Shown: positions 1 to 64,000 of the stretch, piece after piece | How the letters are laid out: each line of letters starts with the position of its first letter | Position numbering within the stretch: position 1 is the stretch's first letter | Position numbers and translations under genes: made by a program | Assembly (NCBI GenBank): GCA_045590395.1 | Contig: JAZNQX010000063.1 | Location: 5,135-69,134 of the forward strand | DNA from: Acutalibacteraceae bacterium | Lineage (GTDB): Bacteria; Bacillota; Clostridia; Oscillospirales; Acutalibacteraceae | Reading direction: 5' to 3' | DNA: 64,000 bases | Notes under the pieces: generated by a model | What the model was told of the DNA's origin: nothing | The model's input: the letters and a program-made list of their open reading frames with translations, nothing else | The model's database searches: none

Positions 1-375
1 CTGCTTGTAGGCAGACCCGAAATAAATATTATGGGTGCGCCTATCGGTACTGCAGTTTGCTATATATTTATATTCCTTTCCAACACCTACTGTCTTATAA
101 AACATACGGGCGTTAAGATAAACTTTATGTCTGTGCTTATAAAGCCTGCAATTTCAGCTATTGTTTGCGGTGTAGTTGCCTTTATGATGTCATTGCTTTG
201 CGCAAAGCTTAGCCTTTCGAATATTGTTACGGTGGCTGTTTGTGTAGCGGTGGCGGCTGTGGTTTATCTTGTGGTACTTTTTGCCATTAAAACTATGACA
301 AAAGAGGATGTTGAAAGCTTTCCTAAGGGCGAAAAGATAGCCGCAATACTTGAAAAACTGCATTTCATTCGTTAA
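1..375 (+). CDS. C-terminal fragment of a MOP/MurJ-superfamily flippase (SpoVB/YabM-like); the 5' end lies outside the window
   Basis: The frame is open from nt 1 (LLVGRPEINIMGAPIGT...). The product is purely hydrophobic TM helices. Its position upstream of mazG-hup-yabO-yabP-yabQ-divIC-yabR mirrors the Bacillus yabM neighbourhood. Confidence 0.6.
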   Translation: MLVGRPEINIMGAPIGTAVCYIFIFLSNTYCLIKHTGVKINFMSVLIKPAISAIVCGVVAFMMSLLCAKLSLSNIVTVAVCVAVAAVVYLVVLFAIKTMTKEDVESFPKGEKIAAILEKLHFIR

Positions 376-450
376 AATGCACAAAAATTGTTAAAACAGC
401 CTGTTTTTAACAGCAAAAGTGAAAAAATCTATTGATTTTTAGGTGAAAAT

Positions 451-1242
451 ATGTTAAATTTAGATGTAGAGAATTTTGACGGTAAATATTCTATGGAGCA
501 ATTCTTAAGTATTATGAGAATGCTTCGCGCACCCGACGGATGTCCGTGGGACAGAGAGCAAACCCATAGCAGTATCCGCAATAATTTTCTTGAGGAAACC
601 TATGAGGTTATTGATGCTATTGACCGTGACTCTACTGAGGATATGCGGGAAGAGCTTGGCGATGTTCTTATGCAGGTTGTTTTCCACGCTATAATTGCTG
701 AGGAAGAAAACCGCTTTGATTTTTCCGATGTAGTAAATGAGGTTTCTCAGAAGCTTGTTTACCGACACCCTCACGTATTCGGTGATGTTACTGCCGAAAC
801 AAGTGAAAAGGTGCTTGATAATTGGGAAAAGCTGAAAAGGGCAGAAAAATCCCAAAGCACCTATACCGATACCCTTAAAAGCGTACCCCTTGCGTTTCCT
901 GCTTTGATGAGAGCGCAGAAACTTCAAAAACGCGCTTCAAAGGCAGGGCTCTGCGGAGAAAATTCTTTAAATGATGTAACAAAGCAGACCGAAAAACTGG
1001 CTAAGGCTTTTAAAACTTGTGATAAGGAAAAAGCGACAGAGGTAATCGGTGATTTGCTTTTTAGTGTGGCGGCTGCCGCCCGACTTTTACAGGTTGACTG
1101 TGAGGAAGCACTTCAAAGGTCTTCTGATAAATTTGTCAGCACCTTTGCCAAGGCTGAGGATATGATAACGGCAGACGGCAAGGATATGAAAGAGCTTTCA
1201 AAAGATGAGCTGAGCTCTTATCTTTTAAAAGCACAAGGATGA
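451..1242 (+). CDS. mazG: MazG-family nucleoside triphosphate pyrophosphohydrolase
   Basis: 263 aa. Contains the typical MazG motifs CPWDREQTHSSIRNNFLEETYEVIDAI and EELGDVLMQVVFHA. Confidence 0.9.
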   Translation: MLNLDVENFDGKYSMEQFLSIMRMLRAPDGCPWDREQTHSSIRNNFLEETYEVIDAIDRDSTEDMREELGDVLMQVVFHAIIAEEENRFDFSDVVNEVSQKLVYRHPHVFGDVTAETSEKVLDNWEKLKRAEKSQSTYTDTLKSVPLAFPALMRAQKLQKRASKAGLCGENSLNDVTKQTEKLAKAFKTCDKEKATEVIGDLLFSVAAAARLLQVDCEEALQRSSDKFVSTFAKAEDMITADGKDMKELSKDELSSYLLKAQG

Positions 1243-1299
1243 TTTCATACAGTAGGCGTTTTAACATACTGTTGAAAATAAAAAACGGAGGTTTTTACA

Positions 1300-1569
1300 A
1301 TGAAAAAGTCAGAATTAATTTCAGCAATCGCTGAAAAAGCAGGTATCTCCAAGGTAGCTGCTGACAAGGCTCTTGCAGCTTTCATCGATACTGTTGAAGG
1401 CGAACTCAAGGCTGGTGGCGAAGTTTCTTTAGTTGGTTTTGGTACTTTCAAGGTTGCTAACCGTGCTGCTAGAACCGGTATCAATCCTAAGACCAAAGAA
1501 AAGATTAAGATTGCTGCTTCTAAGGCTCCTGTTTTCAAAGCAGGCAAAGCATTCAAAGACGCTCTTTAA
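1300..1569 (+). CDS. hup: DNA-binding protein HU
   Basis: 89 aa: [18 protein letters not shown]...[20 protein letters not shown]. Strong RBS (GGAGG). Confidence 0.95.
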
Positions 1570-1578
1570 TTTTTCTGA

Positions 1579-1616
1579 AAGCCGTCCGCTGAAATTCGGG
1601 CGGCTTGGCTTTTTGT
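1579..1616 (+). terminator. Intrinsic terminator after hup
   Basis: Hairpin AGCCGTCCG...CGGGCGGCT followed by a T-run. Confidence 0.6.
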
Positions 1617-1625
1617 ATTTTAGTT

Positions 1626-1868
1626 ATGAGACTTGATAAATTTTTAAAAACTGCACGAATTATTAAACGCCGTACCATTGCAAATGAAGCCTGTGATGCG
1701 GGCAGAGTTTCGGTTAACGGCAAGGTTGCCAGAGCATCTTATGACGTTAAGGTGGGCGATGTAATTGAAATTGCTTTCGGAACACGAAATGTTAAGGTTC
1801 AGGTTACCGCCGTTGTTGATGCCGTTAAAAAAGATGATGCCGCAAATCTTTATAAAATAGTTCAGTAG
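1626..1868 (+). CDS. yabO: S4-domain RNA-binding protein (YabO/Hsp15-like)
   Basis: MRLDKFLKTARIIKRRTIANEACDAGRVSVNGK is an S4 domain. I chose the ATG at 1626 rather than the ORF-track start at 1605, which lies inside the hup terminator. Confidence 0.85.
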   Translation: MRLDKFLKTARIIKRRTIANEACDAGRVSVNGKVARASYDVKVGDVIEIAFGTRNVKVQVTAVVDAVKKDDAANLYKIVQ

Positions 1869-1917
1869 CATAAGGAAGCACCCTTCGCAATATATTTATT
1901 GTGGAGGGTGATTTTTT

Positions 1918-2184
1918 ATGGATAATAGCGGAGAACATTCACTGTATATGTCAAACAGAAAGTCGATGTCGCTTTCAGGAGTTCGCGATGTTCTGAGTTT
2001 TGATGAAAACAGCGTTAGTATAATTTCGGTTATGGGAAACATAGTTATTAAGGGTGATAACATAAAAATCGGCAGTTTCAATACCGAAACTGGAGATATG
2101 CAGATAGAGGGAAGATTTTCGGCAGTTGTTTATCTTGACAATAAAGGGGAAAGGGAAGGCTTCTTTAAGAGGATATTCAGATAA
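1918..2184 (+). CDS. yabP: Sporulation protein YabP
   Basis: 88 aa with YabP-like sequence (LSLSGVRDVLSFDENSVSI...GDNIKI). Conserved synteny with yabQ and divIC. Confidence 0.85.
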   Translation: MDNSGEHSLYMSNRKSMSLSGVRDVLSFDENSVSIISVMGNIVIKGDNIKIGSFNTETGDMQIEGRFSAVVYLDNKGEREGFFKRIFR

Positions 2185-2185
2185 T

Positions 2186-2632
2186 ATGTGGGAAATAAGC
2201 TCAATTTCGCAAATCGTATCTGTGCTTTATGCCTTGCTGACAGGAGTAATACTGTCGGTGTTTTTTGATTTTTTCAGAGCCGCACGCAAACTAAAGGTCT
2301 ATAGCAAGACAATGGTGTTTTTTCAGGATATGATTTTTTGGATTATCGCAACCTTTGTTACCTTTCTTTTGCTAATAGCAAGAACTAACGGTGAAGTAAG
2401 GTTTTATATTCTTCTATCTTTACTTGCGGGATTTTTTGTCTACAGGGTTACTTTATCTTCTTTTGTGTTACGGTTTTTGCTTTTTCTTTTTAAAGTTTTC
2501 GGCAAGATTTTCGGTGCTTATAGGAAATTTATAGAACGGCTGTCAGACTTTTTGACCAAGGTTTTGAGAAAAATAAAGAATTTGATATTAAAAAATGTAA
2601 AAAAAGTTGGCTTTAAGAGAAAAAACTCTTGA
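2186..2632 (+). CDS. yabQ: Spore cortex biosynthesis membrane protein YabQ
   Basis: The ATG at 2186 (MWEISSISQ...) lies just after the yabP stop. Multi-TM protein with conserved synteny. Confidence 0.75.
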   Translation: MWEISSISQIVSVLYALLTGVILSVFFDFFRAARKLKVYSKTMVFFQDMIFWIIATFVTFLLLIARTNGEVRFYILLSLLAGFFVYRVTLSSFVLRFLLFLFKVFGKIFGAYRKFIERLSDFLTKVLRKIKNLILKNVKKVGFKRKNS

Positions 2633-2697
2633 AAGTACATACCTAAATGTTGTATACTCATAGTGATAGATTGTTTATGTGAAGGAAAGAGAAAAGT

Positions 2698-2970
2698 ATG
2701 GGAAAAAGCGTGATTTTGCGTGTCCTTGTGCTGTGTGTGGCAATATATTTTGTATATTCGCTGTCATCTCTCTGGACCGATTTAATTAAGGGCAGAGAAA
2801 ACCTCGAAACTATCAGAAAAGAAATATCCGATACCGAAAGAACCATCGGTGAATATAAAGAACTTTTGGCTGAGGGTAATGAGGCTAAAATTATCGAAAA
2901 AGCCGCCAGAGAAAGACTGGGATATGTTTTTGAGGACGAGCAGGTTTATATAGATATATCTGCCGATTAA
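2698..2970 (+). CDS. divIC: Septum formation initiator (DivIC/FtsB family)
   Basis: 90 aa: N-terminal TM, coiled coil and C-terminal AARERLGYVFEDE motif. Confidence 0.8.
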   Translation: MGKSVILRVLVLCVAIYFVYSLSSLWTDLIKGRENLETIRKEISDTERTIGEYKELLAEGNEAKIIEKAARERLGYVFEDEQVYIDISAD

Positions 2971-3027
2971 TGTCAGCACAGTCTGTAAGACTTTTTCATT
3001 ATTTTTTAAGGGGGAACTGCATAGTTT

Positions 3028-3480
3028 ATGCAAATCGAGATAGGACAAATTGTAGAGGGTAAAATAACCGGAATAACCAACTTCGGCGTTTTTGTTGATT
3101 TAGGAGATTCCAAAAGCGGCATGGTACATATTTCCGAGGTTGCAAGAAGTTATGTTACCGACATACATGAGCATGTTAAGGAAAACGATGTTGTGAAGAT
3201 GAAGGTTCTGAGCATTGATGATAACGGCAAAATCAGCCTTAGTATCAAACGCGCTCAGGAGGAGCAGGGCGGTAAAGAACGCCGTGCAAATAAAGAAAAC
3301 CGCGAAAGACAGGCGGCAAAAATTGATTCTTCATATACATGGGCTCCTAAAAAGCAGGAACCTGCTTCCTTTGAAGAAATGATGAATCGCTTTAAGCAGA
3401 CAAGCGATGAAAAATTCTCTGATTTAAAAAGAAAGAACCCCGATAGCCGTCGTTCAAAACGCGGTGCCGGTGTAAAATGA
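3028..3480 (+). CDS. yabR: S1 RNA-binding domain protein (YabR-like)
   Basis: S1 fold sequence GKITGITNFGVFVDLGDSKSGMVHISEV with a basic C-terminal tail. Confidence 0.85.
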   Translation: MQIEIGQIVEGKITGITNFGVFVDLGDSKSGMVHISEVARSYVTDIHEHVKENDVVKMKVLSIDDNGKISLSIKRAQEEQGGKERRANKENRERQAAKIDSSYTWAPKKQEPASFEEMMNRFKQTSDEKFSDLKRKNPDSRRSKRGAGVK

Positions 3481-3487
3481 TTTATAG

Positions 3488-3515
3488 CGGCAGACTTTTA
3501 GTCTGCCCTTTTTAC
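3488..3515 (+). terminator. Intrinsic terminator after yabR
   Basis: GGCAGACT-TTTA-GTCTGCC followed by CTTTTT. Confidence 0.65.
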
Positions 3516-3532
3516 TGAAAGGAAAAGTAAAA

Positions 3533-4375
3533 TTGAGAGATATAGATGTATCGGTTATACGGGACATAGTGGCAAAGCTTTGTATTGATGCCAATAAGAC
3601 CCTGCCAAATGACCTTGTATCTAAAATAGAATATTATAAAAACCGTGAAACGAATGCTACTGCCTGTTCGGTGCTTTGTGATTTACAGGCCAATGCCGAC
3701 ACAGCAAAGGAACTTAATATACCTGTTTGTCAGGATACGGGAATGGCTGTTGTTTTTCTTATAATCGGTCAAGAGGTTCATTTTACAGGCGGAAATCTTT
3801 ATGATGCAGTAAATGAAGGGGTACGCAAGGGTTATATAGAGGGTTTGCTTAGAAAAAGTGTAGTATCCGACCCACTGAAAAGAGTAAACACCGATGATAA
3901 TACCCCTGCGGTAATACATACCGAAATAGTAAGCGGCGATAAGGTGGAAATCACCGTTGCTCCTAAGGGCTTTGGCAGTGAGAATATGAGCGGAGTTCGT
4001 ATGCTTACCCCTGCTGATGGTAAAGAGGGAGTAATAAGAGCGGTACTTGACATAGTAAAGACCGCAGGTGCAAATCCCTGTCCGCCTATGGTTATTGGTG
4101 TTGGTATCGGCGGAGATTTTGAGCAGTGCGCTTATCTTTCCAAAAAAGCGCTTTGCAGAAGTTCAAAAATCAGAAACCCCGACAATTATTATGCCGAGCT
4201 TGAAGAGGAACTGCTTTTAAAAATTAATGAGCTGGGCATAGGCCCTCAGGGTTTTGGCGGCGATACTACCGCCCTTTATGTTAATGTTGAGGTTGCCCCT
4301 ACACATATAGCAGGGCTTCCCGTTGCTGTTAATATCGGCTGTCACGTTACACGCCACGCCACAGAGCAGGTGTAG
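3533..4375 (+). CDS. Fe-S type hydro-lyase, alpha/N-terminal-domain type (class I fumarate hydratase / L(+)-tartrate dehydratase alpha subunit)
   Basis: 280 aa with a TTG start. Family-typical motifs: CQDTGMAVVF, GFGSENMS and NIGCHVTRH. Confidence 0.85.
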   Translation: MRDIDVSVIRDIVAKLCIDANKTLPNDLVSKIEYYKNRETNATACSVLCDLQANADTAKELNIPVCQDTGMAVVFLIIGQEVHFTGGNLYDAVNEGVRKGYIEGLLRKSVVSDPLKRVNTDDNTPAVIHTEIVSGDKVEITVAPKGFGSENMSGVRMLTPADGKEGVIRAVLDIVKTAGANPCPPMVIGVGIGGDFEQCAYLSKKALCRSSKIRNPDNYYAELEEELLLKINELGIGPQGFGGDTTALYVNVEVAPTHIAGLPVAVNIGCHVTRHATEQV

Positions 4376-4387
4376 AAAGGTAAAATA

Positions 4388-5512
4388 ATGAGTAATATTA
4401 AAATGGTGGCGCCCTGCCTTTTCGGTATAGAGGGTATAGCGGCTGACGAATTTAAAAGAATGGGCTTTGAAAAGGTTAATGCCGAAAACGGCAGAGTGCT
4501 TCTTGAGGGAGATGAAAACCTGCTTGTCAGGGCTAATATAAATTCCCGTTTTGCAGAGCGTATTCTGATAAATATGGGCGAATTTGACGCGCTCACCTTT
4601 ACAGAACTGTTTGACAATGTAAAAAATCTGCCTTGGGAGGATTATATAGGCAGGGAAGATGCTTTTCCTGTTAACGGCTGGAGTATTAATTCTCAGCTCA
4701 GCAGTATTCCCGACTGTCAGTCCATTATTAAAAAGGCTGTGGTAGAACGCCTTAAAAGTAAATATAATATTTCGTGGTTTAATGAAACCGATACCGAATA
4801 CCGTATTCGTTTTTCCATTCATAAAAACCGCGTTACAATGATGATAGATACCTCAGGCGAGGGACTTCATAAAAGAGGTTACAGAAGAAATTCCAATGCG
4901 GCACCCCTTAAAGAAACACTTGCCGCCGCTATATGTGATATGGCGCGAATTTACCCCGACAGCAAGGTTTTAGACCCATTCTGTGGCTCGGGTACATTGC
5001 TTATTGAATCGGCTATGATGGCTAAAAAAATGGCACCCGGACTTCGCAGAAGCTTTGCGGCAGAGCACTTTGCCTTTATTGATGAAAAGGTATGGCGAGA
5101 GGAAAGAGCAAGGGCGCAAAGTCTTATTCTGACTAATATTGATTTTACAGCGCAGGGCTTTGACATTGATGAGGAAGCGGTAGCACTTACCGAGAGAAAT
5201 GCAAAATTTGCAGGTGTGGATAAATATGTCAAGGCAAAGGTGGCTGATGTAAGGGATTTTACACCGCCAAAAGACAGATGCCTTGTACTTGCAAATCCGC
5301 CTTATGGCGAAAGACTGCTTGATGTAAGAGGGGCAGAAGAACTTTATAAGGTTATGGGAGAGCGATTTACCTTTGGCGACGGTCAAAAATATTTTGTTAT
5401 AAGCCCTCATGATGAGTTCGAAAAGTTTTTCGGAGATACCGCCGATAAACGCCGTAAGCTTTATAACGGAATGATAAAATGTCAGCTTTATATGTATTTT
5501 AAAAAGAGGTAA
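4388..5512 (+). CDS. THUMP-domain class I SAM-dependent RNA (N6-adenine/guanine-type) methyltransferase
   Basis: 374 aa: THUMP-like N-terminus, SAM motif DPFCGSGT and catalytic NPPYG. Confidence 0.85.
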   Translation: MSNIKMVAPCLFGIEGIAADEFKRMGFEKVNAENGRVLLEGDENLLVRANINSRFAERILINMGEFDALTFTELFDNVKNLPWEDYIGREDAFPVNGWSINSQLSSIPDCQSIIKKAVVERLKSKYNISWFNETDTEYRIRFSIHKNRVTMMIDTSGEGLHKRGYRRNSNAAPLKETLAAAICDMARIYPDSKVLDPFCGSGTLLIESAMMAKKMAPGLRRSFAAEHFAFIDEKVWREERARAQSLILTNIDFTAQGFDIDEEAVALTERNAKFAGVDKYVKAKVADVRDFTPPKDRCLVLANPPYGERLLDVRGAEELYKVMGERFTFGDGQKYFVISPHDEFEKFFGDTADKRRKLYNGMIKCQLYMYFKKR

Positions 5513-5523
5513 GGTAAAAAGGG

Positions 5524-6447
5524 ATGAAGTATGTTTTTATCATAAATCCTGCAGCAGGAAAAGGTAAAACAGTAAATGAACTTTACGGTGAGATTGCAAA
5601 TTATTGCTCTGATAAAAAGCTTGAATATGCCGTGCAGATAACTGCGGCGGCAGGAGATGCAGGCAGATTTGCCCGCGAACACGCTGAAAAAGGCGAACCG
5701 GTCACCATATTTCTTGCAGGTGGCGAGGGCACGGTTTTTGAAGCACTTAACGGCGTTTTCGGTTACGATAACGTAACGCTGGGTGTTATTCCCATAGGCT
5801 CTGCAAATGATTTTCTTAAATTCTTCCCTAAAGACGATAAGCAGGCCTTTGCCGATATTGACGACCAGATAAACGGTAGCGCAATAAAGATGGATGTTAT
5901 TAAAGCAGGGGAGTACTACTGCCTTAACAGTTGTTCGGCAGGTATGGATGCAGTTGTGGCAGGATATATGTCACGCTTTAAAAGACTGCCTTTTGTTAAC
6001 GGCAGTATGGCGTATAATCTTGCTATTGTCAAATGCTATCTGGGTAAAATAGGTTGCCGACTGGCACTAAAAGCAGACGGAAATGACCTTGGTAATAAAA
6101 AATGTCTTTTTGCCGTTGTTGCAAACGGCCCTGCCTATGGCGGCGGTTACCTTGCCGCACCTGATGCCGTTCCCTTTGATGGTGAGCTTGACTACACCAT
6201 TGTTGATAACATAAATAAACTGAAAATTCTTAAATTCATAGGCAGATATAAAAAAGGTGAGGTTGACGGATTGTCATTTATACATAAAGGAAAGTGTAAA
6301 ACATTTTCAATTAGAAGCGATAAAAAGCTGCCCGTAAACCTTGACGGAGAAATTTTTGAAATGAAGGAAATTGACTTTTCTATAATAAAAAGCGGTGTAA
6401 AATTCCAGCTTCCCTCATCGGTTGTTAAAAATTTCTTAACTAAGTGA
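5524..6447 (+). CDS. Diacylglycerol/lipid kinase family protein (YegS/BmrU-like)
   Basis: 307 aa. Motifs: IINPAAGKG, GGEGT and GSANDF. Confidence 0.85.
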   Translation: MKYVFIINPAAGKGKTVNELYGEIANYCSDKKLEYAVQITAAAGDAGRFAREHAEKGEPVTIFLAGGEGTVFEALNGVFGYDNVTLGVIPIGSANDFLKFFPKDDKQAFADIDDQINGSAIKMDVIKAGEYYCLNSCSAGMDAVVAGYMSRFKRLPFVNGSMAYNLAIVKCYLGKIGCRLALKADGNDLGNKKCLFAVVANGPAYGGGYLAAPDAVPFDGELDYTIVDNINKLKILKFIGRYKKGEVDGLSFIHKGKCKTFSIRSDKKLPVNLDGEIFEMKEIDFSIIKSGVKFQLPSSVVKNFLTK

Positions 6448-6466
6448 AAAATATTAGTAAATAGAC

Positions 6467-6494
6467 TTGATTTTTAGAAAAATATGGATACAAT
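6467..6494 (+). promoter_or_regulatory. Putative sigma-A promoter of groESL
   Basis: TTGATT, 16 nt, TACAAT, immediately upstream of CIRCE. Confidence 0.55.
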
Positions 6495-6499
6495 ATATA

Positions 6500-6526
6500 T
6501 TAGCACTCGAAGTAGCAGAGTGCTAA
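6500..6526 (+). promoter_or_regulatory. CIRCE operator (HrcA binding site)
   Basis: Perfect TTAGCACTC-N9-GAGTGCTAA inverted repeat 33 nt upstream of groES. Confidence 0.92.
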
Positions 6527-6558
6527 TTAATAAGTAATTTAATATTGGAGGAAATATT

Positions 6559-8498
<1,940 letters not shown>

Positions 8499-8509
8499 TA
8501 TTAAACTCG

Positions 8510-8540
8510 AAAAGGCGATGATTAATCATCGCCTTTTTTG
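8510..8540 (+). terminator. Intrinsic terminator after groEL
   Basis: AAAGGCGATGA-TTAA-TCATCGCCTTTT followed by a T-run. Confidence 0.75.
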
Positions 8541-8650
8541 TGTAACAATTATAGAGGTTGGTAAAGAATAAAATTTTTTGTTTGCTGGTTATAAAACAAA
8601 AAATGCCGGTTTCGACATTTTAATTTTTCATTATTAATTAGTGAAGCGAT

Positions 8651-8706
8651 TTCAATATTCATTATTCATTACGGAAATCCGCTTTTAATGAATGATGAAT
8701 ATTGAA
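8651..8706. repeat. AT-rich 21-bp inverted repeat (20/21 match) separated by 14 nt
   Basis: TTCAATATTCATTATTCATTA (8651-8671) pairs with TAATGAATGATGAATATTGAA (8686-8706). It is built from iterated ATTCATT/AATGAAT units. Confidence 0.7.
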
Positions 8707-8732
8707 TAATGAAGAATGAATAGTACAAAATC

Positions 8733-8763
8733 AAAAATCCGTCCACTTTCGTGAACGGATTTC
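8733..8763 (-). terminator. Intrinsic terminator (minus strand) after the tRNA-Leu-linked module
   Basis: Minus-strand hairpin AAATCCGTTCAC-GAAA-GTGGACGGATTT followed by TTGATTTT. Confidence 0.6.
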
Positions 8764-8769
8764 CGATTT

Positions 8770-8859
8770 TGGTGCGGGTGACAGGACGCAACTCGCTATG
8801 CGATTTGCCCTGCTTGACGACCGTTGCCTTGCAACAGTACCCGTCTGCGCACCACACAC
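8770..8859 (-). other. 90-nt tRNA-Leu-like element / displaced tRNA-Leu 3' fragment ending in ...GTCCTGTCACCCGCACCA
   Basis: The 18-nt 3' end (8770-8787) matches the tRNA-Leu 3' end (8977-8994) at 17/18. The T-stem GCAGG/CCTGT is retained around a 23-nt inserted hairpin. The 5' heptamer GTGTGTG can pair 6/7 with CACCCGC. No D-arm is present. It is homologous to the element at 39696-39785. Confidence 0.5.
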
Positions 8860-8931
8860 CTAAAAAACAGTTCACAGAACTGTTTTCTTAACGGCGTGTG
8901 CCTTCATAAGCTTCAAGTCCTACCACCGCAA
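8770..8931 (-). repeat. tRNA-linked conserved module, Leu copy. Order: inverted T-arm fragment, hairpin+U-run, two-tier hairpin, direct T-loop-to-CCA copy
   Basis: Shares the blocks GTTAAGAAAACAGTTCnGTGAACTGTTTTT and GACGGGTACTGTT(C)GCAArGC(G)AACGGTCGTC with 39634-39785. The inverted fragment TTCAAGTCCTACCACCGC lies on the + strand at 8912-8929. Confidence 0.6.
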
Positions 8932-8940
8932 ATAAAACAA

Positions 8941-8975
8941 ATTCCGAGCTTAACCTAAAGGTCAAACTCGGAAAT
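8941..8975 (-). terminator. Hairpin + U-run directly after tRNA-Leu (minus strand)
   Basis: TTCCGAGTTTGACC-TTTA-GGTTAAGCTCGGAA followed by TTTGTTTTATTT. Confidence 0.55.
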
Positions 8976-8976
8976 T

Positions 8977-9059
8977 TGGTGCGGGAGACAGGACTTGAAC
9001 CTGCACGGTGAACCGCTAGCTCCTAAGGCTAGTGCGTCTGCCAATTCCGCCACACCCGC
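8977..9059 (-). tRNA. tRNA-Leu (anticodon UAG), type II with a long variable arm; CCA is encoded
   Basis: The reverse complement is GCGGGTGTGGCGGAATTGGCAGACGCACTAGCCTTAGGAGCTAGCGGTTCACCGTGCAGGTTCAAGTCCTGTCTCCCGCACCA. The anticodon loop is CTTAGGA. Acceptor pair 6:67 is a U-U mismatch. Confidence 0.93.
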
Positions 9060-9267
9060 AAATATTATTGAAATTTTGTTTTAAATCGGTTAATGAAGTT
9101 CTACTTGTATATCATCGGCAGCCGCACTACGTGCGTTACCCTCAGAAATATAGTCGTTCTGCTCGCTTGGAGCGCGTCGCATTACTCCTTATTTCTTCAC
9201 CTCAGCAAAGTACCTTCATCATCCACCGGATGCGGCACTTTGCTTCGCCCAATTCCGCCACACCCGC
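9060..9267 (-). other. Leader of about 208 nt upstream of tRNA-Leu that begins with a 19-nt duplicate of the tRNA 5' end, followed by structured RNA of unknown type
   Basis: 9249-9267 is identical to 9041-9059 (GCGGGTGTGGCGGAATTGG on the minus strand). Internal stems: AGCAAAGT/ACTTTGCT, CATCC/GGATG, AGAAATA/TATTTCT and GCAC/GTGC. Confidence 0.5.
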
Positions 9268-9291
9268 ATAGTATTTTTAAACTGCTAATAT

Positions 9292-9320
9292 ATTTTATAA
9301 TAGAAACTCACTTATGTCAA
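9292..9320 (-). promoter_or_regulatory. Putative sigma-A promoter driving the leader + tRNA-Leu unit (minus strand)
   Basis: The minus strand reads TTGACA, 17 nt, TAAAAT. Confidence 0.6.
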
Positions 9321-9420
9321 GAATTACTCGTTGATTTTATAGTAAAGATGTGATATAATAACAAAAAAGGGAAATATTATTCACAATTTTTATTTATTAT
9401 ATACAAAAAAGGAGACACTT

Positions 9421-10047
9421 ATGAGTAGCGACAACTTCATTATTACTATTGGCAGAGAGTTCGGTAGCGGTGGTCACGCTATAGCAAAAATGTTGGCAGA
9501 GGATTTAGGCGTAAAATTATACGACAAAGAGTTGCTTGACCTTGCCGCAAAAAACAGCGGACTAAGCGCCGATATACTAAAAGAATATGACGAAAAGCCT
9601 ACAAACAGTTTCCTTTATTCGCTGTCTTTAGGCTCTTACACCTACGACAGTATTTTAAGCGGTGTTCACAATTTGCCTCTTGTGGATAAGGTTTTTTCTG
9701 CTCAATCGAAGATAATAAGAGAAATTGCTGAAAAAGAGTCTTGTGTTATAGTAGGCCGTTGCGCTGACAGTATACTAAAGGGTAGTGAAAATTTACTGAC
9801 GGTATTTATTCACGCCGATATAGATTTCAGAGCCAAGCGCGTTATGGAATATGAAAATATATCCTATGAAAAAGCGGTTGATATGGTACGTAAGTCTGAT
9901 AAAAAACGAGCCAGCTATCATAATTATTTTGCTGATAACAAGTGGGGTGACGCCTCATCCTATGATTTGTGCATTAACAGTGAAATTGGCTTTGAAAATG
10001 TTGTTCACATAATAAAATACTGTGTTAAAGAGCATATCCACGGATAA
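9421..10047 (+). CDS. Cytidylate kinase-like family protein (P-loop)
   Basis: 208 aa. ITIGREFGSGGHAIAKMLAEDLGVKLYDKELL is typical of the cytidylate-kinase-like family. Confidence 0.8.
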   Translation: MSSDNFIITIGREFGSGGHAIAKMLAEDLGVKLYDKELLDLAAKNSGLSADILKEYDEKPTNSFLYSLSLGSYTYDSILSGVHNLPLVDKVFSAQSKIIREIAEKESCVIVGRCADSILKGSENLLTVFIHADIDFRAKRVMEYENISYEKAVDMVRKSDKKRASYHNYFADNKWGDASSYDLCINSEIGFENVVHIIKYCVKEHIHG

Positions 10048-10062
10048 CTCAAAATATAACAA

Positions 10063-10106
10063 AAACCTGCTTTTTCCATAATATATATGGAAGGGCAGGT
10101 TTTTTT
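10063..10106 (+). terminator. Intrinsic terminator
   Basis: Long hairpin CCTGCTTTTTCCATA...TATGGAAGGGCAGG followed by T7. Confidence 0.7.
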
Positions 10107-10781
10107 ATGCGAAAAAAGAGTAAATTTTTACGGCTTTTAATAATATTTATTTTAGTAATAGCGGTGTGTTTATCCGCATTTTTAGTAGTAGACCGCCGTA
10201 TGCGCAGAGTTATATGCGACTACAGCGCGTCGGTGGGGGAAACCGTTATGGTGCGCACCGTTGATGAAGTGATAAGCGAAATATTTTGTGAGGAGAACAT
10301 AGAATATTCGGATATTGTAACGGTCAGCAGGGACAGCGAGGGAAAGGTGACCTCTCTTGAGGTTTCTGCCACAAAGGTGAACTACATAAAATCTAAAATT
10401 TCGGTAAAGGTGGCAGAAAGCATAGCACTTAAAGAAAAATATGATTTAGAAATACCTGTGGGCACCATAATAGGTAATGAATACACAATAGGCAGAGGGC
10501 CCAGTATAAAATTCAAAATGCAGATAACCACCACGGTAATTGCAGATTTTGAAAGTAAATTCTACAGCGCTGGTATAAATCAGGTGCTTCATCAGATACA
10601 TATTAAAGTGAAGATGAACGGACACACAGTGGTGCCCTGGTACCGTTCAGCCTTTAATGCCGAAACCAGCGTTATTGCGGCGCAAACCGTAATAGTAGGA
10701 ATGACACCCGATGCCTACACAAATGTTATAGAGGCAGGAACCGATGCTACACAGGATATATTTGATTTTGGTACTCACTGA
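10107..10781 (+). CDS. yunB: Sporulation protein YunB
   Basis: 224 aa with an N-terminal TM and YunB-like sequence (SRDSEGKVTSLEV..., NQVLHQIHIKV). Confidence 0.8.
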   Translation: MRKKSKFLRLLIIFILVIAVCLSAFLVVDRRMRRVICDYSASVGETVMVRTVDEVISEIFCEENIEYSDIVTVSRDSEGKVTSLEVSATKVNYIKSKISVKVAESIALKEKYDLEIPVGTIIGNEYTIGRGPSIKFKMQITTTVIADFESKFYSAGINQVLHQIHIKVKMNGHTVVPWYRSAFNAETSVIAAQTVIVGMTPDAYTNVIEAGTDATQDIFDFGTH

Positions 10782-11230
10782 CTATTAAGTTTTGTATCTA
10801 AAATTTCTAAAATGTTGTTAGGTTTGGTTTTAAGTGAATCTACCTTGCTTAGCGGCACCCATTCAAAAACATCGTCACTGTTTTTAAGACTGCAAAAGGA
10901 GTCACACTTTAAAAGCTCTTTATCAAGAAGCGTTACTCTGTGGTAAAAGCATATTTCGTGACAGGGTGGATTTTTTGAGGAGAAATCTTCACTTACAAAT
11001 TCAAATTCGTCTATTAAGATAACGGCGCCTATTTCTTCTGAGAACTTTCTGATAATTGCCTCTTTTGAGGTTTCGCTGAAGGCAATATTTCCACCCGGTA
11101 AAGAGTAGGTGCCGTTTTTACTTCTTTTAAGAAGCAGACGGTTATTGCAAAAACAAAAGCCTGATGCCTTAAGGCTGAAAATATTGTCGTCAACCTTTAG
11201 TAATATTTCTTTTTCCATATTATCACACAA
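10775..11230 (-). CDS. NUDIX hydrolase
   Basis: Nudix box: GGNIAFSETSKEAIIRKFSEEIGAVI. Confidence 0.8.
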   Translation of the reverse strand: MCDNMEKEILLKVDDNIFSLKASGFCFCNNRLLLKRSKNGTYSLPGGNIAFSETSKEAIIRKFSEEIGAVILIDEFEFVSEDFSSKNPPCHEICFYHRVTLLDKELLKCDSFCSLKNSDDVFEWVPLSKVDSLKTKPNNILEILDTKLNSQ

Positions 11231-11657
11231 GTTTCACGGATAAAACGCCGTCAATTTTTTTAATACTGCTTAAAAGTTCGTCAATGGATATAGGGGTATT
11301 ATCGGTGTTGATTGTAAGCGATACCGCCGCAGTTTCATCAACAGGGTGGTTCTGGTTAATGGTCAGAATATTAACACCCTGTTGGTATAATTTTGCAGTA
11401 AGTGCAGAAAATACACCTGCACGGTCACAAAGAACGGCGCTGATACAGATATTATTGCTCTCATTCTGTCCACTGTATACAAACACCTGGTCCTTATATT
11501 TATAAAAGGCGCTTCGCGAAATTCCTGCTTTTGAAACTGCCGCGCTGACACTTGAACAAGTGCCGTTTTGCAACAGTTCTTTTGCAAAAATTACCTTTGA
11601 GAAAACCTCGGGAAGTGCCGAAGCCTTAACCACCAGCATATCATAATTTTTCAACAT
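11223..11657 (-). CDS. ACT-domain protein (UPF0735/PheB-like)
   Basis: I chose the start at MLKNYDML, which has the RBS GGTGGTGGA. The N-terminus is HTH-like and the C-terminus is an ACT domain. Confidence 0.7.
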   Translation of the reverse strand: MLKNYDMLVVKASALPEVFSKVIFAKELLQNGTCSSVSAAVSKAGISRSAFYKYKDQVFVYSGQNESNNICISAVLCDRAGVFSALTAKLYQQGVNILTINQNHPVDETAAVSLTINTDNTPISIDELLSSIKKIDGVLSVKLV

Positions 11658-12788
11658 GTGTCCACCACCCGTAAACATTTTTTTAATTATAATACATTTG
11701 CGCACAAAAATCAATACAGAAAAGGGATTGATAGTACGGATAACGATAAAAAGAAAAAATTTCTTATATATGTGGCGTTTGTAACGGTAATAGCGGCGCT
11801 AACCTATTTTGTTATCAAGTTTTGCCTTGCTTATCTTTTACCCTTTATAATCGGTACTGCTATCGCTTTTTTGGTGCAAAAGCCTGCGGCTACGTTGTCA
11901 GGCAAAATGAATATAAGGCAGGGAACAGCATCACTGTGTCTTGTTATCGGGGTGTATATACTTCTGCTTGTTGCGGTTTTTCTGATTATCAACAGAATTT
12001 ACGGCTTTGCTGTCAGCTTTACTCAAAAAGCCCCTGAACTGTTATCAAAGGTTACGCTTATCGTGACCAAAATTACAAGCAGTGTAGAAGGCTTTACAGG
12101 AAAAATGTCGGGCGGCTCGGGTGATTTTGTTTCAAAAACGCTTGGTGATATTCTGCAGAGCGCGGCGGTAAAGGTATCAGGGATTATTTCTTCCTTTTTA
12201 AGCGGCTTTGTAACCGCTCTTCCGGGAATGGTACTAAGCATATTTGCGGCGGTAATTACCGGCTGTTATATAGCCAAAGATATTGACGCTTTAAAGCAGA
12301 ACCTTTATTTTGCATTAAAGCCCGAATATATGAAAACACTTAAAAAAATATGGTGCATTACGGTTAATAATGTATTCGGTCTTTTTAAAGGCTATCTGCT
12401 TTTAACATTGATAACCTTCATTGAACTATCCGTAGGCTTTTTTATTCTCAGAGTAAACGGTGCTTTCCGCGCGGCTTTTCTTACTGCAGTTGTTGATTTA
12501 CTCCCCGTATTCGGTTGCGGAACAGTGCTGATACCGTGGGCAATTATATCAGCCTTTAAGGGAAGTACCTTACGAGCGGTGGGACTGGTGGTAATATATC
12601 TGATAATAACTGCGGTGCGCAATATTCTTGAACCTAAAATAATAGGAAAACAGGTGGGGCTTCATCCGCTTATTACCCTTATTTCAATGTTTTTAGGGCT
12701 TAAAATTTTCGGGCTTTCGGGGCTCGTCTTTTTGCCGCTGATAGTTACGGTAGCCTACAAAGTAACAGAACAAAAAACGGCAGCATAA
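11658..12788 (+). CDS. ytvI: Sporulation integral membrane protein YtvI (AI-2E transporter family); the true start is uncertain and probably lies downstream
   Basis: Multi-TM AI-2E family sequence (NILEPKIIGKQVGLHPL). The ORF-track start abuts the divergent gene's start and a TATAAT box at about 11688, so the N-terminus is unreliable. Confidence 0.7.
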   Translation: MSTTRKHFFNYNTFAHKNQYRKGIDSTDNDKKKKFLIYVAFVTVIAALTYFVIKFCLAYLLPFIIGTAIAFLVQKPAATLSGKMNIRQGTASLCLVIGVYILLLVAVFLIINRIYGFAVSFTQKAPELLSKVTLIVTKITSSVEGFTGKMSGGSGDFVSKTLGDILQSAAVKVSGIISSFLSGFVTALPGMVLSIFAAVITGCYIAKDIDALKQNLYFALKPEYMKTLKKIWCITVNNVFGLFKGYLLLTLITFIELSVGFFILRVNGAFRAAFLTAVVDLLPVFGCGTVLIPWAIISAFKGSTLRAVGLVVIYLIITAVRNILEPKIIGKQVGLHPLITLISMFLGLKIFGLSGLVFLPLIVTVAYKVTEQKTAA

Positions 12789-12848
12789 TATATAGTGTAT
12801 TGCGGCAAATATATAAGCAATACAAGCATTGCAGGGCGGTTTTTTAAA

Positions 12849-13061
12849 ATGAATGAATATATTATAGCGACCGGAACAGTAACAAGCGCTATAAAAGGCA
12901 GAGATATTCTTAAAAAGAAGGGCTTTTATGCCGAAATAGAGCGTCTTGGCGTTTCGGACAGAAAGTACGGCTGCGGTTACGCAATTAAGACACGCGGAAA
13001 TATAACACAAATAGAAGAGCTTTTAAGACAGGCAAATGTAAAAATAATTAAAGTTTTATAA
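12849..13061 (+). CDS. DUF3343-like small protein (putative S/Se carrier-like)
   Basis: The start is at MNEYII. It is a small protein immediately upstream of a class V aminotransferase, a recurrent pairing. Confidence 0.55.
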   Translation: MNEYIIATGTVTSAIKGRDILKKKGFYAEIERLGVSDRKYGCGYAIKTRGNITQIEELLRQANVKIIKVL

Positions 13062-13110
13062 AATATGAGCACAGGTATATGCCTGTGCTTTTTTGAAAGA
13101 AGGTGAAAAA

Positions 13111-14241
13111 ATGATTTACCTTGACAATGCGGCGACATCTTCACCAAAGCCTGAATGTGTTGTAAAGACGGTTGAAAAGGCCTTAAGACAGCAAAGCGCA
13201 AACCCCGGCAGAAGCGGACACACATTGTCGGTTAAAAATGCCGAAATGGTATATAGAGTAAGGGAAAAGGTTGCTGATTTTTTCGGTTGCTCTCACCCTG
13301 AAAATGTTGTTTTTCTTTCAAATTGCACGCAGGCTATAAACTGCGTTTTAAAGGGTGTTTTAGAGAGCGGCGACCATTTTATAATTTCAAATCTTGAACA
13401 CAATGCAGTGACACGACCAGCCTTTAAAATAGCAAAAAATAATATAAAATTCAGCGTTTTTGATGCCTTTGCCGATGATATAGAGGCGGAAATCGAGCGC
13501 TATATTACCCCTAAAACCAAAATGATATTCTGTACCCACGCATCAAATGTATGCGGTAAGGTTTTGCCAATCGATAAAATAGGTAAATTTTGCAAAAACA
13601 GGGGACTCCTTTTTGGAGTAGACGCGGCACAAAGCGCAGGTATTTTGCCTATAAATATGGAAAAAACAGGCATCAATTTTCTGTGTATAGCCTCTCATAA
13701 AGGGCTTTTTGCGCCTATGGGAACAGGCATATTAATTGCAAATTCCAAAATTAACAGCACTGTTATTGAAGGCGGTACAGGCGTTAATTCCATGAGCCTT
13801 GAGCAAGGAGAGGATATGCCCGAAATGCTGGAGAGCGGTACCGTGAATTTACCCGGAATTATGGGGATATCTGCAGGAATAGACTTTATAAAAAAGCAGG
13901 GGATAAATAGGCTTTACGAGCACGAAATGAGCCTTTGCAAAATGATATATGAGAGGCTAAAAGATAACAGAAAAATAAAAATTTACTGGTATGATAATGA
14001 GCCTTGTGCACCTGTTCTGTCCCTGACTATAGAGGGGTTAGACAGCAACGAGGTGGCGGCAAAGCTCAGCAACAGAAAAATTGCGGTAAGGGCAGGGTAT
14101 CACTGTTCGCCGTTTGCGCATAAAACTCTGGGAACCGAAAACTCAGGCACGGTGCGAATTTCACCGGGAATTACTGCTGACAAAAAGCAGATAGACTATC
14201 TTTGCAAAATATTAACGGCTATTGCTGAAAAATATATATAA
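13111..14241 (+). CDS. Aminotransferase class V / cysteine desulfurase family protein
   Basis: IYLDNAATS, a PLP lysine context (ASHKGL) and an RBS AAGGTG before the ATG at 13111. Confidence 0.85.
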   Translation: MIYLDNAATSSPKPECVVKTVEKALRQQSANPGRSGHTLSVKNAEMVYRVREKVADFFGCSHPENVVFLSNCTQAINCVLKGVLESGDHFIISNLEHNAVTRPAFKIAKNNIKFSVFDAFADDIEAEIERYITPKTKMIFCTHASNVCGKVLPIDKIGKFCKNRGLLFGVDAAQSAGILPINMEKTGINFLCIASHKGLFAPMGTGILIANSKINSTVIEGGTGVNSMSLEQGEDMPEMLESGTVNLPGIMGISAGIDFIKKQGINRLYEHEMSLCKMIYERLKDNRKIKIYWYDNEPCAPVLSLTIEGLDSNEVAAKLSNRKIAVRAGYHCSPFAHKTLGTENSGTVRISPGITADKKQIDYLCKILTAIAEKYI

Positions 14242-14335
14242 AATATATAAAAATATTCAAAAAAGTTATTGATTCAGTAGTCTTGTTATGTTAAAATAAT
14301 ATTGAATGAAGACAAACTGATAAAGGAATGATGAT

Positions 14336-15256
14336 GTGAGCAATTTCTTAAATGCGATTTATACGCTGTGGAACCAGATAATATATGCTGTCGCCAGTAT
14401 TTCTCTGTTTGATATTATCGATATTCTTATAATTGCTTTTATCATTGCCAAAGCAATTCAGTTTTTAATAGATAGCCGCGGCGGACAGCTTGTTAAGGGC
14501 CTTTTTATACTCTTTGTTGCCTATGTGTTTTCAATATGGTTTGACCTTGTGTCTGTAAACTGGTTGCTAACCCGTGTGGTAGACTGGGGTATTATAGCCT
14601 TGGCTATCATTTTCCAGCCTGAGCTCAGACGCGCTCTTGAGCGTATAGGCCGCAGTCAGTTTGGTAAATTCGCACACGCGAATCAAAACGACGACGAATA
14701 TATTAAAAATTCTATAGACAGCATTTGCCTTGCCGTTCAGAATATGCGGGACCAGAAAATCGGCGCACTTATTGTGTTTGAACGTATAACCTCTCTGGGC
14801 GATATAATCAATACAGGAACAACTGTTAATTCCGATGCTTCTTCGCAGATGGTTGGCAGTATTTTCTATCCGAAATCACCTTTGCACGATGGCGCACTTA
14901 TAGTTCGTGACGGCAGACTGGTTGCTGCAGGCTGTATATTGCCCCTTACAAGTAATCAGGGCTTTAGTTCAAGTCTGGGTACACGCCACCGCGCCGCAAT
15001 AGGTGTCAGTGAGGTGTCTGATGCTGTTGTAATAGTTGTTTCAGAGGAAACGGGTAAAATCTCCCTTGTTCAAAACGGCACTATTGAAAGAGGTTACGAC
15101 CAGATAAGACTGAGAGAAGAGTTATATGCTCTTATGTTAAATTCCGATGAAGAAAGCAACGACGGTATTGTTGATAAAATAAAAAATGTTATCAACCGGA
15201 TTAAGCCTATAAAGAAAAAGGAAAAAGGAGAAGCTAGTGATGAAGAAAATAAATAA
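14336..15256 (+). CDS. cdaA: Diadenylate cyclase CdaA
   Basis: Three N-terminal TMs plus a DAC domain (DGALIV, TRHRAAIG). GTG start. Confidence 0.9.
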   Translation: MSNFLNAIYTLWNQIIYAVASISLFDIIDILIIAFIIAKAIQFLIDSRGGQLVKGLFILFVAYVFSIWFDLVSVNWLLTRVVDWGIIALAIIFQPELRRALERIGRSQFGKFAHANQNDDEYIKNSIDSICLAVQNMRDQKIGALIVFERITSLGDIINTGTTVNSDASSQMVGSIFYPKSPLHDGALIVRDGRLVAAGCILPLTSNQGFSSSLGTRHRAAIGVSEVSDAVVIVVSEETGKISLVQNGTIERGYDQIRLREELYALMLNSDEESNDGIVDKIKNVINRIKPIKKKEKGEASDEENK

Positions 15257-16232
15257 ATTTTCACTGCGCGTTCTTTTTTCAAACAAGCGCTTTACTGCTG
15301 TTTTTTCGGTTGTAGTTGCTTTTATATTCTGGCTGGTAATTACCGTTAATCAAACCGAAACAAGAACCACTACCTTTGCGAATATAGCCATAAATATCGG
15401 AATTGAAGACAGCTTTGCAGGTCAGCAGGGGCTTGAAGTTGTGAACGACGATTATATTAAAACGGCAAATGTTACGGTTGATGGTCCAAATTATATTGTC
15501 AGTGGACTTAAAACAAGTGATATTCTCGTAAATGCCGATTTAAGTCAGGTTACAAAGCCGGGTGATTATGATATACAGCTTGTTGCAAAATCAGCAAGCG
15601 GTGCAAGGGGCTTTACCTTTGTTGAAGTAAGTCCCAAGTCGGTAAAGCTTACCTTTGACTATGTAGATACTAAGGATTTTGACGTTGTGGCTAAGGCTGA
15701 CGGTATTACCGCCGCTGAAGGTCTTATTAAAGATACACCAATGCTTAACTATATGGGTGACAGCAAGAAAATTACCCTTAAAGGTCCCAGAAGCAATATG
15801 AGTAATGTGGACAGAGTTGAGGTTATAGTAAAGGCTGAAGAAAAGATAAACTCAAGCCAGACCTATGATGCAGATTTGGTTATCTACGATAAATCGGGTA
15901 ATATTCTTGAAAATGGTCTTTTTGAGTTTCCTGTAGATGAGCTTAAAGTGACGGTTCCCATTTATAAAGAGAAAACCGTTTCGGTGGTGCCTGTGTTTAC
16001 AGGCGAACCCTATTCGGGCGCAGGTGTTGCAAGGGTAGAACGGCTTTCTGTAACAAAAATTAAGGTTCAGGGTGCTCCCGAGGTTATAGATGCTCTTGAA
16101 TTTGTGGAGCTGTCAGCTATTGATTATACTACCGTTTCTTCCGGTAAGGTTTATGAGGTAACCCTCAACCTGCCGGGTGGTGTAAAGGCTGTTAATGCGG
16201 TAGATAAGGTTAAGGTTACCATAAAGAAGTGA
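15237..16232 (+). CDS. cdaR: CdaA regulator CdaR (YbbR-domain protein)
   Basis: Overlaps the cdaA end. N-terminal TM followed by repeated YbbR-like beta domains. Confidence 0.8.
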   Translation: MMKKINKFSLRVLFSNKRFTAVFSVVVAFIFWLVITVNQTETRTTTFANIAINIGIEDSFAGQQGLEVVNDDYIKTANVTVDGPNYIVSGLKTSDILVNADLSQVTKPGDYDIQLVAKSASGARGFTFVEVSPKSVKLTFDYVDTKDFDVVAKADGITAAEGLIKDTPMLNYMGDSKKITLKGPRSNMSNVDRVEVIVKAEEKINSSQTYDADLVIYDKSGNILENGLFEFPVDELKVTVPIYKEKTVSVVPVFTGEPYSGAGVARVERLSVTKIKVQGAPEVIDALEFVELSAIDYTTVSSGKVYEVTLNLPGGVKAVNAVDKVKVTIKK

Positions 16233-16300
16233 TTTAAAAGGGCGTGGATATTCCATAGCCCTTTTGTCATTTTTACCCATACTGCATATATTGTAACGAG

Positions 16301-16642
16301 GTGGTAAAAATGGTAGAAATTATTGTTATGATGATTTTTCTTTTCTTCGCGGTGGTGGGCTCAAGCTGTATTACATATCGGTTATGGATGTTTCTCATAA
16401 AGCCTAAAAAGAAAAATAAAGATCTTATAATTGTAAAGCTTGAAAAGGGCTGTGAGAAGGACCAGTTTATGTACTATTTTGAAAAATACCGTTGGAACGG
16501 TGATGATTATGTGCAGACGCTGGTTATGGTATATGACGAAACGGCAGAAAATCTGTGCAACTCATTTTGTAAGGCGCATAAAAATATAATCTGCTGTAAA
16601 AATGACGAATTGCCGTTTGTTATAAACAAGGTACTGGGGTGA
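16301..16642 (+). CDS. Hypothetical small membrane-anchored Cys-rich protein
   Basis: 113-aa ORF with one N-terminal TM. I recognise no family. Confidence 0.4.
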   Translation: MVKMVEIIVMMIFLFFAVVGSSCITYRLWMFLIKPKKKNKDLIIVKLEKGCEKDQFMYYFEKYRWNGDDYVQTLVMVYDETAENLCNSFCKAHKNIICCKNDELPFVINKVLG

Positions 16643-16646
16643 TGGT

Positions 16647-18863
16647 GTGTCGGATGTTCAAAACAACGAAGTTATAAAGGGCACGGTTAAAAGAATTACA
16701 TATACCAATGCGCAAAACGGCTACACTGTTGCAAGTGTGCTTTGCGATACAGAGGAAATAACGGTTGTAGGCACTATGCCTTTTATTCGAAGCGGCGACG
16801 ATATTGAGGCTGTAGGAAACTTTATTGTTCATTCGGTGTACGGACCGCAGTTCAAGGCTGTTTCGGTGCAGAAAAGTATGCCCACAAACACGGCGGCATT
16901 ACTCAGATATCTGTCAGCAGGTAATATAAAGGGTATAGGCCCCTCTACAGCCAGAAAAATTGTGGAAACCTTTGGGAACGACACTATGATGATTCTGGAA
17001 TCCGCCCCCGAAGAGTTAACGAGAATAAAAGGTATTTCTCTTTCAAAAGCCAAGACTATAGGTGAAGAATATACAAAGCTTTTTGGAATAAGAGATTTAA
17101 TGCTGCTTCTCTCAAAATTTAAAATATCGGGAGAAGACGCCATAAAGATTTACTCGGTTCTTGGAACCTCGGCAATATCTAAAATTGAAAATAACCCATA
17201 TTTACTGTGTGGCGAAAAAATAGATTTACCCTTTGAAAAGGCAGAGGATATAGCAGGGTATTTTAAAATTCCCGCAAATGATAAGTTAAGGCTTGGCGCA
17301 GGTATTGAGTATGTGCTGAGGAAAAATACATATAATGGTCATACCTGTCTGCCGCGGGGTAAGCTTTGCTCGGTGGCTTCTCAGCTTCTTGATACACCTC
17401 ATGACATTATAGATGACGCGCTGGATATGCTGCTTGAGTCTTTAAGGGTACGAAGCGCACATATCGGGGACACCGATTATATTGCTCTGCCCGAATATTA
17501 TTGCGCTGAGGAATATATTGCCGCCCGTCTTTCTGTTATGAACAGGGAAAAGAGAGCCTGCTTTGTAGATAATAAGGAAATAGCTCTTATTGAACAGCAA
17601 ATGGGAATTACCCTTGACGAAAAACAGCGCTTTGCGGTTTTAAAGGCCTTTGAAAACGGTTTACTAATCCTTACAGGTGGCCCAGGCACAGGCAAAACCA
17701 CAACCCTTAAGGCTATGATAGAAATGTTTAAGTATAGGGATATGAAAATAGAACTTGCCGCACCTACGGGCCGTGCTGCCAAGCGTATGAGTGAACTGAC
17801 GGGGTATGAAGCAAAAACCGTTCACCGTCTTTTAGAGGTTGACTGGAGTGATAATGAAGAGCAGGTATTTTGCAGAAACCAGAATAACCCGCTGGACTGC
17901 GATGTAATTATAGTGGACGAGGTGTCTATGATAGATTCCCGTCTGTTTGAAAGTTTACTTAGAGCCTTAAGACTTTCCTGCAGAATAATACTTGTGGGCG
18001 ATTCTGACCAGCTTCCCAGCGTTTCGGCAGGAAATGTGCTCAGCGACCTGATAACAAGCGACGCCTTTACGGTAGTAAAGCTTGATAAAATTTTCCGTCA
18101 GGCAAGAAGTAGTGCTATTATAAGAAATGCCCATAAAATAGTTGAGGGACTTAAGGCTGACCTTACTATTAGAGATTCCGACTTTTTCTTTCTGCAAAAA
18201 AATACCACAGAATCTTGTCTTGAAACGGTTGTTTCTCTTTGCAGTGAAAGACTGCCGTCGGCTTACGGTCTTGACTCTGTAAAGGATATTCAGGTGCTTT
18301 GCCCCTCAAGAAAAATGCCTCTTGGTACCTTAAATCTTAACAATCTGCTTCAAAGCTGTCTTAATCCTAAAAAGAAAAAAGAGCCTGAAATATTTTTTAA
18401 GGGCTTTTATATGCGCGCAGGCGATAAGGTTATGCAGATAAAAAATAATTACGAGCTTGAATGGATAAAGGATGATGGCGAAGAGGGAAGCGGCGTATTT
18501 AATGGTGATGTGGGTTATATTTTAAAGGTTAATTTAAGAGAAGGCACCCTTTCGGTTAAATACGACGACAAAACTGTTGTGTACGCTACAGAACAGCTTG
18601 AACAGCTTGAACTTGCCTATGCCGTTACGGTACATAAAAGTCAGGGCAGTGAGTTTGACTGTGTTGTTCTTCCGCTTTTTGATGTACCAAATCAGCTTAA
18701 ATACCGTAATCTGCTTTACACCGCCGTTACCAGAGCAAAAAAACTTCTTGTAATTGTGGGTAAGGACAGCGTGTTTTTTGAAATGGCGGCAAATGACAGA
18801 AAAATGCTGAGATATACTCTGCTTCGTGATTTTATTGAGGATATATATGATAACGATCATTAA
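16647..18863 (+). CDS. recD2: RecD2-type SF1B ATP-dependent DNA helicase
   Basis: 738 aa: Walker A GGPGTGKTT, DEVSM, helicase motifs and an N-terminal HhH region. Confidence 0.9.
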   Translation: MSDVQNNEVIKGTVKRITYTNAQNGYTVASVLCDTEEITVVGTMPFIRSGDDIEAVGNFIVHSVYGPQFKAVSVQKSMPTNTAALLRYLSAGNIKGIGPSTARKIVETFGNDTMMILESAPEELTRIKGISLSKAKTIGEEYTKLFGIRDLMLLLSKFKISGEDAIKIYSVLGTSAISKIENNPYLLCGEKIDLPFEKAEDIAGYFKIPANDKLRLGAGIEYVLRKNTYNGHTCLPRGKLCSVASQLLDTPHDIIDDALDMLLESLRVRSAHIGDTDYIALPEYYCAEEYIAARLSVMNREKRACFVDNKEIALIEQQMGITLDEKQRFAVLKAFENGLLILTGGPGTGKTTTLKAMIEMFKYRDMKIELAAPTGRAAKRMSELTGYEAKTVHRLLEVDWSDNEEQVFCRNQNNPLDCDVIIVDEVSMIDSRLFESLLRALRLSCRIILVGDSDQLPSVSAGNVLSDLITSDAFTVVKLDKIFRQARSSAIIRNAHKIVEGLKADLTIRDSDFFFLQKNTTESCLETVVSLCSERLPSAYGLDSVKDIQVLCPSRKMPLGTLNLNNLLQSCLNPKKKKEPEIFFKGFYMRAGDKVMQIKNNYELEWIKDDGEEGSGVFNGDVGYILKVNLREGTLSVKYDDKTVVYATEQLEQLELAYAVTVHKSQGSEFDCVVLPLFDVPNQLKYRNLLYTAVTRAKKLLVIVGKDSVFFEMAANDRKMLRYTLLRDFIEDIYDNDH

Positions 18864-19554
18864 AAAGATATACTTATCCTTGCTTGATTTTTTCTTTCCG
18901 TCACACTGTATGTCCTGCGGCAGAGCCGTTGAGGGCGGCAAAAAGGTATGTAATGAATGCGAAAAGGATATTGAGAAAATTGAAGTTCGTATTTGTAAGA
19001 AGTGCGGTATGCCTGAAAAAAGGTGTGACTGCAACAGGTATGTATATCATTTTGCAGGAGTATGCGCACCCTTCTTTAATGAGGGAATTGCCAGAAAGGG
19101 ACTGTATAAAATTAAGTTTTCAGGAATAAAACAGCTTGTTCCTTATTATGCTGAAGCTATGATAGAAAGCCTTTATAAAAATTTCGGTGACACTAAGTTT
19201 GATGCAGTTGTGTTTGTGCCTACAAATTTTATAAAGGGTGCAAGGCGCGGTTATAATCAGGCAGAGTGGTTGGCAGAATATATATCGTCCCGTCTTGGAA
19301 TTCCGCTTTTTGATAAGACACTTAAAAGACGAGTTTTCAGTAAAACACAGCATAAAAGCAAAAGCGTGGCAAGGCGTTTTATAAATGCCTATAAAAACTA
19401 TGAGAAGAATAAGCTCTTAAACGGCGGGACCTATCTGCTTATTGATGATATTAAAACAACCGGAGCATCTCTTGACGCCTGTTCAAGACAACTGCTTTAT
19501 GCAGGTGCAGACGAAGTTTTTTGCCTTACGGCGCTAATCGGTAACAACAGATAA
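18847..19554 (+). CDS. comFC: ComF family protein (ComFC, phosphoribosyltransferase fold with an N-terminal Zn finger)
   Basis: CxxC...CxxC pairs and the PRTase motif LLIDDIKTTGASL. The start overlaps the recD2 end. Confidence 0.85.
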   Translation: MITIIKKIYLSLLDFFFPSHCMSCGRAVEGGKKVCNECEKDIEKIEVRICKKCGMPEKRCDCNRYVYHFAGVCAPFFNEGIARKGLYKIKFSGIKQLVPYYAEAMIESLYKNFGDTKFDAVVFVPTNFIKGARRGYNQAEWLAEYISSRLGIPLFDKTLKRRVFSKTQHKSKSVARRFINAYKNYEKNKLLNGGTYLLIDDIKTTGASLDACSRQLLYAGADEVFCLTALIGNNR

Positions 19555-19622
19555 TAAAATATAGTTGAAAAACTTTGTGTTTTTTTGTATAATAACATTC
19601 AGAATTTATCGGAGGTGAAAGG

Positions 19623-20645
19623 ATGGCTACTGAAATAGGTATAGATTTAGGTTCATCAAAAACGGTTATATTTTCCGACTCTAAAATAGTAATAGAGCAA
19701 CCCAGCCTTGTTACTGTTGATGCCGAAACCTATGCGCCTGTATATTTCGGCGAAAAAGCAAAGCAAACACTTGGCAGAACGCCTGATACTCTTGAGTGTA
19801 TCCATCCTATTCAGCGCGGTCTTATAGCCGACTACGATATTGCTGAGGCCATGATAAAAAACTACACCGAAAAAGCCTTTGGAAACAAAGCCATAAGGCC
19901 TAAGGTAATAGCAACTATTCCTACGGGACTTACCGAGCTTCAGCACCACTCTCTTGCAAATGTTGTTCAGGCGGGCGGCGGCAGAAGTGTTAATGTTATT
20001 GAAGCGCCTATTGCTATTGCCGCAGGGCTTGGAATTGATTTTGAAGCCCCCGGCGGAAATCTTATTGTAGATATCGGCGCAGGTGTAACCGATATTGCCG
20101 TTTTATCCCTTGGCGGTATTGTTTCCTGTGATTCCTTTAAAACTGCATCCTACGATTTTGATGACATTATAGTCAATTATGTAAGAAGAAATCGTAATGT
20201 TGCTATCGGAAAGTTAACGGCTGAAAATATTAAAATACAAATCGGCTCGGTATCAAGCCGTCCTGTTGAGGTTACGGCTATTGCAAAAGGCAGAAATCTG
20301 TTCAGTGGTTTACCCGAGGCATTTGAGATTACTTCGGGTGAAATTTATAAAAAGCTTAACCACACCGCCCTTATAATCTGTAACGCTATCAGAAAGGTTC
20401 TTGAAAGAACTGAGCCTGACTTGGTGGCCGATATCAAGCAGAAGGGACTTCACCTTGTGGGCGGTGGCTCTAAAATTTTTGGAATGGCAGAACTTATTGC
20501 TGAGTATATCGGGGTAGAGGTTATAACCTATGACGAGCCTGAATACAGTCTTGTAAAGGGTGCTGCTATGGCTCTTTCTAAGCCTGAAATACTTAAAAAC
20601 ATTAATTATCAGGAGCGCTCGATAAGAGAACTTGAAATAAGATAA
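19623..20645 (+). CDS. mreB: Rod shape-determining actin homologue (MreB/Mbl family)
   Basis: IGIDLGSSKT, GRTPD..IHPIQRGLIADYD and DIGAGVTDIAV. Confidence 0.9.
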   Translation: MATEIGIDLGSSKTVIFSDSKIVIEQPSLVTVDAETYAPVYFGEKAKQTLGRTPDTLECIHPIQRGLIADYDIAEAMIKNYTEKAFGNKAIRPKVIATIPTGLTELQHHSLANVVQAGGGRSVNVIEAPIAIAAGLGIDFEAPGGNLIVDIGAGVTDIAVLSLGGIVSCDSFKTASYDFDDIIVNYVRRNRNVAIGKLTAENIKIQIGSVSSRPVEVTAIAKGRNLFSGLPEAFEITSGEIYKKLNHTALIICNAIRKVLERTEPDLVADIKQKGLHLVGGGSKIFGMAELIAEYIGVEVITYDEPEYSLVKGAAMALSKPEILKNINYQERSIRELEIR

Positions 20646-20653
20646 AAAAACAC

Positions 20654-20681
20654 TTGACAAATTTGAATTTTGTGATAAAAT
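20654..20681 (+). promoter_or_regulatory. Putative promoter of the infC operon
   Basis: TTGACA, 16 nt, (TGa)TAAAAT. Confidence 0.5.
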
Positions 20682-20689
20682 GATTAGGT

Positions 20690-20820
20690 AAAAAAAGAAG
20701 AACATTCCGTTCTCACCCTAAGGTTAAAGGTCCAAAAGGGTCATAAAGATTACTGAAATTACTATATTTTCGGGTATTTTTGTGCGTGAACGGATTATCG
20801 TTCACGCTTTTGTTTTATTT
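20690..20820 (+). promoter_or_regulatory. Probable L20 leader / attenuator upstream of infC-rpmI-rplT
   Basis: Long untranslated leader ending in the hairpin GCGTGAACG-GATTAT-CGTTCACGC plus TTTTGTTTTATTTT. The position fits the Firmicute L20 autoregulatory leader, but I did not fold the full motif. Confidence 0.45.
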
Positions 20821-20832
20821 TGGAGGTGCGTA

Positions 20833-21354
20833 ATTATCAGCAACAAAGAAGTAGCCATAAATGAGGCAATACGGTTCAGTGAAGTTCGTGTAATTGACAC
20901 AGACGGCAGTCAGCTTGGTATTCTTCCTATTAAAGAAGCCATAGCCGCCGCTTATGAGAGAGAGCTTGACCTTGTTAATATCTCTCCCAATGCAAATCCG
21001 CCTGTATGTAAAATAATGGATTTCGGTAAATACCGTTTTGAACAGGCTAAACGTGAAAAAGAGGCAAAGAAGAACCAGAAAACCTTTGATATCAAAGAAG
21101 TTCGTCTGGGACTTACTATTGACACTCACGACTTTGAAACTAAAGGAAATCAAGCCATCCGTTTTCTTAAAAGCGGTGACAAAGTAAAGGTTTCTATTCG
21201 TTTCCGTGGCAGAGAACTGGGTCATCCCGAAATCGGTCTGGAAACTATGGCAAGGTTTGCTGATTACTGTGCAGAATATGCAAGCGTAGAAAAGCCGGCT
21301 AAAATGGAAGGCAGAAATATGCTTATGTTCCTTGCACCGAAAACCAATAAATAA
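20833..21354 (+). CDS. infC: Translation initiation factor IF-3, with a probable AUU start
   Basis: GGAGG lies 6 nt upstream of the in-frame ATT at 20833. The product begins [24 protein letters not shown] starts are the classical autoregulatory feature of infC. Confidence 0.88.
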
Positions 21355-21380
21355 AGCAGACATTAAGAGGAGGATTTATT

Positions 21381-21578
21381 ATGCCTAAGATTAAAACTCA
21401 CAGTGGCGCAAAAAAGCGTTTCAAGCTTACCAAAAACGGTCAGGTTAAACGTGCACATGCGTTCAAGTCTCACATTCTTAACAAAAAAACTTCTAAGCGT
21501 AAGAGAAATCTTCGCAAGACAGTTATTGCTGATGTTACAAACACAGCAACTGTTAAGAGACTGATTCCTTATAAATAA
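21381..21578 (+). CDS. rpmI: 50S ribosomal protein L35
   Basis: [20 protein letters not shown]. Confidence 0.96.
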
Positions 21579-21612
21579 GGAAAATTAACGAAATTAACGG
21601 AGGTTTCTACAA

Positions 21613-21972
21613 ATGGCTCGTGTTAAAGGTGCGTTAGCTACACGCAAAAGAAGAAAAAAGATTTTAAAACTCTCTAAGGGTTATTTTGGAGCAAAATCAA
21701 AGCTCTTTAAAACTGCTAAAGAAGCAGTTATGAAATCAGGCAACTACGCTTATGTTGGCCGTCGCCTTAAAAAGCGTGATTTCCGTCGTCTTTGGATTAC
21801 AAGAATTTCTGCCGCAGCAAAAATTTGCGGTATGAATTATTCCACCCTGATGAACGGACTTAAGGTTGCAGGTGTGCAGATTAACCGTAAAATGCTGGCT
21901 GAAATTGCAGTTAATGACCCTGAGGGTTTTGCCGCAATTGCAGAGCAGGCTAAAAAAGCTTTAGCGAAGTAA
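21613..21972 (+). CDS. rplT: 50S ribosomal protein L20
   Basis: [26 protein letters not shown]. Confidence 0.96.
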
Positions 21973-21977
21973 AAATA

Positions 21978-22010
21978 ATCGCCCAAGTTATATCTTGGGC
22001 GAGTTTTTTA
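21978..22010 (+). terminator. Intrinsic terminator after rplT
   Basis: TCGCCCAAG-TTATAT-CTTGGGCGA followed by GTTTTTT. Confidence 0.75.
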
Positions 22011-22033
22011 ATATTATGAGGTGAGAAAAAAGT

Positions 22034-22810
22034 ATGGCTTATACTGAAATAAGCGGTAAGGATAATGTCCGTATTAAGCGTATTGTAAAACTGCAGACTT
22101 CTTCAAGATTCAGACGTGAAGAGGGCTGTTTTGTGCTGGAAGGACTGAGAACTGTAGAGGATGCTTTTTTAAACGGCATAAAGCTTTTAGAGTTCTATTT
22201 TACTGCATCCGCTTTTGATAAACACAGCTCTGATATTGAAAAATTCGCCCAAAATGCTGCTTTTGTTGCGCAAATCAGCGATTCTGTTTCGAAAAATATT
22301 TCCGATACCTTTACCCCTCAGGGCATATTTGCTGTTGCAGGTATTCCCGAGAGGGTTGAGGAAATTACCGAAAAGGGTAAATATATTGCCCTTGAGAATA
22401 TGCAGGACCCTGCTAATCTTGGCGCTGTTGCCCGTTCGGCAGAGGCGCTGGGTATTGACGGAATTATTTTGTCAAACGATTGTTGCGACCCATTCAGCCC
22501 CAAGTCACTCAGAGCGTCTATGGGAACACTACTTCGAATGCCGCTTATTTTTACCGACGATATCGCTCAGCTTCTTAAAAAGACTACGGCGTCTTCCTAT
22601 GCCTGTGTAGTGGATAGTGATGCCGAAAAAATCGGCTCTCTGTCTTTTAATAATTTTTCAATAGCCGTTATAGGTAACGAGGCTAACGGTCTTACCGAAA
22701 AGACAAAAGATGCTTGCGATATGGAGGTCACCATTCCTATGAAGGGCAGAGCGGAATCACTTAACGCCGCGGCTGCGGCTTCCATAGTGATGTGGGAGAT
22801 GGTCAAGTGA
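22034..22810 (+). CDS. TrmH/SpoU-family RNA 2'-O-methyltransferase
   Basis: SPOUT motifs: DPANLGAVARSAEALG, VIGNEANGL and ESLNAAAAASI. Confidence 0.85.
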   Translation: MAYTEISGKDNVRIKRIVKLQTSSRFRREEGCFVLEGLRTVEDAFLNGIKLLEFYFTASAFDKHSSDIEKFAQNAAFVAQISDSVSKNISDTFTPQGIFAVAGIPERVEEITEKGKYIALENMQDPANLGAVARSAEALGIDGIILSNDCCDPFSPKSLRASMGTLLRMPLIFTDDIAQLLKKTTASSYACVVDSDAEKIGSLSFNNFSIAVIGNEANGLTEKTKDACDMEVTIPMKGRAESLNAAAAASIVMWEMVK

Positions 22811-24003
22811 TTTATTGGATTTGGCTTCAGAAGGCACTCTCTCAGGGAAGTGACCGTTTAAATTATATTTTGGATAAATTTCCCTCTGCAAAGGCAGTTT
22901 ATACTGCAGGTGACGAGGGCCGCGCCGCTTCGGGAATATTCAACGAGAGGGAGCTTCGTCTTATGCGAAGCACCACTCTTGAAAGTGCTAAAAAGATATA
23001 CGACACCTGTCTTAGAGAAAATATAACCGTTATTACTCCCGAGTCAGAGGTTTATCCGAGTATTTTAAGAAATATTCCCGACCCTCCCTTTGTTTTGTAC
23101 GCAAAGGGTAGATTTCCTGATTTTGACAGAGAACCTGCTATGTGTATAGTGGGGCCGAGAGAGGTTAGCAATTACGGTTATAAATGCGCTTACTCCCTGT
23201 CAGGCAGACTTTGTCGCGGTGGCTTTATAATAGTCAGTGGCGGAGCAAAAGGCTCGGATTTCGCGGCGCATACGGGCGCTTTGCTTAACGGCGGTATTAC
23301 CGTAGCAATACTTGCAAACGGTTTTGGTGACGATTATTTAAAGCAGAATGAGGCACTTCGTAAAGATATTCTTGAAAAAGGCTGTCTTATTACCGAGTAT
23401 CCGCCCTATACTCCCGTCACAAAGTCGTCATTCAGAGTCAGAAACCGACTTATGTCGGGACTTTCCCACGGTGTTATTATTGTTGAGGCGCGTGAGAAAA
23501 GCGGAACTATTATTACTGCAAACAGAGCAGTAGAACAAAATAAAGATTTGTTTGTTATCCCGGGGAATCCGGGTCTTCCTCAGTACGAAGGCTCAAACAA
23601 ATTAATTAAAGACGGCGCTAAGCCGCTTATTGACCTTTCGGATATATTTTCGGAATATGAAACCAAGCTTCACGGTAAAATAGATATAAACAAAGCAAAC
23701 GCTCAGCCACTTGCCAAAATGAGCGAATATACCTATAAAGTCGAAAACACCGAAAAGGCTCAAAAGGAAAGACCTGTTTTACAAAAAACTAAAGTAAAAA
23801 GAGAATTTTCTAAAAAAATTTTGCCTGAACATCTTTCCAAAAACGCAAAAATAATATATAATCAATTAGATAAGCAAATTTTCACCTGTGATGATTTGCT
23901 CAGTCCCGAACTTAATTCGAACGATATACTGTCGGCGCTGGGTGAACTGGAGCTTTACGGTTTTTTAAGCTCTATACCCGGAGGTCGTTATACTTTAAAA
24001 TAA
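22792..24003 (+). CDS. dprA: DNA-processing protein DprA (Smf)
   Basis: Rossmann-like DprA core (VSGGAKGSDFAAHTGAL, RNRLMSGLS). GTG start; an alternative GTG lies at 22807. Confidence 0.85.
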   Translation: MGDGQVIYWIWLQKALSQGSDRLNYILDKFPSAKAVYTAGDEGRAASGIFNERELRLMRSTTLESAKKIYDTCLRENITVITPESEVYPSILRNIPDPPFVLYAKGRFPDFDREPAMCIVGPREVSNYGYKCAYSLSGRLCRGGFIIVSGGAKGSDFAAHTGALLNGGITVAILANGFGDDYLKQNEALRKDILEKGCLITEYPPYTPVTKSSFRVRNRLMSGLSHGVIIVEAREKSGTIITANRAVEQNKDLFVIPGNPGLPQYEGSNKLIKDGAKPLIDLSDIFSEYETKLHGKIDINKANAQPLAKMSEYTYKVENTEKAQKERPVLQKTKVKREFSKKILPEHLSKNAKIIYNQLDKQIFTCDDLLSPELNSNDILSALGELELYGFLSSIPGGRYTLK

Positions 24004-24022
24004 GAAAATAAGGAGAAAATAA

Positions 24023-26113
24023 ATGTCTAAACTTGTTATTATCGAGTCCCCCGGTAAACTCAAAAGTATTCAGAAATACCTTGGAAGCGATTATACAGTA
24101 ATGGCTTCTAAAGGTCATGTAAGAGATTTACCTAAAAACAAAATGGGCATTGATATAGAAAAAGGCTATTTACCTCAGTATCTTGAGATGAGTGATAAAA
24201 AAGAGCTAATCAAGAAACTCCGCGAAGCTGCCGCAAACAGTGATGCTGTGTATCTTGCAACCGACCCTGACCGTGAGGGTGAGGCTATTTCCTGGCATCT
24301 TGCTCAACTTCTGGCTCTTGATATGGAATCTCCTATCCGCGTTTGTTTTAACGAAATAACCAAAACAGGCGTAGATGCAGGTATGAAACAGCCTAAAAAG
24401 ATAAATATAAACCTTGTTGACGCTCAGCAGGCAAGACGAGTTCTTGACAGAATTGTTGGCTATAAATTAAGCCCGTTCCTTTGGAAAAAGGTTAAACGCG
24501 GTTTGTCGGCAGGTCGTGTTCAGTCTGTTGCACTAAAGCTGGTTGTTGACAGAGAAAGAGAAATTGAAAAGTTTATACCCGAAGAATACTGGACTATTGA
24601 CGCCAAGCTTTCAAAGCAGAAGAACATTATTGCTAAGTTCTACGGCACTGCAAACGGCGAAAAGCTGAATGTAGGCAGTGAAGCGGAAGCGGTAGCAATA
24701 GTTGAAGCTTCAAAGCAAGCCCAGTTTACCGTTTCTTCTATTAAAAAGGGCGTTCGCAAAAAGCAACCCCTGCCTCCCTTTATTACCTCAACTCTTCAAC
24801 AGGAGGCGGCAAGAAAGCTTAACTTTACAGGTCTTAAGACCATGCGTATAGCACAACAGCTTTACGAAGGCGTTGAAATAGCAGGAGAGGGCAGTACAGG
24901 TCTTATCACCTATATGAGAACCGACTCTCTGCGAATTTCTGCTGAAGCAGGAGCGGCTGCTTTAAAATATATAAGCTCTGTTTACGGCGAAAAGTATGCG
25001 CCTAAGAAACCGAGAGTATATAAATCAAAAAGCGGTGCTCAGGACGCTCACGAGGCTATAAGACCCACTCTTATTGACCTTACACCCGAAAAGGCAAAGG
25101 CTTCCCTGACAACAGACCAGTATAAGCTCTATAAGCTTATTTGGGAGCGCTTTATGGCAAGTCAGATGGAAAACTGTCTGCAGGATACCGTTTCGGTTGA
25201 TATTATTGCAGGTGAATATCTATACAGAGCAAGTGGCTATACCGTTAAATTTGACGGCTTCACCGTGCTTTATGATGATATTAAGGATAGTGACGACGAG
25301 GGTGAGGTATCATTACCCGAACTAATTGAAGGCGAAGTACTTAAATGCAAGTCGGTTACACCTGCGCAGCATTTTACTCAGCCCCCTGCGCGCTATAATG
25401 AATCTACACTTACAAAGGCTCTTGAAGAAAACGGCATAGGCCGTCCTTCTACCTATGCTCCCATAATTTCAAATATAGTTCAGCGTGATTATATTGAGAA
25501 AGAAAAGAAGGCATTTAAGCCAACACAGCTTGGTATGATAGTGACCGACCTTATTGCAGAGCACTTTAAAAAGATAGTTGACGTTAAGTTTACTGCAGGT
25601 ATGGAGCAGAGCCTTGATAAAATTGATGAAGGAAAGTTAGGCTTTACCGAAACCGTTGACCGCTTCTATAAAGACTTTGCCGTTACACTTAAAAAAGCTG
25701 AGGATTCTATGAATGGTGTTAAGGTTAAGGTGCCTGACGAGGAAACCGATGTGGTTTGCGAAAACTGTGGCAGAAAAATGGTGGTTAAAAGCGGAAGATT
25801 CGGCAAGTTTCTTGCTTGTCCGGGTTATCCCGAATGTAAAACCACCAAGCCTATGCCGGAGGAAAAAATAACTCAGCCCTGTCCTAAGTGCGGTGGAGAG
25901 CTTGTCAAGCGTGTTTCTAAGAAAACAGGCAAAAAGTTCTACGGCTGTTCAAAATATCCCGAGTGTGATTTTGCCGCTCCCGGACTTCCCTCAGGTGAGG
26001 TTTGCAGTGAATGCGGTTCTTATATCCTGCTGGGACTCAGGGGCAGAAAATACTGTATGAATGCCGCTTGTTCTACAAGAGCAAAAGCAAAAAGTAAAAA
26101 AGATGAAAAATAG
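24023..26113 (+). CDS. topA: DNA topoisomerase I
   Basis: TOPRIM ([20 protein letters not shown]), active-site region YMRTDS and C-terminal Zn fingers. Confidence 0.96.
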
Positions 26114-27395
26114 TATTACGGTTATCGGCGCAGGTCTTGCAGGCTGTGAAGCCGCCTGGCAGATAGCAAACAAGGGTATAAAGGTAACACTTTATGAAAT
26201 GAAGCCCCTTTATAAAAGCCCTGCCCATAAAAGCGATATGTTTGCCGAGCTTGTGTGCTCTAATTCTCTTAAAGCATCTCGTATTGACTCTGCGGCAGGT
26301 CTTTTAAAGGAAGAAATGCGAAGAATGGGCTCTTTGTGTCTTGAGGCGGCTGAGAGTTCTTCGGTTGCCGCAGGTGGCGCTTTAGCTGTTGACAGAGAGC
26401 ATTTTTCAGAGTTTATTACCGAAAAAATTAAGAATCATCCTAATATTGAGGTAATAAATGAGAAGATTGACGAAATAAAGAATGACGGCATTTGTATTAT
26501 AGCCACAGGCCCACTGACCGATGAAAAATTGGCTGAAGATATAGGCAGATACTGTGACACGGAAAACTTAAGTTTTTACGATGCCGCCGCGCCTATTGTA
26601 ACTAAAGAAAGCATTGATATGTCCAAAGCCTTTTTTGCCGCAAGGTATGGCAAAGGCGGCGACGACTATATAAACTGCCCCTTTAATAAGGCGGAATATG
26701 AGCTTTTTTATAACGAGCTTATAAACGCTGAGGGCGCACCTCTTAAAGAGTTTGATAAGCCATTTACGGTTTATGAGGGCTGTATGCCTATTGAGGTACT
26801 GGCAAAACGCGGTAACGATTCAATTCGCTTTGGCCCTATGAAGCCTGTAGGACTTACCGACCCCAGAACAAATCATCGTCCCTGGGCGGCTGTTCAGCTT
26901 AGAAAAGAAAATAATGACGGCACTCTTTATAATATCGTGGGTTTTCAGACCAACCTTAAATTTGGTGAGCAAAAAAGGGTATTTTCGCTTATTCCCGGCC
27001 TTGAAAATGCTGAATTCGTACGCTTTGGTGTTATGCACAGGAATACCTTTATAAATTCCCCAAAGCTTTTAAATAAGGATTTATCTTTAAGACAAAATTC
27101 CGATATATTTTTTGCAGGTCAGATAACCGGTGTTGAAGGTTATATGGAATCAGCCGCTTGCGGTATTGTGGCAGGTAAAAATGCTGTTGCCCGTCTTGAA
27201 AATAGCCAAGCGTTAATACTTCCAAGCTATACAATGACAGGTGCTCTACTCGGTTACATAACCGACCCCACAGTAGTTAATTTACAGCCTATGGGCGCTA
27301 ATTTCGGTATACTTCCCGCACTTGAAAATCATATAAGAGATAAACGGGAAAGATATGCCGCGCTGGCTGAGAGAAGTCTTTCTTGGTTTAAATAA
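26103..27395 (+). CDS. trmFO: Methylenetetrahydrofolate--tRNA-(uracil54-C5)-methyltransferase TrmFO
   Basis: The start is at [19 protein letters not shown], overlapping the topA end. Conserved dprA-topA-trmFO synteny. Confidence 0.93.
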
Positions 27396-27409
27396 GAGGA
27401 GGAAGAAAA

Positions 27410-28405
27410 ATGAGAGTTGTTATAGATGCTTTTGGCGGAGATTTTGCTCCTGCCGCGCCTATTGAGGGCGCCGCCCTTGCTCAGAAAGAGCTTGGCGTTG
27501 GTATTGTACTTACGGGTAATGAGGAAATAATCCGTAATTATATTAAAGAGCATAATGTTCAGTTTACCGACCTTGAAATAGTAAATACCACCGACGTTAT
27601 TTCTATGCACGATGAACCTACTTCACTTTTAAAGGCGCATAAAGAGTCCTCTATGGCTGTTGCCTTTAAAAAACTTGCCGATGATGAGGCAGATGCCTTT
27701 GTATCTGCAGGAAGTACAGGCGCTGTGGTTGTAGGCGGTACTCTTATTGTTAAAAGAATTAAGGGTGTAAAGCGTCCTGCTCTTGCCTCTATGATTCCAT
27801 CTCCTTCATCCTCTTATATGCTTATGGATATGGGGGCTAATGCAGAATGTCGCCCCGAAATGCTTCAGCAGTTCGGTATTATGGCAAGTGCCTATCTTAA
27901 AAGGGTAGAGGGCAGAAGCAATCCTAAAATTGCTCTGCTTAATATAGGAACTGAGGATTCTAAGGGCGGTGAGCTTCAGCAGGAAGCCTATAAGCTTTTA
28001 GAAAAAGCACCCATAAACTTTGTGGGTAATATTGAATCACGCGAAATGCCTAAGGGTAATGTTGACGCTGTTATTGCCGACGGCTTTACAGGTAATATTG
28101 CGCTGAAACTTATAGAGGGTACAGCCATTACCTTCTTCAAAATGGTAAAGGGCGTACTTTACAAAAACCTTATAAATAAACTTGCGGCGCTGGTTCTTAA
28201 AAAGGATTTATACTCTCTCAAAAGTATGATGGACAGCTCTGAGGTAGGCGGTGCTCTGCTTCTGGGTGTTAAAAAGCCTGTAATTAAAGCGCACGGAAAC
28301 TCTGATGCAAAGGCAATTAAAAATGCTATAAGACAGGCTAAATACTTTTATGATGGCAAGGTTATTGAAAGTATAAGTCAGGGCCTTGAGGCTGTTGAGG
28401 AATAA
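27410..28405 (+). CDS. plsX: Phosphate acyltransferase PlsX
   Basis: MRVVIDAFGGDFAP..., GFTGNIALK. Confidence 0.93.
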   Translation: MRVVIDAFGGDFAPAAPIEGAALAQKELGVGIVLTGNEEIIRNYIKEHNVQFTDLEIVNTTDVISMHDEPTSLLKAHKESSMAVAFKKLADDEADAFVSAGSTGAVVVGGTLIVKRIKGVKRPALASMIPSPSSSYMLMDMGANAECRPEMLQQFGIMASAYLKRVEGRSNPKIALLNIGTEDSKGGELQQEAYKLLEKAPINFVGNIESREMPKGNVDAVIADGFTGNIALKLIEGTAITFFKMVKGVLYKNLINKLAALVLKKDLYSLKSMMDSSEVGGALLLGVKKPVIKAHGNSDAKAIKNAIRQAKYFYDGKVIESISQGLEAVEE

Positions 28406-28406
28406 A

Positions 28407-29087
28407 ATGAAAAGATTAGAAGAAAACATAAAATATTCTTTTAAAAATATAGCACTTCTTGAAAATGCGCTCAGCCATTCTTCTTATGCAAATGAAAAGC
28501 ACTTAAAATACGGCTCTAATGAGCGTCTTGAGTTTTTGGGTGATGCAGTGCTGTCGGTAATAGTTGCCGATTATCTCTTTAAAAACTTTTCGGATAAGCC
28601 AGAGGGAGAACTGACAAAGCTTCGCGCATCCCTTGTTTGCGAGAAATCACTTTGTGGCTTTGCCCGTAGCTTAGAGCTTGGAAAATTCCTGCTTCTTGGT
28701 CGCGGTGAAGAGCAAAACGGCGGCAGAGAAAGAGATTCTATACTTGCCGATGCCTTTGAAGCGGTACTTGCCGCAGTGTATCTTGACGGCGGAATGGAAG
28801 CGGCAAGGGAATATGTACTCCATTTTATTATTGAGGAACTTTCTCACACAGAGGACGAAGCCTTCCATGACTACAAAACTATTCTTCAGGAAGTAATACA
28901 AAGAAATCCTGAAGAGCGACTTTCTTATGTTTTGTGCTCTGAGAGCGGTCCTGACCATAATAAATCCTTTACTGTGGAAGTGTACCTTAACTCAAATGTT
29001 ATAGGTAGCGGTACAGGTAAAACCAAAAAGAGAGCAGAGCAGATGGCCGCAAAGGATGCTCTTAAACTGATGGGAATAGAACCGTAA
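28407..29087 (+). CDS. rnc: Ribonuclease III
   Basis: Signature NERLEFLGDAVL plus a C-terminal dsRBD. The ATG at 28407 follows the plsX stop. Confidence 0.93.
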   Translation: MKRLEENIKYSFKNIALLENALSHSSYANEKHLKYGSNERLEFLGDAVLSVIVADYLFKNFSDKPEGELTKLRASLVCEKSLCGFARSLELGKFLLLGRGEEQNGGRERDSILADAFEAVLAAVYLDGGMEAAREYVLHFIIEELSHTEDEAFHDYKTILQEVIQRNPEERLSYVLCSESGPDHNKSFTVEVYLNSNVIGSGTGKTKKRAEQMAAKDALKLMGIEP

Positions 29088-30085
29088 TGGCAAAACACGC
29101 TAATATTTCCTTTTTCGTGCCGCATCTGGGCTGCAGTAACCGTTGTAGCTTTTGTAACCAGAACTCTATAACGGGTAAGGTAAGTCTGCCCGATAAGGCA
29201 GAAATAGATACTGCCGTAGAAATAGCCAAAAAAAGCCCAAAATATTCAGCTCAGGATACCGAAATTGCCTTTTTCGGCGGCAGTTTTACGGCAATTGACA
29301 GAGAGTATATGATGTATTTACTGTCCTGCGCTAATGTTTATGTTAAGGACGGTACGGTTAAAGGTATCAGGGTTTCAACCCGACCTGACGCTATAAACTG
29401 CCGGGTGCTTGATATTTTAAAGCAGTACGGTGTTACGGCTATTGAGCTTGGGGCACAGAGTACCGACGAAAATGTGCTTTTATTAAATAAAAGAGGGCAC
29501 AGCGCTGAGGATATTTTTAAGGTATCAGCCCTTATAAAGAGTTACGGCTTTTCTCTCGGTCTTCAGATGATGACGGGACTTTACGGCGCAACGGCTGAAA
29601 AGGACGCAAAAACGGTAGAGGATTTTATAAAAATTGCCCCGGATACCGTTAGAATTTACCCCACAATAGTGCTTAAAAAGACTGCTCTTGCTTTGCTTGT
29701 GGAAAAAGGCGAGTATCAGCCACCGTCCCTTGAAGAGTCGATTGAAAACTGCTGTGAATACTATAAACGCTTTAATGATAACGGGATTAGCGTTATACGG
29801 CTGGGGCTTCATCATATTGATGAAGAAGACTTTGTTGCAGGGCCGTGGCATCCTGCGTTCAGTCAGCTTTGTATGTCAAAAATCTGCTTTGAAAAGGTAA
29901 AAGAAAAACTAAGTAACAATACGGGAGATTATACCGTTTATGTTAACCCTGCAGAGATTTCAACCTTTGTAGGACAAAAAAGAAGTAATTTAACAAAATT
30001 TAAAGATATGGGATTTAATGTACGGATATCGGGTGATGAAAATATAAGCAATAACGATTTCCGTATAGAAAGGGAAGTGAAATAG
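29087..30085 (+). CDS. Radical SAM protein (ELP3-like radical SAM core without an acetyltransferase domain)
   Basis: The CSNRCSFCN motif (CxxxCxxC) lies near the N-terminus. Confidence 0.8.
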   Translation: MAKHANISFFVPHLGCSNRCSFCNQNSITGKVSLPDKAEIDTAVEIAKKSPKYSAQDTEIAFFGGSFTAIDREYMMYLLSCANVYVKDGTVKGIRVSTRPDAINCRVLDILKQYGVTAIELGAQSTDENVLLLNKRGHSAEDIFKVSALIKSYGFSLGLQMMTGLYGATAEKDAKTVEDFIKIAPDTVRIYPTIVLKKTALALLVEKGEYQPPSLEESIENCCEYYKRFNDNGISVIRLGLHHIDEEDFVAGPWHPAFSQLCMSKICFEKVKEKLSNNTGDYTVYVNPAEISTFVGQKRSNLTKFKDMGFNVRISGDENISNNDFRIEREVK

Positions 30086-30087
30086 GT

Positions 30088-33000
30088 ATGCTGCTTCGTT
30101 CAATAGTGGTGCAGGGCTTTAAGTCCTTTGCAGACAAGACCGTACTGAAATTCGGTACGGGTATTACGGCTGTTGTAGGCCCTAACGGTAGCGGAAAAAG
30201 TAATATTTCCGATGCTGTTCGTTGGGTGCTTGGTGAACAGTCTACTAAAAGTCTGCGTGGACAGTCTATGGAGGATGTTATATTCTCCGGTACCGCTTCG
30301 CGCCGTCCTCACGGCTTCTGCGAAGTAACACTTAACATAGATAACTCTGACAGAACACTGAATTTTGATAATGACAGTGTTTCTATTACCCGTCGTTATT
30401 ACCGCTCTCACGAGAGTGAGTATCTTATCAACAATGTTTCTGTTCGTCTTAAGGATGTTAATGAACTGTTTATGGATACAGGTCTTGGCAGAGACGGCTA
30501 TTCTATGATAGGACAGGGTAAAATTGATACAATTATAAGCTCAAAATCGGGGGAACGTCGCGATATCTTTGAAGAGGCTTCGGGTATTTCAAAATACCGT
30601 TACAGAAAAATTGAAGCCGAAAGAAAGCTGTCTGCTGCAGAAGAAAATCTGCTTCGTCTTAAAGACATTATGAATGAGCTTGAAAGCAGAGTGGGTCCTC
30701 TTGAACAGCAGAGTAAAAAGGCTGAAAGGTTTTTAGAACTGGCTGATAGGAAGAAGAATCTTGAAATCGGCTTGTGGCTTTATACATTGAGTAATTCAAA
30801 ACAGGCACTACGAGAGCAGGAAAATAAAATTTCTATTGCTACTATGCAGTATAAGGAAATTGACGAAAAACTGCAGAGCTTTGACCAGGAAAATGAGAAA
30901 AATAACCGAGAATTTGCGCTTTTAACCACAGCCCTTGAGGAATGCAGAAATAATATTGCCGCAAAAAATGAAGATATTGCAACCTTGAACGGTGAAATAT
31001 CGGTAGTTTGCCGCGATATTGAGCATAATGACGAAACTATTGAGCGTCTTATTTCTGAACGTGAAGAGCTTAAAAAGACCGATGAATCGGCAACAGGCGA
31101 AATTGAAAGCAAGAAGCTTGCGGTAGAGGAAGCCAAAGAGGAAATAAAGGGCTTTGAAGAAAAGCTTGTCGCCCTTGAAAAAGAGCTTAGCGATATGCTC
31201 AAGGAGAGCGAGAGCATTTCAAGAAATATTGAAGAACTTGTTAAACAGTTAAACACCGTTTCGGTTAAGAGCGGTGATTTAAGGGTTGCTATGATGACTG
31301 CCGAAAGCAGTATAACCGAAATTGAGGGCAGAACTGCAAGTGTCGATGAAACCCTAAAGGAAAAAGAAGTACAGCTTGACGCTCTAAATAATGAGTTTGA
31401 CGAAAATAAGGACTTCTTAAATAAAACAGAGGAAACCGTAACCGAGTGCACCAATGCTCTCGGCGGTTATGAGCTTAAATATAACTCACGCAAGGAAAAA
31501 GCCGAAATCTGTAAAGAGGAGTGCGAAAAGCTTCGTCTTGACAGAGAGGCAAAACTGCGCCGTATTCAGATTTTAAGTGAGCTTGAAAAGAATCTTGAGG
31601 GCTTCCACAATTCTGTTAAAGAGGTTATGAATGCCTCTAAGACAGGAACACTAAGAGGAATTCACGGCCCTGTTTCTTCCATTATAAATGTTGATAAAGA
31701 GTTTTCCGTTGCTATTGAAACAGCCTTGGGTGCGACCATTCAGCAGATTGTTTGTGACGGTGAAAATGATGCAAAGCGCGCCATTGAAATGCTGAAATCC
31801 TCAGGCGGCGGCCGTGCTACATTTTTGCCCATTTCCTCAATTAAATCAAGAGAATTTAAGGAATCGGGCTATGAGGAAATGTACGGCTATGTGGGTCTTG
31901 CACCCGAACTTATAAACTGTGACGAAAAGTACAGAGAGATTATTAAATATCTGCTTGGTAATACCGTTGTTTGTGAAGACCTTGACAGCGCGGTTGCTAT
32001 TTCTAAAAAGTTTGGTTACCGCTTTAAAACAGTTTCGCTTGACGGTCAGGTAGTAAACGCAGGCGGTTCTCTTACCGGTGGCTCTCTTATAAAGAATGCA
32101 GGTATTTTGAGCAGAGCAAGTGATATAAGACGCCTTCAGGATGAAAACGAAAAACTTGCCGCTAAACTCAAAATCAAGGAAGACGAGTTATCTGCTCTTT
32201 TAAGCGAACTTGCAAAAGCTGAGGACGATATTACTGCCGCAAAGGCTACTCTTGCAACTGCAAATGAAGATAAAATTAGAGTTCTTGGTGAGCTAAAGCG
32301 TATTGAGGACATCAGAAATTCTGTTAAACAGACTCTTGATGAGCTTAAAAGCGAGAAAACCTCGTCTGCTGAAAAGATAGCCACTCTTAAAGAAACAGCC
32401 GCTTCTTCTGCTAAAGAAATTGCTGTGCTTGACGGCGAAAAGCAGGAAATTCAGGCAAAAATTGATATGCACAGCGGTGGCAGAGATTCTCTTGCAGATA
32501 AGCGCGAGGAAATCGGCAATGCTATGACAGAGGTTAAGATGGACATCCTGAATAAAAAGAAGGATGTGGAAAATTTACTGCTCAGTGCTGATGCTATTGC
32601 CGCTACAATAGGCGACAGAAGTAAGCGTATGGAGGCTATAACAGGCGAACTAAGCAGTATCGACCTTTTAAAAGCCGACCTTAATAAAAAGCTTCTTGAA
32701 ATAAAGCAGGTAATTGAAGAACACAAAAACAGCATTACTTTAAATGAATCAGAAATAGAGCGCCTTACAAAAGAACGCGAAAATATTGAAAAACTTGGCC
32801 TTGAGATTCGCTCAAGCGAAAAAGAGCGTACCCTTGAGCGTGAAAAAATCGGTGGCGAGCTTGCCCGTCTTACCGAGCGTAAAGAGGTTATGCTAAAAGA
32901 ATATGACGCTGTTATCCGTCAGCTTTATGATGAATATCAGCTTACCCGTACCGAAGCAGAAAATACAGGTATTACGGTTGAAAACCCTGCTGAGGCAAAG

Positions 33001-33669
33001 AAAGAACTTCACGAGGTTAAATCGGGTATACGCGCTCTCGGTAATGTTAATGTTTCGGCTATTGAGGAATACAAGGAAGTATATGAAAGATACACCTTTA
33101 TGTCTGCGCAGATTGATGACGTGGAGAAATCCCGTACCGAGCTTAATAAGCTTATAAATCAGCTTACTGCACAGATGAAAGAGCTATTTACCGTAGGCTT
33201 TGAAAAGATAAGCCAAAACTTTGCCGTTACCTTTACAGAGCTTTTCGGCGGCGGAAGCGCTTCTCTTGCTCTTAGTGACCCCGAAAATGTGCTGGAAAGC
33301 GGTATAGATATACTTGTAAAGCTGCCGGGTAAAAATGTACCCAGCCTTGACGGTCTGTCAGGCGGTGAAAAGGCGCTTATTGCTCTTGCAATTTACTTTG
33401 CAATAATGAGAGTAAATGCTCCGCCTTTCTGCTTCCTTGATGAAGTTGATACAGCCCTTGACGAAATAAACGTTGAAAGGGTTGCAGAGTATATGCGCCG
33501 TCCTGACTTTACAACACAGTTTATCTGTGTTACCCACAGACGCGGTACAATGGAAGCGGCTGATATGCTTTACGGTGTTACTATGCAGGAAAAGGGCGTT
33601 ACAAAACTGCTTGAACTTAATGTTAACGAGCTTGAAAAAAGATTAATGCTTGAAAACGGTGATAAATAA
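30088..33669 (+). CDS. smc: Chromosome partition protein Smc
   Basis: 1193 aa: Walker A GPNGSGKSN, long coiled coils, a hinge, the signature LSGGEKAL and Walker B FCFLDEVD. Confidence 0.96.
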   Translation: MLLRSIVVQGFKSFADKTVLKFGTGITAVVGPNGSGKSNISDAVRWVLGEQSTKSLRGQSMEDVIFSGTASRRPHGFCEVTLNIDNSDRTLNFDNDSVSITRRYYRSHESEYLINNVSVRLKDVNELFMDTGLGRDGYSMIGQGKIDTIISSKSGERRDIFEEASGISKYRYRKIEAERKLSAAEENLLRLKDIMNELESRVGPLEQQSKKAERFLELADRKKNLEIGLWLYTLSNSKQALREQENKISIATMQYKEIDEKLQSFDQENEKNNREFALLTTALEECRNNIAAKNEDIATLNGEISVVCRDIEHNDETIERLISEREELKKTDESATGEIESKKLAVEEAKEEIKGFEEKLVALEKELSDMLKESESISRNIEELVKQLNTVSVKSGDLRVAMMTAESSITEIEGRTASVDETLKEKEVQLDALNNEFDENKDFLNKTEETVTECTNALGGYELKYNSRKEKAEICKEECEKLRLDREAKLRRIQILSELEKNLEGFHNSVKEVMNASKTGTLRGIHGPVSSIINVDKEFSVAIETALGATIQQIVCDGENDAKRAIEMLKSSGGGRATFLPISSIKSREFKESGYEEMYGYVGLAPELINCDEKYREIIKYLLGNTVVCEDLDSAVAISKKFGYRFKTVSLDGQVVNAGGSLTGGSLIKNAGILSRASDIRRLQDENEKLAAKLKIKEDELSALLSELAKAEDDITAAKATLATANEDKIRVLGELKRIEDIRNSVKQTLDELKSEKTSSAEKIATLKETAASSAKEIAVLDGEKQEIQAKIDMHSGGRDSLADKREEIGNAMTEVKMDILNKKKDVENLLLSADAIAATIGDRSKRMEAITGELSSIDLLKADLNKKLLEIKQVIEEHKNSITLNESEIERLTKERENIEKLGLEIRSSEKERTLEREKIGGELARLTERKEVMLKEYDAVIRQLYDEYQLTRTEAENTGITVENPAEAKKELHEVKSGIRALGNVNVSAIEEYKEVYERYTFMSAQIDDVEKSRTELNKLINQLTAQMKELFTVGFEKISQNFAVTFTELFGGGSASLALSDPENVLESGIDILVKLPGKNVPSLDGLSGGEKALIALAIYFAIMRVNAPPFCFLDEVDTALDEINVERVAEYMRRPDFTTQFICVTHRRGTMEAADMLYGVTMQEKGVTKLLELNVNELEKRLMLENGDK

Positions 33670-34583
33670 TGGGTTTTTTCGGTAAAATTAAAGCCGGCCT
33701 TGCTAAAACAAGGTCACAGCTTGCAGAAAATATAAATTCTGTTATAAACAGCTTTACAAAAATTGATGAAGAACTTTTTGAAGAGCTTGAAGAAATACTT
33801 GTGCTTTCTGACATAGGCTGTGTTACTGCGGCCCAGATTTGTGACGAGCTTAGAAGCGAAATAAAGAAAACAGGCGAAAAAGACCCTGCAAACATCCGCG
33901 TTATGCTTAAAGAAATTATCAAGGAAAAAATGCAGGGTGATTGCTCTTTAAAGCTTAGCACCAAGCCGTCACTTATTCTCGTTATCGGTGTAAACGGTGT
34001 TGGTAAAACAACATCAATAGGAAAACTTGCGGCAAAGTTTAAGGCAGAGGGTAAAAATGTGGTGCTTGGCGCCGCCGATACCTTCCGCGCCGCCGCTATT
34101 GACCAGTTATCTGTATGGGCAGAGCGTGCAGGTGTTTCCATTGTAAAAGGCAAAGAGGGAACCGACCCTGCGTCAGTTGTTTATGATACTATAGCTCACG
34201 CAAAAGCAAAGGGAGCAGATGTTATTATTTGTGATACTGCTGGAAGACTTCATAACAAGAAAAACCTTATGGATGAGCTTAGCAAAATTTACAGAATTAT
34301 AAACCGCGAACTTCCCGATGCCGATAAAGAATCCTTACTGGTGCTTGATGCTACAACGGGACAGAATGCTGTAAATCAGGCAAAGGAATTTAAAAATGCC
34401 GCAGATATAACGGGCATTATTCTTACAAAGCTTGACGGTACTGCCCGTGGCGGTGTTGTTCTTGCAATAAAGAACGAACTGGGTATACCTGTTAAATTTG
34501 TGGGTGTGGGCGAGGGTGTAGACGACCTTATGAGCTTTAACCCTGAGGAGTTTGCCGCAGGAATTATTGATGCTGAGGAATAA
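33669..34583 (+). CDS. ftsY: Signal recognition particle receptor FtsY
   Basis: GVNGVGKTTSIGKLA, DTAGR and TKLDGTARGG. Confidence 0.95.
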   Translation: MGFFGKIKAGLAKTRSQLAENINSVINSFTKIDEELFEELEEILVLSDIGCVTAAQICDELRSEIKKTGEKDPANIRVMLKEIIKEKMQGDCSLKLSTKPSLILVIGVNGVGKTTSIGKLAAKFKAEGKNVVLGAADTFRAAAIDQLSVWAERAGVSIVKGKEGTDPASVVYDTIAHAKAKGADVIICDTAGRLHNKKNLMDELSKIYRIINRELPDADKESLLVLDATTGQNAVNQAKEFKNAADITGIILTKLDGTARGGVVLAIKNELGIPVKFVGVGEGVDDLMSFNPEEFAAGIIDAEE

Positions 34584-34585
34584 TT

Positions 34586-35179
34586 ATGAAGTTTTTTATA
34601 GCCACTAAAAATAAGGGTAAGAAAAAAGAGCTTGAGAGAATTCTTATGCCTCTGGGTATTACCGTTATAAGTGAAGATGAGCTAAGCAGTCCTATTGAAG
34701 ACGTTGAAGAAACAGGTACTACCTTTGAGGAAAATGCTCTTATAAAAGCAAGGGCAGGGTGCATTGCTTCAAAGCTTCCTACCGTTGCTGATGATTCGGG
34801 GCTTTGTGTAGATGCGCTTGGCGGAGAGCCGGGTATTTATACCGCTCGATATGCAGGTGAGCCTACCGATAACGCAAAGAACAATGCAAAACTGCTTGAA
34901 AATTTAAAGGGTGTACCAAGCTTTAAGCGTACCGCTCGCTTTGTCAGCGCAGTTGCCTGTGTTTTCCCCGATGGCAGAGAATTTACCGTAAGGGGCGAGG
35001 TTGAAGGCATAATAGGTGAAAGCCTTTGCGGAACCAACGGTTTTGGCTATGACCCTCTATTTATAAGTGAGCTTGGCTGTTTCGGTGAGATAAGCGACGA
35101 AGAGAAGGACAGTATTAGTCACAGAGGAAGAGCTCTTAAAGAACTTTACATAAAACTGAAAGAGGAATATTTATGTTAA
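34586..35179 (+). CDS. rdgB: XTP/dITP diphosphatase (RdgB/HAM1 family)
   Basis: ATKNKGKKKEL, DDSGLCVDAL and FGYDPLF. Confidence 0.9.
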   Translation: MKFFIATKNKGKKKELERILMPLGITVISEDELSSPIEDVEETGTTFEENALIKARAGCIASKLPTVADDSGLCVDALGGEPGIYTARYAGEPTDNAKNNAKLLENLKGVPSFKRTARFVSAVACVFPDGREFTVRGEVEGIIGESLCGTNGFGYDPLFISELGCFGEISDEEKDSISHRGRALKELYIKLKEEYLC

Positions 35180-35472
35180 ACAGCAGACAGCGCGCCTTTC
35201 TACGAGGAATGGCAAACGACTATGAAACTATAATACAAATCGGCAAGGGCGGAATTTCACCTGCTCTTATAAAAACCGTCAGCGAAGCCCTTTATGTTAG
35301 AGAGCTTATTAAAATAAAGGTACATTCTACCGCACCCGATGATATTAAAAATATTGCGGCAGAAGTAGCAGAGCAGACAGACGCTGAGGTTGTTCATATT
35401 ATAGGTTCTAAAATAATTTTATATAAGCACAGCGACAACAAGGATATAACTCCTATTAAGTTGGTAAAATAG
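35173..35472 (+). CDS. yhbY: Ribosome assembly RNA-binding protein YhbY (CRM domain)
   Basis: LNSRQRAFLRGMANDYETIIQIGKGGIS. Confidence 0.85.
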   Translation: MLNSRQRAFLRGMANDYETIIQIGKGGISPALIKTVSEALYVRELIKIKVHSTAPDDIKNIAAEVAEQTDAEVVHIIGSKIILYKHSDNKDITPIKLVK

Positions 35473-35473
35473 T

Positions 35474-36064
35474 ATGGGAAATGTTGCTGTTTTCGGCGGA
35501 ACCTTTAACCCTATTCATAATGAGCATATACGAATGATAAGGTGCATAAGCGACCTTAACTTTATTGACAAAATCCTTGTTATACCCACCCATATTCCGC
35601 CGCATAAAACGGCAGAATACTTGGCAGACGATAACCACAGATACAATATGTGCAAAATTGCCGTAGATGGTATTAAAAAGACAGAGGTTAGTGATTTTGA
35701 AATAAAGCGTCAGGGCAAAAGCTATACCTTTTATACCATAAAGGCGCTGAGAGAAGAATATGCAAATGACAATTTTTTTGTGGTTTGCGGAGCAGATATG
35801 GCAATAACCCTTGATACCTGGCACAGATATGACGAGCTTAAAAAACTGTGCACCTTTCTGGTTGTTGACCGCCCAGGTACAGATAAAAATGAGCTTCGTG
35901 CCTATATTGAGCAGTTAAAACTGGACGGCGCTGAAATTCTCTTTGTTGACTTAAATACAGAGGATGTTTCCTCTACCAATTTAAGAAAAGGTATGGACAG
36001 CGCGCTTGTTCCAAAAGGTGTTGCCGATTATATAAAAGAAAAAGGTTTATATAATAATGAATGA
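35474..36064 (+). CDS. nadD: Nicotinate-nucleotide adenylyltransferase
   Basis: GGTFNPIHNEH and the ISSTxxR-like motif VSSTNLR. Confidence 0.9.
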   Translation: MGNVAVFGGTFNPIHNEHIRMIRCISDLNFIDKILVIPTHIPPHKTAEYLADDNHRYNMCKIAVDGIKKTEVSDFEIKRQGKSYTFYTIKALREEYANDNFFVVCGADMAITLDTWHRYDELKKLCTFLVVDRPGTDKNELRAYIEQLKLDGAEILFVDLNTEDVSSTNLRKGMDSALVPKGVADYIKEKGLYNNE

Positions 36065-36635
36065 AAATTATGAAAAATATGTAGAAATTATAAGAGAAAA
36101 GCTTGATGACTTTCGTTTTACACATAGCCTTGCTGTAGCCGATAGGGCAGTAGAACTGGCGGAAAAATACGGAGCAGATAAGGAAAAGGCTTATCTTGCT
36201 GGTCTTTTGCACGATATAACCAAAAATTTATCGAAGGACGAGCAGTTGCAATTTTTCGGTAGTTCTGCTATAATGCTTTCGAATGTTGAAAAGGCTTCCC
36301 CTAAGGTTTGGCACGCCATAAGCGGTGCTTGCTATATTAAAAATGTTTTAAAAATCGCTGACAGCGAAATTATAAATGCTGTTCGTTATCATACTACGGG
36401 AAGGGAGAATATGAGCCTTCTGGAAAAGGTGGTATACATAGCCGATTTTACGTCAATAGACAGAAACTATACGGATGTTGATATACTAAGAGCAAAGGTT
36501 AATGAAAATCTAAATGACGGCATTATATATGCTCTAAGATACACTATCAATTCGCTAAGTGAAAAAAATCAGGTTATTCATCCCGACACCTTGTCGGCCT
36601 ATAATCAATTATTATGTGAAGGTATGCTAAAATGA
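36057..36635 (+). CDS. yqeK: HD-domain bis(5'-nucleosyl)-tetraphosphatase YqeK
   Basis: HSLAVADRAVELA...GLLHDITK. Conserved nadD-yqeK-rsfS synteny. Confidence 0.85.
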   Translation: MNENYEKYVEIIREKLDDFRFTHSLAVADRAVELAEKYGADKEKAYLAGLLHDITKNLSKDEQLQFFGSSAIMLSNVEKASPKVWHAISGACYIKNVLKIADSEIINAVRYHTTGRENMSLLEKVVYIADFTSIDRNYTDVDILRAKVNENLNDGIIYALRYTINSLSEKNQVIHPDTLSAYNQLLCEGMLK

Positions 36636-36982
36636 AATCAACTGAAATATTAGAAATTGCTGTAAAGGCTCTTGACTCTAAAAAGGGTCAGGATATAAAT
36701 GCAATAAAGGTTGACGACCTTACCGTTATTGCCGATTACTTTGTAATGGCAACCGCTTCTTCAAGCACGCAGGTACGCGCTCTTGCCGAGGAGGTTGAAT
36801 ACCAGTTAGACCTTAAGAATAATCCTGTTCATCATATAGAGGGCAGGGGCTCAAATTGGATATTGCTTGACTACGGCAGTGTTATAGTTCACGTTTTCCA
36901 TAGAGAAGCCCGTGAATTTTACGGACTGGACAGAACTTGGGCTGACGGCCAGCAGATAGATATAACTAAATTCCTGACATAA
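36632..36982 (+). CDS. rsfS: Ribosome silencing factor RsfS
   Basis: 116 aa: DYFVMATASSSTQVRAL, WILLDYGSVIVHVF. Confidence 0.9.
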   Translation: MKSTEILEIAVKALDSKKGQDINAIKVDDLTVIADYFVMATASSSTQVRALAEEVEYQLDLKNNPVHHIEGRGSNWILLDYGSVIVHVFHREAREFYGLDRTWADGQQIDITKFLT

Positions 36983-37000
36983 GAAAGAGGTAGAAGATTT

Positions 37001-39409
37001 ATGAAACAGGAAAGATATAATTTTACTGAAATTGAAAAGAAATGGCAGGATATATGGGATAAGGAACAGCCCTTTGCCGCAAAGAATGACTATACTTTGC
37101 CCAAGTTTTACGGCCTTGTTGAGTTCCCGTATCCGTCAGGTCAGGGTCTTCATGTAGGACATCCCCGTTCATATACCGCCATTGATATAGTTGCGCGTAA
37201 AAAGCGTCTTCAGGGCTATAATGTGCTTTATCCTATGGGTTGGGATGCTTTCGGTCTTCCTACCGAAAACTTTGCAATTAAGAATCATATACACCCTGAA
37301 ATTGTTACTAAAAACAATGTAGAAAACTTTAAGCGTCAGTTAAAATCACTTGGTTTTTCTTTTGACTGGAACAGAGAAATAAATACCACCGACCCTGCTT
37401 ATTATAAGTGGACACAGTGGATATTCTTAAAGCTTTTTGAAAACGGCCTTGCTTATAAAAAGAAGATGGCTGTTAATTGGTGTACCTCTTGTAAGTGCGT
37501 TCTTGCCAATGAAGAGGTTGTAAACGGTGTGTGCGAACGCTGCGGAAGTCAGGTCATACATAAAGAAAAAAGCCAGTGGATGCTTAAAATCACCGAGTAT
37601 GCAGGAAAGCTTATTGATGACCTTGCTACTGTTGATTTTATTGACAGAGTTAAAACTCAGCAGGAAAATTGGATAGGCCGTTCCTTCGGTACTCAGGTTA
37701 AATTCACCGCTACAACAGGTGATGTATTCGAAATATACACCACCCGTGCCGATACACTTTTCGGTGCTACCTATATGGTACTCTCTCCTGAGCATCCTCT
37801 TATTGATAAATGGTCTGATAAAATTGAGAATATGGATGAAGTTCTGTCTTACAAGGCTGAGGCTGCAAAGAAATCAGACTTTGAAAGAACCGAACTCGCT
37901 AAGGACAAGACAGGTGTATGCCTTAAGGGTGTTAAGGCTATAAACCCTGTAAACAATACCGAAATTCCCATTTTTATTTCAGATTATGTTCTTATTTCTT
38001 ATGGTACAGGCGCTATTATGGCAGTTCCCGCCCATGATACACGTGACTGGGAATTCGCCAAGAAATTCGACCTTCCTATTATTGAGGTTGTAAAGGGCGG
38101 CAATGTAGAGGAAGAAGCCTTTACCGACTGCGCTACCGGTACTATGGTAAATTCGGGCTTCCTTGACGGTATGAGTGTTGAGGATGCCAAGGTTGCTATT
38201 CAGAACTGGCTTAGTGATAAGGGAATAGGCGAGAGAAAAACAAACTATAAGCTTCGTGACTGGGTATTCTCCCGTCAGCGTTATTGGGGTGAGCCTATTC
38301 CTATGGTTCACTGTGACTGTTGCGGATATGTTCCTCTGCCCGAGAACGAGCTTCCTCTGCTTTTGCCTGAGGTAGAGTCTTACGAGCCTACCGATAACGG
38401 TGAATCTCCTCTTGCTAATATTACCGAGTGGATAAACACCACCTGTCCCAAATGCGGCGGCAAGGCTGTTCGTGAAACCGACACTATGCCTCAGTGGGCC
38501 GGATCTTCCTGGTACTTCCTTCGTTACTGTGACCCCAACAATGATAAAGAACTGGCTTCTAAAGAGGCTCTTGAATACTGGGGCCCCGTTGACTGGTATA
38601 ACGGCGGTATGGAGCATACAACTCTCCATCTGCTTTATAGCCGTTTCTGGCATAAATTCCTTTATGATATCGGTGTTGTACCCAATCCTGAGCCCTACGC
38701 TAAGCGTACAAGTCACGGTATGATACTGGGTGAGAACGGCGAAAAGATGTCTAAGTCCCGAGGCAACGTAATTAACCCCGACGATATTATAAATGAGTAC
38801 GGCGCCGACACAATGCGTCTTTACGAAATGTTTATAGGTGACTTTGAAAAGGCGGCTCCCTGGAGTACCTCGTCTATCAAGGGCTGTAAGCGTTTCCTTG
38901 ACAGAGTATGGGCGCTTAAGGAAAATGTTATCGACGGTGATTCATACAGAGCAGAACTCGAAAGCGAAATTCATAAAATGATTCGCAAGGTGAGTGAAGA
39001 TATTGAAAGCCTTAAAATGAATACCGCTATTGCTTCTATGATGTCTTTCATTAATACTGTAGGCAATACTATCAACAAGGCAGAATATAAGACTCTTCTT
39101 ATCCTCCTTAACCCCTTTGCTCCTCATATAACCGAGGAAATCTGGGAGGAACTGGGCTTTGAAGGCAGACTTAATCAGGCAAGCTGGCCTCAGTATGACG
39201 AGGCTAAGTGCATTGAGTCTACCGTTGAAATTGTTATACAGATTAACGGTAAACTTCGCGGCAGAATAAATATTCCTGCCGAAATAGGCGCAGATGATGC
39301 AATTGCCCTTGCAAAAGAAGCAGAAGGTATATCTGCACTGTTCGAGGGCAAAACTATTGTCAAAGAACTTTATGTACCTAAGAAGCTTGTTAATATCGTA
39401 GTAAAATAA
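37001..39409 (+). CDS. leuS: Leucine--tRNA ligase
   Basis: 802 aa: HVGH (HIGH) motif, KMSKS and a CP1 editing domain. There is no room for a T-box leader (18 nt after rsfS). Confidence 0.97.
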
Positions 39410-39417
39410 AGTGTTTT

Positions 39418-39447
39418 CGTGGGGCATTTTTGCCCCACGATATTTTT
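39418..39447 (+). terminator. Intrinsic terminator after leuS
   Basis: CGTGGGGCA-TTTT-TGCCCCACG followed by ATATTTTT. Confidence 0.75.
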
Positions 39448-39458
39448 AAAGAAAGTGC

Positions 39459-39487
39459 TTGACAAAAGCAAGCCTCTTTGTTATAAT
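39459..39487 (+). promoter_or_regulatory. Putative sigma-A promoter of tRNA-Lys
   Basis: TTGACA, 17 nt, TATAAT. Confidence 0.65.
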
Positions 39488-39510
39488 AATTATCGTTGCA
39501 AAAAAGATAT

Positions 39511-39586
39511 GATCCATTAGCTCAGCCGGTAGAGCACATGACTTTTAATCATGGTGTCCGGAGTTCGATTCTCCGATGGGTCACCA
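39511..39586 (+). tRNA. tRNA-Lys (anticodon UUU); CCA is encoded
   Basis: GATCCATTAGCTCAGCCGGTAGAGCACATGACTTTTAATCATGGTGTCCGGAGTTCGATTCTCCGATGGGTCACCA forms a clean cloverleaf with anticodon loop CTTTTAA. Confidence 0.95.
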
Positions 39587-39619
39587 AAACCCGAAGCAAA
39601 AGCTTCGGGTTTCTTTTTT
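39587..39619 (+). terminator. Intrinsic terminator after tRNA-Lys
   Basis: AAACCCGAAGC-AAAA-GCTTCGGGTTT followed by CTTTTTT. Confidence 0.75.
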
Positions 39620-39633
39620 GTTCGATAATAAAA

Positions 39634-39785
39634 CGGAGAATCGAACTCTGAGAGAGTGAGCGGCGTTAAGAAAACAGTTCGGTGAACTGTTTTTAGACGC
39701 GAAGTGTGAGACGGGTACTGTTCGCAAAGCGAACGGTCGTCGAGGACGGAATGTGCGAAGCTCATTCTTCTCCGATGGGTCACCA
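39634..39785 (+). repeat. tRNA-linked conserved module, Lys copy. Order: antisense T-arm fragment, hairpin+U-run, two-tier hairpin, exact 18-nt T-loop-to-CCA copy
   Basis: CGGAGAATCGAACTC (39634-39648) is the reverse complement of the tRNA-Lys T-arm. 39768-39785 is identical to 39569-39586. The internal blocks are shared with 8770-8931 on the minus strand. Confidence 0.6.
39696..39785 (+). other. 90-nt tRNA-Lys-like element / displaced tRNA-Lys 3' fragment ending in ...TTCTCCGATGGGTCACCA
   Basis: Same length and architecture as 8770-8859: a 5' heptamer (GACGCGA, 5/7 complementary to ATGGGTC), a 7-nt linker, the conserved hairpin at 39710-39741, a T-stem-like CGGAA/CTCCG around an 18-nt insert, an acceptor 3' strand and ACCA. 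Confidence 0.45.
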
Positions 39786-39786
39786 G

Positions 39787-39818
39787 AAAAAACGACTTGT
39801 TAAAACAAGTCGTTTTTT
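39787..39818 (+). terminator. Intrinsic terminator closing the tRNA-Lys-linked module
   Basis: AAAAAACGACTTGT-TAAA-ACAAGTCGTTTTTT. Confidence 0.7.
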
Positions 39819-39820
39819 AG

Positions 39821-39989
39821 TTATATTTGCCTACGGCAAGTTATATTGCTGTGCAGTTATATTCGGCTTACGCCGAGTGATATTGTGCTCCGCACAGTTT
39901 TATGGCAAATATAATATCACTAAAACCAAAGGTTTTAATATCACTTTTGACTTGTCAAAAATATCACTCCATCGAAGATGGAATATCAC
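39821..39989. repeat. Array of 7-mers (4x T[T/G]ATATT, then 4x the complement-orientation ATATCAC) that alternate exactly with unrelated short palindromes
   Basis: Right half: ATATCAC units at 39914, 39938, 39961 and 39983, separated with no spare bases by the palindromes TAAAACCAAAGGTTTTA, TTTTGACTTGTCAAAA and TCCATCGAAGATGGA. Left half: TTATATT at 39821, 39841 and 39857, and TGATATT at 39878, separated by shorter palindromes. Confidence 0.75.
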
Positions 39990-40088
39990 TGAGAGAGAAC
40001 AGCATCATTATGCAAATCATTGAAAAATATTGATTTGAGTTATCATTGATATAAAAAAACTGGTTTTAAAAATTTTTTCAAAAAACCC

Positions 40089-40117
40089 TTGACAACTTAA
40101 AAATATGGTGCTATACT
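40089..40117 (+). promoter_or_regulatory. Putative sigma-A promoter of T-box leader 1
   Basis: TTGACA, 17 nt, TATACT. Confidence 0.65.
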
Positions 40118-40136
40118 CTTTTCATACTTAATAAAA

Positions 40137-40400
40137 GCTGTGACGAAGACGGTCAAGAGTTTGTATTTTCAGAGAGCCGGTGGTTGCTGAAAACCGGTAA
40201 TAGAAATTCTTAAAAGACCCATCCCTTCCGAGCCGGAAGTCCGAAAGGTTATCCTAGTAGACGCTTCCCGTGATTGCTGCGTAAAGGCATAGGAATTGTT
40301 TGATTCCAAGAGTGGCGGAAAATTTCCGCAATTTGAGTGGTACCGCGAGTGTATTTTCACACCCGTCTCAAAGTTTCTTTGAGATGGGTGTTATTTTTTT
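40137..40400 (+). promoter_or_regulatory. T-box riboswitch leader 1; tentative specifier AUC (Ile) at 40221-40223
   Basis: K-turn base GCTGTGACGAAG...CTTCCGAGC, an AGAGAG bulge, the distal loop CCGGTGGTTGCTGAAAACCGG, the T-box AATTTGAGTGGTACCGCG (40330-40347), and a terminator at 40360-40390 plus a U-run. Confidence 0.9.
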
Positions 40401-40423
40401 AAAAACAGAAAGGGAGTAATTTT

Positions 40424-42691
40424 ATGAAAACCAATACTGCAAAAGAGCAACTATTAGAGATAGCTCTGCGAATTAGAGAAATGCGCGAGATTATGGGCTG
40501 GTCTATTGCAGAAATGGCTTCTAAAACGGAAGTCAGCGAGGAAAAATATATTTCTTACGAAAGTGCTGAAGCTGACATACCTTTTTCATTTATTCATAAG
40601 TGTGCATTGTGCTTTGATGTAGAGCTTACCGAGCTTTTAGAGGGACACTCTGCTCGTCTTTCAACCTATACTGTAACACGAAAGGGAAAGGGTCAGGCAA
40701 CCGCTAAAGAAGACGGCATCGATATTAAAAACCTTGCCCCTAAGTTCAGAGATAAAATTGCAGAGCCTTACTGGGTAAAATATGAATATTCTGCCGCTCA
40801 GCAAAATAAACCTATACAGCTTTCTACCCACTCGGGACAGGAATTTGACCTTATAATGAGCGGTTCTCTTAAGGTTCAGGTCGGAAATCATATTGAAATT
40901 TTAAACGAGGGCGACAGCATTTATTATAACAGCTCTACTCCTCACGGTATGATAGCTGTAGGCGGAAGTGACTGTGTTTTCTGTGCTGTTGTTCTTCCCG
41001 GCGAAGAAGTAAAGGAAGAAACGGTGCGTCGCAGTATTGTTTCTGCTAAAAATTCAGAAGCACTTGTTTGCGAAAAGTTCCTACAAACTACCGAAAACGA
41101 AAACGGCGAGCTTTTAGATATCAAATTTAAAAATACCGATGAATTCAACTTTGGCTTTGACATTGTTGACGGTATTGCAGATAAATATCCTGAAAAACTT
41201 GCTATGCTTCATATAGACAGAGAAAAGAAGGAAAGACGCTTTACCTTTAAGGATATAAAGCGTGCTTCTAATCAGTGCGCTAACTACTTTACTTCTCTCG
41301 GTATCAAGAGGGGAGATAAAGTAATGCTGGTGCTCAAACGTCATTATCAGTTCTGGTTCTGTATGGTGGCTCTTCACAAAATCGGCGCTGTGGCTATTCC
41401 TGCTACTAATCAGCTTAAAGAGCATGATTTTGAATACCGTTTCAATGCGGCAGGTGTTAACACCCTTGTTTGTACTGCCGACGGTGATACTGCAGAAATT
41501 GCCGAGCGCGCCGCCGCTAATTGTAAGAGCGTTAAAAACCTTGTGCTTGTTAACGGAAAACGCGAGGGTTGGCACGATTTTGACAGCGAATATAAACTGT
41601 TTTCGGGCAAATTTGAAAGAGAAGAAAACGCTTCAGCAGGTGAAGATACCGCCCTTATGTTCTTTACTTCGGGAACTACGGGTAATCCTAAAATGGCGGC
41701 TCATAAGCATACCTACGCTTTAGGCCATTTTGTTACCGCAAAATATTGGCATTGTTGCGAAAGAGACGGTTTACACCTTACTATTTCTGATACAGGTTGG
41801 GGTAAATCACTCTGGGGTAAGCTTTACGGTCAGTGGCTTTGCGAGGGCGCCGTATTTGTATACGACTTTGACCGCTTTGATGCAGATGAGATTCTGCCTA
41901 TGTTTGCAGAGTACAACATCACAACCTTCTGCGCACCTCCTACAATGCTTCGTATGCTTGTAAAGAGTGACCTTTCAAAATATGACCTTTCCTCAATCAA
42001 TCATATGACCACTGCAGGTGAGGCGCTGAATCCTGAAGTATTCCGTCAGTTTGAAGAAGCAACGGGACTTCAGATAATGGAGGGCTTCGGTCAGACCGAA
42101 ACTACCCTTACCATTGCAAACCTTTGCGGAACTACCCCCAAGGTTGGCGCTATGGGTAAGGCTTCTCCTCAGTATGATGTTGATATTGTTGACCTTGACG
42201 GTAATCCTGTTGCCGACGGTGAAGTAGGCGAAATAGTTGTTCATACTAAGGACGGCGTTCCCTGCGGACTGTTTAAAGAGTATTATCTTGACGAAGAAAA
42301 AACAAATGATGCTTGGCACGACGGTATGTACCATACAGGTGATACCGCTTGGCGAGATGAGGACGGATATTTCTGGTATGTAAGCCGTATTGATGATGTA
42401 ATTAAGTCTTCGGGTTACCGTATCGGACCCTTTGAAATTGAAAGCGTTATTATGGAACTTCCTTATGTTCTTGAATGCGGTGTATCTGCTGCACCCGACG
42501 AAGTAAGAGGTCAGGTTGTAAAGGCAAGTATCGTACTTGTTCCCGGAACCGCTCCTACAGAAGAGCTTAAGAAAGAAATCCAAAACTATGTAAAAGAGCA
42601 TACCGCACCTTACAAATATCCGAGAATAGTTGTGTTTAAGGACGAACTTCCCAAAACTATTAGCGGAAAAATTCAGCGAAATAAACTGTAA
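40424..42691 (+). CDS. Fusion protein: N-terminal XRE-type HTH + cupin domain (about aa 1-200) joined to an AMP-forming medium/short-chain acyl-CoA synthetase (ACSM/MACS-like)
   Basis: 755 aa. HTH: LRIREMREIMGWSIAEMASKTEVSEEKYISYE. Cupin: GQEFDLIMSGSLKVQVG...GDSIYYNSSTPHGM. ANL motifs: FFTSGTTGNPKMAAH, SDTGWGK, GFGQTE, YHTGDTAWRDEDGYFWYVSRIDDVIKSSGYRIGPFEIE and SGKIQR. Confidence 0.85.
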   Translation: MKTNTAKEQLLEIALRIREMREIMGWSIAEMASKTEVSEEKYISYESAEADIPFSFIHKCALCFDVELTELLEGHSARLSTYTVTRKGKGQATAKEDGIDIKNLAPKFRDKIAEPYWVKYEYSAAQQNKPIQLSTHSGQEFDLIMSGSLKVQVGNHIEILNEGDSIYYNSSTPHGMIAVGGSDCVFCAVVLPGEEVKEETVRRSIVSAKNSEALVCEKFLQTTENENGELLDIKFKNTDEFNFGFDIVDGIADKYPEKLAMLHIDREKKERRFTFKDIKRASNQCANYFTSLGIKRGDKVMLVLKRHYQFWFCMVALHKIGAVAIPATNQLKEHDFEYRFNAAGVNTLVCTADGDTAEIAERAAANCKSVKNLVLVNGKREGWHDFDSEYKLFSGKFEREENASAGEDTALMFFTSGTTGNPKMAAHKHTYALGHFVTAKYWHCCERDGLHLTISDTGWGKSLWGKLYGQWLCEGAVFVYDFDRFDADEILPMFAEYNITTFCAPPTMLRMLVKSDLSKYDLSSINHMTTAGEALNPEVFRQFEEATGLQIMEGFGQTETTLTIANLCGTTPKVGAMGKASPQYDVDIVDLDGNPVADGEVGEIVVHTKDGVPCGLFKEYYLDEEKTNDAWHDGMYHTGDTAWRDEDGYFWYVSRIDDVIKSSGYRIGPFEIESVIMELPYVLECGVSAAPDEVRGQVVKASIVLVPGTAPTEELKKEIQNYVKEHTAPYKYPRIVVFKDELPKTISGKIQRNKL

Positions 42692-42712
42692 TGTTAATTT
42701 TATCTTTAAATA

Positions 42713-42741
42713 TTGACAATATTCCAAAGTTGTGATACAAT
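42713..42741 (+). promoter_or_regulatory. Putative sigma-A promoter of T-box leader 2 (extended -10)
   Basis: TTGACA, 17 nt, (TGa)TACAAT. The -35 lies inside the near-palindrome AATATTGACAATATT. Confidence 0.6.
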
Positions 42742-42756
42742 AAGACGGATATTAAA

Positions 42757-43019
42757 GGCTTTGACGAAGAGTGCGCTTAATTCTTCCTTGCAGAGAAACG
42801 GTGGTTGGTGAAAACCGTTAGGTTGGAATTTTGTGTTTGTAGCTTCTGAGCCGGGGAGAAGAAAGTATTTAATATCAGTAGAACTCCTCCGTGATTGCTG
42901 CGTTAATGCATAGGAATTGTTAGATTCCAAGAGTGGCGGATTTCCGCAATTTGAGTGGTACCGCGGGTGTGAATATCGGCACTCGTCTCAAAGGCATTAC
43001 TTTGGGACGGGTGTTTTTT
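42757..43019 (+). promoter_or_regulatory. T-box riboswitch leader 2; putative specifier GUA (Val) at 42839-42841
   Basis: GGCTTTGACGAAG...CTTCTGAGCC K-turn helix, AGAGAA bulge, distal loop ACGGTGGTTGGTGAAAACCGT, T-box AATTTGAGTGGTACCGCG (42948-42965), and a terminator at 42980-43013 plus a U-run. Confidence 0.9.
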
Positions 43020-43047
43020 ACGTCCTAACGGAAATGGAGATAAACTT

Positions 43048-45336
43048 ATGGAACAGATTACAGGGCTTGATTTTAAAATCAAGGAAATGGCGGGGCGTAT
43101 CAGAGAGCTTCGCGAAATCGAAGGCTTAACAACGGAACAAATGGCAGAAAAAACCGCTGTTTCGGTGGCTGAGTATATAGAATGTGAAAATGGCAACAGT
43201 GACTTAAACTTTGCCTTTATTTACCGTTGCGCACTTGCTCTTAACGTAAATGTTACCGATATTATTGAGGGTTACAGCCCTACACTTAAATCATATACCG
43301 TTACCCGTGCAGGCTCAGGCCAGAAAATTGCACAGGCTCACGGTATGACCTATTATAACCTTGCTTATGCGTTTAAAAACCGTATTGCCGAGCCTCTTTA
43401 TGTTCGCAGTATATACAGTGAAGAAGCGCAGTCAAGGGATATTGAGCTAACTACCCACGCCGGTCAGGAGCTTGATATAATTATTGAAGGTCAGCTTATG
43501 GTTCAGGTAGGCGAGCATAAGGAAATACTGGGCCCCGGGGACAGCATTTACTATGACAGTGACGTTGCCCACGGTATGATAGCAATAGGCGGTAAGGACT
43601 GTCTTTTCTACGCTATTGTTTTAAACCCCACAGGTGAGCCTATTCCCGAGCTTTTACCCGCTAAAACTATTCTTGAGCCTAAAGCGGTTAAAAAGGATAA
43701 TAAAGAAAGAGTATACCATAAATATATAGATGTTACCGAGAACGATAACGGTACACCTGTTTCTGTAAAGTTTAAAAATACCGATAAATTCAATTTCGGT
43801 TTCGATGTTGTTGATGAAATTGCTCACAAAAGCCCTGAAAAACGTGCAATGCTTCATATATCAAGGGACGGTACAGAGCGTAGCTTTACCTTTAAGGATA
43901 TTGAAAAAGCTTCTAACCAGTGCGCCAACTACTTTAAATCTCTTGGTATTAAAAAGGGCGACCGCGTTATGTTGGTGCTTAAACGCCATTATCAGTTTTG
44001 GTTCTCAATTATTGCACTTAATAAGCTGGGTGCCATAGCTATACCTGCTACAAATCAACTTGTTGAACACGATTTTGATTACCGCTTTAAATCTGCAGGT
44101 GTTAGTACAATTATCTGTACTGCAGATGGTGATACAGCATATCAGGCTGAGAAAGCTGCTGAGAATAATCCTCAGCTTGTAAACAAGCTTATAGTTAATG
44201 GAGCGCGTGAAGGTTGGAGAAGCTTTGACGAGGAATATATCCTTTACAGCACCCACTATAAGCGTACCGAGGATACCGCCTGCGGTGACGATTTAATGCT
44301 TATGTACTTTACTTCGGGTACATCGGGCTATCCCAAAATTGCCGCACACAGCTATAAGTATCCTCTCGGACACTTCCATACTGCAAAATATTGGCACTGT
44401 GTTGACCCTGACGGACTTCACTTTACAATATCTGATACAGGCTGGGCAAAGGCTACCTGGGGCAAAATTTACGGTCAGTGGCTTTGCGAGGCAGGTATAT
44501 TCGTTTATGATTTTGACCGCTTTGATGCTGCAGAAATACTGCCCATGTTTGCAAAGCACAATATAACCACCTTCTGTGCTCCTCCTACAATGCTCCGTAT
44601 GCTTATAAAGCAGGATATAGCACAATATGATTTTTCCTCTGTTAAGCATATGACAACGGCAGGTGAGGCGCTTAATCCCGAGGTTTACCGTCAGTTTGAA
44701 AAAATTACAGGGCTTCAGATTCTCGAGGGCTTCGGCCAGACCGAAAGCACTATGATTATCGGTAATATGACGGGCGCACCCCATAAAATAGGTTCTATGG
44801 GTAAACCTGCACCTATATACGATGTTCATATTGTAGATAGCGATGGCAAAGATGTTCCTGCAGGTGAAACAGGTGAAATCGTTATAAATATTGAAAACGG
44901 TCTTCCTTGCGGACTGGCTACCTGTTACTACGGTGATGAAGAAAAAACAAAAGAAACCTGGCGCGACGGTTATTACCATACAGGAGATACCGCTTGGCGT
45001 GATGAAGACGGCTTCTACTGGTATGTAGGTCGCGTTGACGATGTTATTAAGTCTTCGGGCTACAGAATTGGGCCTTTCGAAATAGAAAGTGTTATTATGG
45101 AGCTTCCCTTCGTTCTTGAGTGCGGTGTATCTGCTGCACCGGATGAAGTAAGAGGTCAGGTTGTAAAGGCAAGTATTGTACTTGTTCCCGGAACCGAGCC
45201 TTCAGAAGAACTAAAGAAACAAATCCAGAAATATGTTAAGGATAAGACTGCACCTTATAAATATCCTCGTATAGTAGTATTTAAAGATAGTCTTCCTAAA
45301 ACTACCAGCGGAAAAATTCAAAGAAATAAGTTATAA
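43048..45336 (+). CDS. Paralogous fusion protein: XRE-type HTH + cupin joined to an AMP-forming acyl-CoA synthetase (ACSM/MACS-like)
   Basis: 762 aa with the same architecture as 40424-42691. The C-terminal roughly 120 aa are nearly identical to the paralogue, while the N-terminal sensor part and the middle of the synthetase are clearly diverged. Confidence 0.85.
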   Translation: MEQITGLDFKIKEMAGRIRELREIEGLTTEQMAEKTAVSVAEYIECENGNSDLNFAFIYRCALALNVNVTDIIEGYSPTLKSYTVTRAGSGQKIAQAHGMTYYNLAYAFKNRIAEPLYVRSIYSEEAQSRDIELTTHAGQELDIIIEGQLMVQVGEHKEILGPGDSIYYDSDVAHGMIAIGGKDCLFYAIVLNPTGEPIPELLPAKTILEPKAVKKDNKERVYHKYIDVTENDNGTPVSVKFKNTDKFNFGFDVVDEIAHKSPEKRAMLHISRDGTERSFTFKDIEKASNQCANYFKSLGIKKGDRVMLVLKRHYQFWFSIIALNKLGAIAIPATNQLVEHDFDYRFKSAGVSTIICTADGDTAYQAEKAAENNPQLVNKLIVNGAREGWRSFDEEYILYSTHYKRTEDTACGDDLMLMYFTSGTSGYPKIAAHSYKYPLGHFHTAKYWHCVDPDGLHFTISDTGWAKATWGKIYGQWLCEAGIFVYDFDRFDAAEILPMFAKHNITTFCAPPTMLRMLIKQDIAQYDFSSVKHMTTAGEALNPEVYRQFEKITGLQILEGFGQTESTMIIGNMTGAPHKIGSMGKPAPIYDVHIVDSDGKDVPAGETGEIVINIENGLPCGLATCYYGDEEKTKETWRDGYYHTGDTAWRDEDGFYWYVGRVDDVIKSSGYRIGPFEIESVIMELPFVLECGVSAAPDEVRGQVVKASIVLVPGTEPSEELKKQIQKYVKDKTAPYKYPRIVVFKDSLPKTTSGKIQRNKL

Positions 45337-45360
45337 TTAAAGGAAAGGCAGGCGAGTATT

Positions 45361-46026
45361 ATGATAGGTAAAAAAAGACTTACGCTTTTTTGCGGACATT
45401 ACGGAAGCGGTAAAACAAATATAGCCGTTAATGTTGCAATTAAGCTTAAAGAGAGCTATAATAATATCGCCCTTGCTGACCTTGACATAGTAAATCCTTA
45501 TTTCAGAACAAAGGACAGCAGTGAAGAGCTTAAAAGCAAGGGTATAAGGCTTATCTGTTCTGAGTATGCAAACTCTAATGTAGATATTCCGGCTCTCCCA
45601 CAGGATGTGTACGCCATTACCGATGATAAAACACTTAAATGTGTACTTGATATCGGCGGTGATGACAGAGGAGCACTGGTTCTGGGCAGAATTTCGGATA
45701 AAATTTCAGAGGAAAATGACTTCGAAATGCTTATGGTTATAAATTCGTTTCGTCCCTTAACCAGAGATACCGAGTCTTTAATAGAGGTTTTTTCTGAAAT
45801 AGAGGCTGCGGCAAAAATTAAATTTACAGGCCTTGTTAACAATTCAAACCTTGGTGAAGAAACCACGGCAGAGGATGTTTTAAGCTCTGTCAACTATGCT
45901 AATGATATATCAAAAGCCACAGGCCTTCCTGTAGTTATGACCTGTGTAAAAGAAGACCTGTATGAGTCTTTAAAGGACAAGATACCTAATCTTTTGGGAC
46001 TTAAACTGCAGAAGAAAATTTTGTAG
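45361..46026 (+). CDS. P-loop NTPase of unknown function (SIMIBI-like; Walker A GHYGSGKT)
   Basis: 221 aa: FCGHYGSGKTNIAVNVA, DLDIVNPYFR and GGDDRG. It sits between the acyl-CoA synthetase and the oxidoreductase genes. Confidence 0.6.
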   Translation: MIGKKRLTLFCGHYGSGKTNIAVNVAIKLKESYNNIALADLDIVNPYFRTKDSSEELKSKGIRLICSEYANSNVDIPALPQDVYAITDDKTLKCVLDIGGDDRGALVLGRISDKISEENDFEMLMVINSFRPLTRDTESLIEVFSEIEAAAKIKFTGLVNNSNLGEETTAEDVLSSVNYANDISKATGLPVVMTCVKEDLYESLKDKIPNLLGLKLQKKIL

Positions 46027-46082
46027 ATTCCACAAATTAAATTTGTGCCTTCGAATATATAATTTGCTAAGGAGTGTTTATT

Positions 46083-46289
46083 TTGGCAAAATTAACATTT
46101 AAAACCGACAACTGTAAGGGTTGCGGCCTTTGCGTAGATGCCTGTCCCAAGCAGGTACTTATTCTCGCAAATGACAAAATCAACAAAAAGGGACATCACC
46201 CTGTAGAAGCGGCAAATATTGACGCTTGTATTGGCTGTGCTTTCTGTGCAACAATGTGTCCTGACTGTATCATTAAGGTAGAAAGGTAG
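46083..46289 (+). CDS. 2-oxoacid:ferredoxin oxidoreductase delta subunit (2x[4Fe-4S] ferredoxin)
   Basis: Two CxxCxxCxxxCP motifs (CKGCGLCVDACP, CIGCAFCATMCP). The TTG at 46083 lies 8 nt after AAGGAG and is preferred over the ORF-track GTG, which overlaps the RBS. Confidence 0.8.
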   Translation: MAKLTFKTDNCKGCGLCVDACPKQVLILANDKINKKGHHPVEAANIDACIGCAFCATMCPDCIIKVER

Positions 46290-47362
46290 TGAGTAAAGTG
46301 GCAGATAAAGTTTTGATGAAGGGTAACGAAGCTATTGCCGAAGCCGCTATTGTTGCAGGCTGTCGTCATTACTTCGGTTATCCTATAACTCCCCAGACAG
46401 AAATTGCCGCTTATATGGCAAAACGTATGCCCAAAATCGGCGGAACCTTCCTTCAGGCTGAAAGTGAAATCGCCGCTATCAATATGGTATACGGCGTTGC
46501 TTCTACCGGTAAGCGTGTTATGACCTCTTCTTCAAGCCCCGGAGTTTCCCTTAAGGGTGAAGGCCTTTCTTATATTGCAGGTGCTGACCTTCCGTCCCTT
46601 ATAGTAAACGTTCAGCGCGGTGGCCCCGGCCTTGGCGGTATTCAGCCCTCTCAGTCTGACTATTTTCAGGCTACAAAGGCAGGCGGACACGGCGACTTTA
46701 AAATGATAGTTCTTGCCCCCGCCTCTGTTCAGGAAATGGCTGACCTTACTGTTAAGGGCTTTGAACTCGCTGACAAATACCGTATGACATCTATGATTCT
46801 TGCCGACGGTACTATGGGACAGATGATGGAGCCTGTTTCTCTCGATTTTGAGGTATCAGAGAAAATAGATAAGCCCTGGGCTACCACAGGAACCAAAATG
46901 GAGCGCGAGCATAATATTGTTAACTCTCTTTTCCTTGTTCCCGAAGAACTTGAAAAATCAAACTTTGAGCGTTTTGAACGCTATAAGTACATAGAGGAAA
47001 ACGAAACCATGTGGGAAGAGTATCTTATGGACGATGCAGAAATTTGTATTGCCGCATTCGGTATTGCCGCCCGTGTTTCTAAAAACGCTATAAATGAGGC
47101 AAGAAAGCAGGGTATTAAGGTTGGTCTTATCCGTCCTATTACTCTCTGGCCTTTCCCCACAAAAGCATTTAAAGAGGCTGCCGAAAAGGTAAGCAGTATT
47201 ATATCTGTTGAGCTTTCTATGGGACAGATGATAGAGGACGTTCGTCTTGCAAGTGAGAGCAAGGTTCCCGTAACCCTTTGCAACCGTGCAGGCGGTATGA
47301 TTCCTTCTCCCGAACAAGTACTCGACGCAATTAAAGAAGCAGCAAAAGGAGGCGCAAAATAA
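46289..47362 (+). CDS. 2-oxoacid:ferredoxin oxidoreductase alpha subunit (VorB/KorA type)
   Basis: 357 aa: LMKGNEAIAEAAIVAGCRHYFGYPITPQTEI is typical of the OFOR alpha N-terminus. Confidence 0.88.
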   Translation: MSKVADKVLMKGNEAIAEAAIVAGCRHYFGYPITPQTEIAAYMAKRMPKIGGTFLQAESEIAAINMVYGVASTGKRVMTSSSSPGVSLKGEGLSYIAGADLPSLIVNVQRGGPGLGGIQPSQSDYFQATKAGGHGDFKMIVLAPASVQEMADLTVKGFELADKYRMTSMILADGTMGQMMEPVSLDFEVSEKIDKPWATTGTKMEREHNIVNSLFLVPEELEKSNFERFERYKYIEENETMWEEYLMDDAEICIAAFGIAARVSKNAINEARKQGIKVGLIRPITLWPFPTKAFKEAAEKVSSIISVELSMGQMIEDVRLASESKVPVTLCNRAGGMIPSPEQVLDAIKEAAKGGAK

Positions 47363-48117
47363 TGGTAGTTTTTGATAAACCGCATGCACTTACCGATGTG
47401 CCTATGCATTATTGCCCCGGCTGTACTCACGGTATTGTTCACCGTCTTGTTGCTGAGGTTATTGACGAACTCGGTATTGAGGGCAAAACCATTGGTATAG
47501 CCCCTGTTGGCTGTTCCGTTATGGCGTATAATTATTTCGGTTGTGATATGATAGAGGCCGCTCATGGACGCGCACCTGCCGTTGCTACAGGTGTTAAGCG
47601 CGCTGACCCTGAAAATCATATAGTATTTACCTATCAGGGTGACGGTGACCTTGCTTCTATCGGTATGGCAGAAACCGTACACAGTGCCGCAAGAAATGAA
47701 AACATAACCGTTATATTCATTAACAATGCTATATACGGTATGACAGGCGGACAGATGGCTCCGACCTCTCTTCCCGGTCAGGTAACACAGACCTCACCCT
47801 ACGGCAGAGATGTAAACCATTGCGGCTATCCCGTTAAGGTTTGTGAAATGCTCTCAAAGCTTGACGGCCCTGAGTATCTCGAAAGAGTCACAGTTAACAA
47901 TGTTAAAAATGTAAAGAACGCTAAGAAGGCAATTAAAAAGGCTTTCCAGAATCAGATAGACGGTAAGGGATTTTCTCTTGTTGAGGTTGTGTCAAGTTGT
48001 CCTACCAACTGGGGTATGACACCAAAACAGGCACTTGAGTGGATTGACGAGAAAATGATTCCTTATTATCCGCTTGGCGTTTATAAAGACAGAAGCGCAG
48101 AAAAGGGGGAAGAATAA
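47362..48117 (+). CDS. 2-oxoacid:ferredoxin oxidoreductase beta subunit (TPP-binding)
   Basis: YCPGCTHG and the TPP motif GDGD...NNAIYGMTGGQ. Confidence 0.88.
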   Translation: MVVFDKPHALTDVPMHYCPGCTHGIVHRLVAEVIDELGIEGKTIGIAPVGCSVMAYNYFGCDMIEAAHGRAPAVATGVKRADPENHIVFTYQGDGDLASIGMAETVHSAARNENITVIFINNAIYGMTGGQMAPTSLPGQVTQTSPYGRDVNHCGYPVKVCEMLSKLDGPEYLERVTVNNVKNVKNAKKAIKKAFQNQIDGKGFSLVEVVSSCPTNWGMTPKQALEWIDEKMIPYYPLGVYKDRSAEKGEE

Positions 48118-48650
48118 TGGCTACTAAACAGTTTTTGTTTTCGGGATTTGGCGGTCAGGGTATTCTTTTCGCCGGTAAGTTTATGGCTTATAAAGGCCTT
48201 ATTGATGATAAGCAGGTAAGCTGGCTTCCGTCATACGGCCCCGAAATGCGCGGCGGTACAGCAAGCTGTAGCGTAATTGTCAGTGACGAGCCCGTGGGTT
48301 CTCCCATAGTATCAAAACCTGATGTGCTTATCGCTATGAATCTTCCTTCTCTTGATAAATATGAGTCTACCGTAAAGAAAGGCGGTATGATTTTCCTTGA
48401 CTCAACCCTTATTGAGCGCAAGGTAGAAAGAGATGACGTTAAGGTTTTCTATATTCCTGCCACAAAGCTGGCAAGTGATAATAATATGCCTACCCTTGCT
48501 AATATGATTATAGTAGGTAAGGTATTAAGTGAACTTAACGATTTCCAAAAAGAAAGCGTTGACGCTGCTCTTTCAAAGGTTATTTCTGCAAAACGTGCAG
48601 ATATGGCTGATATAAACCGCAAGGCTATGCAGATAGGCGCTGAAAACTAA
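48117..48650 (+). CDS. 2-oxoacid:ferredoxin oxidoreductase gamma subunit
   Basis: [14 protein letters not shown]...[10 protein letters not shown]. Confidence 0.85.
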
Positions 48651-48671
48651 TCTTAAGGAGAATTAAGGAAT

Positions 48672-49736
48672 ATGAATATTTCTATTACTAAAACTGCCTG
48701 TCCTAAAGAAAAACCCGACAGCAGTGTACTGGGCTTTGGAAAATATTTTACCGACCATATGTTTATGATGGATTATTCAAGAGATAAGGGTTGGTATAAT
48801 GCAAGAATTGTTCCCTTTGAGAATATTTCTTTGCATCCTGCCTCTACTGTTCTTCATTACGGCAGTGAGATTTTTGAGGGCCTTAAGGCTTATAGACGCA
48901 AAGACGGTAAGGTACAGCTTTTCCGTCCTATAGAGAATATCCGTCGTATGAACAGCTCTGCAGAAAGACTTTGTCTGCCTCAGATTCCTGAAGAGGACGC
49001 TATGCAGGCTCTTAAAACCTTTGTCGCTTTAGAGCAGGACTGGACTCCCTCTGCGGCAGGTACTTCACTTTATCTTCGTCCCTTTATGTTCGGTAATGAC
49101 GAAACCTTAGGTGTTCACGCTGTACATAACGCAACCTTTGTTATTATTGCTTCACCTGTAGGCAGCTACTATAAAGAGGGCATTAACCCGGTTAAAATTA
49201 TGATAGAAGACCAGGATGTTCGTGCTGTGCGCGGAGGTACCGGTTATGCTAAATGTGGCGGTAACTATGCAGCAAGTAACAGAGCAGGTGAGCGCGCTGA
49301 ACAGCAGGGCTATTCACAGGTACTCTGGCTTGATGGTGTTGAGAGAAAGTATATTGAAGAGGTTGGCGCTATGAACGTAATGTTCAAAATCAACGGCGAA
49401 ATCGTTACTCCTATGCTTTCGGGCTCAATTCTCCCCGGTATTACAAGAAAATCCTGCCTTGAGGTGCTAAGAAGCGAGGGCTATAAGGTAAGTGAAAGAC
49501 TGCTTAGCATTGATGAGCTTGAAGAGGCTATGAACAACGGTACTCTTGAAGAGGCTTGGGGTTGCGGAACTGCTGCTGTAGTTTCTCCTATTGGTGAACT
49601 TTGCTACAAGGGTGTAAAGCACCAGGTTAGCGGCGGCAAAATCGGTGAAGTTACTCAGCACCTTTACGATACCCTTACATCTATTCAGTGGGGTAATGCT
49701 GAGGATAAGTTCAACTGGACCGAGCAAATCGACTAA
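48672..49736 (+). CDS. ilvE: Branched-chain amino acid aminotransferase (fold type IV)
   Basis: 354 aa: HYGSEIFEGLKAYR, LYLRPFMFG, GGTGYAKCGGNYA and GITR. Confidence 0.92.
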   Translation: MNISITKTACPKEKPDSSVLGFGKYFTDHMFMMDYSRDKGWYNARIVPFENISLHPASTVLHYGSEIFEGLKAYRRKDGKVQLFRPIENIRRMNSSAERLCLPQIPEEDAMQALKTFVALEQDWTPSAAGTSLYLRPFMFGNDETLGVHAVHNATFVIIASPVGSYYKEGINPVKIMIEDQDVRAVRGGTGYAKCGGNYAASNRAGERAEQQGYSQVLWLDGVERKYIEEVGAMNVMFKINGEIVTPMLSGSILPGITRKSCLEVLRSEGYKVSERLLSIDELEEAMNNGTLEEAWGCGTAAVVSPIGELCYKGVKHQVSGGKIGEVTQHLYDTLTSIQWGNAEDKFNWTEQID

Positions 49737-49750
49737 TTTTAAAAAAGTGG

Positions 49751-49779
49751 TTGACAAACTAAAATTGCGGTGATATAAT
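49751..49779 (+). promoter_or_regulatory. Putative sigma-A promoter of T-box leader 3 (extended -10)
   Basis: TTGACA, 17 nt, (TGa)TATAAT. Confidence 0.65.
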
Positions 49780-49796
49780 TATCTCAAATTTTTAAA

Positions 49797-50049
49797 TGCG
49801 ATGAAGGAATTATTCTTTATATGCGCTTGTTTTCAGAGAGTCGGCGGTTGGTGAGAGCCGATACGGTAGTATAAAGTAAGTCTCGTTCCGGAGCAGAACT
49901 GCTGAAACACAGTAAGCGGTTACGGCGTGCCCCGTTATCATGGCAAAAGGCTTGTTGGAGCCTTACTGAGTGACCGTTTATACGGTAATTAGGGTGGTAC
50001 CGCGAATATTATTCGTCCCTGAAACTATTATGGTTTCAGGGGCTTTTTA
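49797..50049 (+). promoter_or_regulatory. T-box riboswitch leader 3; putative specifier CUC (Leu) at 49882-49884
   Basis: TGCGATGAAGGAA...TTCCGGAGCA K-turn helix, AGAGAG bulge, distal loop TCGGCGGTTGGTGAGAGCCGA, T-box AATTAGGGTGGTACCGCG (49987-50004), and the terminator CCCTGAAAC...GTTTCAGGG plus a U-run. Confidence 0.9.
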
Positions 50050-50079
50050 TTTGTTTTAGTTTAGAAAGGAAGAATTATT

Positions 50080-51459
50080 ATGAGAAAAGTAAGAATTGCA
50101 GATACAACTCTTTGCAGTGGTGAAGTAAGCTACAGTTTCAAGGAAAAAATTGAAATTGCAAGACAGCTTGAAAATCTAAAAATTGATATAATAGAGCTTG
50201 GCGCTATTGAAAACGCAAGAACTGATATTTTACTTGTAAAAACTATTTCTTCTTTTGTTAAATCAGGTATCCTCTCTGTTGCAGGCGGTATGACAAAAGA
50301 AAGCATAGACAATGCTGCCTCCGCGCTTTCAAATGCGGTTAATAAAAGGATAAGAATTGAACTTCCCGTGTCCCCCGTGGGTATGGAATATGTTTGTCAT
50401 AAAAAGCCTGATAAAATGCTTCCCTTTATTGAATCTCTTGTTGGTGCCGCAAAAGAAAGGGTAGAGGATGTCGAGTTCTGTGCCATTGATGCTACCCGTG
50501 CTGAAGAAGACTTTCTTAAATCTGCCATCAAAACTGCTGTAAATGCCGGTGCTACATCGGTTTCGGTTTATGACAGCGCCGCAGAAACAATGCTGCCCGA
50601 TGAGTTTGCTGATTTTGCCCGTAAGGTTTGCAAAAAGGCAGATGTAGAGGTTGGCGCATTTTGCGATAACAAAAACGGTATGGCAGTAGCCGATGCCGTA
50701 CTTGCTGTAAGAAATGGTGTTTCTGTTGTTAAGACAGCAGTAGGTACAGGTGCCGTTCCTCTTGAAACCTTTGCAGAAATGATAAATAACTGCGGTAATT
50801 CCTTTGGTATATATGCAGATATAAATTATACAAATTTACACCGTATTATAAAACAGATAAACTGGGTTAAAGAAAACTCAAAGGATGGCAAAAACAGTGT
50901 AAGCAGTGAAAGTATAGATAATACCGTCGCTCTTGACAAAGATTCTGATCGCACCGCTGTTGCTACTGCAGTGCTGAAACTCGGCTATGATTTAAGTGAT
51001 GAGGACAGCGGTAAGGTTTATGATGAATTTGTGCGTGTGGCAGAAAAGAAAAATGTTGGCTATAAAGAGCTTGATGCTATAGTTGCAAGCGTAGCCTTGC
51101 AGGTTCCTGCCACATATAAGCTTATCAATTATGTTGTAAACACAGGTAATATTATTTCTTCAAGCTCTCAGGTTGCCCTTGAAAAAGAAGGCAAAACCTA
51201 TCAGGGTGTTTCTATCGGTAGCGGTCCTATTGATGCGGCTTTCCTTGCTATTGAGCAGATAATAGGAACCCATTTTGAACTGGATGATTTCCAGATTCAG
51301 TCGGTAACAGAAGGTAAAGAGGCTATGGGTAGCGCTCTTGTAAAACTGAGAGCAAACGGAAAGCTTTATTCGGGTAACGGTATTTCCACCGACATTATAG
51401 GCGCAAGTATTCGCGCATATCTTAGTGCTGTAAACAAGATAGTTTACGAGGAGGCATAA
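50080..51459 (+). CDS. 2-isopropylmalate synthase (LeuA/HMGL) homologue with substituted catalytic residues but a retained C-terminal LeuA regulatory domain
   Basis: 459 aa. DTTLCSGE replaces DTTLRDGEQ, AFCDNKNG replaces VHCHNDLG, DSAA replaces DTVG, and GTGAVPLE replaces GIGERAGN. The C-terminal GSGPIDAAFLAIEQI...GKEAMGSALVKL is the LeuA_dimer/R domain. Confidence 0.75.
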   Translation: MRKVRIADTTLCSGEVSYSFKEKIEIARQLENLKIDIIELGAIENARTDILLVKTISSFVKSGILSVAGGMTKESIDNAASALSNAVNKRIRIELPVSPVGMEYVCHKKPDKMLPFIESLVGAAKERVEDVEFCAIDATRAEEDFLKSAIKTAVNAGATSVSVYDSAAETMLPDEFADFARKVCKKADVEVGAFCDNKNGMAVADAVLAVRNGVSVVKTAVGTGAVPLETFAEMINNCGNSFGIYADINYTNLHRIIKQINWVKENSKDGKNSVSSESIDNTVALDKDSDRTAVATAVLKLGYDLSDEDSGKVYDEFVRVAEKKNVGYKELDAIVASVALQVPATYKLINYVVNTGNIISSSSQVALEKEGKTYQGVSIGSGPIDAAFLAIEQIIGTHFELDDFQIQSVTEGKEAMGSALVKLRANGKLYSGNGISTDIIGASIRAYLSAVNKIVYEEA

Positions 51460-51461
51460 AA

Positions 51462-53966
51462 ATGAAATTCTCTTTTTCTACAAAAGGATGGCATAATATA
51501 TCCTTTGAAGAATTTTGTGAAATAGCAAAAGACCTTAAGTTTGAGGGAATTGAACTTCATAATATAAATAATCCTCTTTTTACTGATAAGGACGGCGCTT
51601 TTCACGAGCATACAGCGGCAGGAACAATAAGAAAGCTTTACGAAAAGAAGCTTTCTTTACCCTGCATTGATACTATTTGCAATATAGCAGATAATGATGA
51701 ATTTGATAAAAGCGTGGATGAAATTCTTGCCTGTATTGATATTGCAAAGCGCCTTAAAATACCCTTTATAAGACTTCACGCCGGTATGGCAGAGGATATC
51801 GAAAAGGCTACAGCCTGCGTGGTTTCTATTATTGAAAAAACCATATCCGATGCCGAGGAAAACGGGGTTACATTGCTTCTTGAAACCTCGGGTATCTTCT
51901 CTAATACCGAGATTCTCAGAGATACTCTTGAACTCTTTGCAAGTGATAGTCTTGCGGCTTCGCTTGATATGTATTCTGCATATTTCATAGGTAAAGAAGA
52001 TGCTGAACAGATTATTAAAAATCTGGGTGCTTATGTAAAACACGTTCATGTAAGGGACGCGCAAAAAGTTAACGGTAAATTGGAAAATTGTCTTATCGGT
52101 GAGGGCGAAATGCCTATTAACGATATGATGCTGGCTCTTCGCAGTGTAAATTATGACGGATATTTCTCACTGATATGGGACCCCTCATGGTGTGAGGAGC
52201 TTGACGATATGGAGATTATATTCTCTCATTTTGTCAACTTTATGAAGCAGTATGGTGATATTTCTAAAAACGAAACTACACTTTACTACAACAAAACTCA
52301 TACGGGAAAATTTGTGTGGAAAAAGGATTTACTTATTGACCTTACCTTCCCACAGGTGCTTGACAGAATGGCAGAGGAATTTCCTGACCAGTATGCATTT
52401 AAGTACACCACCCTTGATTATACCCGTACCTACAGCCAGTTCAGAGATGACGTTGATACCTTTGCCAGAGCCCTTGTTTCTATGGGCGTAAAGGCAGGTA
52501 CCAAGGTAGCTGTATGGGCTTCGAATGTGCCTCAGTGGTATATTTCCTTCTGGGCGGCTACAAAAATAGGTGCCGTACTTGTTACGGTTAACACCGCTTA
52601 TAAAATTCACGAGGCTGAGTATCTGCTTAAGCAGTCGGATACCCATACCCTTATTATGACTCAGGGAAGCAAGGATACAAACTACGGCGAAATTATAGCC
52701 CGTCTTTGTCCTGAGCTTGAAACTATGAAGTCAGGAAGCGCTCTTCACAGCAAAAAACTTCCTTTCCTTCGTAATGTAATTACCGTAGGCTTTAAACAGA
52801 AGGGCTGTATGACCTGGAATGACGCCTTGGCACGTTCTATTGATACCCCTGTGGAAGAGGTTTACAGAATGGCGGCGGCTGTTGATAAGGACGACGTTTG
52901 TAATATGCAGTATACTTCGGGTACTACAGGATTTCCTAAGGGTGTTATGCTTACTCACTATAATGTTGTAAATAACGGAAAGTATATCGGCGACCATATG
53001 GATCTTTCTACCGCAGACAGAATGATGATACAGGTGCCTATGTTCCATTGCTTTGGTATGGTACTTTCTATGACCGCGTCTATGACTCATGGTACAACTA
53101 TGTATCCTATGCCGTATTTTTCACCAAAGCCTTCTCTCGCTTGTGTTCATAATGACCATTTTCCCGCCTTTATCGGCGTACCTACCATGTTTATTGCTAT
53201 GATGCAGCACCCTGATTTTGAAAAAACCGACTTTTCTTATATGCGTGTGGGCATTATGGCGGGCTCTAACTGTCCTGCCGACCTTATGAAACAGGCAACA
53301 GAGGTTATGAATATGAAGGAAATTGTATCTGTTTACGGTCAGACCGAAGCGTCACCCGGTTGCACTATGAGTAGCTGGTATGATTCTCTTGAGGTTAGAA
53401 CCGAAACCGTAGGCAGCGCATTTGCTAATGTTGAGTGTAAGATAATCGACCCCGAAACAGGGGAGGACTGCCCTGACGGAGTTAACGGTGAGTTTGTTGC
53501 CCGTGGCTATAATATAATGAAGGGCTATTATAAAATGCCTAAGGCTACAGCGGCGGCTATTGATAAGGACGGTTGGCTTCACACAGGCGACCTAGCTTGC
53601 AGACGCCCTGACGGAAACTATCTTATAACAGGTCGTCTTAAGGATATGATTATCAGAGGCGGAGAAAACATTTATCCTAAGGAAATTGAGGAATTTATAT
53701 TCACTAATCCTAAGGTAAGTGATGTTCAGGTTATAGGTGTTCCCGATAAGCAGTACGGCGAAGAAATTATGGCCTGTATTATTCTTAAAGAGGGCGAAAC
53801 TATGACCGAAGAAGAAATAAAGGGTTATATTTCCGCCAATATGGCGCGTCATAAGGTTCCTCGCTATATTGATTTTGTAGATAAGTTCCCAATGAATGCG
53901 GCAGGTAAAATACTTAAGTACAAAATGAGAGAGGAAGCCGCCAAAAAACTGGGACTTGATGAGTAA
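51462..53966 (+). CDS. Fusion protein: xylose-isomerase-like TIM barrel (sugar phosphate isomerase/epimerase family, about aa 1-270) joined to an AMP-dependent acyl-CoA synthetase/ligase
   Basis: 834 aa. The N-terminus has FEGIELHN...LLLET...HVHVRD TIM-barrel features. The C-terminus has YTSGTTGFPKGVMLTH, VYGQTEASP, TGDLACRRPDGNYLITGRLKDMIIRGGENIYPKEIE and AGKILK. Confidence 0.8.
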   Translation: MKFSFSTKGWHNISFEEFCEIAKDLKFEGIELHNINNPLFTDKDGAFHEHTAAGTIRKLYEKKLSLPCIDTICNIADNDEFDKSVDEILACIDIAKRLKIPFIRLHAGMAEDIEKATACVVSIIEKTISDAEENGVTLLLETSGIFSNTEILRDTLELFASDSLAASLDMYSAYFIGKEDAEQIIKNLGAYVKHVHVRDAQKVNGKLENCLIGEGEMPINDMMLALRSVNYDGYFSLIWDPSWCEELDDMEIIFSHFVNFMKQYGDISKNETTLYYNKTHTGKFVWKKDLLIDLTFPQVLDRMAEEFPDQYAFKYTTLDYTRTYSQFRDDVDTFARALVSMGVKAGTKVAVWASNVPQWYISFWAATKIGAVLVTVNTAYKIHEAEYLLKQSDTHTLIMTQGSKDTNYGEIIARLCPELETMKSGSALHSKKLPFLRNVITVGFKQKGCMTWNDALARSIDTPVEEVYRMAAAVDKDDVCNMQYTSGTTGFPKGVMLTHYNVVNNGKYIGDHMDLSTADRMMIQVPMFHCFGMVLSMTASMTHGTTMYPMPYFSPKPSLACVHNDHFPAFIGVPTMFIAMMQHPDFEKTDFSYMRVGIMAGSNCPADLMKQATEVMNMKEIVSVYGQTEASPGCTMSSWYDSLEVRTETVGSAFANVECKIIDPETGEDCPDGVNGEFVARGYNIMKGYYKMPKATAAAIDKDGWLHTGDLACRRPDGNYLITGRLKDMIIRGGENIYPKEIEEFIFTNPKVSDVQVIGVPDKQYGEEIMACIILKEGETMTEEEIKGYISANMARHKVPRYIDFVDKFPMNAAGKILKYKMREEAAKKLGLDE

Positions 53967-53969
53967 TCG

Positions 53970-54785
53970 GTGATAAAAATGGTTCAAAACAAATTTTATA
54001 CAGTAGATTCTCACTGTCATATCTATCCCGAAAAAATTGCTCAAAAGGCTGTAGAGGGTACTGATAATTTTTATAGTACAACTGCGGCAGGTCTGGGTAC
54101 GGTTTCTGACCTTTTGCATATGGGAAGCGAGGCAGGGGTTGACCACTTTATTGTTCAGTCTGTGGCAACAACGCCAAAGCAGGTAAAAAGCATTAACGAG
54201 TTTATTTCCAAAACCGTTTCAGAGCATAATGGTAAATTAACCGGTCTTGGCACACTTCATCCCGAAAGTGAAGACATAAAGGGTGATGTTGAGCATCTTT
54301 TAGAGTTGGGCCTTAAAGGCGTTAAGCTTCACCCCGACATACAGCGCTTCGAAAGCGACTGTGAAAGGTGTATGCAAATCTACGAGCTGTGTGAAAAGAA
54401 TAATCTTGTATTACTAATGCACACAGGTGATTACAGGTACGACTATTCAAACCCTAACAGAATAATTCCAATACTGGAAACCTTTAAAAAGCTGACCTTT
54501 ATCGGCGCACACCTTGCAGGTTGGTCGGTGTGGCAAGAAGCCTATGAAAAGCTGTCATATTATGATAATCTTTATGTAGACTGTTCATCTTGCTTTGGCT
54601 TTACCGAAAGGGAGGAAGTATACGCCCTTATGAAGAAATACGGGGCTGACAGAATACTTTTCGGTACCGATTATCCTATGTGGTCACCGAAAAGCGAAAT
54701 GGAAACATTTTTATCCCTTGATTTCACCGATGAAGAAAAAGCAAAAATCTTAGGTCTTAATGCTAAAAAAATATTTAATTTATAG
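53970..54785 (+). CDS. Amidohydrolase-2 (metal-dependent TIM-barrel hydrolase/decarboxylase) family protein
   Basis: DSHCHIYPE near the N-terminus, then ...KLHPD..., ...MHTGD... and FGTDYPMW. The start may instead be the ATG at 53979 (RBS GGTGA). Confidence 0.75.
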   Translation: MIKMVQNKFYTVDSHCHIYPEKIAQKAVEGTDNFYSTTAAGLGTVSDLLHMGSEAGVDHFIVQSVATTPKQVKSINEFISKTVSEHNGKLTGLGTLHPESEDIKGDVEHLLELGLKGVKLHPDIQRFESDCERCMQIYELCEKNNLVLLMHTGDYRYDYSNPNRIIPILETFKKLTFIGAHLAGWSVWQEAYEKLSYYDNLYVDCSSCFGFTEREEVYALMKKYGADRILFGTDYPMWSPKSEMETFLSLDFTDEEKAKILGLNAKKIFNL

Positions 54786-54790
54786 GGCAG

Positions 54791-54834
54791 AAAAGCCGCG
54801 AAGTAAAAAAACTTCGCGGCTTTTTTATTTTTTT
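54791..54834 (+). terminator. Strong intrinsic terminator closing the Leu-T-box operon
   Basis: AAAAGCCGCGAAGT-AAAAAA-ACTTCGCGGCTTTT followed by TTATTTTTTT. Confidence 0.85.
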
Positions 54835-54855
54835 GCATATTTTTTAAAAAAACTA

Positions 54856-54884
54856 TTGCAATTTGAATAAAAATGCTCTATAAT
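54856..54884 (+). promoter_or_regulatory. Putative dcw (mraZ) promoter
   Basis: TTGCAA, 17 nt, TATAAT. Confidence 0.6.
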
Positions 54885-54890
54885 AACAGT

Positions 54891-54940
54891 AAAAGTGGTT
54901 TAAAGTGGATAAAAAACACATAAAAGTGTTTAAAAGTGGT
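54891..54940 (+). promoter_or_regulatory. Probable MraZ operator: direct repeats with 10-nt periodicity
   Basis: AAAGTGGTTT AAAGTGGATA AAAAACACAT AAAAGTGTTT AAAAGTGGTA lies between the promoter and mraZ. MraZ is known to bind spaced direct repeats upstream of its own gene. Confidence 0.55.
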
Positions 54941-54961
54941 AAGAAAGAGGGGTGAAAACCT

Positions 54962-55387
54962 ATGTTATACGGTGGATATCAACATAATATTGACAAAAAG
55001 GGCAGGGTTTTCATTCCGTCCAAGCTTCGTGAAGAACTCGGCGCGGAGTTTATTATCTGCCGCGGTATATCTGGTAAATGCTGTCTTTGTGTTTATTCTA
55101 TGAGTGAGTGGAATAAGCTTGTTGAAAATATTGGCACCTTGCCCAGTACTAAATCAAGCGTTGTTAAGCGTTTTCTTTACGACGGCGCTTTCAATATAGA
55201 GTGTGATGCACAGGGCAGAATTCTTATTCCACCAACACTTCGAGAATATGCCAAGCTTGATGGTGAAGCCCATATTATCGGTATGGATACTAATCTTGAA
55301 ATATGGAACACTGCTCTCTGGCAGGAAGAAAACGAAAAATATACTCCCGAATCTGTTGCTTCTATTATGGAAGAACTAAACTTCTAA
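54962..55387 (+). CDS. mraZ: Transcriptional regulator MraZ
   Basis: 141 aa: IDKKGRVFIPSKLREEL and a second DAQGRILIPPTLREYA (two SpoVT/AbrB-like repeats). Confidence 0.93.
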   Translation: MLYGGYQHNIDKKGRVFIPSKLREELGAEFIICRGISGKCCLCVYSMSEWNKLVENIGTLPSTKSSVVKRFLYDGAFNIECDAQGRILIPPTLREYAKLDGEAHIIGMDTNLEIWNTALWQEENEKYTPESVASIMEELNF

Positions 55388-55397
55388 GGAGTATAAA

Positions 55398-56318
55398 ATG
55401 GAGTTTAATCACTATTCTGTACTTTTAAATGAAACAATTGATGCTTTAAATATAAAGCCCGACGGAATATATGTAGACGGCACTGCGGGTGGCGCTGGAC
55501 ACTCAAGAGAAATTGCTAAAAGGCTTAAAGGCGGTTTTCTTTATGCGCTTGACCAAGACCCCGATGCCGTTAAGGTGGCAACTGAGAGATTAGAGGGACT
55601 GCCGGCAAAGGTAATCAGAAGCAACTTTGTAAATATGAAGGATGTGCTTTTAAAGGAAGGCGTTACCGCCGTTGACGGTATACTTCTTGACCTTGGCGTA
55701 TCCTCTTATCAGCTTGATGAAGGCTCACGCGGTTTTTCCTATCATAAAGATGCCCCACTTGATATGCGAATGAGCAAAGAGGGAATAAGCGCCGCCGATA
55801 TAGTTGCACAGTATTCTTTAGAAAAACTAAGCGAAATTTTTTCTCTTTACGGCGAGGAAAAATTTTCATTTCGTATAGCAAAAGCAATAATAAAGGCAAG
55901 GGAAGTAGAGCCTATAACCACAACACTAAAACTTGCCGAAATAATAGCAAACAGTGTTCCTGCTCACGCAAGACGTGACGGACATCCTGCAAGGCGGGTA
56001 TTTCAGGCACTTAGAATTGCCGTAAATGGTGAGCTTGATGTTTTAAAAGCGGTACTTGACGACGCTTTTGATTTACTGAAAAAAGACGGTGTGCTTGCAA
56101 TTATAACCTTTCATTCTCTTGAAGACGGTATTGTTAAGAGAAAGTTTAAGGAATTTGCACAGGGCTGTACCTGTCCACCAGATATACCTGTTTGTGTCTG
56201 CGGTAAAACACCGAGAGGCAAAATTATAAACCGAAAGGGAATAGAGCCCTCAAGTGAGGAACTAAGTAAAAATAAGAGAAGCAGAAGTGCAAAACTAAGA
56301 ACCATAAAAAAACTGTAA
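55398..56318 (+). CDS. rsmH: 16S rRNA (cytosine1402-N4)-methyltransferase RsmH
   Basis: HYSVLLNETIDAL, DGTAGGAGHS and LGVSSYQLD. Confidence 0.94.
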   Translation: MEFNHYSVLLNETIDALNIKPDGIYVDGTAGGAGHSREIAKRLKGGFLYALDQDPDAVKVATERLEGLPAKVIRSNFVNMKDVLLKEGVTAVDGILLDLGVSSYQLDEGSRGFSYHKDAPLDMRMSKEGISAADIVAQYSLEKLSEIFSLYGEEKFSFRIAKAIIKAREVEPITTTLKLAEIIANSVPAHARRDGHPARRVFQALRIAVNGELDVLKAVLDDAFDLLKKDGVLAIITFHSLEDGIVKRKFKEFAQGCTCPPDIPVCVCGKTPRGKIINRKGIEPSSEELSKNKRSRSAKLRTIKKL

Positions 56319-56330
56319 AGGACGAGGCAA

Positions 56331-56798
56331 ATGAATAATCTCAAGTATTATAACGATTCTCTGGCATACGATTTTCAGATGTTTATGCCTAAAGAGAAGC
56401 CGCAGAGTGTGCCTGATGACAATATAATAAAAATGCCTCGCCGTAAAAGCAAGACGAGGCAAAAGGCTGTTGCAGCGCGTTTTTCAGCCAGTGCGTTTTC
56501 TATTGTTGCAACAGTTGTTATTGTGGGTGCTTTATGCACAAACATATTCTTAAGAATTCAGGTTAACGAGCTTAACAGCACCATAAACAAGGCAAAATCA
56601 GAACTTGCTACAAAGCAGAGCGAGAGCGTTGCTTTGCAGATGGAATATGAAAACCGTATTTCCTATGTAAACCTTGAAGCCGAGGCAACCGCCCTTGGTA
56701 TGCGCAAACTGGACAAGAGCCAGGTGGTTTATGTACGTGTAAATGATAAGAGTATGGCAAAAACTGGTGACGGAAAAATTCTTTTGGCAAATGAGTAA
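56331..56798 (+). CDS. ftsL: Cell division protein FtsL-like (single TM + coiled coil)
   Basis: The position between rsmH and the PBP gene, a single TM (FSIVATVVIVGALCTNIFL) and a coiled coil. Confidence 0.65.
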   Translation: MNNLKYYNDSLAYDFQMFMPKEKPQSVPDDNIIKMPRRKSKTRQKAVAARFSASAFSIVATVVIVGALCTNIFLRIQVNELNSTINKAKSELATKQSESVALQMEYENRISYVNLEAEATALGMRKLDKSQVVYVRVNDKSMAKTGDGKILLANE

Positions 56799-56909
56799 TT
56801 TGGCAAGGAATAGTAGAAGAATACAAATAATATAAATAAGGATACGGGAGTTGAAGTTTTCGGCTCTCGTTTTCAAGCATTTTAAAAGTGAGAAAGTGAG
56901 GATAATAAG

Positions 56910-59171
56910 ATGGTAAGTAAACCGGGTAAAATTATGCTTAAAAGAATATTTATTGTCCTGCTTTGCACTGTAATTATTACTGTGGGTGTGTCGGGTGTCA
57001 GACTTGTTCACCTTATGCTTATAAACGGCGAAAAGTATCAGGGTATGGCATCTGAACAACAGCTTTACGACAGCCTTATAACTGCGCCCAGAGGTAATAT
57101 ATACGACAAAAATATGAATGTTCTGGCTACAAGTACTACAGCCTGGACAGTATACATAACACCTAACGGTATATTCAGCATTAAGGATGCCGAGAAACAG
57201 GAAAAGGTAAGGAATATTATCGCTGACGGTCTGTCAGAAATTTTAGGCGTTGACAGAGAAGAGGTATATGAGGATACCGGTAAACGCTCTTACTATGTTA
57301 TTGTCAAGAAAAAGATTGATAAAGAAACCTCTGATAAGGTAAGACAGTTCATTGCCGATAACAGTCAGTATCAGCTTTCAAAATATATCGGTCTTGACGA
57401 GTCTACCAAGCGTTATTACCCCAATAATAATCTGGCTTCGGTTGTGCTTGGCTTTGTAGGTGATGATGACCAGGGTCTTGCAGGTATCGAAAGCTATTAT
57501 GATACAGCTCTGACGGGTGAGCCGGGCAGAGTAGTAGCGGCTAAAACTGCTCAGGGAATTGATATGCCATTTACCTATGAAATGGTAGAAGAGGCAACTC
57601 AGGGTAATTCTCTTGTTTTAACCATTGATAACTACATTCAGTATGTATGTGAAAAACAGCTGAAGCAGGCTGTTGAAGATAACAAATGTAATGAACGCGG
57701 TGTTGCTATTGTTATGAATGTTAACACCGGTGAAATTTTGGCTATGGCGGTTTCGGGTGACTTTAACCCGAATGACCCCTTTGCACTTTCCGCCTCAGAC
57801 CAGGCAATAGTGGATGCCCTTGAGGGCGACGAAAGAGCCGCAATGCTTAGCGAACTTAGAAACAGACAGTGGAGAAATAAGGCGGTATCCGATGCTTATG
57901 AGCCCGGCTCTGTATTTAAGATTTTCACCGCCGCCGCCGCGCTTGAGGAAAATGCAGTTGCGCTTGATTCTTCCTTTTCCTGCGTAGGTCATACTCAGGT
58001 AGCAGGTCAGCCCTATCATTGTCATAAAAGAACGGGTCACGGTGTGCAGACGCTTATGACTGCTATGAGTAATTCCTGCAACCCTGCCTTTATAACAATA
58101 GGTCAGATGCTTGGCGTAAATACATTTTCTAAGTATTTTGAGGCATTTGGTTTTACCGCCAAAACTGGTATAGACGTACCCGGTGAAACCTCTTCAATTT
58201 ACTATTCAGGCTCTAATATGGGTCCTGTAGAGCTAGCATCTGCATCCTTCGGTCAGACCTTTAAAATCACACCTGTTCAGCTTATAACTGCGGCTGCCGC
58301 ATCGGTTAACGGCGGTTATCTTGTTCAGCCCCATGTGGTTTCAAAGGTGGTTGACGCCAGCGGCAATGTTGTGGAAAATAAATCTACGGGATATCGCCGT
58401 CAGGTAATATCCGAAACTACCTCAGAGAAGCTTAGAACAGCGCTTGAGGGTGTTGTAAACGGCGGTGCCAAAAACGCTTATGTAGCGGGTTACCGTACAG
58501 GCGGTAAAACAGGTACCAGTCAGAAAATGGATAAAATAAATGCCACTAAAAAAAGCGGCTTTTATGTAGCTTCTTATGTTGGCATGGCGCCTATTGAAAA
58601 CCCTGAAATTGCTGTGCTTGTGCTTCTTGATGAGCCTATGGGCAACAGTATTTACGGCGGTACAATTTCCGCGCCTGTAGCTTCGGCTATTCTTGGTGAG
58701 ATTCTTCCTTATATGGGCTTTGAGCCTCAGTACAGTGAGGAGGAACTTGCTAAACGCGCTATTTCCGTTCCGTCGGTAATAGGAAAAACCGTTGACGAGG
58801 CTAAATCAAGAATTACAAGGTCTAACCTTATTTACAAGGTGGTAGGCGAGGGGGATACTGTAGTATCACAGCTTCCTTCCTCTAATGATACTCTTTATGC
58901 AGGTGGTCTTGTAATAATTTACACAGATGAAGAATCTGCACAAAATGAAACAACTACAGTTCCTAATTTTAGTGGAATGACGGTGTCACAGGTTAACGAT
59001 GCCGCCACCGCAGTGGGTATAAATGTTAAATTTTCGGGTAATACGTTATCCTCTGCAAATACACTTGCGTATAGTCAGAGTATAAAATCAGGAGAAACTG
59101 TAAGTACAGGTACGTCAGTTACGGTTTATTTCCGTGACAGTACGGTTACCGACTTTGTACCGGAAGAATAA
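56910..59171 (+). CDS. Class B penicillin-binding protein (FtsI/SpoVD type) with two C-terminal PASTA domains
   Basis: 753 aa: SVFK (SxxK), SNS (SxN), KTGT, and PASTA-like repeats at the C-terminus. Confidence 0.9.
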   Translation: MVSKPGKIMLKRIFIVLLCTVIITVGVSGVRLVHLMLINGEKYQGMASEQQLYDSLITAPRGNIYDKNMNVLATSTTAWTVYITPNGIFSIKDAEKQEKVRNIIADGLSEILGVDREEVYEDTGKRSYYVIVKKKIDKETSDKVRQFIADNSQYQLSKYIGLDESTKRYYPNNNLASVVLGFVGDDDQGLAGIESYYDTALTGEPGRVVAAKTAQGIDMPFTYEMVEEATQGNSLVLTIDNYIQYVCEKQLKQAVEDNKCNERGVAIVMNVNTGEILAMAVSGDFNPNDPFALSASDQAIVDALEGDERAAMLSELRNRQWRNKAVSDAYEPGSVFKIFTAAAALEENAVALDSSFSCVGHTQVAGQPYHCHKRTGHGVQTLMTAMSNSCNPAFITIGQMLGVNTFSKYFEAFGFTAKTGIDVPGETSSIYYSGSNMGPVELASASFGQTFKITPVQLITAAAASVNGGYLVQPHVVSKVVDASGNVVENKSTGYRRQVISETTSEKLRTALEGVVNGGAKNAYVAGYRTGGKTGTSQKMDKINATKKSGFYVASYVGMAPIENPEIAVLVLLDEPMGNSIYGGTISAPVASAILGEILPYMGFEPQYSEEELAKRAISVPSVIGKTVDEAKSRITRSNLIYKVVGEGDTVVSQLPSSNDTLYAGGLVIIYTDEESAQNETTTVPNFSGMTVSQVNDAATAVGINVKFSGNTLSSANTLAYSQSIKSGETVSTGTSVTVYFRDSTVTDFVPEE

Positions 59172-59188
59172 AAACCGGAGGTCAATTT

Positions 59189-60622
59189 ATGCTACTTTAT
59201 GAGCTTATCGGTGATGTTAAAACCAGTTTTGGTCAATGTGAGATTAAAGGCATAACCTGTGATTCACGTAAGGTTAGTGAAGGCTTTGCCTATATCTGTA
59301 TAAAAGGCGCTGTTAATGACGGTCATAATTTTGCGCAGTCCGCTATTGATAAGGGCGCCGCAGTAGTTATTTCTGAGAGAAAAACAGGCTGTGACAGAGA
59401 GGTAATAGTTGAGGATACACACGCTGCTTTTGCCTCTATGTCGGCTAAGTGGTTTGGTAATCCTGCCTATAAACTGAAGCTCGTTGGTGTGACGGGCACA
59501 AATGGTAAGACCTCTGTAACCTATATGGTTAAAAAGATTCTTGAAGCAGCAGGGGAAAAGGTTGGCCTTATCGGCACCATTCAGAATATGATAGGTGACG
59601 AGATAATTGAAACCGAAAGAACAACCCCCGACTGCTATCAGCTAAACGAACTTTTCAGCCAAATGGTAAATAAGGGCTGTACCTATGCCGTAATGGAGGT
59701 TTCCTCCCATGCTCTTGACCAGAAAAGAGTATACGGTGTTACCTTTGAAGCGGCTATATTTACTAATTTAACTCAGGACCATCTTGATTATCATATCACT
59801 ATGGATAATTATCTTGAGGCTAAAAAGAAACTGTTTTTAATGTGTAAAACCGCTATTGTAAACAGTGATGACCAGTATTCAGAGAGAATTTTAAGCGGAC
59901 TTTGCTGTAATAAAATTACACTGTCTGCAAATGATAAATCTGCTACATATTATGCAGATTCTATAAATTATAGGGCAGACGGAGTGGATTTCAAGCTTTG
60001 CGGAAAAGAAAGCATGGCTCTTTCTATGAGTACGGGCGGTAAATTCACTGTATATAACGCTATGTCTGCCGCAGTTTGCGCTATAGAACTCGGTATTGAT
60101 GCAAATATTGTTTTAAAGGCTCTCTGCTCACAAGAGGGTGTTAAGGGTAGGGCAGAGGTTGTTAAAAATCCCTTTGATTTTACGGTAATAATAGATTATG
60201 CTCACACCCCTGATGGTCTTAGCAATATACTTAATACCTTTTCGGAGTGTAAAAAGGGCAGACTGATAACATTGTTTGGTTGCGGTGGTGACCGCGATAA
60301 GACAAAGCGCCCCATAATGGGTAAAATCGCCGCAGAGCTTTCTGATTTTGTTATTGTTACAAGCGATAACCCCAGAAGCGAAAACCCTGCGGATATAATC
60401 AGCGATATTCTTGAGGGAATGAAGGACAGTAAAACCCCTTATGTTGCTATAAAAAACCGTATAGAAGCAATAAATTATGCAGTGGAAAATGCTTTATCAG
60501 ACGATATTATAGTTCTTGCAGGCAAGGGACACGAAACCTATCAGATACTTGCCGATAAAACAATACATCTTGATGAGCGTGAAATTGTAGCAGAGGCGCT
60601 GAAAAACAGAAAGGAAGTATAA
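59189..60622 (+). CDS. murE: UDP-N-acetylmuramoyl-L-alanyl-D-glutamate--2,6-diaminopimelate ligase
   Basis: GVTGTNGKTS, and the DNPR motif (TSDNPRSE) indicating meso-DAP specificity. Confidence 0.93.
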   Translation: MLLYELIGDVKTSFGQCEIKGITCDSRKVSEGFAYICIKGAVNDGHNFAQSAIDKGAAVVISERKTGCDREVIVEDTHAAFASMSAKWFGNPAYKLKLVGVTGTNGKTSVTYMVKKILEAAGEKVGLIGTIQNMIGDEIIETERTTPDCYQLNELFSQMVNKGCTYAVMEVSSHALDQKRVYGVTFEAAIFTNLTQDHLDYHITMDNYLEAKKKLFLMCKTAIVNSDDQYSERILSGLCCNKITLSANDKSATYYADSINYRADGVDFKLCGKESMALSMSTGGKFTVYNAMSAAVCAIELGIDANIVLKALCSQEGVKGRAEVVKNPFDFTVIIDYAHTPDGLSNILNTFSECKKGRLITLFGCGGDRDKTKRPIMGKIAAELSDFVIVTSDNPRSENPADIISDILEGMKDSKTPYVAIKNRIEAINYAVENALSDDIIVLAGKGHETYQILADKTIHLDEREIVAEALKNRKEV

Positions 60623-60623
60623 T

Positions 60624-61643
60624 ATGAGGGATATTACATCTATAATTGTTGCGGTCTTATCGTTTTTAATAACCGCCTTGCTTGGCTTTAAGGTAATACC
60701 CTATCTTCATAAACTGAAATTTGGACAGACCATACTTGATATCGGCCCGTCCTGGCATAAAAATAAGCAGGGCACACCTACTATGGGCGGTGTTATGCTT
60801 ATGGCGTCGGTGCTGCTTTCTCTGCTTATAGGAATTATTTATTCGGTTATAATAAAAGGAGAACTTATAAAGGAATTCGCCGACTCAAAACGCCTTTCTA
60901 TGTTTATAGCAGGTGTGGTTTTAGCCTTTGCTATGGGCTTTATCGGTTTTCTTGATGACTACATTAAGGTGGTTAAAAAGAGAAACTTAGGGCTTACTGC
61001 AAAGCAGAAAACCGTACTTCAGGGCTTTGTTTCGGCTATGTATCTGGTAGCACTTGCCTTTGCAGGTATGAATACAACCTGGATACCCTTTGTAGGTAAT
61101 ATATCCATTGTAAGCGGCGCGGGGCTTCTTTTCTGGCCTATTGCATTTTTCTTTGTTTACGGCTTTGTAAATGCGGTAAACCTTACAGACGGACTTGACG
61201 GTCTTGCTTCATCGGTTACACTGGTTGCGGCATGTGCCTTTATGATAATATCTGCTCTTGGTGGCTCACTTATGGGTATGAATGCCTACGGTGCCGCAGT
61301 AGCAGGAGCCTGCGGAGGCTTTTTGGTATGGAATATGCATCCTGCAAAGGTGTTTATGGGTGATACCGGCTCTATGTTTTTAGGAGGTGCTGTTGTAGCC
61401 CTTTCCTTTGGAACAGAACGCCCAATACTTCTTCTGCTTATAGGCATTGTTTATCTTATAGAAGCACTTTCAGTTGTGCTTCAGGTAACATTTTATAAGC
61501 TTACTAAAAAAAGAATATTCAAAATGAGCCCTATTCACCATCATTTTGAGATGTGTAATTGGAGCGAAGAAAAAATCGTATTTTCATTTTCTGCTGTCGG
61601 CTTTGTTTTTGCCGTACTCGCAGTACTTTTAGTAATACTTTAA
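60624..61643 (+). CDS. mraY: Phospho-N-acetylmuramoyl-pentapeptide-transferase
   Basis: TPTMGG, DDYIKV, NLTDGLDGLA and HHHFE. Confidence 0.95.
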   Translation: MRDITSIIVAVLSFLITALLGFKVIPYLHKLKFGQTILDIGPSWHKNKQGTPTMGGVMLMASVLLSLLIGIIYSVIIKGELIKEFADSKRLSMFIAGVVLAFAMGFIGFLDDYIKVVKKRNLGLTAKQKTVLQGFVSAMYLVALAFAGMNTTWIPFVGNISIVSGAGLLFWPIAFFFVYGFVNAVNLTDGLDGLASSVTLVAACAFMIISALGGSLMGMNAYGAAVAGACGGFLVWNMHPAKVFMGDTGSMFLGGAVVALSFGTERPILLLLIGIVYLIEALSVVLQVTFYKLTKKRIFKMSPIHHHFEMCNWSEEKIVFSFSAVGFVFAVLAVLLVIL

Positions 61644-61664
61644 ACCTCGGAGGTTAGTGGTCAG

Positions 61665-62816
61665 ATGAAAGATAACCTATTTGCAAGAGTACTTAAAAAA
61701 ATGGGTATATATCAGGAAGGAAAGCTGGATATCGGCTTCTTTTCCCTTGTTATTATACTTTTGTCAATAGGTCTTGTAATGCTTTTTTCTGCCAGCTATG
61801 CCTACTGTTACGCTCAGTTCGGTGACAGCTATAAGTTTATCGTCCGTCAGGCAATCTTTGCCGTTATCGGTGTGGCGCTTATGCTTTTTCTGTCCAGAAT
61901 TGACTGTAAAGTATACCGCAAATTTTCGCTGTTTATCTATATTCTGGCAGTTGCCATGTTGGTGCTGGTACTGGCTCTTCCGCCTATGCAGGAGGGTATG
62001 GAGCATAAACGTTGGCTTGTTATCGGTTCCTTTTCCTTCCAGCCGTCAGAAATAGGAAAATTTGCAATTATTCTTTTGTTTTCACACCTTATAGCGAAAT
62101 ACAACAAAAGAATGGATAATTTTAAATTTGTTTTATGCCTTGTGTTACTGCTTGGTCTTGTTTGCGGTCTTGTGGTTGTGGAAACACATCTTTCTGCAAC
62201 AGTGCTTATGTTGCTTATTGGTATTATACTGATGATAGTGGGCGGCCTTGCGGTAAAGTATATAATCGGCGGCGCTATTGCGGCGGCAGGTGCTGTGATG
62301 CTTATTGTAATTACAGGTCTTGTTAAGTATGCCGCAAGTCGTTTCCAGTATTGGCTTGACCCTTGGGCAGACGCTACAGGCGCCGGTTATCAGACCATTC
62401 AGTCCCTTTTGGCTATTGGCTCAGGCGGACTTTTTGGTAGGGGAATAGGCCAGTCAAGACAAAAATACTCATGGCTTCCTGAACCACATAACGATTTTAT
62501 TTTCTCAATAGTTTGCGAAGAACTGGGCCTTATCGGCGCTATGATAATAATTATTCTGTTTTGTCTTCTTGTATGGCGCGGCTTTTCTATAGCTATGCAT
62601 TCGCCGTCAAAATACAGTTCTTTAATGGCTGTAGGTCTTACCTTTCAGGTGGCATTACAGGCGGCGCTTAATATAATGGTTGTTACTAATACAATACCCA
62701 ATACGGGTATAAGTCTGCCGTTTTTCAGCTACGGCGGTACAGCCCTTGTAATTCTTCTTGCGGAAATGGGGATAGTACTATCTATCTCGCGAAGCGCAAA
62801 TTTAGAAAAGGTGTAG
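61665..62816 (+). CDS. ftsW: SEDS-family peptidoglycan glycosyltransferase (FtsW/SpoVE)
   Basis: 10-TM SEDS: QPSEIGKFA, GSGGLFGRGIGQS, PEPHNDFIFS and LPFFSYGGT. Confidence 0.92.
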   Translation: MKDNLFARVLKKMGIYQEGKLDIGFFSLVIILLSIGLVMLFSASYAYCYAQFGDSYKFIVRQAIFAVIGVALMLFLSRIDCKVYRKFSLFIYILAVAMLVLVLALPPMQEGMEHKRWLVIGSFSFQPSEIGKFAIILLFSHLIAKYNKRMDNFKFVLCLVLLLGLVCGLVVVETHLSATVLMLLIGIILMIVGGLAVKYIIGGAIAAAGAVMLIVITGLVKYAASRFQYWLDPWADATGAGYQTIQSLLAIGSGGLFGRGIGQSRQKYSWLPEPHNDFIFSIVCEELGLIGAMIIIILFCLLVWRGFSIAMHSPSKYSSLMAVGLTFQVALQAALNIMVVTNTIPNTGISLPFFSYGGTALVILLAEMGIVLSISRSANLEKV

Positions 62817-62826
62817 GTGAAATTTT

Positions 62827-63933
62827 ATGCATATACTTTTTGCCGGCGGAGGAACAGCAGGTCATATAAATCCCGCCCTTGCCGTTGCAGGATATATAAA
62901 AGAAAAACATCCTGATGCTAAAATCAGTTATATCGGTACTGCAAAAAAGCTTGAAGCAAAGCTTGTTCCCGAGAAAGGCTATGATTTTTACAGCATTGAG
63001 GTTCAGGGCTTTAAAAGAAAACTTTCACCGTCAGGTATAGTTCATAATGTTAAAACAGTATACCTTGCTATGAAGGCTTCGGTTGATGCAGAAAAGCTTT
63101 TAAAGAAGCTTCACCCAGATGTAGTTGTCGGCACCGGCGGATATGTAAGCGGCCCTGTGCTTAAAGCGGCGGCGAAACTTGGTATTAAAACCACCATACA
63201 CGAGCAGAACGCTTATCCGGGCGTCACCAATAAAATGCTTTCTAAAACAGTAGACAGAGTTATGCTTGCTATGCCTGAGGCAGAAAACCGACTGAGTCTT
63301 AATAAAAAGCCGTACATTACGGGAAATCCCGTGAGAAGTGAACTTAAAAATATGAGCAAAGAGCAGGCAAAAAAGAAGCTTGGCTTTGATGATAAGCCTG
63401 TTATACTGTCCTTTGGCGGAAGCCTTGGCGCCAGACCTATAAATGAGGCGGTGTCAGAGCTTATACGCCACTTTAACGGCAAAAACAGTCATTATCATAT
63501 TCACGGTACCGGTAAAGCAGGGTACAAAACAATGTGTGACTCTCTTGCTGATATAAAACTTGATGATAATGTATTTATACGCGAATATATTGATGATATG
63601 GACGTCTGTATGGCGGCGGCAGACCTTGTTATTTGCCGCGCAGGTGCCATAACACTCAGCGAACTTACTGTTTGCAGAAAACCGTCTATTCTTATTCCGT
63701 CTCCTTATGTTGCAGAAAACCATCAGTTCCATAATGCTATGACACTTAAAAACGCTGGTGCGGCTGAGGTTATAGAGGAAAAGGATTTAAACGGTGAAAA
63801 ACTTATCAAAACAGTAGAAACCATAATTAGTGATAAGTCACTGTTGAGTAGCATGAGCGTAAACGCTCAAAAAGTTGCTATAGACGATGCAAATAAGCGT
63901 ATTTACGATATAATAATGGAATTAATAGGCTAG
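62827..63933 (+). CDS. murG: UDP-N-acetylglucosamine--N-acetylmuramyl-(pentapeptide) pyrophosphoryl-undecaprenol GlcNAc transferase
   Basis: FAGGGTAGHINPALAV, GGYVSGP and GGSLGA. Confidence 0.95.
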   Translation: MHILFAGGGTAGHINPALAVAGYIKEKHPDAKISYIGTAKKLEAKLVPEKGYDFYSIEVQGFKRKLSPSGIVHNVKTVYLAMKASVDAEKLLKKLHPDVVVGTGGYVSGPVLKAAAKLGIKTTIHEQNAYPGVTNKMLSKTVDRVMLAMPEAENRLSLNKKPYITGNPVRSELKNMSKEQAKKKLGFDDKPVILSFGGSLGARPINEAVSELIRHFNGKNSHYHIHGTGKAGYKTMCDSLADIKLDDNVFIREYIDDMDVCMAAADLVICRAGAITLSELTVCRKPSILIPSPYVAENHQFHNAMTLKNAGAAEVIEEKDLNGEKLIKTVETIISDKSLLSSMSVNAQKVAIDDANKRIYDIIMELIG

Positions 63934-64000
63934 TTTTTGTCAAAAAACAACATCCGGCATATTATACAGTATAAGATAATTTGCGGGGTGCTTATATGAG

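Follow-up and report, generated by a model that had tools for sequence, protein, structure and literature searches.

An HTH-cupin module joined to T-box-controlled acyl-CoA synthetases, and its possible role as a ligand-sensing partner

ACS1 and ACS2, two neighbouring paralogues encoded by an Acutalibacteraceae bacterium, are intact proteins in which an XRE-HTH domain and a Cupin_2 domain precede the AMP-binding and AMP-binding_C domains of an acyl-CoA synthetase, and each gene has its own promoter and T-box riboswitch. The explanation that we favour, at a probability of about one half, is that both proteins are active salvage ligases under T-box control and that the HTH-cupin part is a former regulator, now a dedicated ligand-sensing partner that tunes the enzyme. 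The window, i.e. the whole stretch of DNA analysed, comprises 64,000 nucleotides (GenBank assembly GCA_045590395.1, contig JAZNQX010000063.1, positions 5,135 to 69,134 of the forward strand), and all coordinates refer to it.

Architecture and distribution of the module

Both open reading frames have the coordinates and lengths given in a preliminary description of this DNA, and are organized as follows.

40424-42691, + strand: ACS1, ATG start, 755 aa; predicted 2-methylbutyrate-CoA ligase
40424-40648, + strand: ACS1 HTH-like domain, aa 1-75
40649-41002, + strand: ACS1 cupin, aa 76-193
41003-41071, + strand: ACS1 linker, weakly conserved, aa 194-216
41072-42688, + strand: ACS1 ANL acyl-CoA synthetase, aa 217-755
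43048-45336, + strand: ACS2, ATG start, 762 aa; predicted isobutyrate-CoA ligase
43048-43275, + strand: ACS2 HTH-like domain, aa 1-76
43276-43626, + strand: ACS2 cupin, aa 77-193
43627-43707, + strand: ACS2 linker, disordered, aa 194-220
43708-45333, + strand: ACS2 ANL acyl-CoA synthetase, aa 221-762

In Pfam scans, AMP-binding (PF00501) matches ACS1 and ACS2 with E-values of 3e-66 and 1e-61, AMP-binding_C (PF13193) matches both at about 2e-20, and Cupin_2 scores 38.9 and 42.3 bits (gathering score 27.2). HTH_19 reaches 35.1 bits in ACS2, above its gathering score of 30.2, and 28.7 bits in ACS1, slightly under it; HTH_3 scores 20.8 and 21.6 bits, under 23. The HTH assignment of ACS1 is therefore weak by HMM score. 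It is supported by structure: an AlphaFold model has a five-helix XRE fold (helices at aa 6-74) followed by a beta-barrel (pLDDT 85.8), and Foldseek finds HTH+cupin structures among the matches of the module. The HTH peptides quoted in the preliminary description, WSIAEMASKTEVSEEKYISYE (ACS1 aa 26-46) and LTTEQMAEKTAVSVAEYIECE (ACS2 aa 27-47), were recovered from the translations, as was the cupin string G.E.D.I..G.L.VQVG......GDSIYY.S...HGM from both proteins. With the reservation on the HTH of ACS1, its domain assignments hold: a full XRE-HTH and cupin module of about 195 aa, which aligns with E. coli PuuR and is homologous to stand-alone regulators of that type, is joined in frame to an entire ANL synthetase whose catalytic motifs are intact. 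The AlphaFold models gave no confident interdomain arrangement (linker aa 196-216, pLDDT <50; pTM 0.67; mean pLDDT of the five models 64 to 79).

A frameshift or assembly error, which had been raised as a way in which the fusion could be spurious, is refuted. One known protein is 100% identical and thousands share the architecture, and a genome scan of gut and rumen Clostridia found relatives encoded by at least 596 species genomes, so the fusion is not a frameshift artefact.

In a second form, which the preliminary description missed, the module is a gene of its own, and its partner is always a ligase gene. In other Clostridia, all eight sampled cases have an HTH-cupin gene of 184-196 aa directly 5´ of the ligase gene; these stand-alone relatives are 30-55% identical to the N-terminal module and lie 1-38 nt 5´ of an AMP-binding gene of 548-559 aa. 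An alignment of the Hydrogenoanaerobacterium ligase with ACS1, at 59% identity, starts at residue 8 of the former and residue 217 of the latter. Ile-type T-box leaders are present at five split loci. T-boxes were not found at remote split pairs, and the module is thus not bound to amino-acid salvage as such.

T-box leaders, ligase specificity and a proposed salvage route

The intergenic stretches that had been suggested as binding targets of the module are sigma-70-type promoters and T-box riboswitch leaders.

40089-40117, + strand: ACS1 promoter, TTGACA-17-TATACT with TG extension, 11/12 consensus matches
40131-40373, + strand: ACS1 T-box leader, specifier AUC (Ile); Rfam RF00230, 99.6 bits, E 1e-20
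40359-40391, + strand: ACS1 leader terminator hairpin
42713-42741, + strand: ACS2 operon promoter, TTGACA-17-TACAAT with TG extension, 11/12 consensus matches
42752-42993, + strand: ACS2 T-box leader, specifier GUA (Val); Rfam RF00230, 95.6 bits, E 1e-19
42978-43015, + strand: ACS2 leader terminator hairpin
49751-50043, + strand: downstream Leu operon promoter (49751-49779), T-box leader (49792-50023; specifier CUC, Leu) and terminator (50015-50043)

All three leaders exceed the RF00230 gathering score of 93, the third with 133.3 bits. The T-box core motif precedes 51 of 54 ACS1 and 71 of 79 ACS2 orthologues, and promoters of the same type precede orthologous ACS1 leaders. Specifier codons are unchanged or only synonymously changed among orthologous leaders: AUC is unvarying in about 48 ACS1 leaders, the ACS2 leaders (n=71) mostly have GUA, with GUC, likewise Val, at three loci (L016, L021, L079), and CUC and CUG, both Leu, alternate in the leaders of the LeuA-like gene. 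ACS2 is the first gene of an operon with a ketoisovalerate:ferredoxin oxidoreductase and a branched-chain aminotransferase, followed by the Leu operon, which is linked context outside the HTH-cupin finding.

45361-46026, + strand: CbiA/MinD-like P-loop protein, 221 aa; Pfam CbiA, E 1e-5
46083-46289, + strand: ferredoxin-like delta subunit, 68 aa, TTG start; two 4Fe-4S CxxCxxCxxxCP motifs in translation
46289-48650, + strand: 2-ketoisovalerate:ferredoxin oxidoreductase; Pfam POR_N/PFOR_II, TPP_enzyme_C, POR; subunits alpha (VorB) 46289-47362, beta 47362-48117, gamma 48117-48650
48672-49736, + strand: branched-chain amino acid aminotransferase; Pfam Aminotran_4
50080-54785, + strand: Leu-T-box operon
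50080-51459, + strand: LeuA-like synthase
51462-53966, + strand: ACS3, 834 aa, xylose-isomerase-like TIM barrel fused to AMP-binding
53970-54785, + strand: Amidohydro_2 protein

VorB scores 547.7 bits in NCBIfam (cut-off 399) and the aminotransferase 483 bits with NF009897 (cut-off 307); an NCBIfam search with the CbiA/MinD-like protein gave no match. The gene for the latter, between ACS2 and the oxidoreductase genes, is syntenic in about 57 loci, and the order ACS1-ACS2-CbiA-oxidoreductase-aminotransferase is kept in dozens of species genomes. The LeuA-like/ACS3/Amidohydro_2 trio adjoins ACS1-ACS2 in at least 20 genomes, and a LeuA_dimer regulatory domain is encoded at the same locus. The preliminary description had remarked neither on the T-boxes nor on this context of reductive carboxylation.

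The translation of ACS1 carries FTSGTTGNPK, GQTE, YHTGD, DDVIKSSGYRI and PKTISGKIQR. As in MacsMa and MbcS, every ANL core motif is present in both paralogues, judged from the translations and the alignment with 3ETC: A3 (TSGTxGxPK), A5 (GQTE), A7 (YHTGD), A8 (DDxIKxSGxxI) and A10 (PKTxSGK, with the catalytic Lys). Over its full length, the ligase part is matched by 3ETC (E 4e-179). This structure is MacsMa, for which 2-methylbutyrate is the preferred substrate (PMC10455477), and the acyl-pocket Trp of MacsMa falls in a TAKYW motif conserved in ACS1 and ACS2. The top NCBIfam model is MbcS, the methylbutyrate/isobutyrate ligase of S. aureus (PMC10026030); with 438.9 and 428.3 bits, ACS1 and ACS2 missed its equivalog cut-off of 850 bits. 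A preference for 2-methylbutyrate or isobutyrate is suggested by the T-box specifiers, the homology to 3ETC and a G460/A467 difference beside the pocket. Since the ligase part is nearest to MacsMa, ACS1 and ACS2 would be the entry enzymes through which Ile and Val are made from salvaged 2-methylbutyrate and isobutyrate. In the proposed route, a branched-chain fatty acid would be activated to the acyl-CoA by ACS1 or ACS2, reductively carboxylated to the 2-oxo acid by the oxidoreductase, and converted to the amino acid by the aminotransferase. Uncharged tRNA-Ile would turn on ACS1 (presumed substrate 2-methylbutyrate) through its T-box, and uncharged tRNA-Val would turn on ACS2 (presumed substrate isobutyrate) together with the oxidoreductase and aminotransferase.

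Selection on the module and its possible functions

The module is under purifying selection. Cupin identity within orthologues is 75%, the same as for the ligase N-domain, and the module is retained over 30-100% sequence identity, split and fused alike. H137, E141 and H175, which sit at cupin metal-ligand positions, are unvarying across 111 family members. In alignment the same His/Glu/His is found in E. coli PuuR, and these residues can therefore not separate an enzyme-borne sensor from a transcription factor. Conservation within orthologues is 0.86-0.95 in the helix 3-4 loop and helix 4, 0.83-0.84 in the cupin and 0.73-0.80 over the whole HTH domain, in which the canonical DNA-contact positions are lowest (0.45-0.47).

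A basic or polar, conserved DNA-reading surface was not found on helices 2-3 of the module. Glu begins both helices, and the net charge of the HTH over the 111 members averages -7.7 (range -12 to -2; helix 3 mean -2.7), compared with +2 for PuuR and +4 for SutR. The HTH of DdrO, an XRE repressor, is likewise slightly acidic where aligned with the module, and charge and contact-residue variability speak only indirectly against DNA binding. Operators of XRE-cupin proteins typically lie at about -29 to +20 of promoters (PMC12724383). No recurrent inverted repeat was found at the promoters, the operator sought being a palindrome of 15-25 bp at -20 to +10 of a neighbouring promoter, and palindromes at -29 to +20 were not enriched over shuffles (best-palindrome scores 6.07 vs 5.80 and 5.80 vs 5.76). 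Judged from such sequence features, DNA binding by the module appears unlikely. Of the three roles offered in the preliminary description (a DNA-binding trigger enzyme, an allosteric domain, or a domain recruited for something other than DNA binding), the first fits worst, given the acidic HTH, the variable contact positions, the lack of an enriched operator-like palindrome at the promoters, and the promoters and T-box leaders that occupy the suggested target stretches.

The HTH keeps its fold but probably not a DNA-binding surface, and conservation lies in helices 4 and 5 and in the cupin barrel, including the His/Glu/His site; a module of this kind most probably acts on the enzyme. It would derive from XRE-cupin regulators, in this lineage devoted to a single ligase family, the partner being made either as a small gene directly 5´ of the ligase gene or as a fusion through a flexible linker. 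The cupin pocket would bind a small molecule, and the module would thereby tune the activity or assembly of the ligase, adding fast protein-level control to the slower control by T-boxes. The most natural ligand candidate would be the end product of the pathway or its 2-oxo acid; the cupin pocket of 1Y9Q contains an amino acid, D-methionine (PMC7901475). Against this explanation stands ACS3, which belongs to the same operon type and bears a different N-terminal domain.

The paralogues are 64% identical overall, 50% in the N-terminal module and 72% in the ligase part, which bears out the earlier statement that their N-termini diverge more than their C-termini. Paralogue-specific positions account for 6.6% of residues in the HTH, 4.3% in the cupin and 1.0% in the ligase N-domain, a 4- to 6-fold higher density in the module than in the ligase. 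The further suggestion that the paralogues handle different ligands fits the T-box specifiers (Ile vs Val) and the concentration of paralogue-specific positions in the module; the paralogue-specific cupin residues of ACS1 do not recur in P0139 and the split forms, the remaining Ile-type clades, and hence no residue pattern tracks Ile vs Val. A broader and more tentative proposal is that a whole XRE-cupin branch may have turned into a non-DNA-binding sensing subunit or domain of ANL synthetases. In gut and rumen Clostridia it would give feedback by Ile/Val or their 2-oxo acids, in addition to the T-boxes, where branched-chain fatty acid (BCFA) salvage begins with a step that consumes ATP.

An unlikely alternative, though the strongest, is a trigger enzyme or autorepressor: the HTH would bind DNA at its own promoters or elsewhere (e.g. 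at the ilv/leu genes), gated by a cupin ligand or, as in BirA, by an acyl-adenylate held in the ligase, and the fusion would couple enzyme occupancy to transcription. The N-terminal HTH on an adenylate-forming enzyme resembles BirA, and the module is truly homologous to XRE-cupin repressors. All XRE-cupin proteins characterised by experiment bind DNA and locally repress the metabolic genes beside them (PMC7901475), a pattern that the regulator-first order of the split operons would also fit, and in P. aeruginosa an acyl-CoA ligase is reported to act as a non-canonical regulator (PMC12754631). There are also candidate elements at the promoters. T6-N(0-2)-A6 lies just 5´ of the -35 in about 26 of 47 ACS1 promoters, but it is of low complexity, resembles an UP element and is missing from ACS2 promoters. 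The one split locus sampled that lacks a T-box has the palindrome GGTTC-TG-GAACC just 3´ of its -10 element; no palindrome is shared or enriched at the usual operator place, and the repeat array of the window 5´ of ACS1 is not conserved in 56 other loci. Transcription is, moreover, already controlled by the T-boxes, and the charge of the HTH, the Glu opening helices 2 and 3, and the low conservation of its contact positions within orthologues speak against this alternative.

Still less probable is that the module senses no ligand and is purely structural, serving as a scaffold for dimerisation or oligomerisation, or persists as a relic in decay. XRE-cupin proteins are dimeric (PMC7901475), the selected faces of the HTH, helices 4 and 5, resemble protein-protein surfaces, and the linker is flexible. 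A cupin conserved as strongly as the catalytic domain, with unvarying pocket residues, and the retention of the module in distant split and fused forms argue otherwise, and the clustering of paralogue-specific positions in the module is unexpected of a plain scaffold.

We give least weight to a catalytic cupin, a metal-dependent enzyme like HppE or Psf4 that would modify the acid or acyl-CoA (e.g. by isomerisation or epimerisation) in a bifunctional protein: the unvarying metal-ligand residues, the Foldseek matches that follow 1Y9Q (HppE, Psf4, HEPD and MPnS, E 1e-13 to 1e-9), the enzyme-like TIM barrel at the same position in ACS3, and a pairing and repeated fusion consistent with substrate channelling speak for it, but the repressor PuuR shares the three residues, TM-scores to HppE are only 0.36-0.48, isobutyrate to valine needs no additional chemical step, and oxygen-dependent cupin chemistry is unlikely in gut and rumen anaerobes, which are probably obligate.

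Significance and comparison with known systems

Many fibre-degrading Clostridia of rumen and gut require isobutyrate, 2-methylbutyrate and isovalerate, and BCFA supplements are used in ruminant nutrition. To our knowledge, the enzymes that activate these acids, and their controls, are poorly defined. The locus offers a complete testable scheme, T-box(Ile)-ligase, T-box(Val)-ligase-oxidoreductase-aminotransferase and T-box(Leu)-LeuA-like-ligase, in which the specificity of two paralogous ligases can be read from their riboswitches and an uncharacterised partner domain is always present. The control otherwise known for ANL enzymes is mainly lysine acylation. Should the module prove to be an allosteric sensor, it would represent a new regulatory principle for ANL enzymes, a new type of allosteric domain among adenylate-forming enzymes, and a clear example of a transcription-factor fold recruited to enzyme control. 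Feedback of the kind proposed, if true, would pinpoint the long-sought step of activation and regulation behind the BCFA requirement of rumen bacteria. More accurate descriptions could also be given to thousands of database entries that now read "XRE family transcriptional regulator" or "AMP-binding protein".

Unlike ACS1 and ACS2, MacsMa and MbcS have no N-terminal HTH-cupin. MbcS supplies fatty-acid synthesis, whereas the T-boxes and the oxidoreductase/aminotransferase context of ACS1 and ACS2 suggest amino-acid synthesis. With XRE-cupin factors (PuuR and SutR of E. coli; PauR, PsdR and ErfA of P. aeruginosa; DbuR of P. putida; 1Y9Q of V. cholerae) the module shares detectable homology, a two-domain layout of about 185 aa and genetic linkage to a metabolic enzyme gene. 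It differs from them in the net charge of its HTH (-6 to -8, compared with +2 to +4 in PuuR and SutR), in a recognition helix consensus, x-E-E-Y-x-x-x-E-x-G, that is devoid of basic or polar contact residues, in contact positions that vary freely within orthologues, in promoters at which no operator was found, and in a gene that is always co-oriented directly 5´ of, or fused to, one enzyme family.

HppE, Psf4, HEPD and MPnS combine an HTH-like alpha domain with an Fe(II) cupin, and Foldseek matched both domains to those of the module, with E-values down to 1e-13 but TM-scores of 0.36-0.48. We know of no DNA-binding role for the HTH-like domain of these enzymes, which in this respect are precedents for the module. 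Their metal site is a cupin triad, His-x3-Glu...His (H138/E142/H180 in HppE). At 17-20% identity the group is distant, and its members are oxygen-using phosphonate enzymes of aerobes. BirA and PutA are trigger enzymes, and BirA, like ACS1 and ACS2, carries an N-terminal HTH and an adenylate-forming enzyme in one polypeptide. Its HTH is winged, its operator is defined and its enzyme has a class II aaRS-like rather than an ANL fold; neither a DNA-binding surface nor an operator was detected for ACS1 and ACS2. A pair of a PaaK-like ligase and an ACT protein was seen at another locus (L092). The logic would be that of allosteric end-product domains in branched-chain amino-acid enzymes, such as the LeuA regulatory domain and the ACT domains found in AHAS and IlvA: a small domain that binds a ligand is part of, or pairs with, the first committed enzyme of the route. 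The module has the fold of a cupin and not that of an ACT domain.

HTH-cupin modules as partners of acyl-CoA ligases

The two synthetases are encoded by open reading frames that the preliminary description had placed exactly, each starting with ATG:

40424-42691, + strand, ACS1, acyl-CoA synthetase of 755 aa
43048-45336, + strand, ACS2, its paralogue of 762 aa

A Pfam scan recovered four domains in each, in agreement with the proposed fusion of a helix-turn-helix (HTH) and a cupin to an ANL ligase, except that the XRE-type HTH (HTH_19, gathering score 30.2) scores 35.1 bits in ACS2 and falls just below threshold in ACS1 (28.7 bits). Cupin_2 reaches 38.9 bits in ACS1 and 42.3 bits in ACS2 (gathering score 27.2), AMP-binding is found at E-values of 3e-66 and 1e-61, respectively, and AMP-binding_C is present in both. 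In an AlphaFold model of ACS2 residues 1-215, which rests on 111 homologues (mean pLDDT 85.8), five helices (aa 6-74) are followed by a beta-barrel. An interface was sought in a full-length AlphaFold model, with pLDDT and pTM as the only output; the linker is disordered (pLDDT below 50 at aa 196-216) and a confident interface between domains was not obtained (pTM 0.67). The linker is also poorly conserved (41-59% identity within orthologues). ACS1 and ACS2 are 64% identical over their whole length, and the N-terminal modules are, as first noticed, more diverged than the ligase parts (50% versus 72% identity).

That a frameshift or assembly error had joined two separate genes, a case raised in the preliminary description, is ruled out by a 100% identical database protein and by thousands of full-length homologues with the same architecture. 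Relatives occur in at least 596 genomes in a scan of one genome per species, and among these the 80 best all belong to Clostridia of the gut or rumen that carry the labels Acutalibacteraceae, Ruminococcaceae or Oscillospiraceae.

When ACS2 residues 1-211 were searched against 1.84 billion representative proteins, the hits comprised both fused proteins (33-65% identical) and many stand-alone proteins of 184-196 aa (30-46% identical). Eight stand-alone proteins were checked, including those of the cultured Hydrogenoanaerobacterium saccharovorans, Ligaoa zhengdingensis and Zongyangia hominis, and every one of their genes is found 1-38 nt 5' of, and on the same strand as, a gene for an AMP-binding protein of 548-559 aa. 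The alignment of the Hydrogenoanaerobacterium ligase with ACS1 (59% identity) starts at its residue 8 and at ACS1 residue 217, so the fusion junction, which maps to the linker, corresponds to an old gene boundary. The N-terminal module is thus a dedicated partner of this ligase family.

Two further features were seen among these proteins. The split proteins share a basic loop, P-I-x-R-R-x-G-F-x-Y, that hardly varies among them; it belongs to the N-terminal hairpin of the cupin (ACS2 positions 94-102), is kept in some other fused clades and is gone from both paralogues in the window (QKIAQAHGMTY and QATAKEDGIDI). The loop might form a contact surface that took on a different role after fusion. 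In one fused protein of 758 aa (P0170), the phosphate-binding A3 motif is degenerate and reads MFLQSYSYGMAKP instead of FTSGTTGxPK; judging from this motif, the protein may be a catalytically inactive paralogue that still carries the HTH-cupin.

T-box leaders and the predicted salvage pathway

An Rfam scan had an unexpected outcome, namely T-box leaders directly upstream of ACS1, ACS2 and a LeuA-like gene:

40131-40373, T-box leader of ACS1 (99.6 bits), specifier AUC (Ile)
42752-42993, T-box leader of ACS2 (95.6 bits), specifier GUA (Val)
49792-50023, T-box leader of the LeuA-like gene at 50080 (133.3 bits), specifier CUC (Leu)

All three have a near-consensus promoter with a TG extension on their 5' side and end in a terminator hairpin. 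The specifiers were taken from covariance-model alignments and checked on the orthologous leaders of 80 related loci. AUC is invariant in about 48 ACS1 leaders, with variable bases beside it, ACS2 leaders carry GUA or, in three loci, the synonymous GUC, and LeuA leaders alternate between CUC and CUG. The T-box core motif lies upstream of 51/54 ACS1 and 71/79 ACS2 orthologues. Ile-type leaders also occur in five split loci and in one member of a second large fused clade. No T-box was found when looked for at the most remote split pairs, which implies that the pairing of HTH-cupin and ligase predates the link to amino-acid salvage and extends more widely.

ACS2 is followed, with no notable extra promoter or terminator between, by genes for a CbiA-like P-loop protein, a small ferredoxin subunit with two clusters, a 2-oxoacid:ferredoxin oxidoreductase (alpha, beta and gamma subunits) and an aminotransferase, an order kept in dozens of species genomes. 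The alpha subunit passes the NCBIfam VorB model (547.7 against a cut-off of 399), as does the branched-chain aminotransferase its own (483 against 307). In about 57 loci, the Val-type ligase is separated from the oxidoreductase genes by the conserved CbiA/MinD-like P-loop protein (45361-46026, 221 aa), which has no NCBIfam match and might be a maturation or assembly factor of the oxidoreductase.

The ligase part matches PDB 3ETC (E 4e-179), which is MacsMa, a Methanosarcina acetivorans enzyme that prefers 2-methylbutyrate (PMC10455477). Its top NCBIfam model is S. aureus MbcS, at a score under the equivalog cut-off, and all ANL core motifs are intact in ACS1 and ACS2. Genes induced by uncharged tRNA, a ligase that forms AMP and is in effect irreversible, an oxidoreductase and a transaminase together indicate that the locus very probably encodes a salvage pathway under T-box control. 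A branched-chain fatty acid would be activated to its acyl-CoA, reductively carboxylated to the 2-oxo acid and converted to the amino acid, a classical rumen route (mentioned in PMC7356843); the literature searched contained nothing specific on the genes of branched-chain fatty acid carboxylation. The predicted substrates are 2-methylbutyrate for ACS1 and isobutyrate for ACS2. A small detail of the sequence would agree with these predictions: the DTGW(G/A)K motif, which follows the pocket Trp, has Gly in ACS1, MacsMa and the Ile-type split ligase and Ala in ACS2.

The operon with the Leu specifier encodes a third ligase, ACS3 (51462-53966, 834 aa), in which the N-terminal fusion is a xylose-isomerase-like TIM barrel (AP_endonuc_2), together with the LeuA-like synthase (50080-51459), which is short, divergent and under NCBIfam cut-offs, and an Amidohydro_2 protein (53970-54785). 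This trio adjoins the ACS1-ACS2 locus in at least 20 genomes and may represent an uncharacterised leucine route, e.g. from isovalerate. At related locus L092 (5875-7633), a PaaK-like AMP-binding ligase (435 aa) adjoins a stand-alone ACT-domain protein (143 aa) beside a DAHP synthase gene, a comparable association of a CoA ligase and a small protein that binds amino acids, here in the context of aromatic amino acids.

DNA binding by the helix-turn-helix

The preliminary description had listed DNA binding by the module among its possible roles. A BirA-like trigger enzyme or autorepressor would agree with the family history and the gene order; we consider it unlikely, as it clashes with three independent lines of evidence, namely charge, constraint and operators, from which the HTH is probably not a conventional DNA binder. 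Across 111 family members, the net charge of the HTH averages -7.7 (range -12 to -2) and that of helix 3 -2.7; helix 2 begins E-E and helix 3 has the consensus x-E-E-Y-x-x-x-E-x-G. In the same alignment columns, the validated E. coli XRE-cupin repressors PuuR and SutR have HTH charges of +2 and +4 and basic or polar helices 2 and 3 (SQRRAAELS and THSAISTIEQD in PuuR; SLSRLAEAT and SKAMLGQIERN in SutR). The pattern of constraint implies selection on the face opposite the DNA-reading face, conservation being low at the DNA-contact positions and high elsewhere:

Mean conservation within 55 ACS1 and 65 ACS2 orthologues
Canonical DNA-contact positions, 0.45-0.47
Helix 1, 0.78-0.87
Helix 3-4 loop plus helix 4, 0.86-0.95
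Helix 5, 0.80-0.93
Cupin, 0.83-0.84

Characterised XRE-cupin repressors bind palindromes of 15-25 bp located around -20 to +10 of an adjacent promoter (PMC12724383; PMC7901475). Among 47 ACS1 and 68 ACS2 promoters, the only recurrent exact inverted repeat with 6-nt arms is a T6/A6 tract of ACS1, and the best palindromes with 8-nt arms at -29 to +20 of orthologous promoters score the same as shuffled sequence. Distal targets or an unusual binding mode are possible.

Several elements near these promoters were considered individually. The T6-N(0-2)-A6 tract precedes the -35 hexamer by 16 nt in about 26/47 ACS1 promoters (window about 40060-40088) and occurs in no ACS2 promoter; though formally palindromic, it is most simply a UP element. 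The ACS2 spacer CCAAAGTTGTGATA is partly conserved, but it is non-palindromic and lost in more distant loci, and was rejected as an operator. The sole operator-like feature seen at any HTH-cupin/ligase locus is a perfect GGTTC-TG-GAACC palindrome immediately 3' of the -10 element in related locus L085 (about 5950-5990), with TTCCAAA/TTTGGAA flanking the promoter; it stands 5' of a split pair without a T-box and was seen only in L085 and L086, the same region twice.

Upstream of ACS1, an array at 39819-39990 consists of three copies of AGTTATATT and one of AGTGATATT, and then of the inverse, AATATCACT, four times over, spaced 22-24 nt apart. It has the look of a binding-site array, a reading rejected because none of 56 other loci has it upstream of ACS1. 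The 3' end of tRNA-Lys (39569-39589) is repeated 199 nt downstream at 39768-39788 (20/21 bases), resembling an att site. As the array adjoins this duplication, it probably remains from an element that had inserted at the tRNA gene and had arm-type sites.

Possible functions of the module

The N-terminal module is clearly under purifying selection. Within orthologues, the cupin reaches 75% identity, a value equal to that of the ligase N-domain, and its pocket residues H137, E141 and H175 are invariant in split and fused forms. Positions fixed differently between the paralogue groups amount to 6.6% of the HTH and 4.3% of the cupin, as against 1.0% in the ligase N-domain and zero in the ligase C-domain, so most paralogue-specific change lies in the module. 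This concentration and the conserved pocket make a purely structural or vestigial module quite improbable. No residues were found that track Ile versus Val across clades; E96, I99, I101 and Y116, paralogue-specific residues of the ACS1 cupin, were tried as markers and are not shared by other Ile-type clades.

The top Foldseek matches are 1Y9Q and then HppE, Psf4, HEPD and MPnS, enzymes that combine an HTH-like domain with a metal cupin. The helical domain of these enzymes is not known to bind DNA. Least likely is a catalytic cupin. The invariance of the triad, a fold like that of HppE and the enzyme-like domain at the N-terminus of ACS3 would fit it, but the pathway needs no added chemical step, the hosts are gut or rumen bacteria and presumed anaerobes, and the case from the metal triad is weakened because PuuR carries the same residues. 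The pocket of 1Y9Q contains D-methionine (PMC7901475), and amino acids can therefore fit such pockets.

Our preferred reading, to which we assign a probability of about 0.5, is that the module acts on the enzyme as a sensor. A former local repressor would have become the ligand-sensing partner of the ligase and would provide protein-level control over the ATP-consuming entry step. The most natural ligand would be the end product or its 2-oxo acid, and end-product feedback specifically is a more tentative proposal. Weak points of the sensor reading are the triad shared with PuuR, the characterised relatives, all of which are repressors, the full-length model, in which no interface is confident, and the missing residue pattern for Ile versus Val.

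Automatic annotation already displays the architecture, under the names "AMP-binding protein" or "cupin domain-containing protein". In the literature searched, we found no paper on the HTH-cupin/ligase fusion, on this branch of XRE-cupin proteins being obligately paired with ligases, or on T-box control of ligase/oxidoreductase operons. The interest of the combination is real but moderate. XRE-cupin proteins, ANL ligases and T-box regulons are each known, and their combination has not been characterised before; the control proposed here would parallel that exerted by the feedback domains of LeuA, AHAS and IlvA.

Follow-up and report, generated by a model that had tools for sequence, protein, structure and literature searches.

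A T-box-controlled gene array of gut and rumen Clostridia as a candidate route from branched short-chain fatty acids to valine, isoleucine and leucine

Layout of the array

The window is the whole stretch of DNA analysed (64 kb). It includes three adjacent T-box units that form one 14.7-kb block (40089-54826, + strand; all features of the array are on this strand). Units 1, 2 and 3 are named Ile, Val and Leu units according to the specifier of their leader. The Val unit encodes an acyl-CoA synthetase, a P-loop NTPase, the four subunits of a 2-oxoacid:ferredoxin oxidoreductase (OFOR) and the branched-chain amino acid (BCAA) aminotransferase IlvE.

Each unit has its own promoter. That of unit 1 (40089-40117) is TTGACA-17-TATACT with a TG extended -10 and an 11/12 match to the consensus; promoters of this shape are present at 49 of 57 orthologous loci. 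The promoter of unit 2 (42713-42741; 11/12 match) also has an extended -10 (TG) and has counterparts at 75/83 loci. The promoter of unit 3 (49751-49779) matches at 12/12 positions and has counterparts at 23/31 loci. The array ends with an intrinsic terminator (54789-54826) made of a stem of 16 bp and a T run behind it. No terminator comparable to it was found in the window after 42691 or 49736.

T-box leaders

The three leaders exceed the gathering score (93) of the Rfam T-box model RF00230. Ile leader: 40131-40391, 99.6 bits, specifier AUC, terminator 40359-40391. Val leader: 42752-43015, 95.6 bits (match spanning 42752-42993), specifier GUA, terminator 42978-43015. Leu leader: 49792-50043, 133.3 bits, specifier CUC, terminator 50015-50043. 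For the Ile leader, the cmscan alignment and a rule-based parse both gave the specifier. The Val T-box that an earlier note on this DNA had placed ahead of the cluster is thus confirmed by its score, its terminator and its promoter.

The specifiers are conserved: ATC in 47/54 orthologous leaders of Ile type, GTA or GTC in 60/76 of Val type (the remaining ones being unparsable) and CTC or CTG in 17/23 of Leu type. The pairing of codon family and gene type is kept in about 80 species, uncultured Oscillospirales of gut and rumen. A Val T-box also precedes synthetase orthologs with no OFOR nearby, and the pairing is kept there too.

T-boxes activate their genes in response to uncharged cognate tRNA, and the known targets increase the supply of amino acids. 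The riboswitch class is shared with the T-box ilv-leu operon and the BCAA tRNA-synthetase genes of Bacillus and Clostridia, as are CUC, AUC and GUA specifiers over BCAA supply genes. The targets differ: enzymes of the acetolactate/isopropylmalate pathway in ilv-leu, putative enzymes of fatty-acid salvage in the present array. The arrangement of three leaders in a single block also distinguishes the present cluster.

Acyl-CoA synthetases of the Ile and Val units

The Ile-type synthetase (40424-42691; Pfam HTH_19, Cupin_2, AMP-binding, AMP-binding_C) lies upstream of the Val-type one (43048-45336; AMP-binding, AMP-binding_C) behind its own AUC T-box, and the two paralogs are 64% identical. The Val-type protein had been described as an ACSM-like synthetase. 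It does carry both AMP-binding domains but is not a plain synthetase: it is a 762-aa fusion in which Pfam also finds HTH_19 and Cupin_2. Both paralogs are AMP-forming ANL enzymes according to Pfam. Such enzymes run in the thioester direction.

The characterised short branched-chain acyl-CoA synthetases nearest to the Val-type protein are MacsMa (PDB 3ETC; 599 bits, 50% identity over 520 residues of the catalytic domain) and MbcS. Among NCBIfam models, MbcS fits both paralogs best, with scores of 428-439 bits (Ile-type, 439) that are below its equivalog cutoff of 850. MacsMa, the medium-chain acyl-CoA synthetase of Methanosarcina acetivorans, prefers 2-methylbutyrate (PMC10455477). MbcS of S. 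aureus uses branched carboxylic acids in support of branched-chain fatty acid synthesis (PMC10026030). In the Val-type synthetase, Gly563 stands where Acs has the Trp of its acetate pocket, and the alternate Trp is present (Trp449); both features are shared with MacsMa (PMC10455477), and a Macs-type pocket is present as judged from these residues.

The pocket motif is DTGW-A-K in the Val type and DTGW-G-K in the Ile type, as in MacsMa. Five positions of the catalytic domain, two of them within DTGW-x-K, split the Val-type (83 sequences) from the Ile-type (57 sequences). Ala instead of Gly after the motif Trp fits a smaller pocket for a C4 acid. The Val-type enzyme is proposed to be an isobutyrate-CoA ligase and the Ile-type enzyme a 2-methylbutyrate-CoA ligase. 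Unlike MacsMa and MbcS, they carry about 245 additional N-terminal residues, which include XRE-type HTH and cupin domains, and they are duplicated into T-box-specific paralogs that differ by Ala/Gly in the pocket.

The match to MbcS, whose role in S. aureus is primer supply (PMC10026030, PMC11167679), suggests another function: supply of branched acyl-CoAs that prime the synthesis of branched-chain membrane fatty acids, OFOR and IlvE working oxidatively from BCAA to 2-oxo acid to primer. OFORs are reversible, and the acyl-CoA products could serve both fates. However, induction by uncharged tRNA-Ile, tRNA-Val or tRNA-Leu is opposite to the need of a pathway that consumes BCAAs. Moreover, no fab or plsX gene of the window adjoins the cluster: plsX (27410-28405) is separated from unit 1, downstream of it, by more than 11 kb. 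At orthologous loci, no such gene was seen among those of the cluster. Primer supply is therefore considered improbable.

OFOR subunits and aminotransferase

The earlier note had read four OFOR subunits in the order delta, alpha, beta, gamma, and Pfam domains and motifs bear this out for each. Delta (46083-46289; likely start TTG, with a Shine-Dalgarno sequence) is a 68-aa ferredoxin-like protein (Pfam Fer4 families) for 2 x [4Fe-4S], with two CxxCxxCxxxCP motifs. Alpha (46298-47362; likely start GTG, giving 354 aa) has POR_N and PFOR_II domains and a YPITP motif. Beta (47362-48117; Pfam TPP_enzyme_C) is the TPP and [4Fe-4S] subunit, with a GDGD..NN TPP motif and Cys18, 21, 51 and 213. Gamma (48117-48650) matches Pfam POR at 119.5 bits. 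All cofactor motifs are intact at the sequence level. IlvE (48672-49736; class IV fold, type II) exceeds the cutoffs of NF009897 (483 bits; 307) and TIGR01123 (402 bits; 250), in agreement with the branched-chain aminotransferase first assigned there.

Three start/stop overlaps had been reported. Those at 47362 (alpha/beta) and 48117 (beta/gamma) are real (TAATG). The one at 46289 (delta/alpha) resulted from the longest-ORF rule; with the likely starts TTG 46083 and GTG 46298, judged from sequence reading, the register of the NCBIfam profile and ortholog lengths, the two genes are 8 nt apart. Apart from the overlaps, the intergenic gaps of unit 2 are 8-56 nt, with Shine-Dalgarno sequences.

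Alpha is above the cutoff of NCBIfam NF005507 VorB (547.7 bits; 399) and below those of KorA-type (320 bits; 411) and OorA (250 bits; 579) models. No NCBIfam cutoff is reached by beta, gamma or delta. The best PDB matches of alpha are 1YD7, 8YS5 and 6N2N; the nearest PDB sequences of alpha and beta are 2-oxoglutarate:ferredoxin oxidoreductases (8YS5, 6N2N) and a Pyrococcus 2-keto acid OFOR (1YD7). The VorB model (NF005507/PRK07119) is named after VorABC of Methanothermobacter, an anabolic 2-oxoisovalerate:ferredoxin oxidoreductase reportedly described by Tersteegen et al. in 1997. The alpha subunit fits this profile end to end, and an anabolic role is assigned to both enzymes. Unlike VorABC of Methanothermobacter, the present OFOR is bacterial, has four separate subunits and is obligatorily linked to a P-loop NTPase.

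P-loop NTPase

The gene between synthetase and delta (45361-46026) encodes, as had been claimed, a P-loop NTPase. It is of SIMIBI class and belongs to an uncharacterised family (Walker A GHYGSGKT; weak Pfam CbiA match). No NCBIfam family was matched, and comparison with PDB sequences gave nothing relevant (best, three CodY chains, E ~0.015, 18 bits). Its AlphaFold2 model (pLDDT 85.6) retrieved ATPase-type HypB and SRP GTPases with Foldseek (TM ~0.5). The fold class is shared with ATPase-type HypB, CooC, Mrp/ApbC and other SIMIBI NTPases of metallocentre assembly, and a metalloenzyme operon adjoins. However, TM is only ~0.5, identity is 15-20%, there is no solid Pfam match and, unlike in that group, no metal-binding Cys pair is invariant across the family.

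The family includes 773 representative clusters at E<=1e-30. For three remoter members (185-190 bits against the family profile; best, 387), the next gene downstream encodes an OFOR delta subunit, and at one of these loci (L088) the order delta-alpha-beta-gamma is fully resolved. The P-loop NTPase constantly accompanies this type of OFOR.

The P-loop + OFOR unit is also found elsewhere with no BCAA genes, which means that BCAA specificity is not intrinsic to the OFOR family. This, the solved structures closest to alpha and beta and the best NCBIfam models of beta and delta (2-oxoglutarate enzymes, both below cutoff) would fit a 2-oxoglutarate synthase/oxidoreductase that provides IlvE with its glutamate/2-oxoglutarate pair or recycles that pair, branched carboxylation being done by an enzyme encoded elsewhere or being absent. 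Against this, alpha is above the VorB cutoff and under those of KorA and OorA, the cluster encodes no succinyl-CoA-forming enzyme, and, if the carboxylating step were missing, nothing would lead from the three T-box-gated synthetases to the amino acids. A 2-oxoglutarate enzyme is thus regarded as unlikely.

Proteins of the Leu unit

The first gene (50080-51459; Pfam HMGL-like, LeuA_dimer) encodes a protein related to isopropylmalate synthase (IPMS) that keeps the LeuA regulatory domain and scores under every NCBIfam IPMS cutoff. It has other residues in place of the R and D of RDGEQ, of the HxH motif and of the catalytic E. Neither HxH nor the R-D pair remains in any of its 30 orthologs; the catalytic E is missing from most of them and kept in 4. 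From these residues the protein is catalytically dead; it is proposed to be a leucine-sensing subunit.

The second gene (51462-53966; Pfam AP_endonuc_2, AMP-binding, AMP-binding_C) encodes a fusion of a xylose-isomerase-like TIM barrel with a FadD/ACSF2-like acyl-CoA ligase (PRK12583, 644 bits; cutoff 832). Stand-alone TIM paralogs are found within the cluster in other species. The fusion is proposed to be an isovalerate-CoA ligase; it belongs to another ANL subfamily than the Ile- and Val-type synthetases, and its sequence holds no pointer to isovalerate. The third gene (53970-54785) encodes an Amidohydro_2 metal-dependent enzyme (Pfam PF04909, 115 bits) with conserved HxH..H..D ligands. At two other loci (L079, L050) this gene directly follows OFOR gamma. 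Three proteins of the Leu unit are superfluous to a simple route, which counts against an anabolic salvage function.

Conservation and hosts

The synthetase is followed by the P-loop NTPase and all four OFOR subunits at 39 of the 47 species loci with enough downstream sequence; the arrangement of unit 2 is therefore not due to chance. Synteny was found for the synthetase paralog at 52/64 loci and for unit 3 at 16/25. The units are reshuffled among loci, yet kept together. The hosts are gut and rumen Clostridia, from a habitat where branched acids are abundant.

Proposed route

The cluster is likely an anabolic salvage regulon that converts branched short-chain fatty acids of gut and rumen to Val, Ile and Leu. 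Uncharged tRNA-Val (GUA), tRNA-Ile (AUC) and tRNA-Leu (CUC) would each stabilise the antiterminator and allow transcription of a dedicated AMP-forming synthetase. The Val-type enzyme would activate isobutyrate, the Ile-type enzyme 2-methylbutyrate and the ligase of the Leu unit, probably, isovalerate. The shared OFOR behind the Val leader would carboxylate the acyl-CoAs with reduced ferredoxin and CO2, giving 2-oxoisovalerate, 2-oxo-3-methylvalerate and 2-oxoisocaproate, which IlvE would transaminate to the amino acids. The P-loop NTPase may be an accessory factor of this OFOR type (assembly, cofactor insertion or fifth subunit). Ligand sensing, and with it an added layer of feedback control, is the probable role of the HTH-cupin domains and of the dead IPMS-like protein. 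The roles given to the P-loop, HTH-cupin, TIM-barrel and amidohydrolase proteins are putative.

Activation, reductive carboxylation and transamination under a sensor of uncharged tRNA, as the earlier note had proposed, fit all computed results; the substrates and the direction of the OFOR are inferred from context. The route is complete, as also claimed, only if the neighbouring Ile and Leu units are counted, not for the Val unit alone. Since OFOR and IlvE lie only behind the Val leader, starvation specific for Ile or Leu alone would not induce them.

T-box control and AMP-forming synthetases argue for the anabolic direction. IlvE with VOR is generally known as the classical oxidative route of proteolytic Clostridia and Thermococcales, and the cluster could in principle be a catabolic Stickland-type unit that turns BCAAs into branched acids for energy. 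However, energy-conserving routes use ADP-forming synthetases or ptb/buk where the present ligases are AMP-forming, T-box control means induction upon starvation, and three substrate-specialised ligases would be senseless for acid excretion. Such a function is very unlikely.

The pathway itself is known. Isotope work by Allison, Bryant, Robinson, Peel and others in the 1960s-80s reportedly established that rumen bacteria and methanogens convert isobutyrate, 2-methylbutyrate and isovalerate to Val, Ile and Leu by reductive carboxylation. The reaction in methanogens is reviewed in PMC10658910. New here are the gene organisation, of which no description was found in the searchable literature, and several uncharacterised accessory proteins. 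If the route is true, the cluster is a candidate genetic basis for a 60-year-old nutritional observation in the rumen. Substrates, products, habitat and proposed chemistry (acyl-CoA, CO2 and a low-potential reductant) are shared. The rumen isotope work defined a physiology, not genes, whereas the present cluster is a defined, widely conserved gene set, to which riboswitch control per amino acid and extra proteins not predicted by the biochemical scheme are added.

Organisation of the array

The stretch from 40089 to 54826 can be described as an array of three attenuator-controlled units with one closing terminator, because of the placement of its promoters, leaders and terminators. A T-box leader opens each unit on the + strand: 40131-40373 in unit 1 (Rfam RF00230, 99.6 bits; specifier AUC, Ile; terminator at 40359), 42752-42993 in unit 2 (RF00230, 95.6 bits; specifier GUA, Val; terminator at 42978) and 49792-50023 in unit 3 (RF00230, 133.3 bits; specifier CUC, Leu; terminator at 50015). 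T-box membership was defined as a covariance-model score at or above the RF00230 gathering score (93 bits). The three leaders exceed this score and include a specifier codon in the Stem I loop, a T-box sequence and a mutually exclusive terminator with a T run. The conserved T-box sequence with its UGGN bulge, GGUGGUACCGCG, is found in 3/3 leaders. Specifiers were read from the cmscan alignment; a rule-based parser (K-turn helix, specifier, GAGC) gave identical codons. They sit 1 nt ahead of the basal helix. The base 3' of the codon is C, G and G, respectively, instead of the usual A, which is often found in orthologs.

The top three sigma-70-like promoters of the 16-kb region directly precede the three leaders. 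They match 12/12 positions for unit 3 and 11/12 for each of the others, and all have the TG of an extended -10. The strongest intrinsic terminators of this region are those of the three T-boxes and one at 54789-54826. The terminator scan of the same 16 kb found no strong terminator 3' of the synthetase gene of the Ile unit (40424-42691) or of ilvE (48672-49736). Since, in addition, the 2-oxoacid:ferredoxin oxidoreductase (OFOR) and IlvE are encoded behind the Val leader only, the supply of Ile and Leu must depend on some read-through and basal expression.

The valine unit and its oxidoreductase

Unit 2 spans 42713-49736. The earlier note listed a synthetase, a P-loop NTPase, four OFOR subunits and an aminotransferase, and this list is upheld by domain and family scans. 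The synthetase (43048-45336; 762 aa) carries AMP-binding and AMP-binding_C domains and is followed by the P-loop protein (45361-46026; 221 aa). Start/stop overlaps had also been reported within the OFOR genes. Those of alpha/beta and beta/gamma are TAATG; the one reported for delta/alpha at 46289 results from choosing the longest ORF and is an artefact. According to a Shine-Dalgarno sequence, profile register and ortholog lengths, delta likely starts at TTG 46083 and alpha at GTG 46298. The first gene does encode a synthetase, as stated in the earlier note, but its N-terminal XRE-type HTH and cupin domains (~245 extra residues) had been missed. IlvE, a class-IV branched-chain aminotransferase, passes two equivalog cutoffs (NF009897, 483 bits, cutoff 307; TIGR01123, 402 bits, cutoff 250).

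The motifs of a four-subunit OFOR are all found: YPITP in alpha, the TPP motif GDG..NN and four Cys ([4Fe-4S]) in beta, a POR domain in gamma and two CxxCxxCxxxCP in delta. Alpha matches NCBIfam NF005507 (VorB, 3-methyl-2-oxobutanoate dehydrogenase subunit) end to end (547.7 bits; cutoff 399). It falls under the cutoffs of the KorA-type (320 vs 411), OorA (250 vs 579), PorA and Pyrococcus-type 2-oxoisovalerate OFOR (VOR; EC 1.2.7.7) alpha models. Beta, gamma and delta reach no NCBIfam cutoff, VOR models included; for beta and for delta, the model with the top score is that of a 2-oxoglutarate enzyme. For alpha and beta, the nearest solved structures are the 2-oxoglutarate enzymes 8YS5 and 6N2N (OGOR/KOR) and the Pyrococcus 2-keto acid OFOR 1YD7. 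The VorB score of alpha and these structures thus place the enzyme in a KOR-like branch, within the VorB subfamily. This subfamily (NF005507) is named after the anabolic VOR of Methanothermobacter. The VorB naming and the very consistent branched-chain amino acid (BCAA) context argue for an OFOR that would be specific for branched substrates. To our knowledge, there is no sequence signature of OFOR direction.

HTH-cupin synthetases and their predicted substrates

The synthetase of unit 1 (755 aa) is 64% identical to that of unit 2 over the full length, HTH-cupin part included. Features of Macs/MbcS-type enzymes are found: an AMP-binding and a C-terminal domain, Gly in place of the acetate-pocket Trp of Acs, and an alternate Trp. 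By a wide margin, the closest solved relative of the catalytic domain is PDB 3ETC (599 bits; 50% identity over 520 residues). This protein, MacsMa of Methanosarcina acetivorans, prefers 2-methylbutyrate; it has a Gly instead of the acetate-pocket Trp of acetyl-CoA synthetase, and the alternate Trp259 lines its pocket (PMC10455477). Both pocket features are invariant in the synthetase studied here (Gly563 and Trp449). The top NCBIfam model for the synthetases is MbcS (NF047394). MbcS of S. aureus activates branched short carboxylic acids, leading to branched-chain fatty acid synthesis (PMC10026030). With 428 and 439 bits against an equivalog cutoff of 850, the two synthetases of the window are classed by sequence as relatives of MbcS and not as equivalogs.

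The paralogs were compared using 83 Val-type and 57 Ile-type sequences. Fixed differences between the two types are limited to 16 positions, 5 of them in the catalytic domain. Two of these 5 fall in the motif DTGW-x-K-x-x-W, the counterpart of the acyl-pocket residues of Acs. The residue after the Trp of DTGW is Ala in Val-type sequences and Gly in Ile-type ones and in MacsMa. This difference would fit a slightly smaller pocket for a C4 acid, as the T-box codons predict, and is suggestive, not proof. The Val-type enzyme would accordingly prefer isobutyrate and the Ile-type enzyme 2-methylbutyrate.

The other 11 of the 16 distinguishing residues are located not in the catalytic domain but in the HTH/cupin part (residues 54-117; sensor part encoded by 43048-43780 and 40424-41150). 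This suggests a sensor domain with its own paralog-specific ligand or partner. The AlphaFold2 model of the HTH-cupin region (pLDDT 52) is too poor for a fold search. Around the three promoters, compared over ~23-75 loci for each unit, conservation is confined to the A-tract, the -35 and the extended -10; no conserved palindrome that could be an operator for the HTH domain was found there.

The P-loop NTPase

The P-loop protein includes a Walker A motif (GHYGSGKT) and the conserved motifs ADLDIVNPYFR, D-GGDDRGA and NNSNLG. It could be assigned to no NCBIfam family, and a PDB sequence search gave no relevant match. Its AlphaFold2 model (pLDDT 85.6) has a SIMIBI fold; the nearest structures are ATPase-type HypB and SRP GTPases, with a TM-score of only ~0.5. 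A NifH-like ATP-driven electron donor, in which a conserved Cys pair holds a [4Fe-4S] cluster between subunits, was considered and ruled out, as no Cys pair is invariant across 68 orthologs.

An exhaustive profile search gave 773 representative clusters at E<=1e-30 (family of ~770-1900). Nearly all the clusters listed are stand-alone proteins of ~220 aa, and no informative domain fusion was found among the top 150 representatives (141-307 aa, mostly 215-235). Three more distant members could be placed on contigs (L084, 3825-4499; L085, 8001-8663; L088, 8001-8678). In each case, the next gene downstream encodes an OFOR delta subunit. L088, the sole locus of the three with enough downstream sequence, has the full delta-alpha-beta-gamma set. 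No synthetase, IlvE or T-box was found near these three loci. They adjoin, for example, ispD/ispF or a gene encoding a sigma-54 activator. Because distant members also precede delta, the P-loop NTPase appears to be a constant companion of this OFOR type, whether in a BCAA context or not. It would seem to be a fifth, as yet undescribed component of this type of OFOR, and most likely serves in assembly or cofactor insertion or as a fifth subunit.

The leucine unit

Unit 3 consists of three tightly spaced genes. They encode a protein with HMGL-like and LeuA_dimer domains (50080-51459), a TIM barrel fused to a FadD/ACSF2-like acyl-CoA ligase (51462-53966) and an Amidohydro_2 protein (53970-54785).

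The first protein resembles 2-isopropylmalate synthase (IPMS). The DRE-TIM residues (R and D of RDGEQ, HxH metal ligands, catalytic Glu) were checked by alignment to the structures 3EWB and 3RMJ. DTTLRDGEQ is replaced by DTTLCSGE with a four-residue deletion, HxH by F-C-D and the catalytic Glu by Ile. None of the 30 orthologs keeps HxH or the R-D pair, and most have also lost the Glu. A real IPMS is ruled out, the catalytic residues being replaced and the score being below every IPMS cutoff. The C-terminal LeuA regulatory domain is still strong (Pfam E = 4.9e-31). Database labels for this protein are hypothetical, "IPMS regulatory domain-containing" or IPMS. Judging from these replacements, it is a conserved pseudo-enzyme; some pipelines annotate it as 2-isopropylmalate synthase, a label that would lead metabolic reconstructions astray. 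It is read here as a probable leucine-sensing, non-catalytic partner of the adjacent ligase. Such a sensor would be a counterpart to the HTH-cupin domains of the other two synthetases, in which the group-specific residues are concentrated in the sensor part.

The xylose-isomerase-like TIM barrel fused to the ligase (51462-52270) is poorly conserved, whereas stand-alone paralogs keep the metal-ligand motifs (intact E/D-H/H/E). These paralogs are encoded between the P-loop and delta genes in three loci of other species (L001-L003; 13005-13802 in L001) or between the two synthetase genes in two others (L007, 8564-9514; L063, 8512-9462). The HxH..H..D ligands of Amidohydro_2, encoded by the last gene of the unit, are conserved. 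In some species, its gene directly follows that of OFOR gamma (~17489 in locus L079, ~13099 in locus L050). The TIM barrel and Amidohydro_2 have weak PDB matches (Art22, MJ1311, BB4693, ACMSD-type decarboxylases). The nearest solved relatives of Amidohydro_2 are an uncharacterised Bordetella protein and ACMSD-type reversible decarboxylases. Both proteins probably belong to the system, because TIM-barrel paralogs recur inside the cluster and Amidohydro_2 is well conserved.

Conservation across species

Metagenomes are very rich in members of the synthetase family. When GTDB was scanned with one genome for each species, at least 596 species had a relative. The best 80 of these at least 596 belong without exception to uncultured Clostridia of the gut or rumen (Acutalibacteraceae, Oscillospiraceae, Ruminococcaceae and others); the hosts are human, goat, sheep, yak, deer and horse. 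The top match is 81% identical to the synthetase of the window, whose own species is absent from the best 80.

Synteny was analysed by tblastn of the window proteins onto orthologous loci. Of the 47 loci whose sequence extends far enough downstream, 39 have the genes of the P-loop protein and of the complete OFOR (four subunits) after that of the synthetase. In 52/64 loci, the Ile-type paralog is found upstream of the Val-type synthetase, and unit 3 is located within 10 kb in 16/25. The units are shuffled between species: unit 3 can be downstream, upstream or divergent, and IlvE is sometimes encoded directly after the synthetase. Since the units keep together despite this shuffling, they are considered as a functional module. 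Leader codons are also conserved: ATC ahead of the Ile-type gene (47/54), GTA or GTC ahead of the Val-type gene (60/76; others unparsable) and CTC or CTG ahead of unit 3 (17/23). Where synthetase orthologs are far from any OFOR, a GUA T-box was found in 9 of the 10 cases examined.

Proposed pathway and significance

Uncharged cognate tRNA is the signal by which T-box leaders switch genes on, and AMP-forming ligases push the reaction towards the thioester. In the proposed pathway, the acid would be activated to acyl-CoA by an AMP-forming ligase (at the cost of 2 ATP equivalents), acyl-CoA would be converted to the 2-oxo acid by OFOR (reductive carboxylation with reduced ferredoxin), and the 2-oxo acid would be transaminated to the amino acid by IlvE. 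This anabolic direction is by far the most coherent reading, because of T-box induction by uncharged tRNA and of the AMP-forming ligases. Degradation of the amino acids by the same enzymes would be at odds with the T-box regulation, and so would a cluster limited to the supply of lipid primers. No ilvBNCD or leuBCD gene was found within the 64-kb window, a span that says little about the genome.

The biosynthetic reading can be extended. A large clade of Oscillospirales, uncultured and living in gut and rumen, would obtain Val, Ile and Leu mainly or solely through the 11-gene array, in which each amino acid has its own riboswitch. New parts would be added: XRE-cupin sensor-fused synthetases, a dead IPMS acting as leucine sensor, a dedicated P-loop NTPase needed for the OFOR to work (or to work in reverse), and a TIM barrel and an amidohydrolase doing a further acid-to-amino-acid step. 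Taken as a whole, this combination is possible but rather doubtful.

The biochemistry is classical and the enzyme families are known; several parts of the array are new and testable, and its practical value is good. The searchable full-text literature (subscription literature excluded) yielded no description of the T-box/synthetase/VOR/IlvE cluster, nor of its HTH-cupin fusion, its P-loop partner or its dead IPMS; this is not proof that they are undescribed. In the searchable literature, no paper was found in which OFOR genes or a defined operon are linked to the requirement for branched-chain volatile fatty acids. These acids are long-known growth factors of fibre-degrading rumen bacteria and are fed to dairy cattle.

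A conserved gene set labelled by riboswitches would make this trait predictable from genomes and metagenomes. It could correct automated reconstructions that call carriers BCAA auxotrophs or mistake the dead IPMS for LeuA. It suggests medium supplements for growing uncultured carriers among Acutalibacteraceae and Oscillospiraceae, connects proteolytic with saccharolytic gut bacteria by a further cross-feeding link, and offers testable enzymes (Ala/Gly pocket switch, P-loop partner of OFOR).

Surroundings of the array

The window is a Clostridia-type chromosome segment (~41% G+C) whose large genes are all on the + strand. It also holds spoVD, murE, mraY, ftsW/spoVE and murG (sporulation, cell division), leuS and housekeeping genes. 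The leuS gene (37001-39409) directly precedes the array; in front of leuS itself, the window has no T-box that exceeds the gathering score. In Firmicutes, leuS is commonly T-box-regulated.

The 3' end of a tRNA-Lys gene (TTCTCCGATGGGTCACCA) is found at 39569-39589 and is repeated 199 nt downstream at 39768-39788. A 15-nt perfect inverted copy of the tRNA-Lys T-arm region lies at 39634-39648. The repeat of the 3' end is typical of an att-site scar, which could have been left by an element integrated at the tRNA gene. Two sub-threshold matches to the Gut-1 RNA motif (RF01706; 45.5 and 44.6 bits vs gathering 50; E ~1e-7 in a 681-nt search) are located between tRNA-Lys and the Ile T-box on opposite strands, at 39818-39888 (+) and 39909-39991 (-).

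Follow-up and report, generated by a model that had tools for sequence, protein, structure and literature searches.

The three-gene operon analysed here, from an Acutalibacteraceae bacterium, is likely to be the leucine arm of a T-box-gated salvage system that turns branched-chain fatty acids into branched-chain amino acids. It lies in a stretch of 64,000 nucleotides, which we refer to in its entirety as the window, and all features described below are on the + strand. Within the window an acid-activating enzyme, a 2-oxoacid:ferredoxin oxidoreductase and a branched-chain aminotransferase are co-encoded, and this synteny is conserved. Three serial T-box units, with the specifiers AUC (Ile), GUA (Val) and CUC (Leu) and an acyl-CoA ligase behind each, flank a single oxidoreductase, VorDBAC, and a single aminotransferase, IlvE.

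Organisation of the leucine unit

The unit begins with a sigma-70-type promoter at 49751–49779 (TTGACA-17-TATAAT with a TG extension), which is the sole 12/12 consensus match in the 47–57 kb region. Downstream of it is a T-box leader RNA (49792–50023), matched by Rfam RF00230 over the full model (positions 1–219) with 133.3 bits and E = 2e-29, the gathering score being 93. The register of the cmscan covariance-model alignment places the specifier at 49882–49884, where it reads CUC (Leu), with G as the next base. A leader terminator, consisting of a 13-pair stem (50015–50043) and a T-run, occupies 50015–50050 and shares sequence with the antiterminator's 3′ arm. The UAGGGUGGUACCGCG antiterminator helix ends at about 50020 and the terminator stem starts at 50015; the two predicted structures are mutually exclusive and would compete with each other. 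The three genes that follow, for a LeuA-like protein of 459 aa (50080–51459), a TIM::ligase fusion of 834 aa (51462–53966) and a metallo-enzyme of 271 aa (53970–54785), are tightly packed. An intrinsic terminator at 54789–54836, with a 16-pair stem (54789–54826) that includes 7 GC pairs and is followed by a T-run, closes the whole three-unit cluster.

A sequence-only reading of this region had described a clean unit running from a promoter through a CUC T-box and three genes to a strong terminator, and all of these elements were found. Two T-box units precede this one in series, making it the last of three, and there is no terminator between the upstream ilvE and the Leu unit. The profile searches agree with its description of the proteins. 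The first, a degenerate LeuA homologue without the canonical catalytic residues, has the HMGL-like and LeuA_dimer domains (PF00682, 116 bits; PF08502, 108 bits), and every catalytic motif checked is gone from the window protein. The second was said to join a xylose-isomerase-like TIM barrel to a medium/long-chain-type acyl-CoA ligase, and Pfam indeed finds AP_endonuc_2 at residues 20–237, AMP-binding at 301–690 and AMP-binding_C at 741–816. The third, assigned to the Amidohydro_2 family, scores 115 bits with PF04909, well above the cut-off of 26.

Sibling units and the shared oxidoreductase and aminotransferase

Rfam and profile matches define the two sibling units, each of which consists of a promoter, a T-box and an HTH-cupin::MbcS-like acyl-CoA ligase. 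Unit 1 (40089–42691) has its T-box at 40131–40373, with the specifier AUC (Ile) at 40221–40223, and its ligase at 40424–42691. Unit 2 (42713–45336) has its T-box at 42752–42993, with the specifier GUA (Val) at 42839–42841, and its ligase at 43048–45336. CUC, AUC and GUA are all canonical T-box specifiers.

Between the Val ligase and the Leu promoter are a P-loop protein with a weak CbiA/ParA match (45361–46026), which is a constant companion of Vor, and then VorDBAC itself (46074–48650; Pfam and NCBIfam). The latter comprises a small ferredoxin ORF, VorD-like with 2x[4Fe-4S] (46074–46289), VorB (46289–47362; NCBIfam NF005507, 548 bits against a cut-off of 399), the TPP subunit (47362–48117; Pfam) and the gamma subunit (48117–48650; Pfam). 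The branched-chain amino acid aminotransferase IlvE follows at 48672–49736 (NCBIfam NF009897, 483 bits against a cut-off of 307). In the window, Vor and IlvE are thus placed within the Val unit, with the consequence that a response to leucine limitation alone would need basal or internal-promoter expression of both.

Conservation of the locus and of the specifiers

At least 591 candidate matches to the TIM::ligase fusion were found among the reference genomes scanned, and the carriers among the matches listed are all uncultured gut or rumen Clostridia. For comparison we used 80 species genomes, or loci, with a confirmed full-length fusion. The LeuA-like gene lies directly 5′ of the fusion gene in every related locus with enough upstream DNA. 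Co-occurrence and gene neighbourhood, to which the sequence-only reading had looked for information, tie this pair to Vor, IlvE and the P-loop gene, which stand beside it in about 43 of the 80 loci and in at least three gene orders; Vor is absent from the DNA retrieved at about 35 of the 80. The cluster's own genes are the sole recurrent neighbours, other families each occurring in no more than seven of the 80 loci, and no leuB, leuC or leuD is present in any of these neighbourhoods.

The specifiers are conserved too. The T-box ahead of the LeuA-like/TIM::ligase pair was read in 54 related leaders, giving 53 CUC and one CUG, and in 50 of them a purine (G or A) follows the specifier. Leaders orthologous to those of the sibling arms carry AUC in 11 of 11 cases (Ile) and GUA in 15 of 15 (Val). 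The codon matches the ligase in all 81 related T-boxes read (54 Leu, 11 AUC, 15 GUA and one further CUC). This last T-box, in locus L026, precedes the P-loop gene, Vor, IlvE, the LeuA-like gene, the TIM::ligase gene and the Amidohydro_2 gene in a single unit. One clade has no T-box, in that nhmmer gave no match and an Rfam search was also empty, both at the gathering threshold and with E ≤ 0.01.

A proposed route from isovalerate to leucine

From T-box biology, uncharged tRNA-Leu(GAG) would be expected to cause read-through at the CUC T-box. The ligase half of the fusion protein would then convert isovalerate, ATP and CoA to isovaleryl-CoA, VorDBAC would carry out the reductive carboxylation of isovaleryl-CoA with reduced ferredoxin and CO2 to give 2-oxoisocaproate, and IlvE would transaminate this to leucine. 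In the same way, 2-methylbutyrate in the Ile arm (AUC T-box) and isobutyrate in the Val arm (GUA T-box) would each enter via an MbcS-like ligase and pass through the same Vor and IlvE. We infer isovalerate as the substrate of the Leu-arm ligase from two features only, the Leu specifier of its T-box and the linkage to Vor and IlvE. The catabolic direction was considered and rejected, since induction upon tRNA-Leu starvation argues against it.

The proposal that control by tRNA-Leu implies a greater leucine supply had already been made from the sequence, and it is backed by the comparative genomics, with a Leu codon in 54 of 54 leaders. The suggestion that isovalerate, once activated by the ligase, is passed to the adjacent oxidoreductase gains likewise from the Vor/IlvE linkage and the Leu specifiers. 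The sequence-only reading had also seen no match between the combination of proteins and a familiar leucine pathway; it does fit the isovalerate carboxylation route, which is known from physiology, and the sibling Ile and Val units clarify the logic. We agree, on the other hand, that the isovalerate idea leaves the TIM barrel, the LeuA-like protein and the amidohydrolase unaccounted for, and the present analysis narrows their roles without settling them.

That leucine is made in the rumen by carboxylation of isovalerate is well-established physiology (Allison 1966, cited in PMC7356843). This pathway, together with related work on the formation of valine from isobutyrate and of isoleucine from 2-methylbutyrate, shares with our proposal both the inferred chemistry (branched acid to acyl-CoA, then by reductive carboxylation to the 2-oxo acid, then to the amino acid) and the habitat, rumen and hindgut Clostridia. 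The earlier work is physiological and based on labelling. In the searchable literature we found no description of the cluster genes, the fusion, its T-box control, a dedicated ligase for each of the three arms, the pseudo-LeuA or the other accessory proteins.

The ligases of the Ile and Val arms have as their top NCBIfam family (428 bits) the methylbutyryl-CoA synthetase MbcS of Staphylococcus aureus, whose preference for alpha-branched acids suits these two arms, although they fall under the equivalog cut-off of 850 and carry an HTH-cupin N-terminal domain that distinguishes them from it. The Leu-arm ligase, in contrast, belongs to another subfamily. Purified MbcS is selective for 2-methylbutyrate and isobutyrate, with isovalerate a poor substrate (PMC10026030), which would explain the use of a separate ligase family, 25% identical to the Val-arm ligase, in the Leu arm. 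In its riboswitch class and its termination/antitermination mechanism, the control resembles that of the branched-chain amino acid genes of Firmicutes (B. subtilis ilv-leu and the leuS, ileS and valS leaders), but the genes controlled here are acid-activating ligases and a pseudoenzyme rather than synthetases, de novo enzymes or transporters.

That ruminococci and related bacteria require branched-chain volatile fatty acids was recognised some 60 years ago, and ruminant nutrition makes use of it. The cluster would provide a concrete gene set for that physiology, with one ligase and its cognate T-box per amino acid and a shared Vor and IlvE. If so, T-box riboswitches would govern salvage from fermentation acids, and metabolic models of such organisms, which may now be scored as branched-chain amino acid auxotrophs, would improve.

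The TIM::ligase fusion and the amidohydrolase

The adenylate-forming ligase domain (52332–53966; PF00501, 297 bits; PF13193, 63 bits), our candidate isovalerate-CoA ligase, is the more conventional half of the fusion. Its best NCBIfam matches are of fatty-acid type (PRK12583, 644 bits, below the cut-off of 832), and among curated families it comes closest to the medium- and long-chain ligases. The core motifs YTSGTTGFPKG and, at the C-terminus, GKILK are invariant, and mean column identity over the domain is 85% in 80 homologues.

The N-terminal TIM barrel (51462–52256; PF01261, 78 bits) gave an AlphaFold2 model with a pLDDT of 89.5. A Foldseek search with this model returned generic family members only (probability 1.0, TM 0.70–0.78), and its sequence gave only weak matches to solved structures (Art22, E = 2e-5). 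We take the Glu-Asp-His-Glu metal-ligand positions to lie at the ends of strands 5 to 8, as set from the strands of the model and from knowledge of the family. On this basis the set is incomplete in the window protein, where E141, D169 and H196 are present and the canonical E238 is Ile. Val or Ile occupies position 238 in 32 of the 80 proteins and D169 is replaced by Asn in 25 of the 80; E31, E141, H196, D199 and E214 are nearly invariant. No stand-alone homologues of the TIM domain were found in other gene contexts, all matches being truncated or split copies of the fusion behind a LeuA-like gene.

The true start of the amidohydrolase is probably the ATG at 53979, because M4 is invariant and the homologues are 268 aa long. 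The full predicted metal site (H15, H17, K119/H121, H151, H181 and D234) is invariant. A Foldseek search with its model returned uncharacterised proteins, the best being the structure 3IRS (TM 0.81), and decarboxylases as distant matches at 14–17% identity. Of the related loci, 49 have the gene and 27, about a third, do without it. It encodes an accessory, probably active metallo-enzyme, and we infer the roles of both this protein and the TIM barrel. The nearly invariant TIM residues, together with the intact amidohydrolase metal site, suggest real chemistry beyond the needs of a three-step pathway.

A conserved pseudoenzyme derived from LeuA

The first gene product shares with LeuA (alpha-isopropylmalate synthase) the barrel fold, the LeuA_dimer domain and the R-domain motifs GxGPIDA, VTEG and STDI. 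It is, however, about 50 residues shorter than true LeuA and lacks the Arg/Asp/Glu residues, the His-x-His pair, GERAGN, and subdomain I with SGIHQ. Its best NCBIfam match, the LeuA model NF002086, reaches 277.6 bits where the cut-off is 532, or roughly half. In the window protein DTTLRDGEQ has become DTTLCSGE, HCHND has become FCDNK and PED has become AID, leaving C12, S13, I136, F194 and D196 at the catalytic and metal sites. By comparison with seven full-length LeuA homologues, GERAGN and a segment of about 30 residues in subdomain I that contains SGIHQ are deleted, and the whole of subdomain I is gone in all LeuA-like members compared. Asp13, His194 and His196 occur in none of 73 orthologues, so the metal ligands are absent family-wide; R12, E13 and E136 of the barrel are retained in distant clades. 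In Mycobacterium tuberculosis, LeuA mutants at R80 and E218 are inactive (PMC10464499). A dN/dS of 0.01–0.10 indicates strong purifying selection. Judged from its sequence, then, the LeuA-like protein is a conserved pseudoenzyme and no synthase.

The most conserved part of the protein is its C-terminal R domain, with a mean column identity of 0.80 against 0.58 for the barrel; searched alone against solved structures, this domain gave one marginal match. The regulatory domain of isopropylmalate synthase houses the leucine-binding site (PMC9860122). We suggest tentatively, and at somewhat less than even chances, that the LeuA-like protein uses its LeuA regulatory domain to bind leucine and acts as a brake on the ligase, the degenerate TIM barrel being its docking partner. 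It is a little more doubtful still that entry of isovalerate is gated twice, by tRNA-Leu charging at the level of RNA and by free leucine acting through the LeuA-like allosteric subunit at the level of protein, with the HTH-cupin domains as the equivalent sensors in the Ile and Val arms. A conceptual parallel is HisZ-HisG, in which HisZ, a dead paralogue of histidyl-tRNA synthetase, is the histidine-sensing regulatory subunit. In both cases a dead relative of a pathway enzyme would be kept to sense the end product on behalf of the enzyme of the first committed step; the two systems are unrelated in sequence, and complex formation and regulation by the LeuA-like protein are only proposed. If correct, the sensor idea would add a further case of a pathway enzyme recycled as a regulatory pseudoenzyme.

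Alternative explanations

A different use of the same proteins, which we regard as unlikely, is that the ligase merely completes a longer conversion. In that case the TIM barrel, the amidohydrolase and/or, where a lineage has retained Arg and Glu, the LeuA-like barrel would be enzymes that make its substrate from another gut metabolite, or would proofread wrong acyl-adenylates or acyl-CoAs, such as butyryl and valeryl, which Vor and IlvE would turn into norvaline and norleucine. Nearly invariant polar residues in the TIM pocket, an intact set of amidohydrolase metal ligands and the retention of R12, E13 and E136 in distant clades are all in its favour. In addition, loss of TIM E238 is almost confined to loci in which the LeuA-like Arg has already been lost (24:5 versus 1:26, counts that ignore phylogeny), a coupling that amounts to about 5 and 8 changes on the tree. 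Loss of E238 also tracks presence of the amidohydrolase (26 of 30 versus 22 of 45, again ignoring phylogeny), which is consistent with one activity passed between proteins. Against this, no LeuA-like member has the Asp and His-x-His metal ligands, subdomain I is missing from all those compared, the window TIM barrel itself lacks E238, 27 loci do without the amidohydrolase, and the generic Foldseek results for both barrels point to no nameable reaction.

Compared with a leucine-directed salvage arm, it is far less probable that the module feeds isovaleryl-CoA as a primer to iso-branched membrane fatty acids, in the manner of MbcS in S. aureus. MbcS-type ligases do supply FabH (PMC10026030), and plsX is found elsewhere in the window. 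Nevertheless, a T-box with a Leu specifier responds to the charging of tRNA-Leu, a conserved linkage ties the module to IlvE and Vor, and the conserved neighbourhood is devoid of fatty-acid synthesis genes.

The least probable reading is that a classical leu operon under T-box control has left behind its leuA, still working or in decay, as the first gene. Leu T-boxes often stand before operons that begin with leuA, and the HMGL-like plus LeuA_dimer architecture and the top NCBIfam matches are those of LeuA. We reject a working enzyme on account of the loss of every catalytic motif checked in the window protein and of the metal ligands family-wide, of scores that reach only some half of the equivalog cut-offs (278 bits, with 532 required) and of the finding of leuB, leuC and leuD in 0 of 80 loci; a decaying pseudogene is ruled out by the dN/dS of 0.01–0.10.

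Architecture of the Leu unit and its siblings

Every element listed by the sequence-only reading (promoter, CUC T-box, three genes and terminator) is present in the sequence at 49751–54826. The promoter (49751–49779) matches the consensus perfectly and has an extended −10. Next comes a T-box leader (49792–50023; 133 bits, gathering score 93), in which the register of the model alignment places the specifier triplet CUC at 49882–49884, with G as the next base. The leader terminator (50015–50043) overlaps the 3′ arm of the antiterminator, and the T-box is an ordinary representative of its class. Three ORFs follow, separated by gaps of 2 and 3 nt: a LeuA-like gene (50080–51459; HMGL-like and LeuA_dimer), a TIM::ligase fusion (51462–53966; a xylose-isomerase-like TIM barrel with AMP-binding and AMP-binding_C domains) and an amidohydrolase gene (53970–54785; Amidohydro_2). 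A 16-pair terminator (54789–54826) closes the unit. The amidohydrolase ORF as listed begins at GTG 53970; Met4 is invariant and the homologues have 268 aa, and the true start is most likely ATG 53979.

Two sibling T-boxes were located upstream with Rfam, their codons, read in the same register as in the Leu leader, being AUC (Ile; 40131–40373) and GUA (Val; 42752–42993). Each leads into a gene for a protein of ∼760 aa (40424–42691 in the Ile arm, 43048–45336 in the Val arm), in which an N-terminal XRE-HTH and cupin module precedes an acyl-CoA synthetase whose top NCBIfam match is MbcS. These two ligases are 64% identical to each other, and the Val-arm and Leu-arm ligases only 25%. In the HTH-cupin::ligase proteins, a transcription regulator seems to have been joined to the enzyme that it may control. 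After the Val-arm ligase come, in order, genes for a 221-aa P-loop protein (45361–46026; a weak CbiA/ParA match and no NCBIfam match), a 71-aa 2×[4Fe-4S] protein, VorB (548 bits, over the curated cut-off), the TPP and gamma subunits of the 2-oxoacid:ferredoxin oxidoreductase Vor, and the branched-chain aminotransferase IlvE (483 bits, over the cut-off). Since there are no intrinsic terminators from 40.1 to 54.8 kb other than those of the three T-boxes and the final one, the Leu unit makes up the final third of a ∼14.7-kb cluster (40089–54836). The cluster is flanked by leuS/tRNA-Lys on one side and the mraZ cell-division cluster on the other, and the remainder of the window holds housekeeping genes. 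Rfam sees no T-box before the adjoining leuS (37001–39409), yet there are three within the next 11 kb.

Conservation of gene content and specifier codons

Close relatives of the fusion are very numerous; the 120 best share 77–92% identity, are hosted by Acutalibacteraceae, Oscillospiraceae and Ruminococcus MAGs, and are annotated solely as ‘AMP-binding protein’. Scanning one genome for each species gave at least 591 matches, and the best 80 loci of these were analysed, all from gut or rumen MAGs and with a full-length fusion (64–86% identity). Within these best 80, the LeuA-like gene lies directly 5′ of the fusion wherever there is upstream DNA; the amidohydrolase gene follows the fusion in 49 loci and is absent from 27 with enough space to contain it. 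In ∼43 of the 80, the block of P-loop, Vor and IlvE genes is a neighbour, on either side or on the opposite strand, and the linkage has thus outlived rearrangement. When the flanking ORFs of the 80 loci were clustered, the only families found in more than seven loci were the cluster genes and MbcS-like ligases, and leuB, leuC and leuD did not occur at all. The comparison of neighbourhoods across genomes that the sequence-only reading had called for thus yields Vor, IlvE, the P-loop protein and MbcS-like ligases as the sole recurrent neighbours. Both in the window and in at least 37 related loci, the Vor genes come after the P-loop gene, whose product may be an accessory or maturation factor of the oxidoreductase.

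With an HMM built on the three leaders of the window, 85 T-box matches were obtained among the related loci. In the aligned leaders, the specifier column before the LeuA-like gene reads CUC in 53 cases and CUG in one, before Ile-type ligases AUC (11 of 11) and before Val-type ligases GUA (15 of 15). The sole CUG, in the Leu-arm T-box of one related locus (L016:8310–8553), is a synonymous switch. These comparisons establish the gene content, the linkage and the codon-to-ligase correspondence.

The arrangement of the arms differs between lineages. In the related locus L026, a CUC T-box heads a single unit of P-loop, Vor, IlvE, LeuA-like, TIM::ligase and amidohydrolase genes. No T-box was found in the clade of loci L050, L059 and relatives, where the LeuA-like and TIM::ligase genes are followed by IlvE, P-loop, Vor, an HTH-cupin gene and finally an MbcS-like ligase that lacks the N-terminal domain. 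There the HTH-cupin is a separate 186-aa gene directly before the ligase, as seen at L050:9017–9577 and L059:17459–19138. Vor and IlvE change place, lying in the Val unit in the window, in the Leu unit in L026 and after the Leu-arm ligase in the T-box-less clade.

A literature search returned no description of the gene set, the one-T-box-per-ligase design, the TIM::ligase and HTH-cupin::ligase fusions or the conserved pseudo-LeuA, and public collections give no protein of the cluster a specific name.

A proposed carboxylation route

In the simplest pathway employing exactly the conserved genes, a ligase would convert a branched acid to its acyl-CoA, Vor would carboxylate this reductively to the 2-oxo acid, and IlvE would yield the amino acid. 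We regard this core assignment as reasonably probable; the identity of the substrates, the direction in which Vor works and induction by starvation are what we infer. The proposed chemistry is the same as that of a classical route of rumen bacteria, for which papers cited in PMC7356843 include labelling work on the carboxylation of isovalerate to leucine (Allison 1966 and related papers) and the counterparts from isobutyrate to valine and from 2-methylbutyrate to isoleucine. Purified MbcS is selective for 2-methylbutyrate and isobutyrate and uses isovalerate poorly (PMC10026030), and two ligase families therefore make biochemical sense.

The LeuA-like protein

The description of this protein as a LeuA homologue lacking the canonical catalytic residues holds against solved and full-length LeuAs: RDG has gone from DTTLRDGEQ, Glu from PED and both His from HCHND, and GERAGN is missing together with ∼30 residues of subdomain I, SGIHQ included. 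Among 73 orthologues, the Asp and either His are found in none and the Arg in 19. In the M. tuberculosis enzyme, substitutions of R80 and E218 abolish activity (PMC10464499). LeuA equivalog scores are about half of the cut-offs, and in an exhaustive HMMER search ∼120 short-form clusters (50% identity) preceded true LeuAs (∼500 aa, ∼35% identity). A decaying gene is ruled out by dN/dS values of 0.05–0.10 for the barrel and 0.01–0.07 for the C-terminal domain. Two distant full-length homologues from the search (∼500 aa) also have damaged motifs (P0505, DSTLCEGE and HSQ; P0508, DTTLCDGE and RAY), and LeuA may have degenerated on more than one occasion.

The LeuA_dimer domain has the highest mean column identity (0.80, against 0.58 and 0.50 elsewhere), has the motifs GxGPIDA, VTEG and STDI in common with true LeuAs, and in real LeuA the leucine site sits in the C-terminal regulatory domain (PMC9860122). 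For these reasons we tentatively propose, as a possibility of rather low probability, that the protein senses leucine and acts on its neighbour, with which it is translationally coupled.

The TIM barrel and the amidohydrolase

The TIM subfamily is seen solely fused to this ligase or split off directly 5′ of it, and its confident model (pLDDT 89.5) shows no closer likeness than to generic members of the family. Two of the canonical ligands vary among the 80 sequences: D169 is replaced by Asn in 25 of them and E238 by Val or Ile in 32, the window's own sequence among the latter. We leave room for a rival reading, with real chemistry performed by the barrels and the amidohydrolase, for example the proofreading of straight-chain acyl intermediates that would otherwise lead to norvaline or norleucine. 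This reading draws on the near-invariance of the canonical TIM ligands E141 and H196, on the complete metal-ligand set of the amidohydrolase, whose closest structure is an uncharacterised protein, and on the pattern of E238 loss. In raw counts that ignore phylogeny, E238 loss is almost confined to lineages already without the LeuA-like Arg (24:5 versus 1:26), and across the 80 loci it accompanies the presence of the amidohydrolase, again as a raw association ignoring phylogeny. The pattern of the two losses involves about 5 and 8 changes on a ligase tree. The degeneration appears coupled, the LeuA-like catalytic Arg being lost first and TIM Glu238 then almost only there, with the amidohydrolase present.
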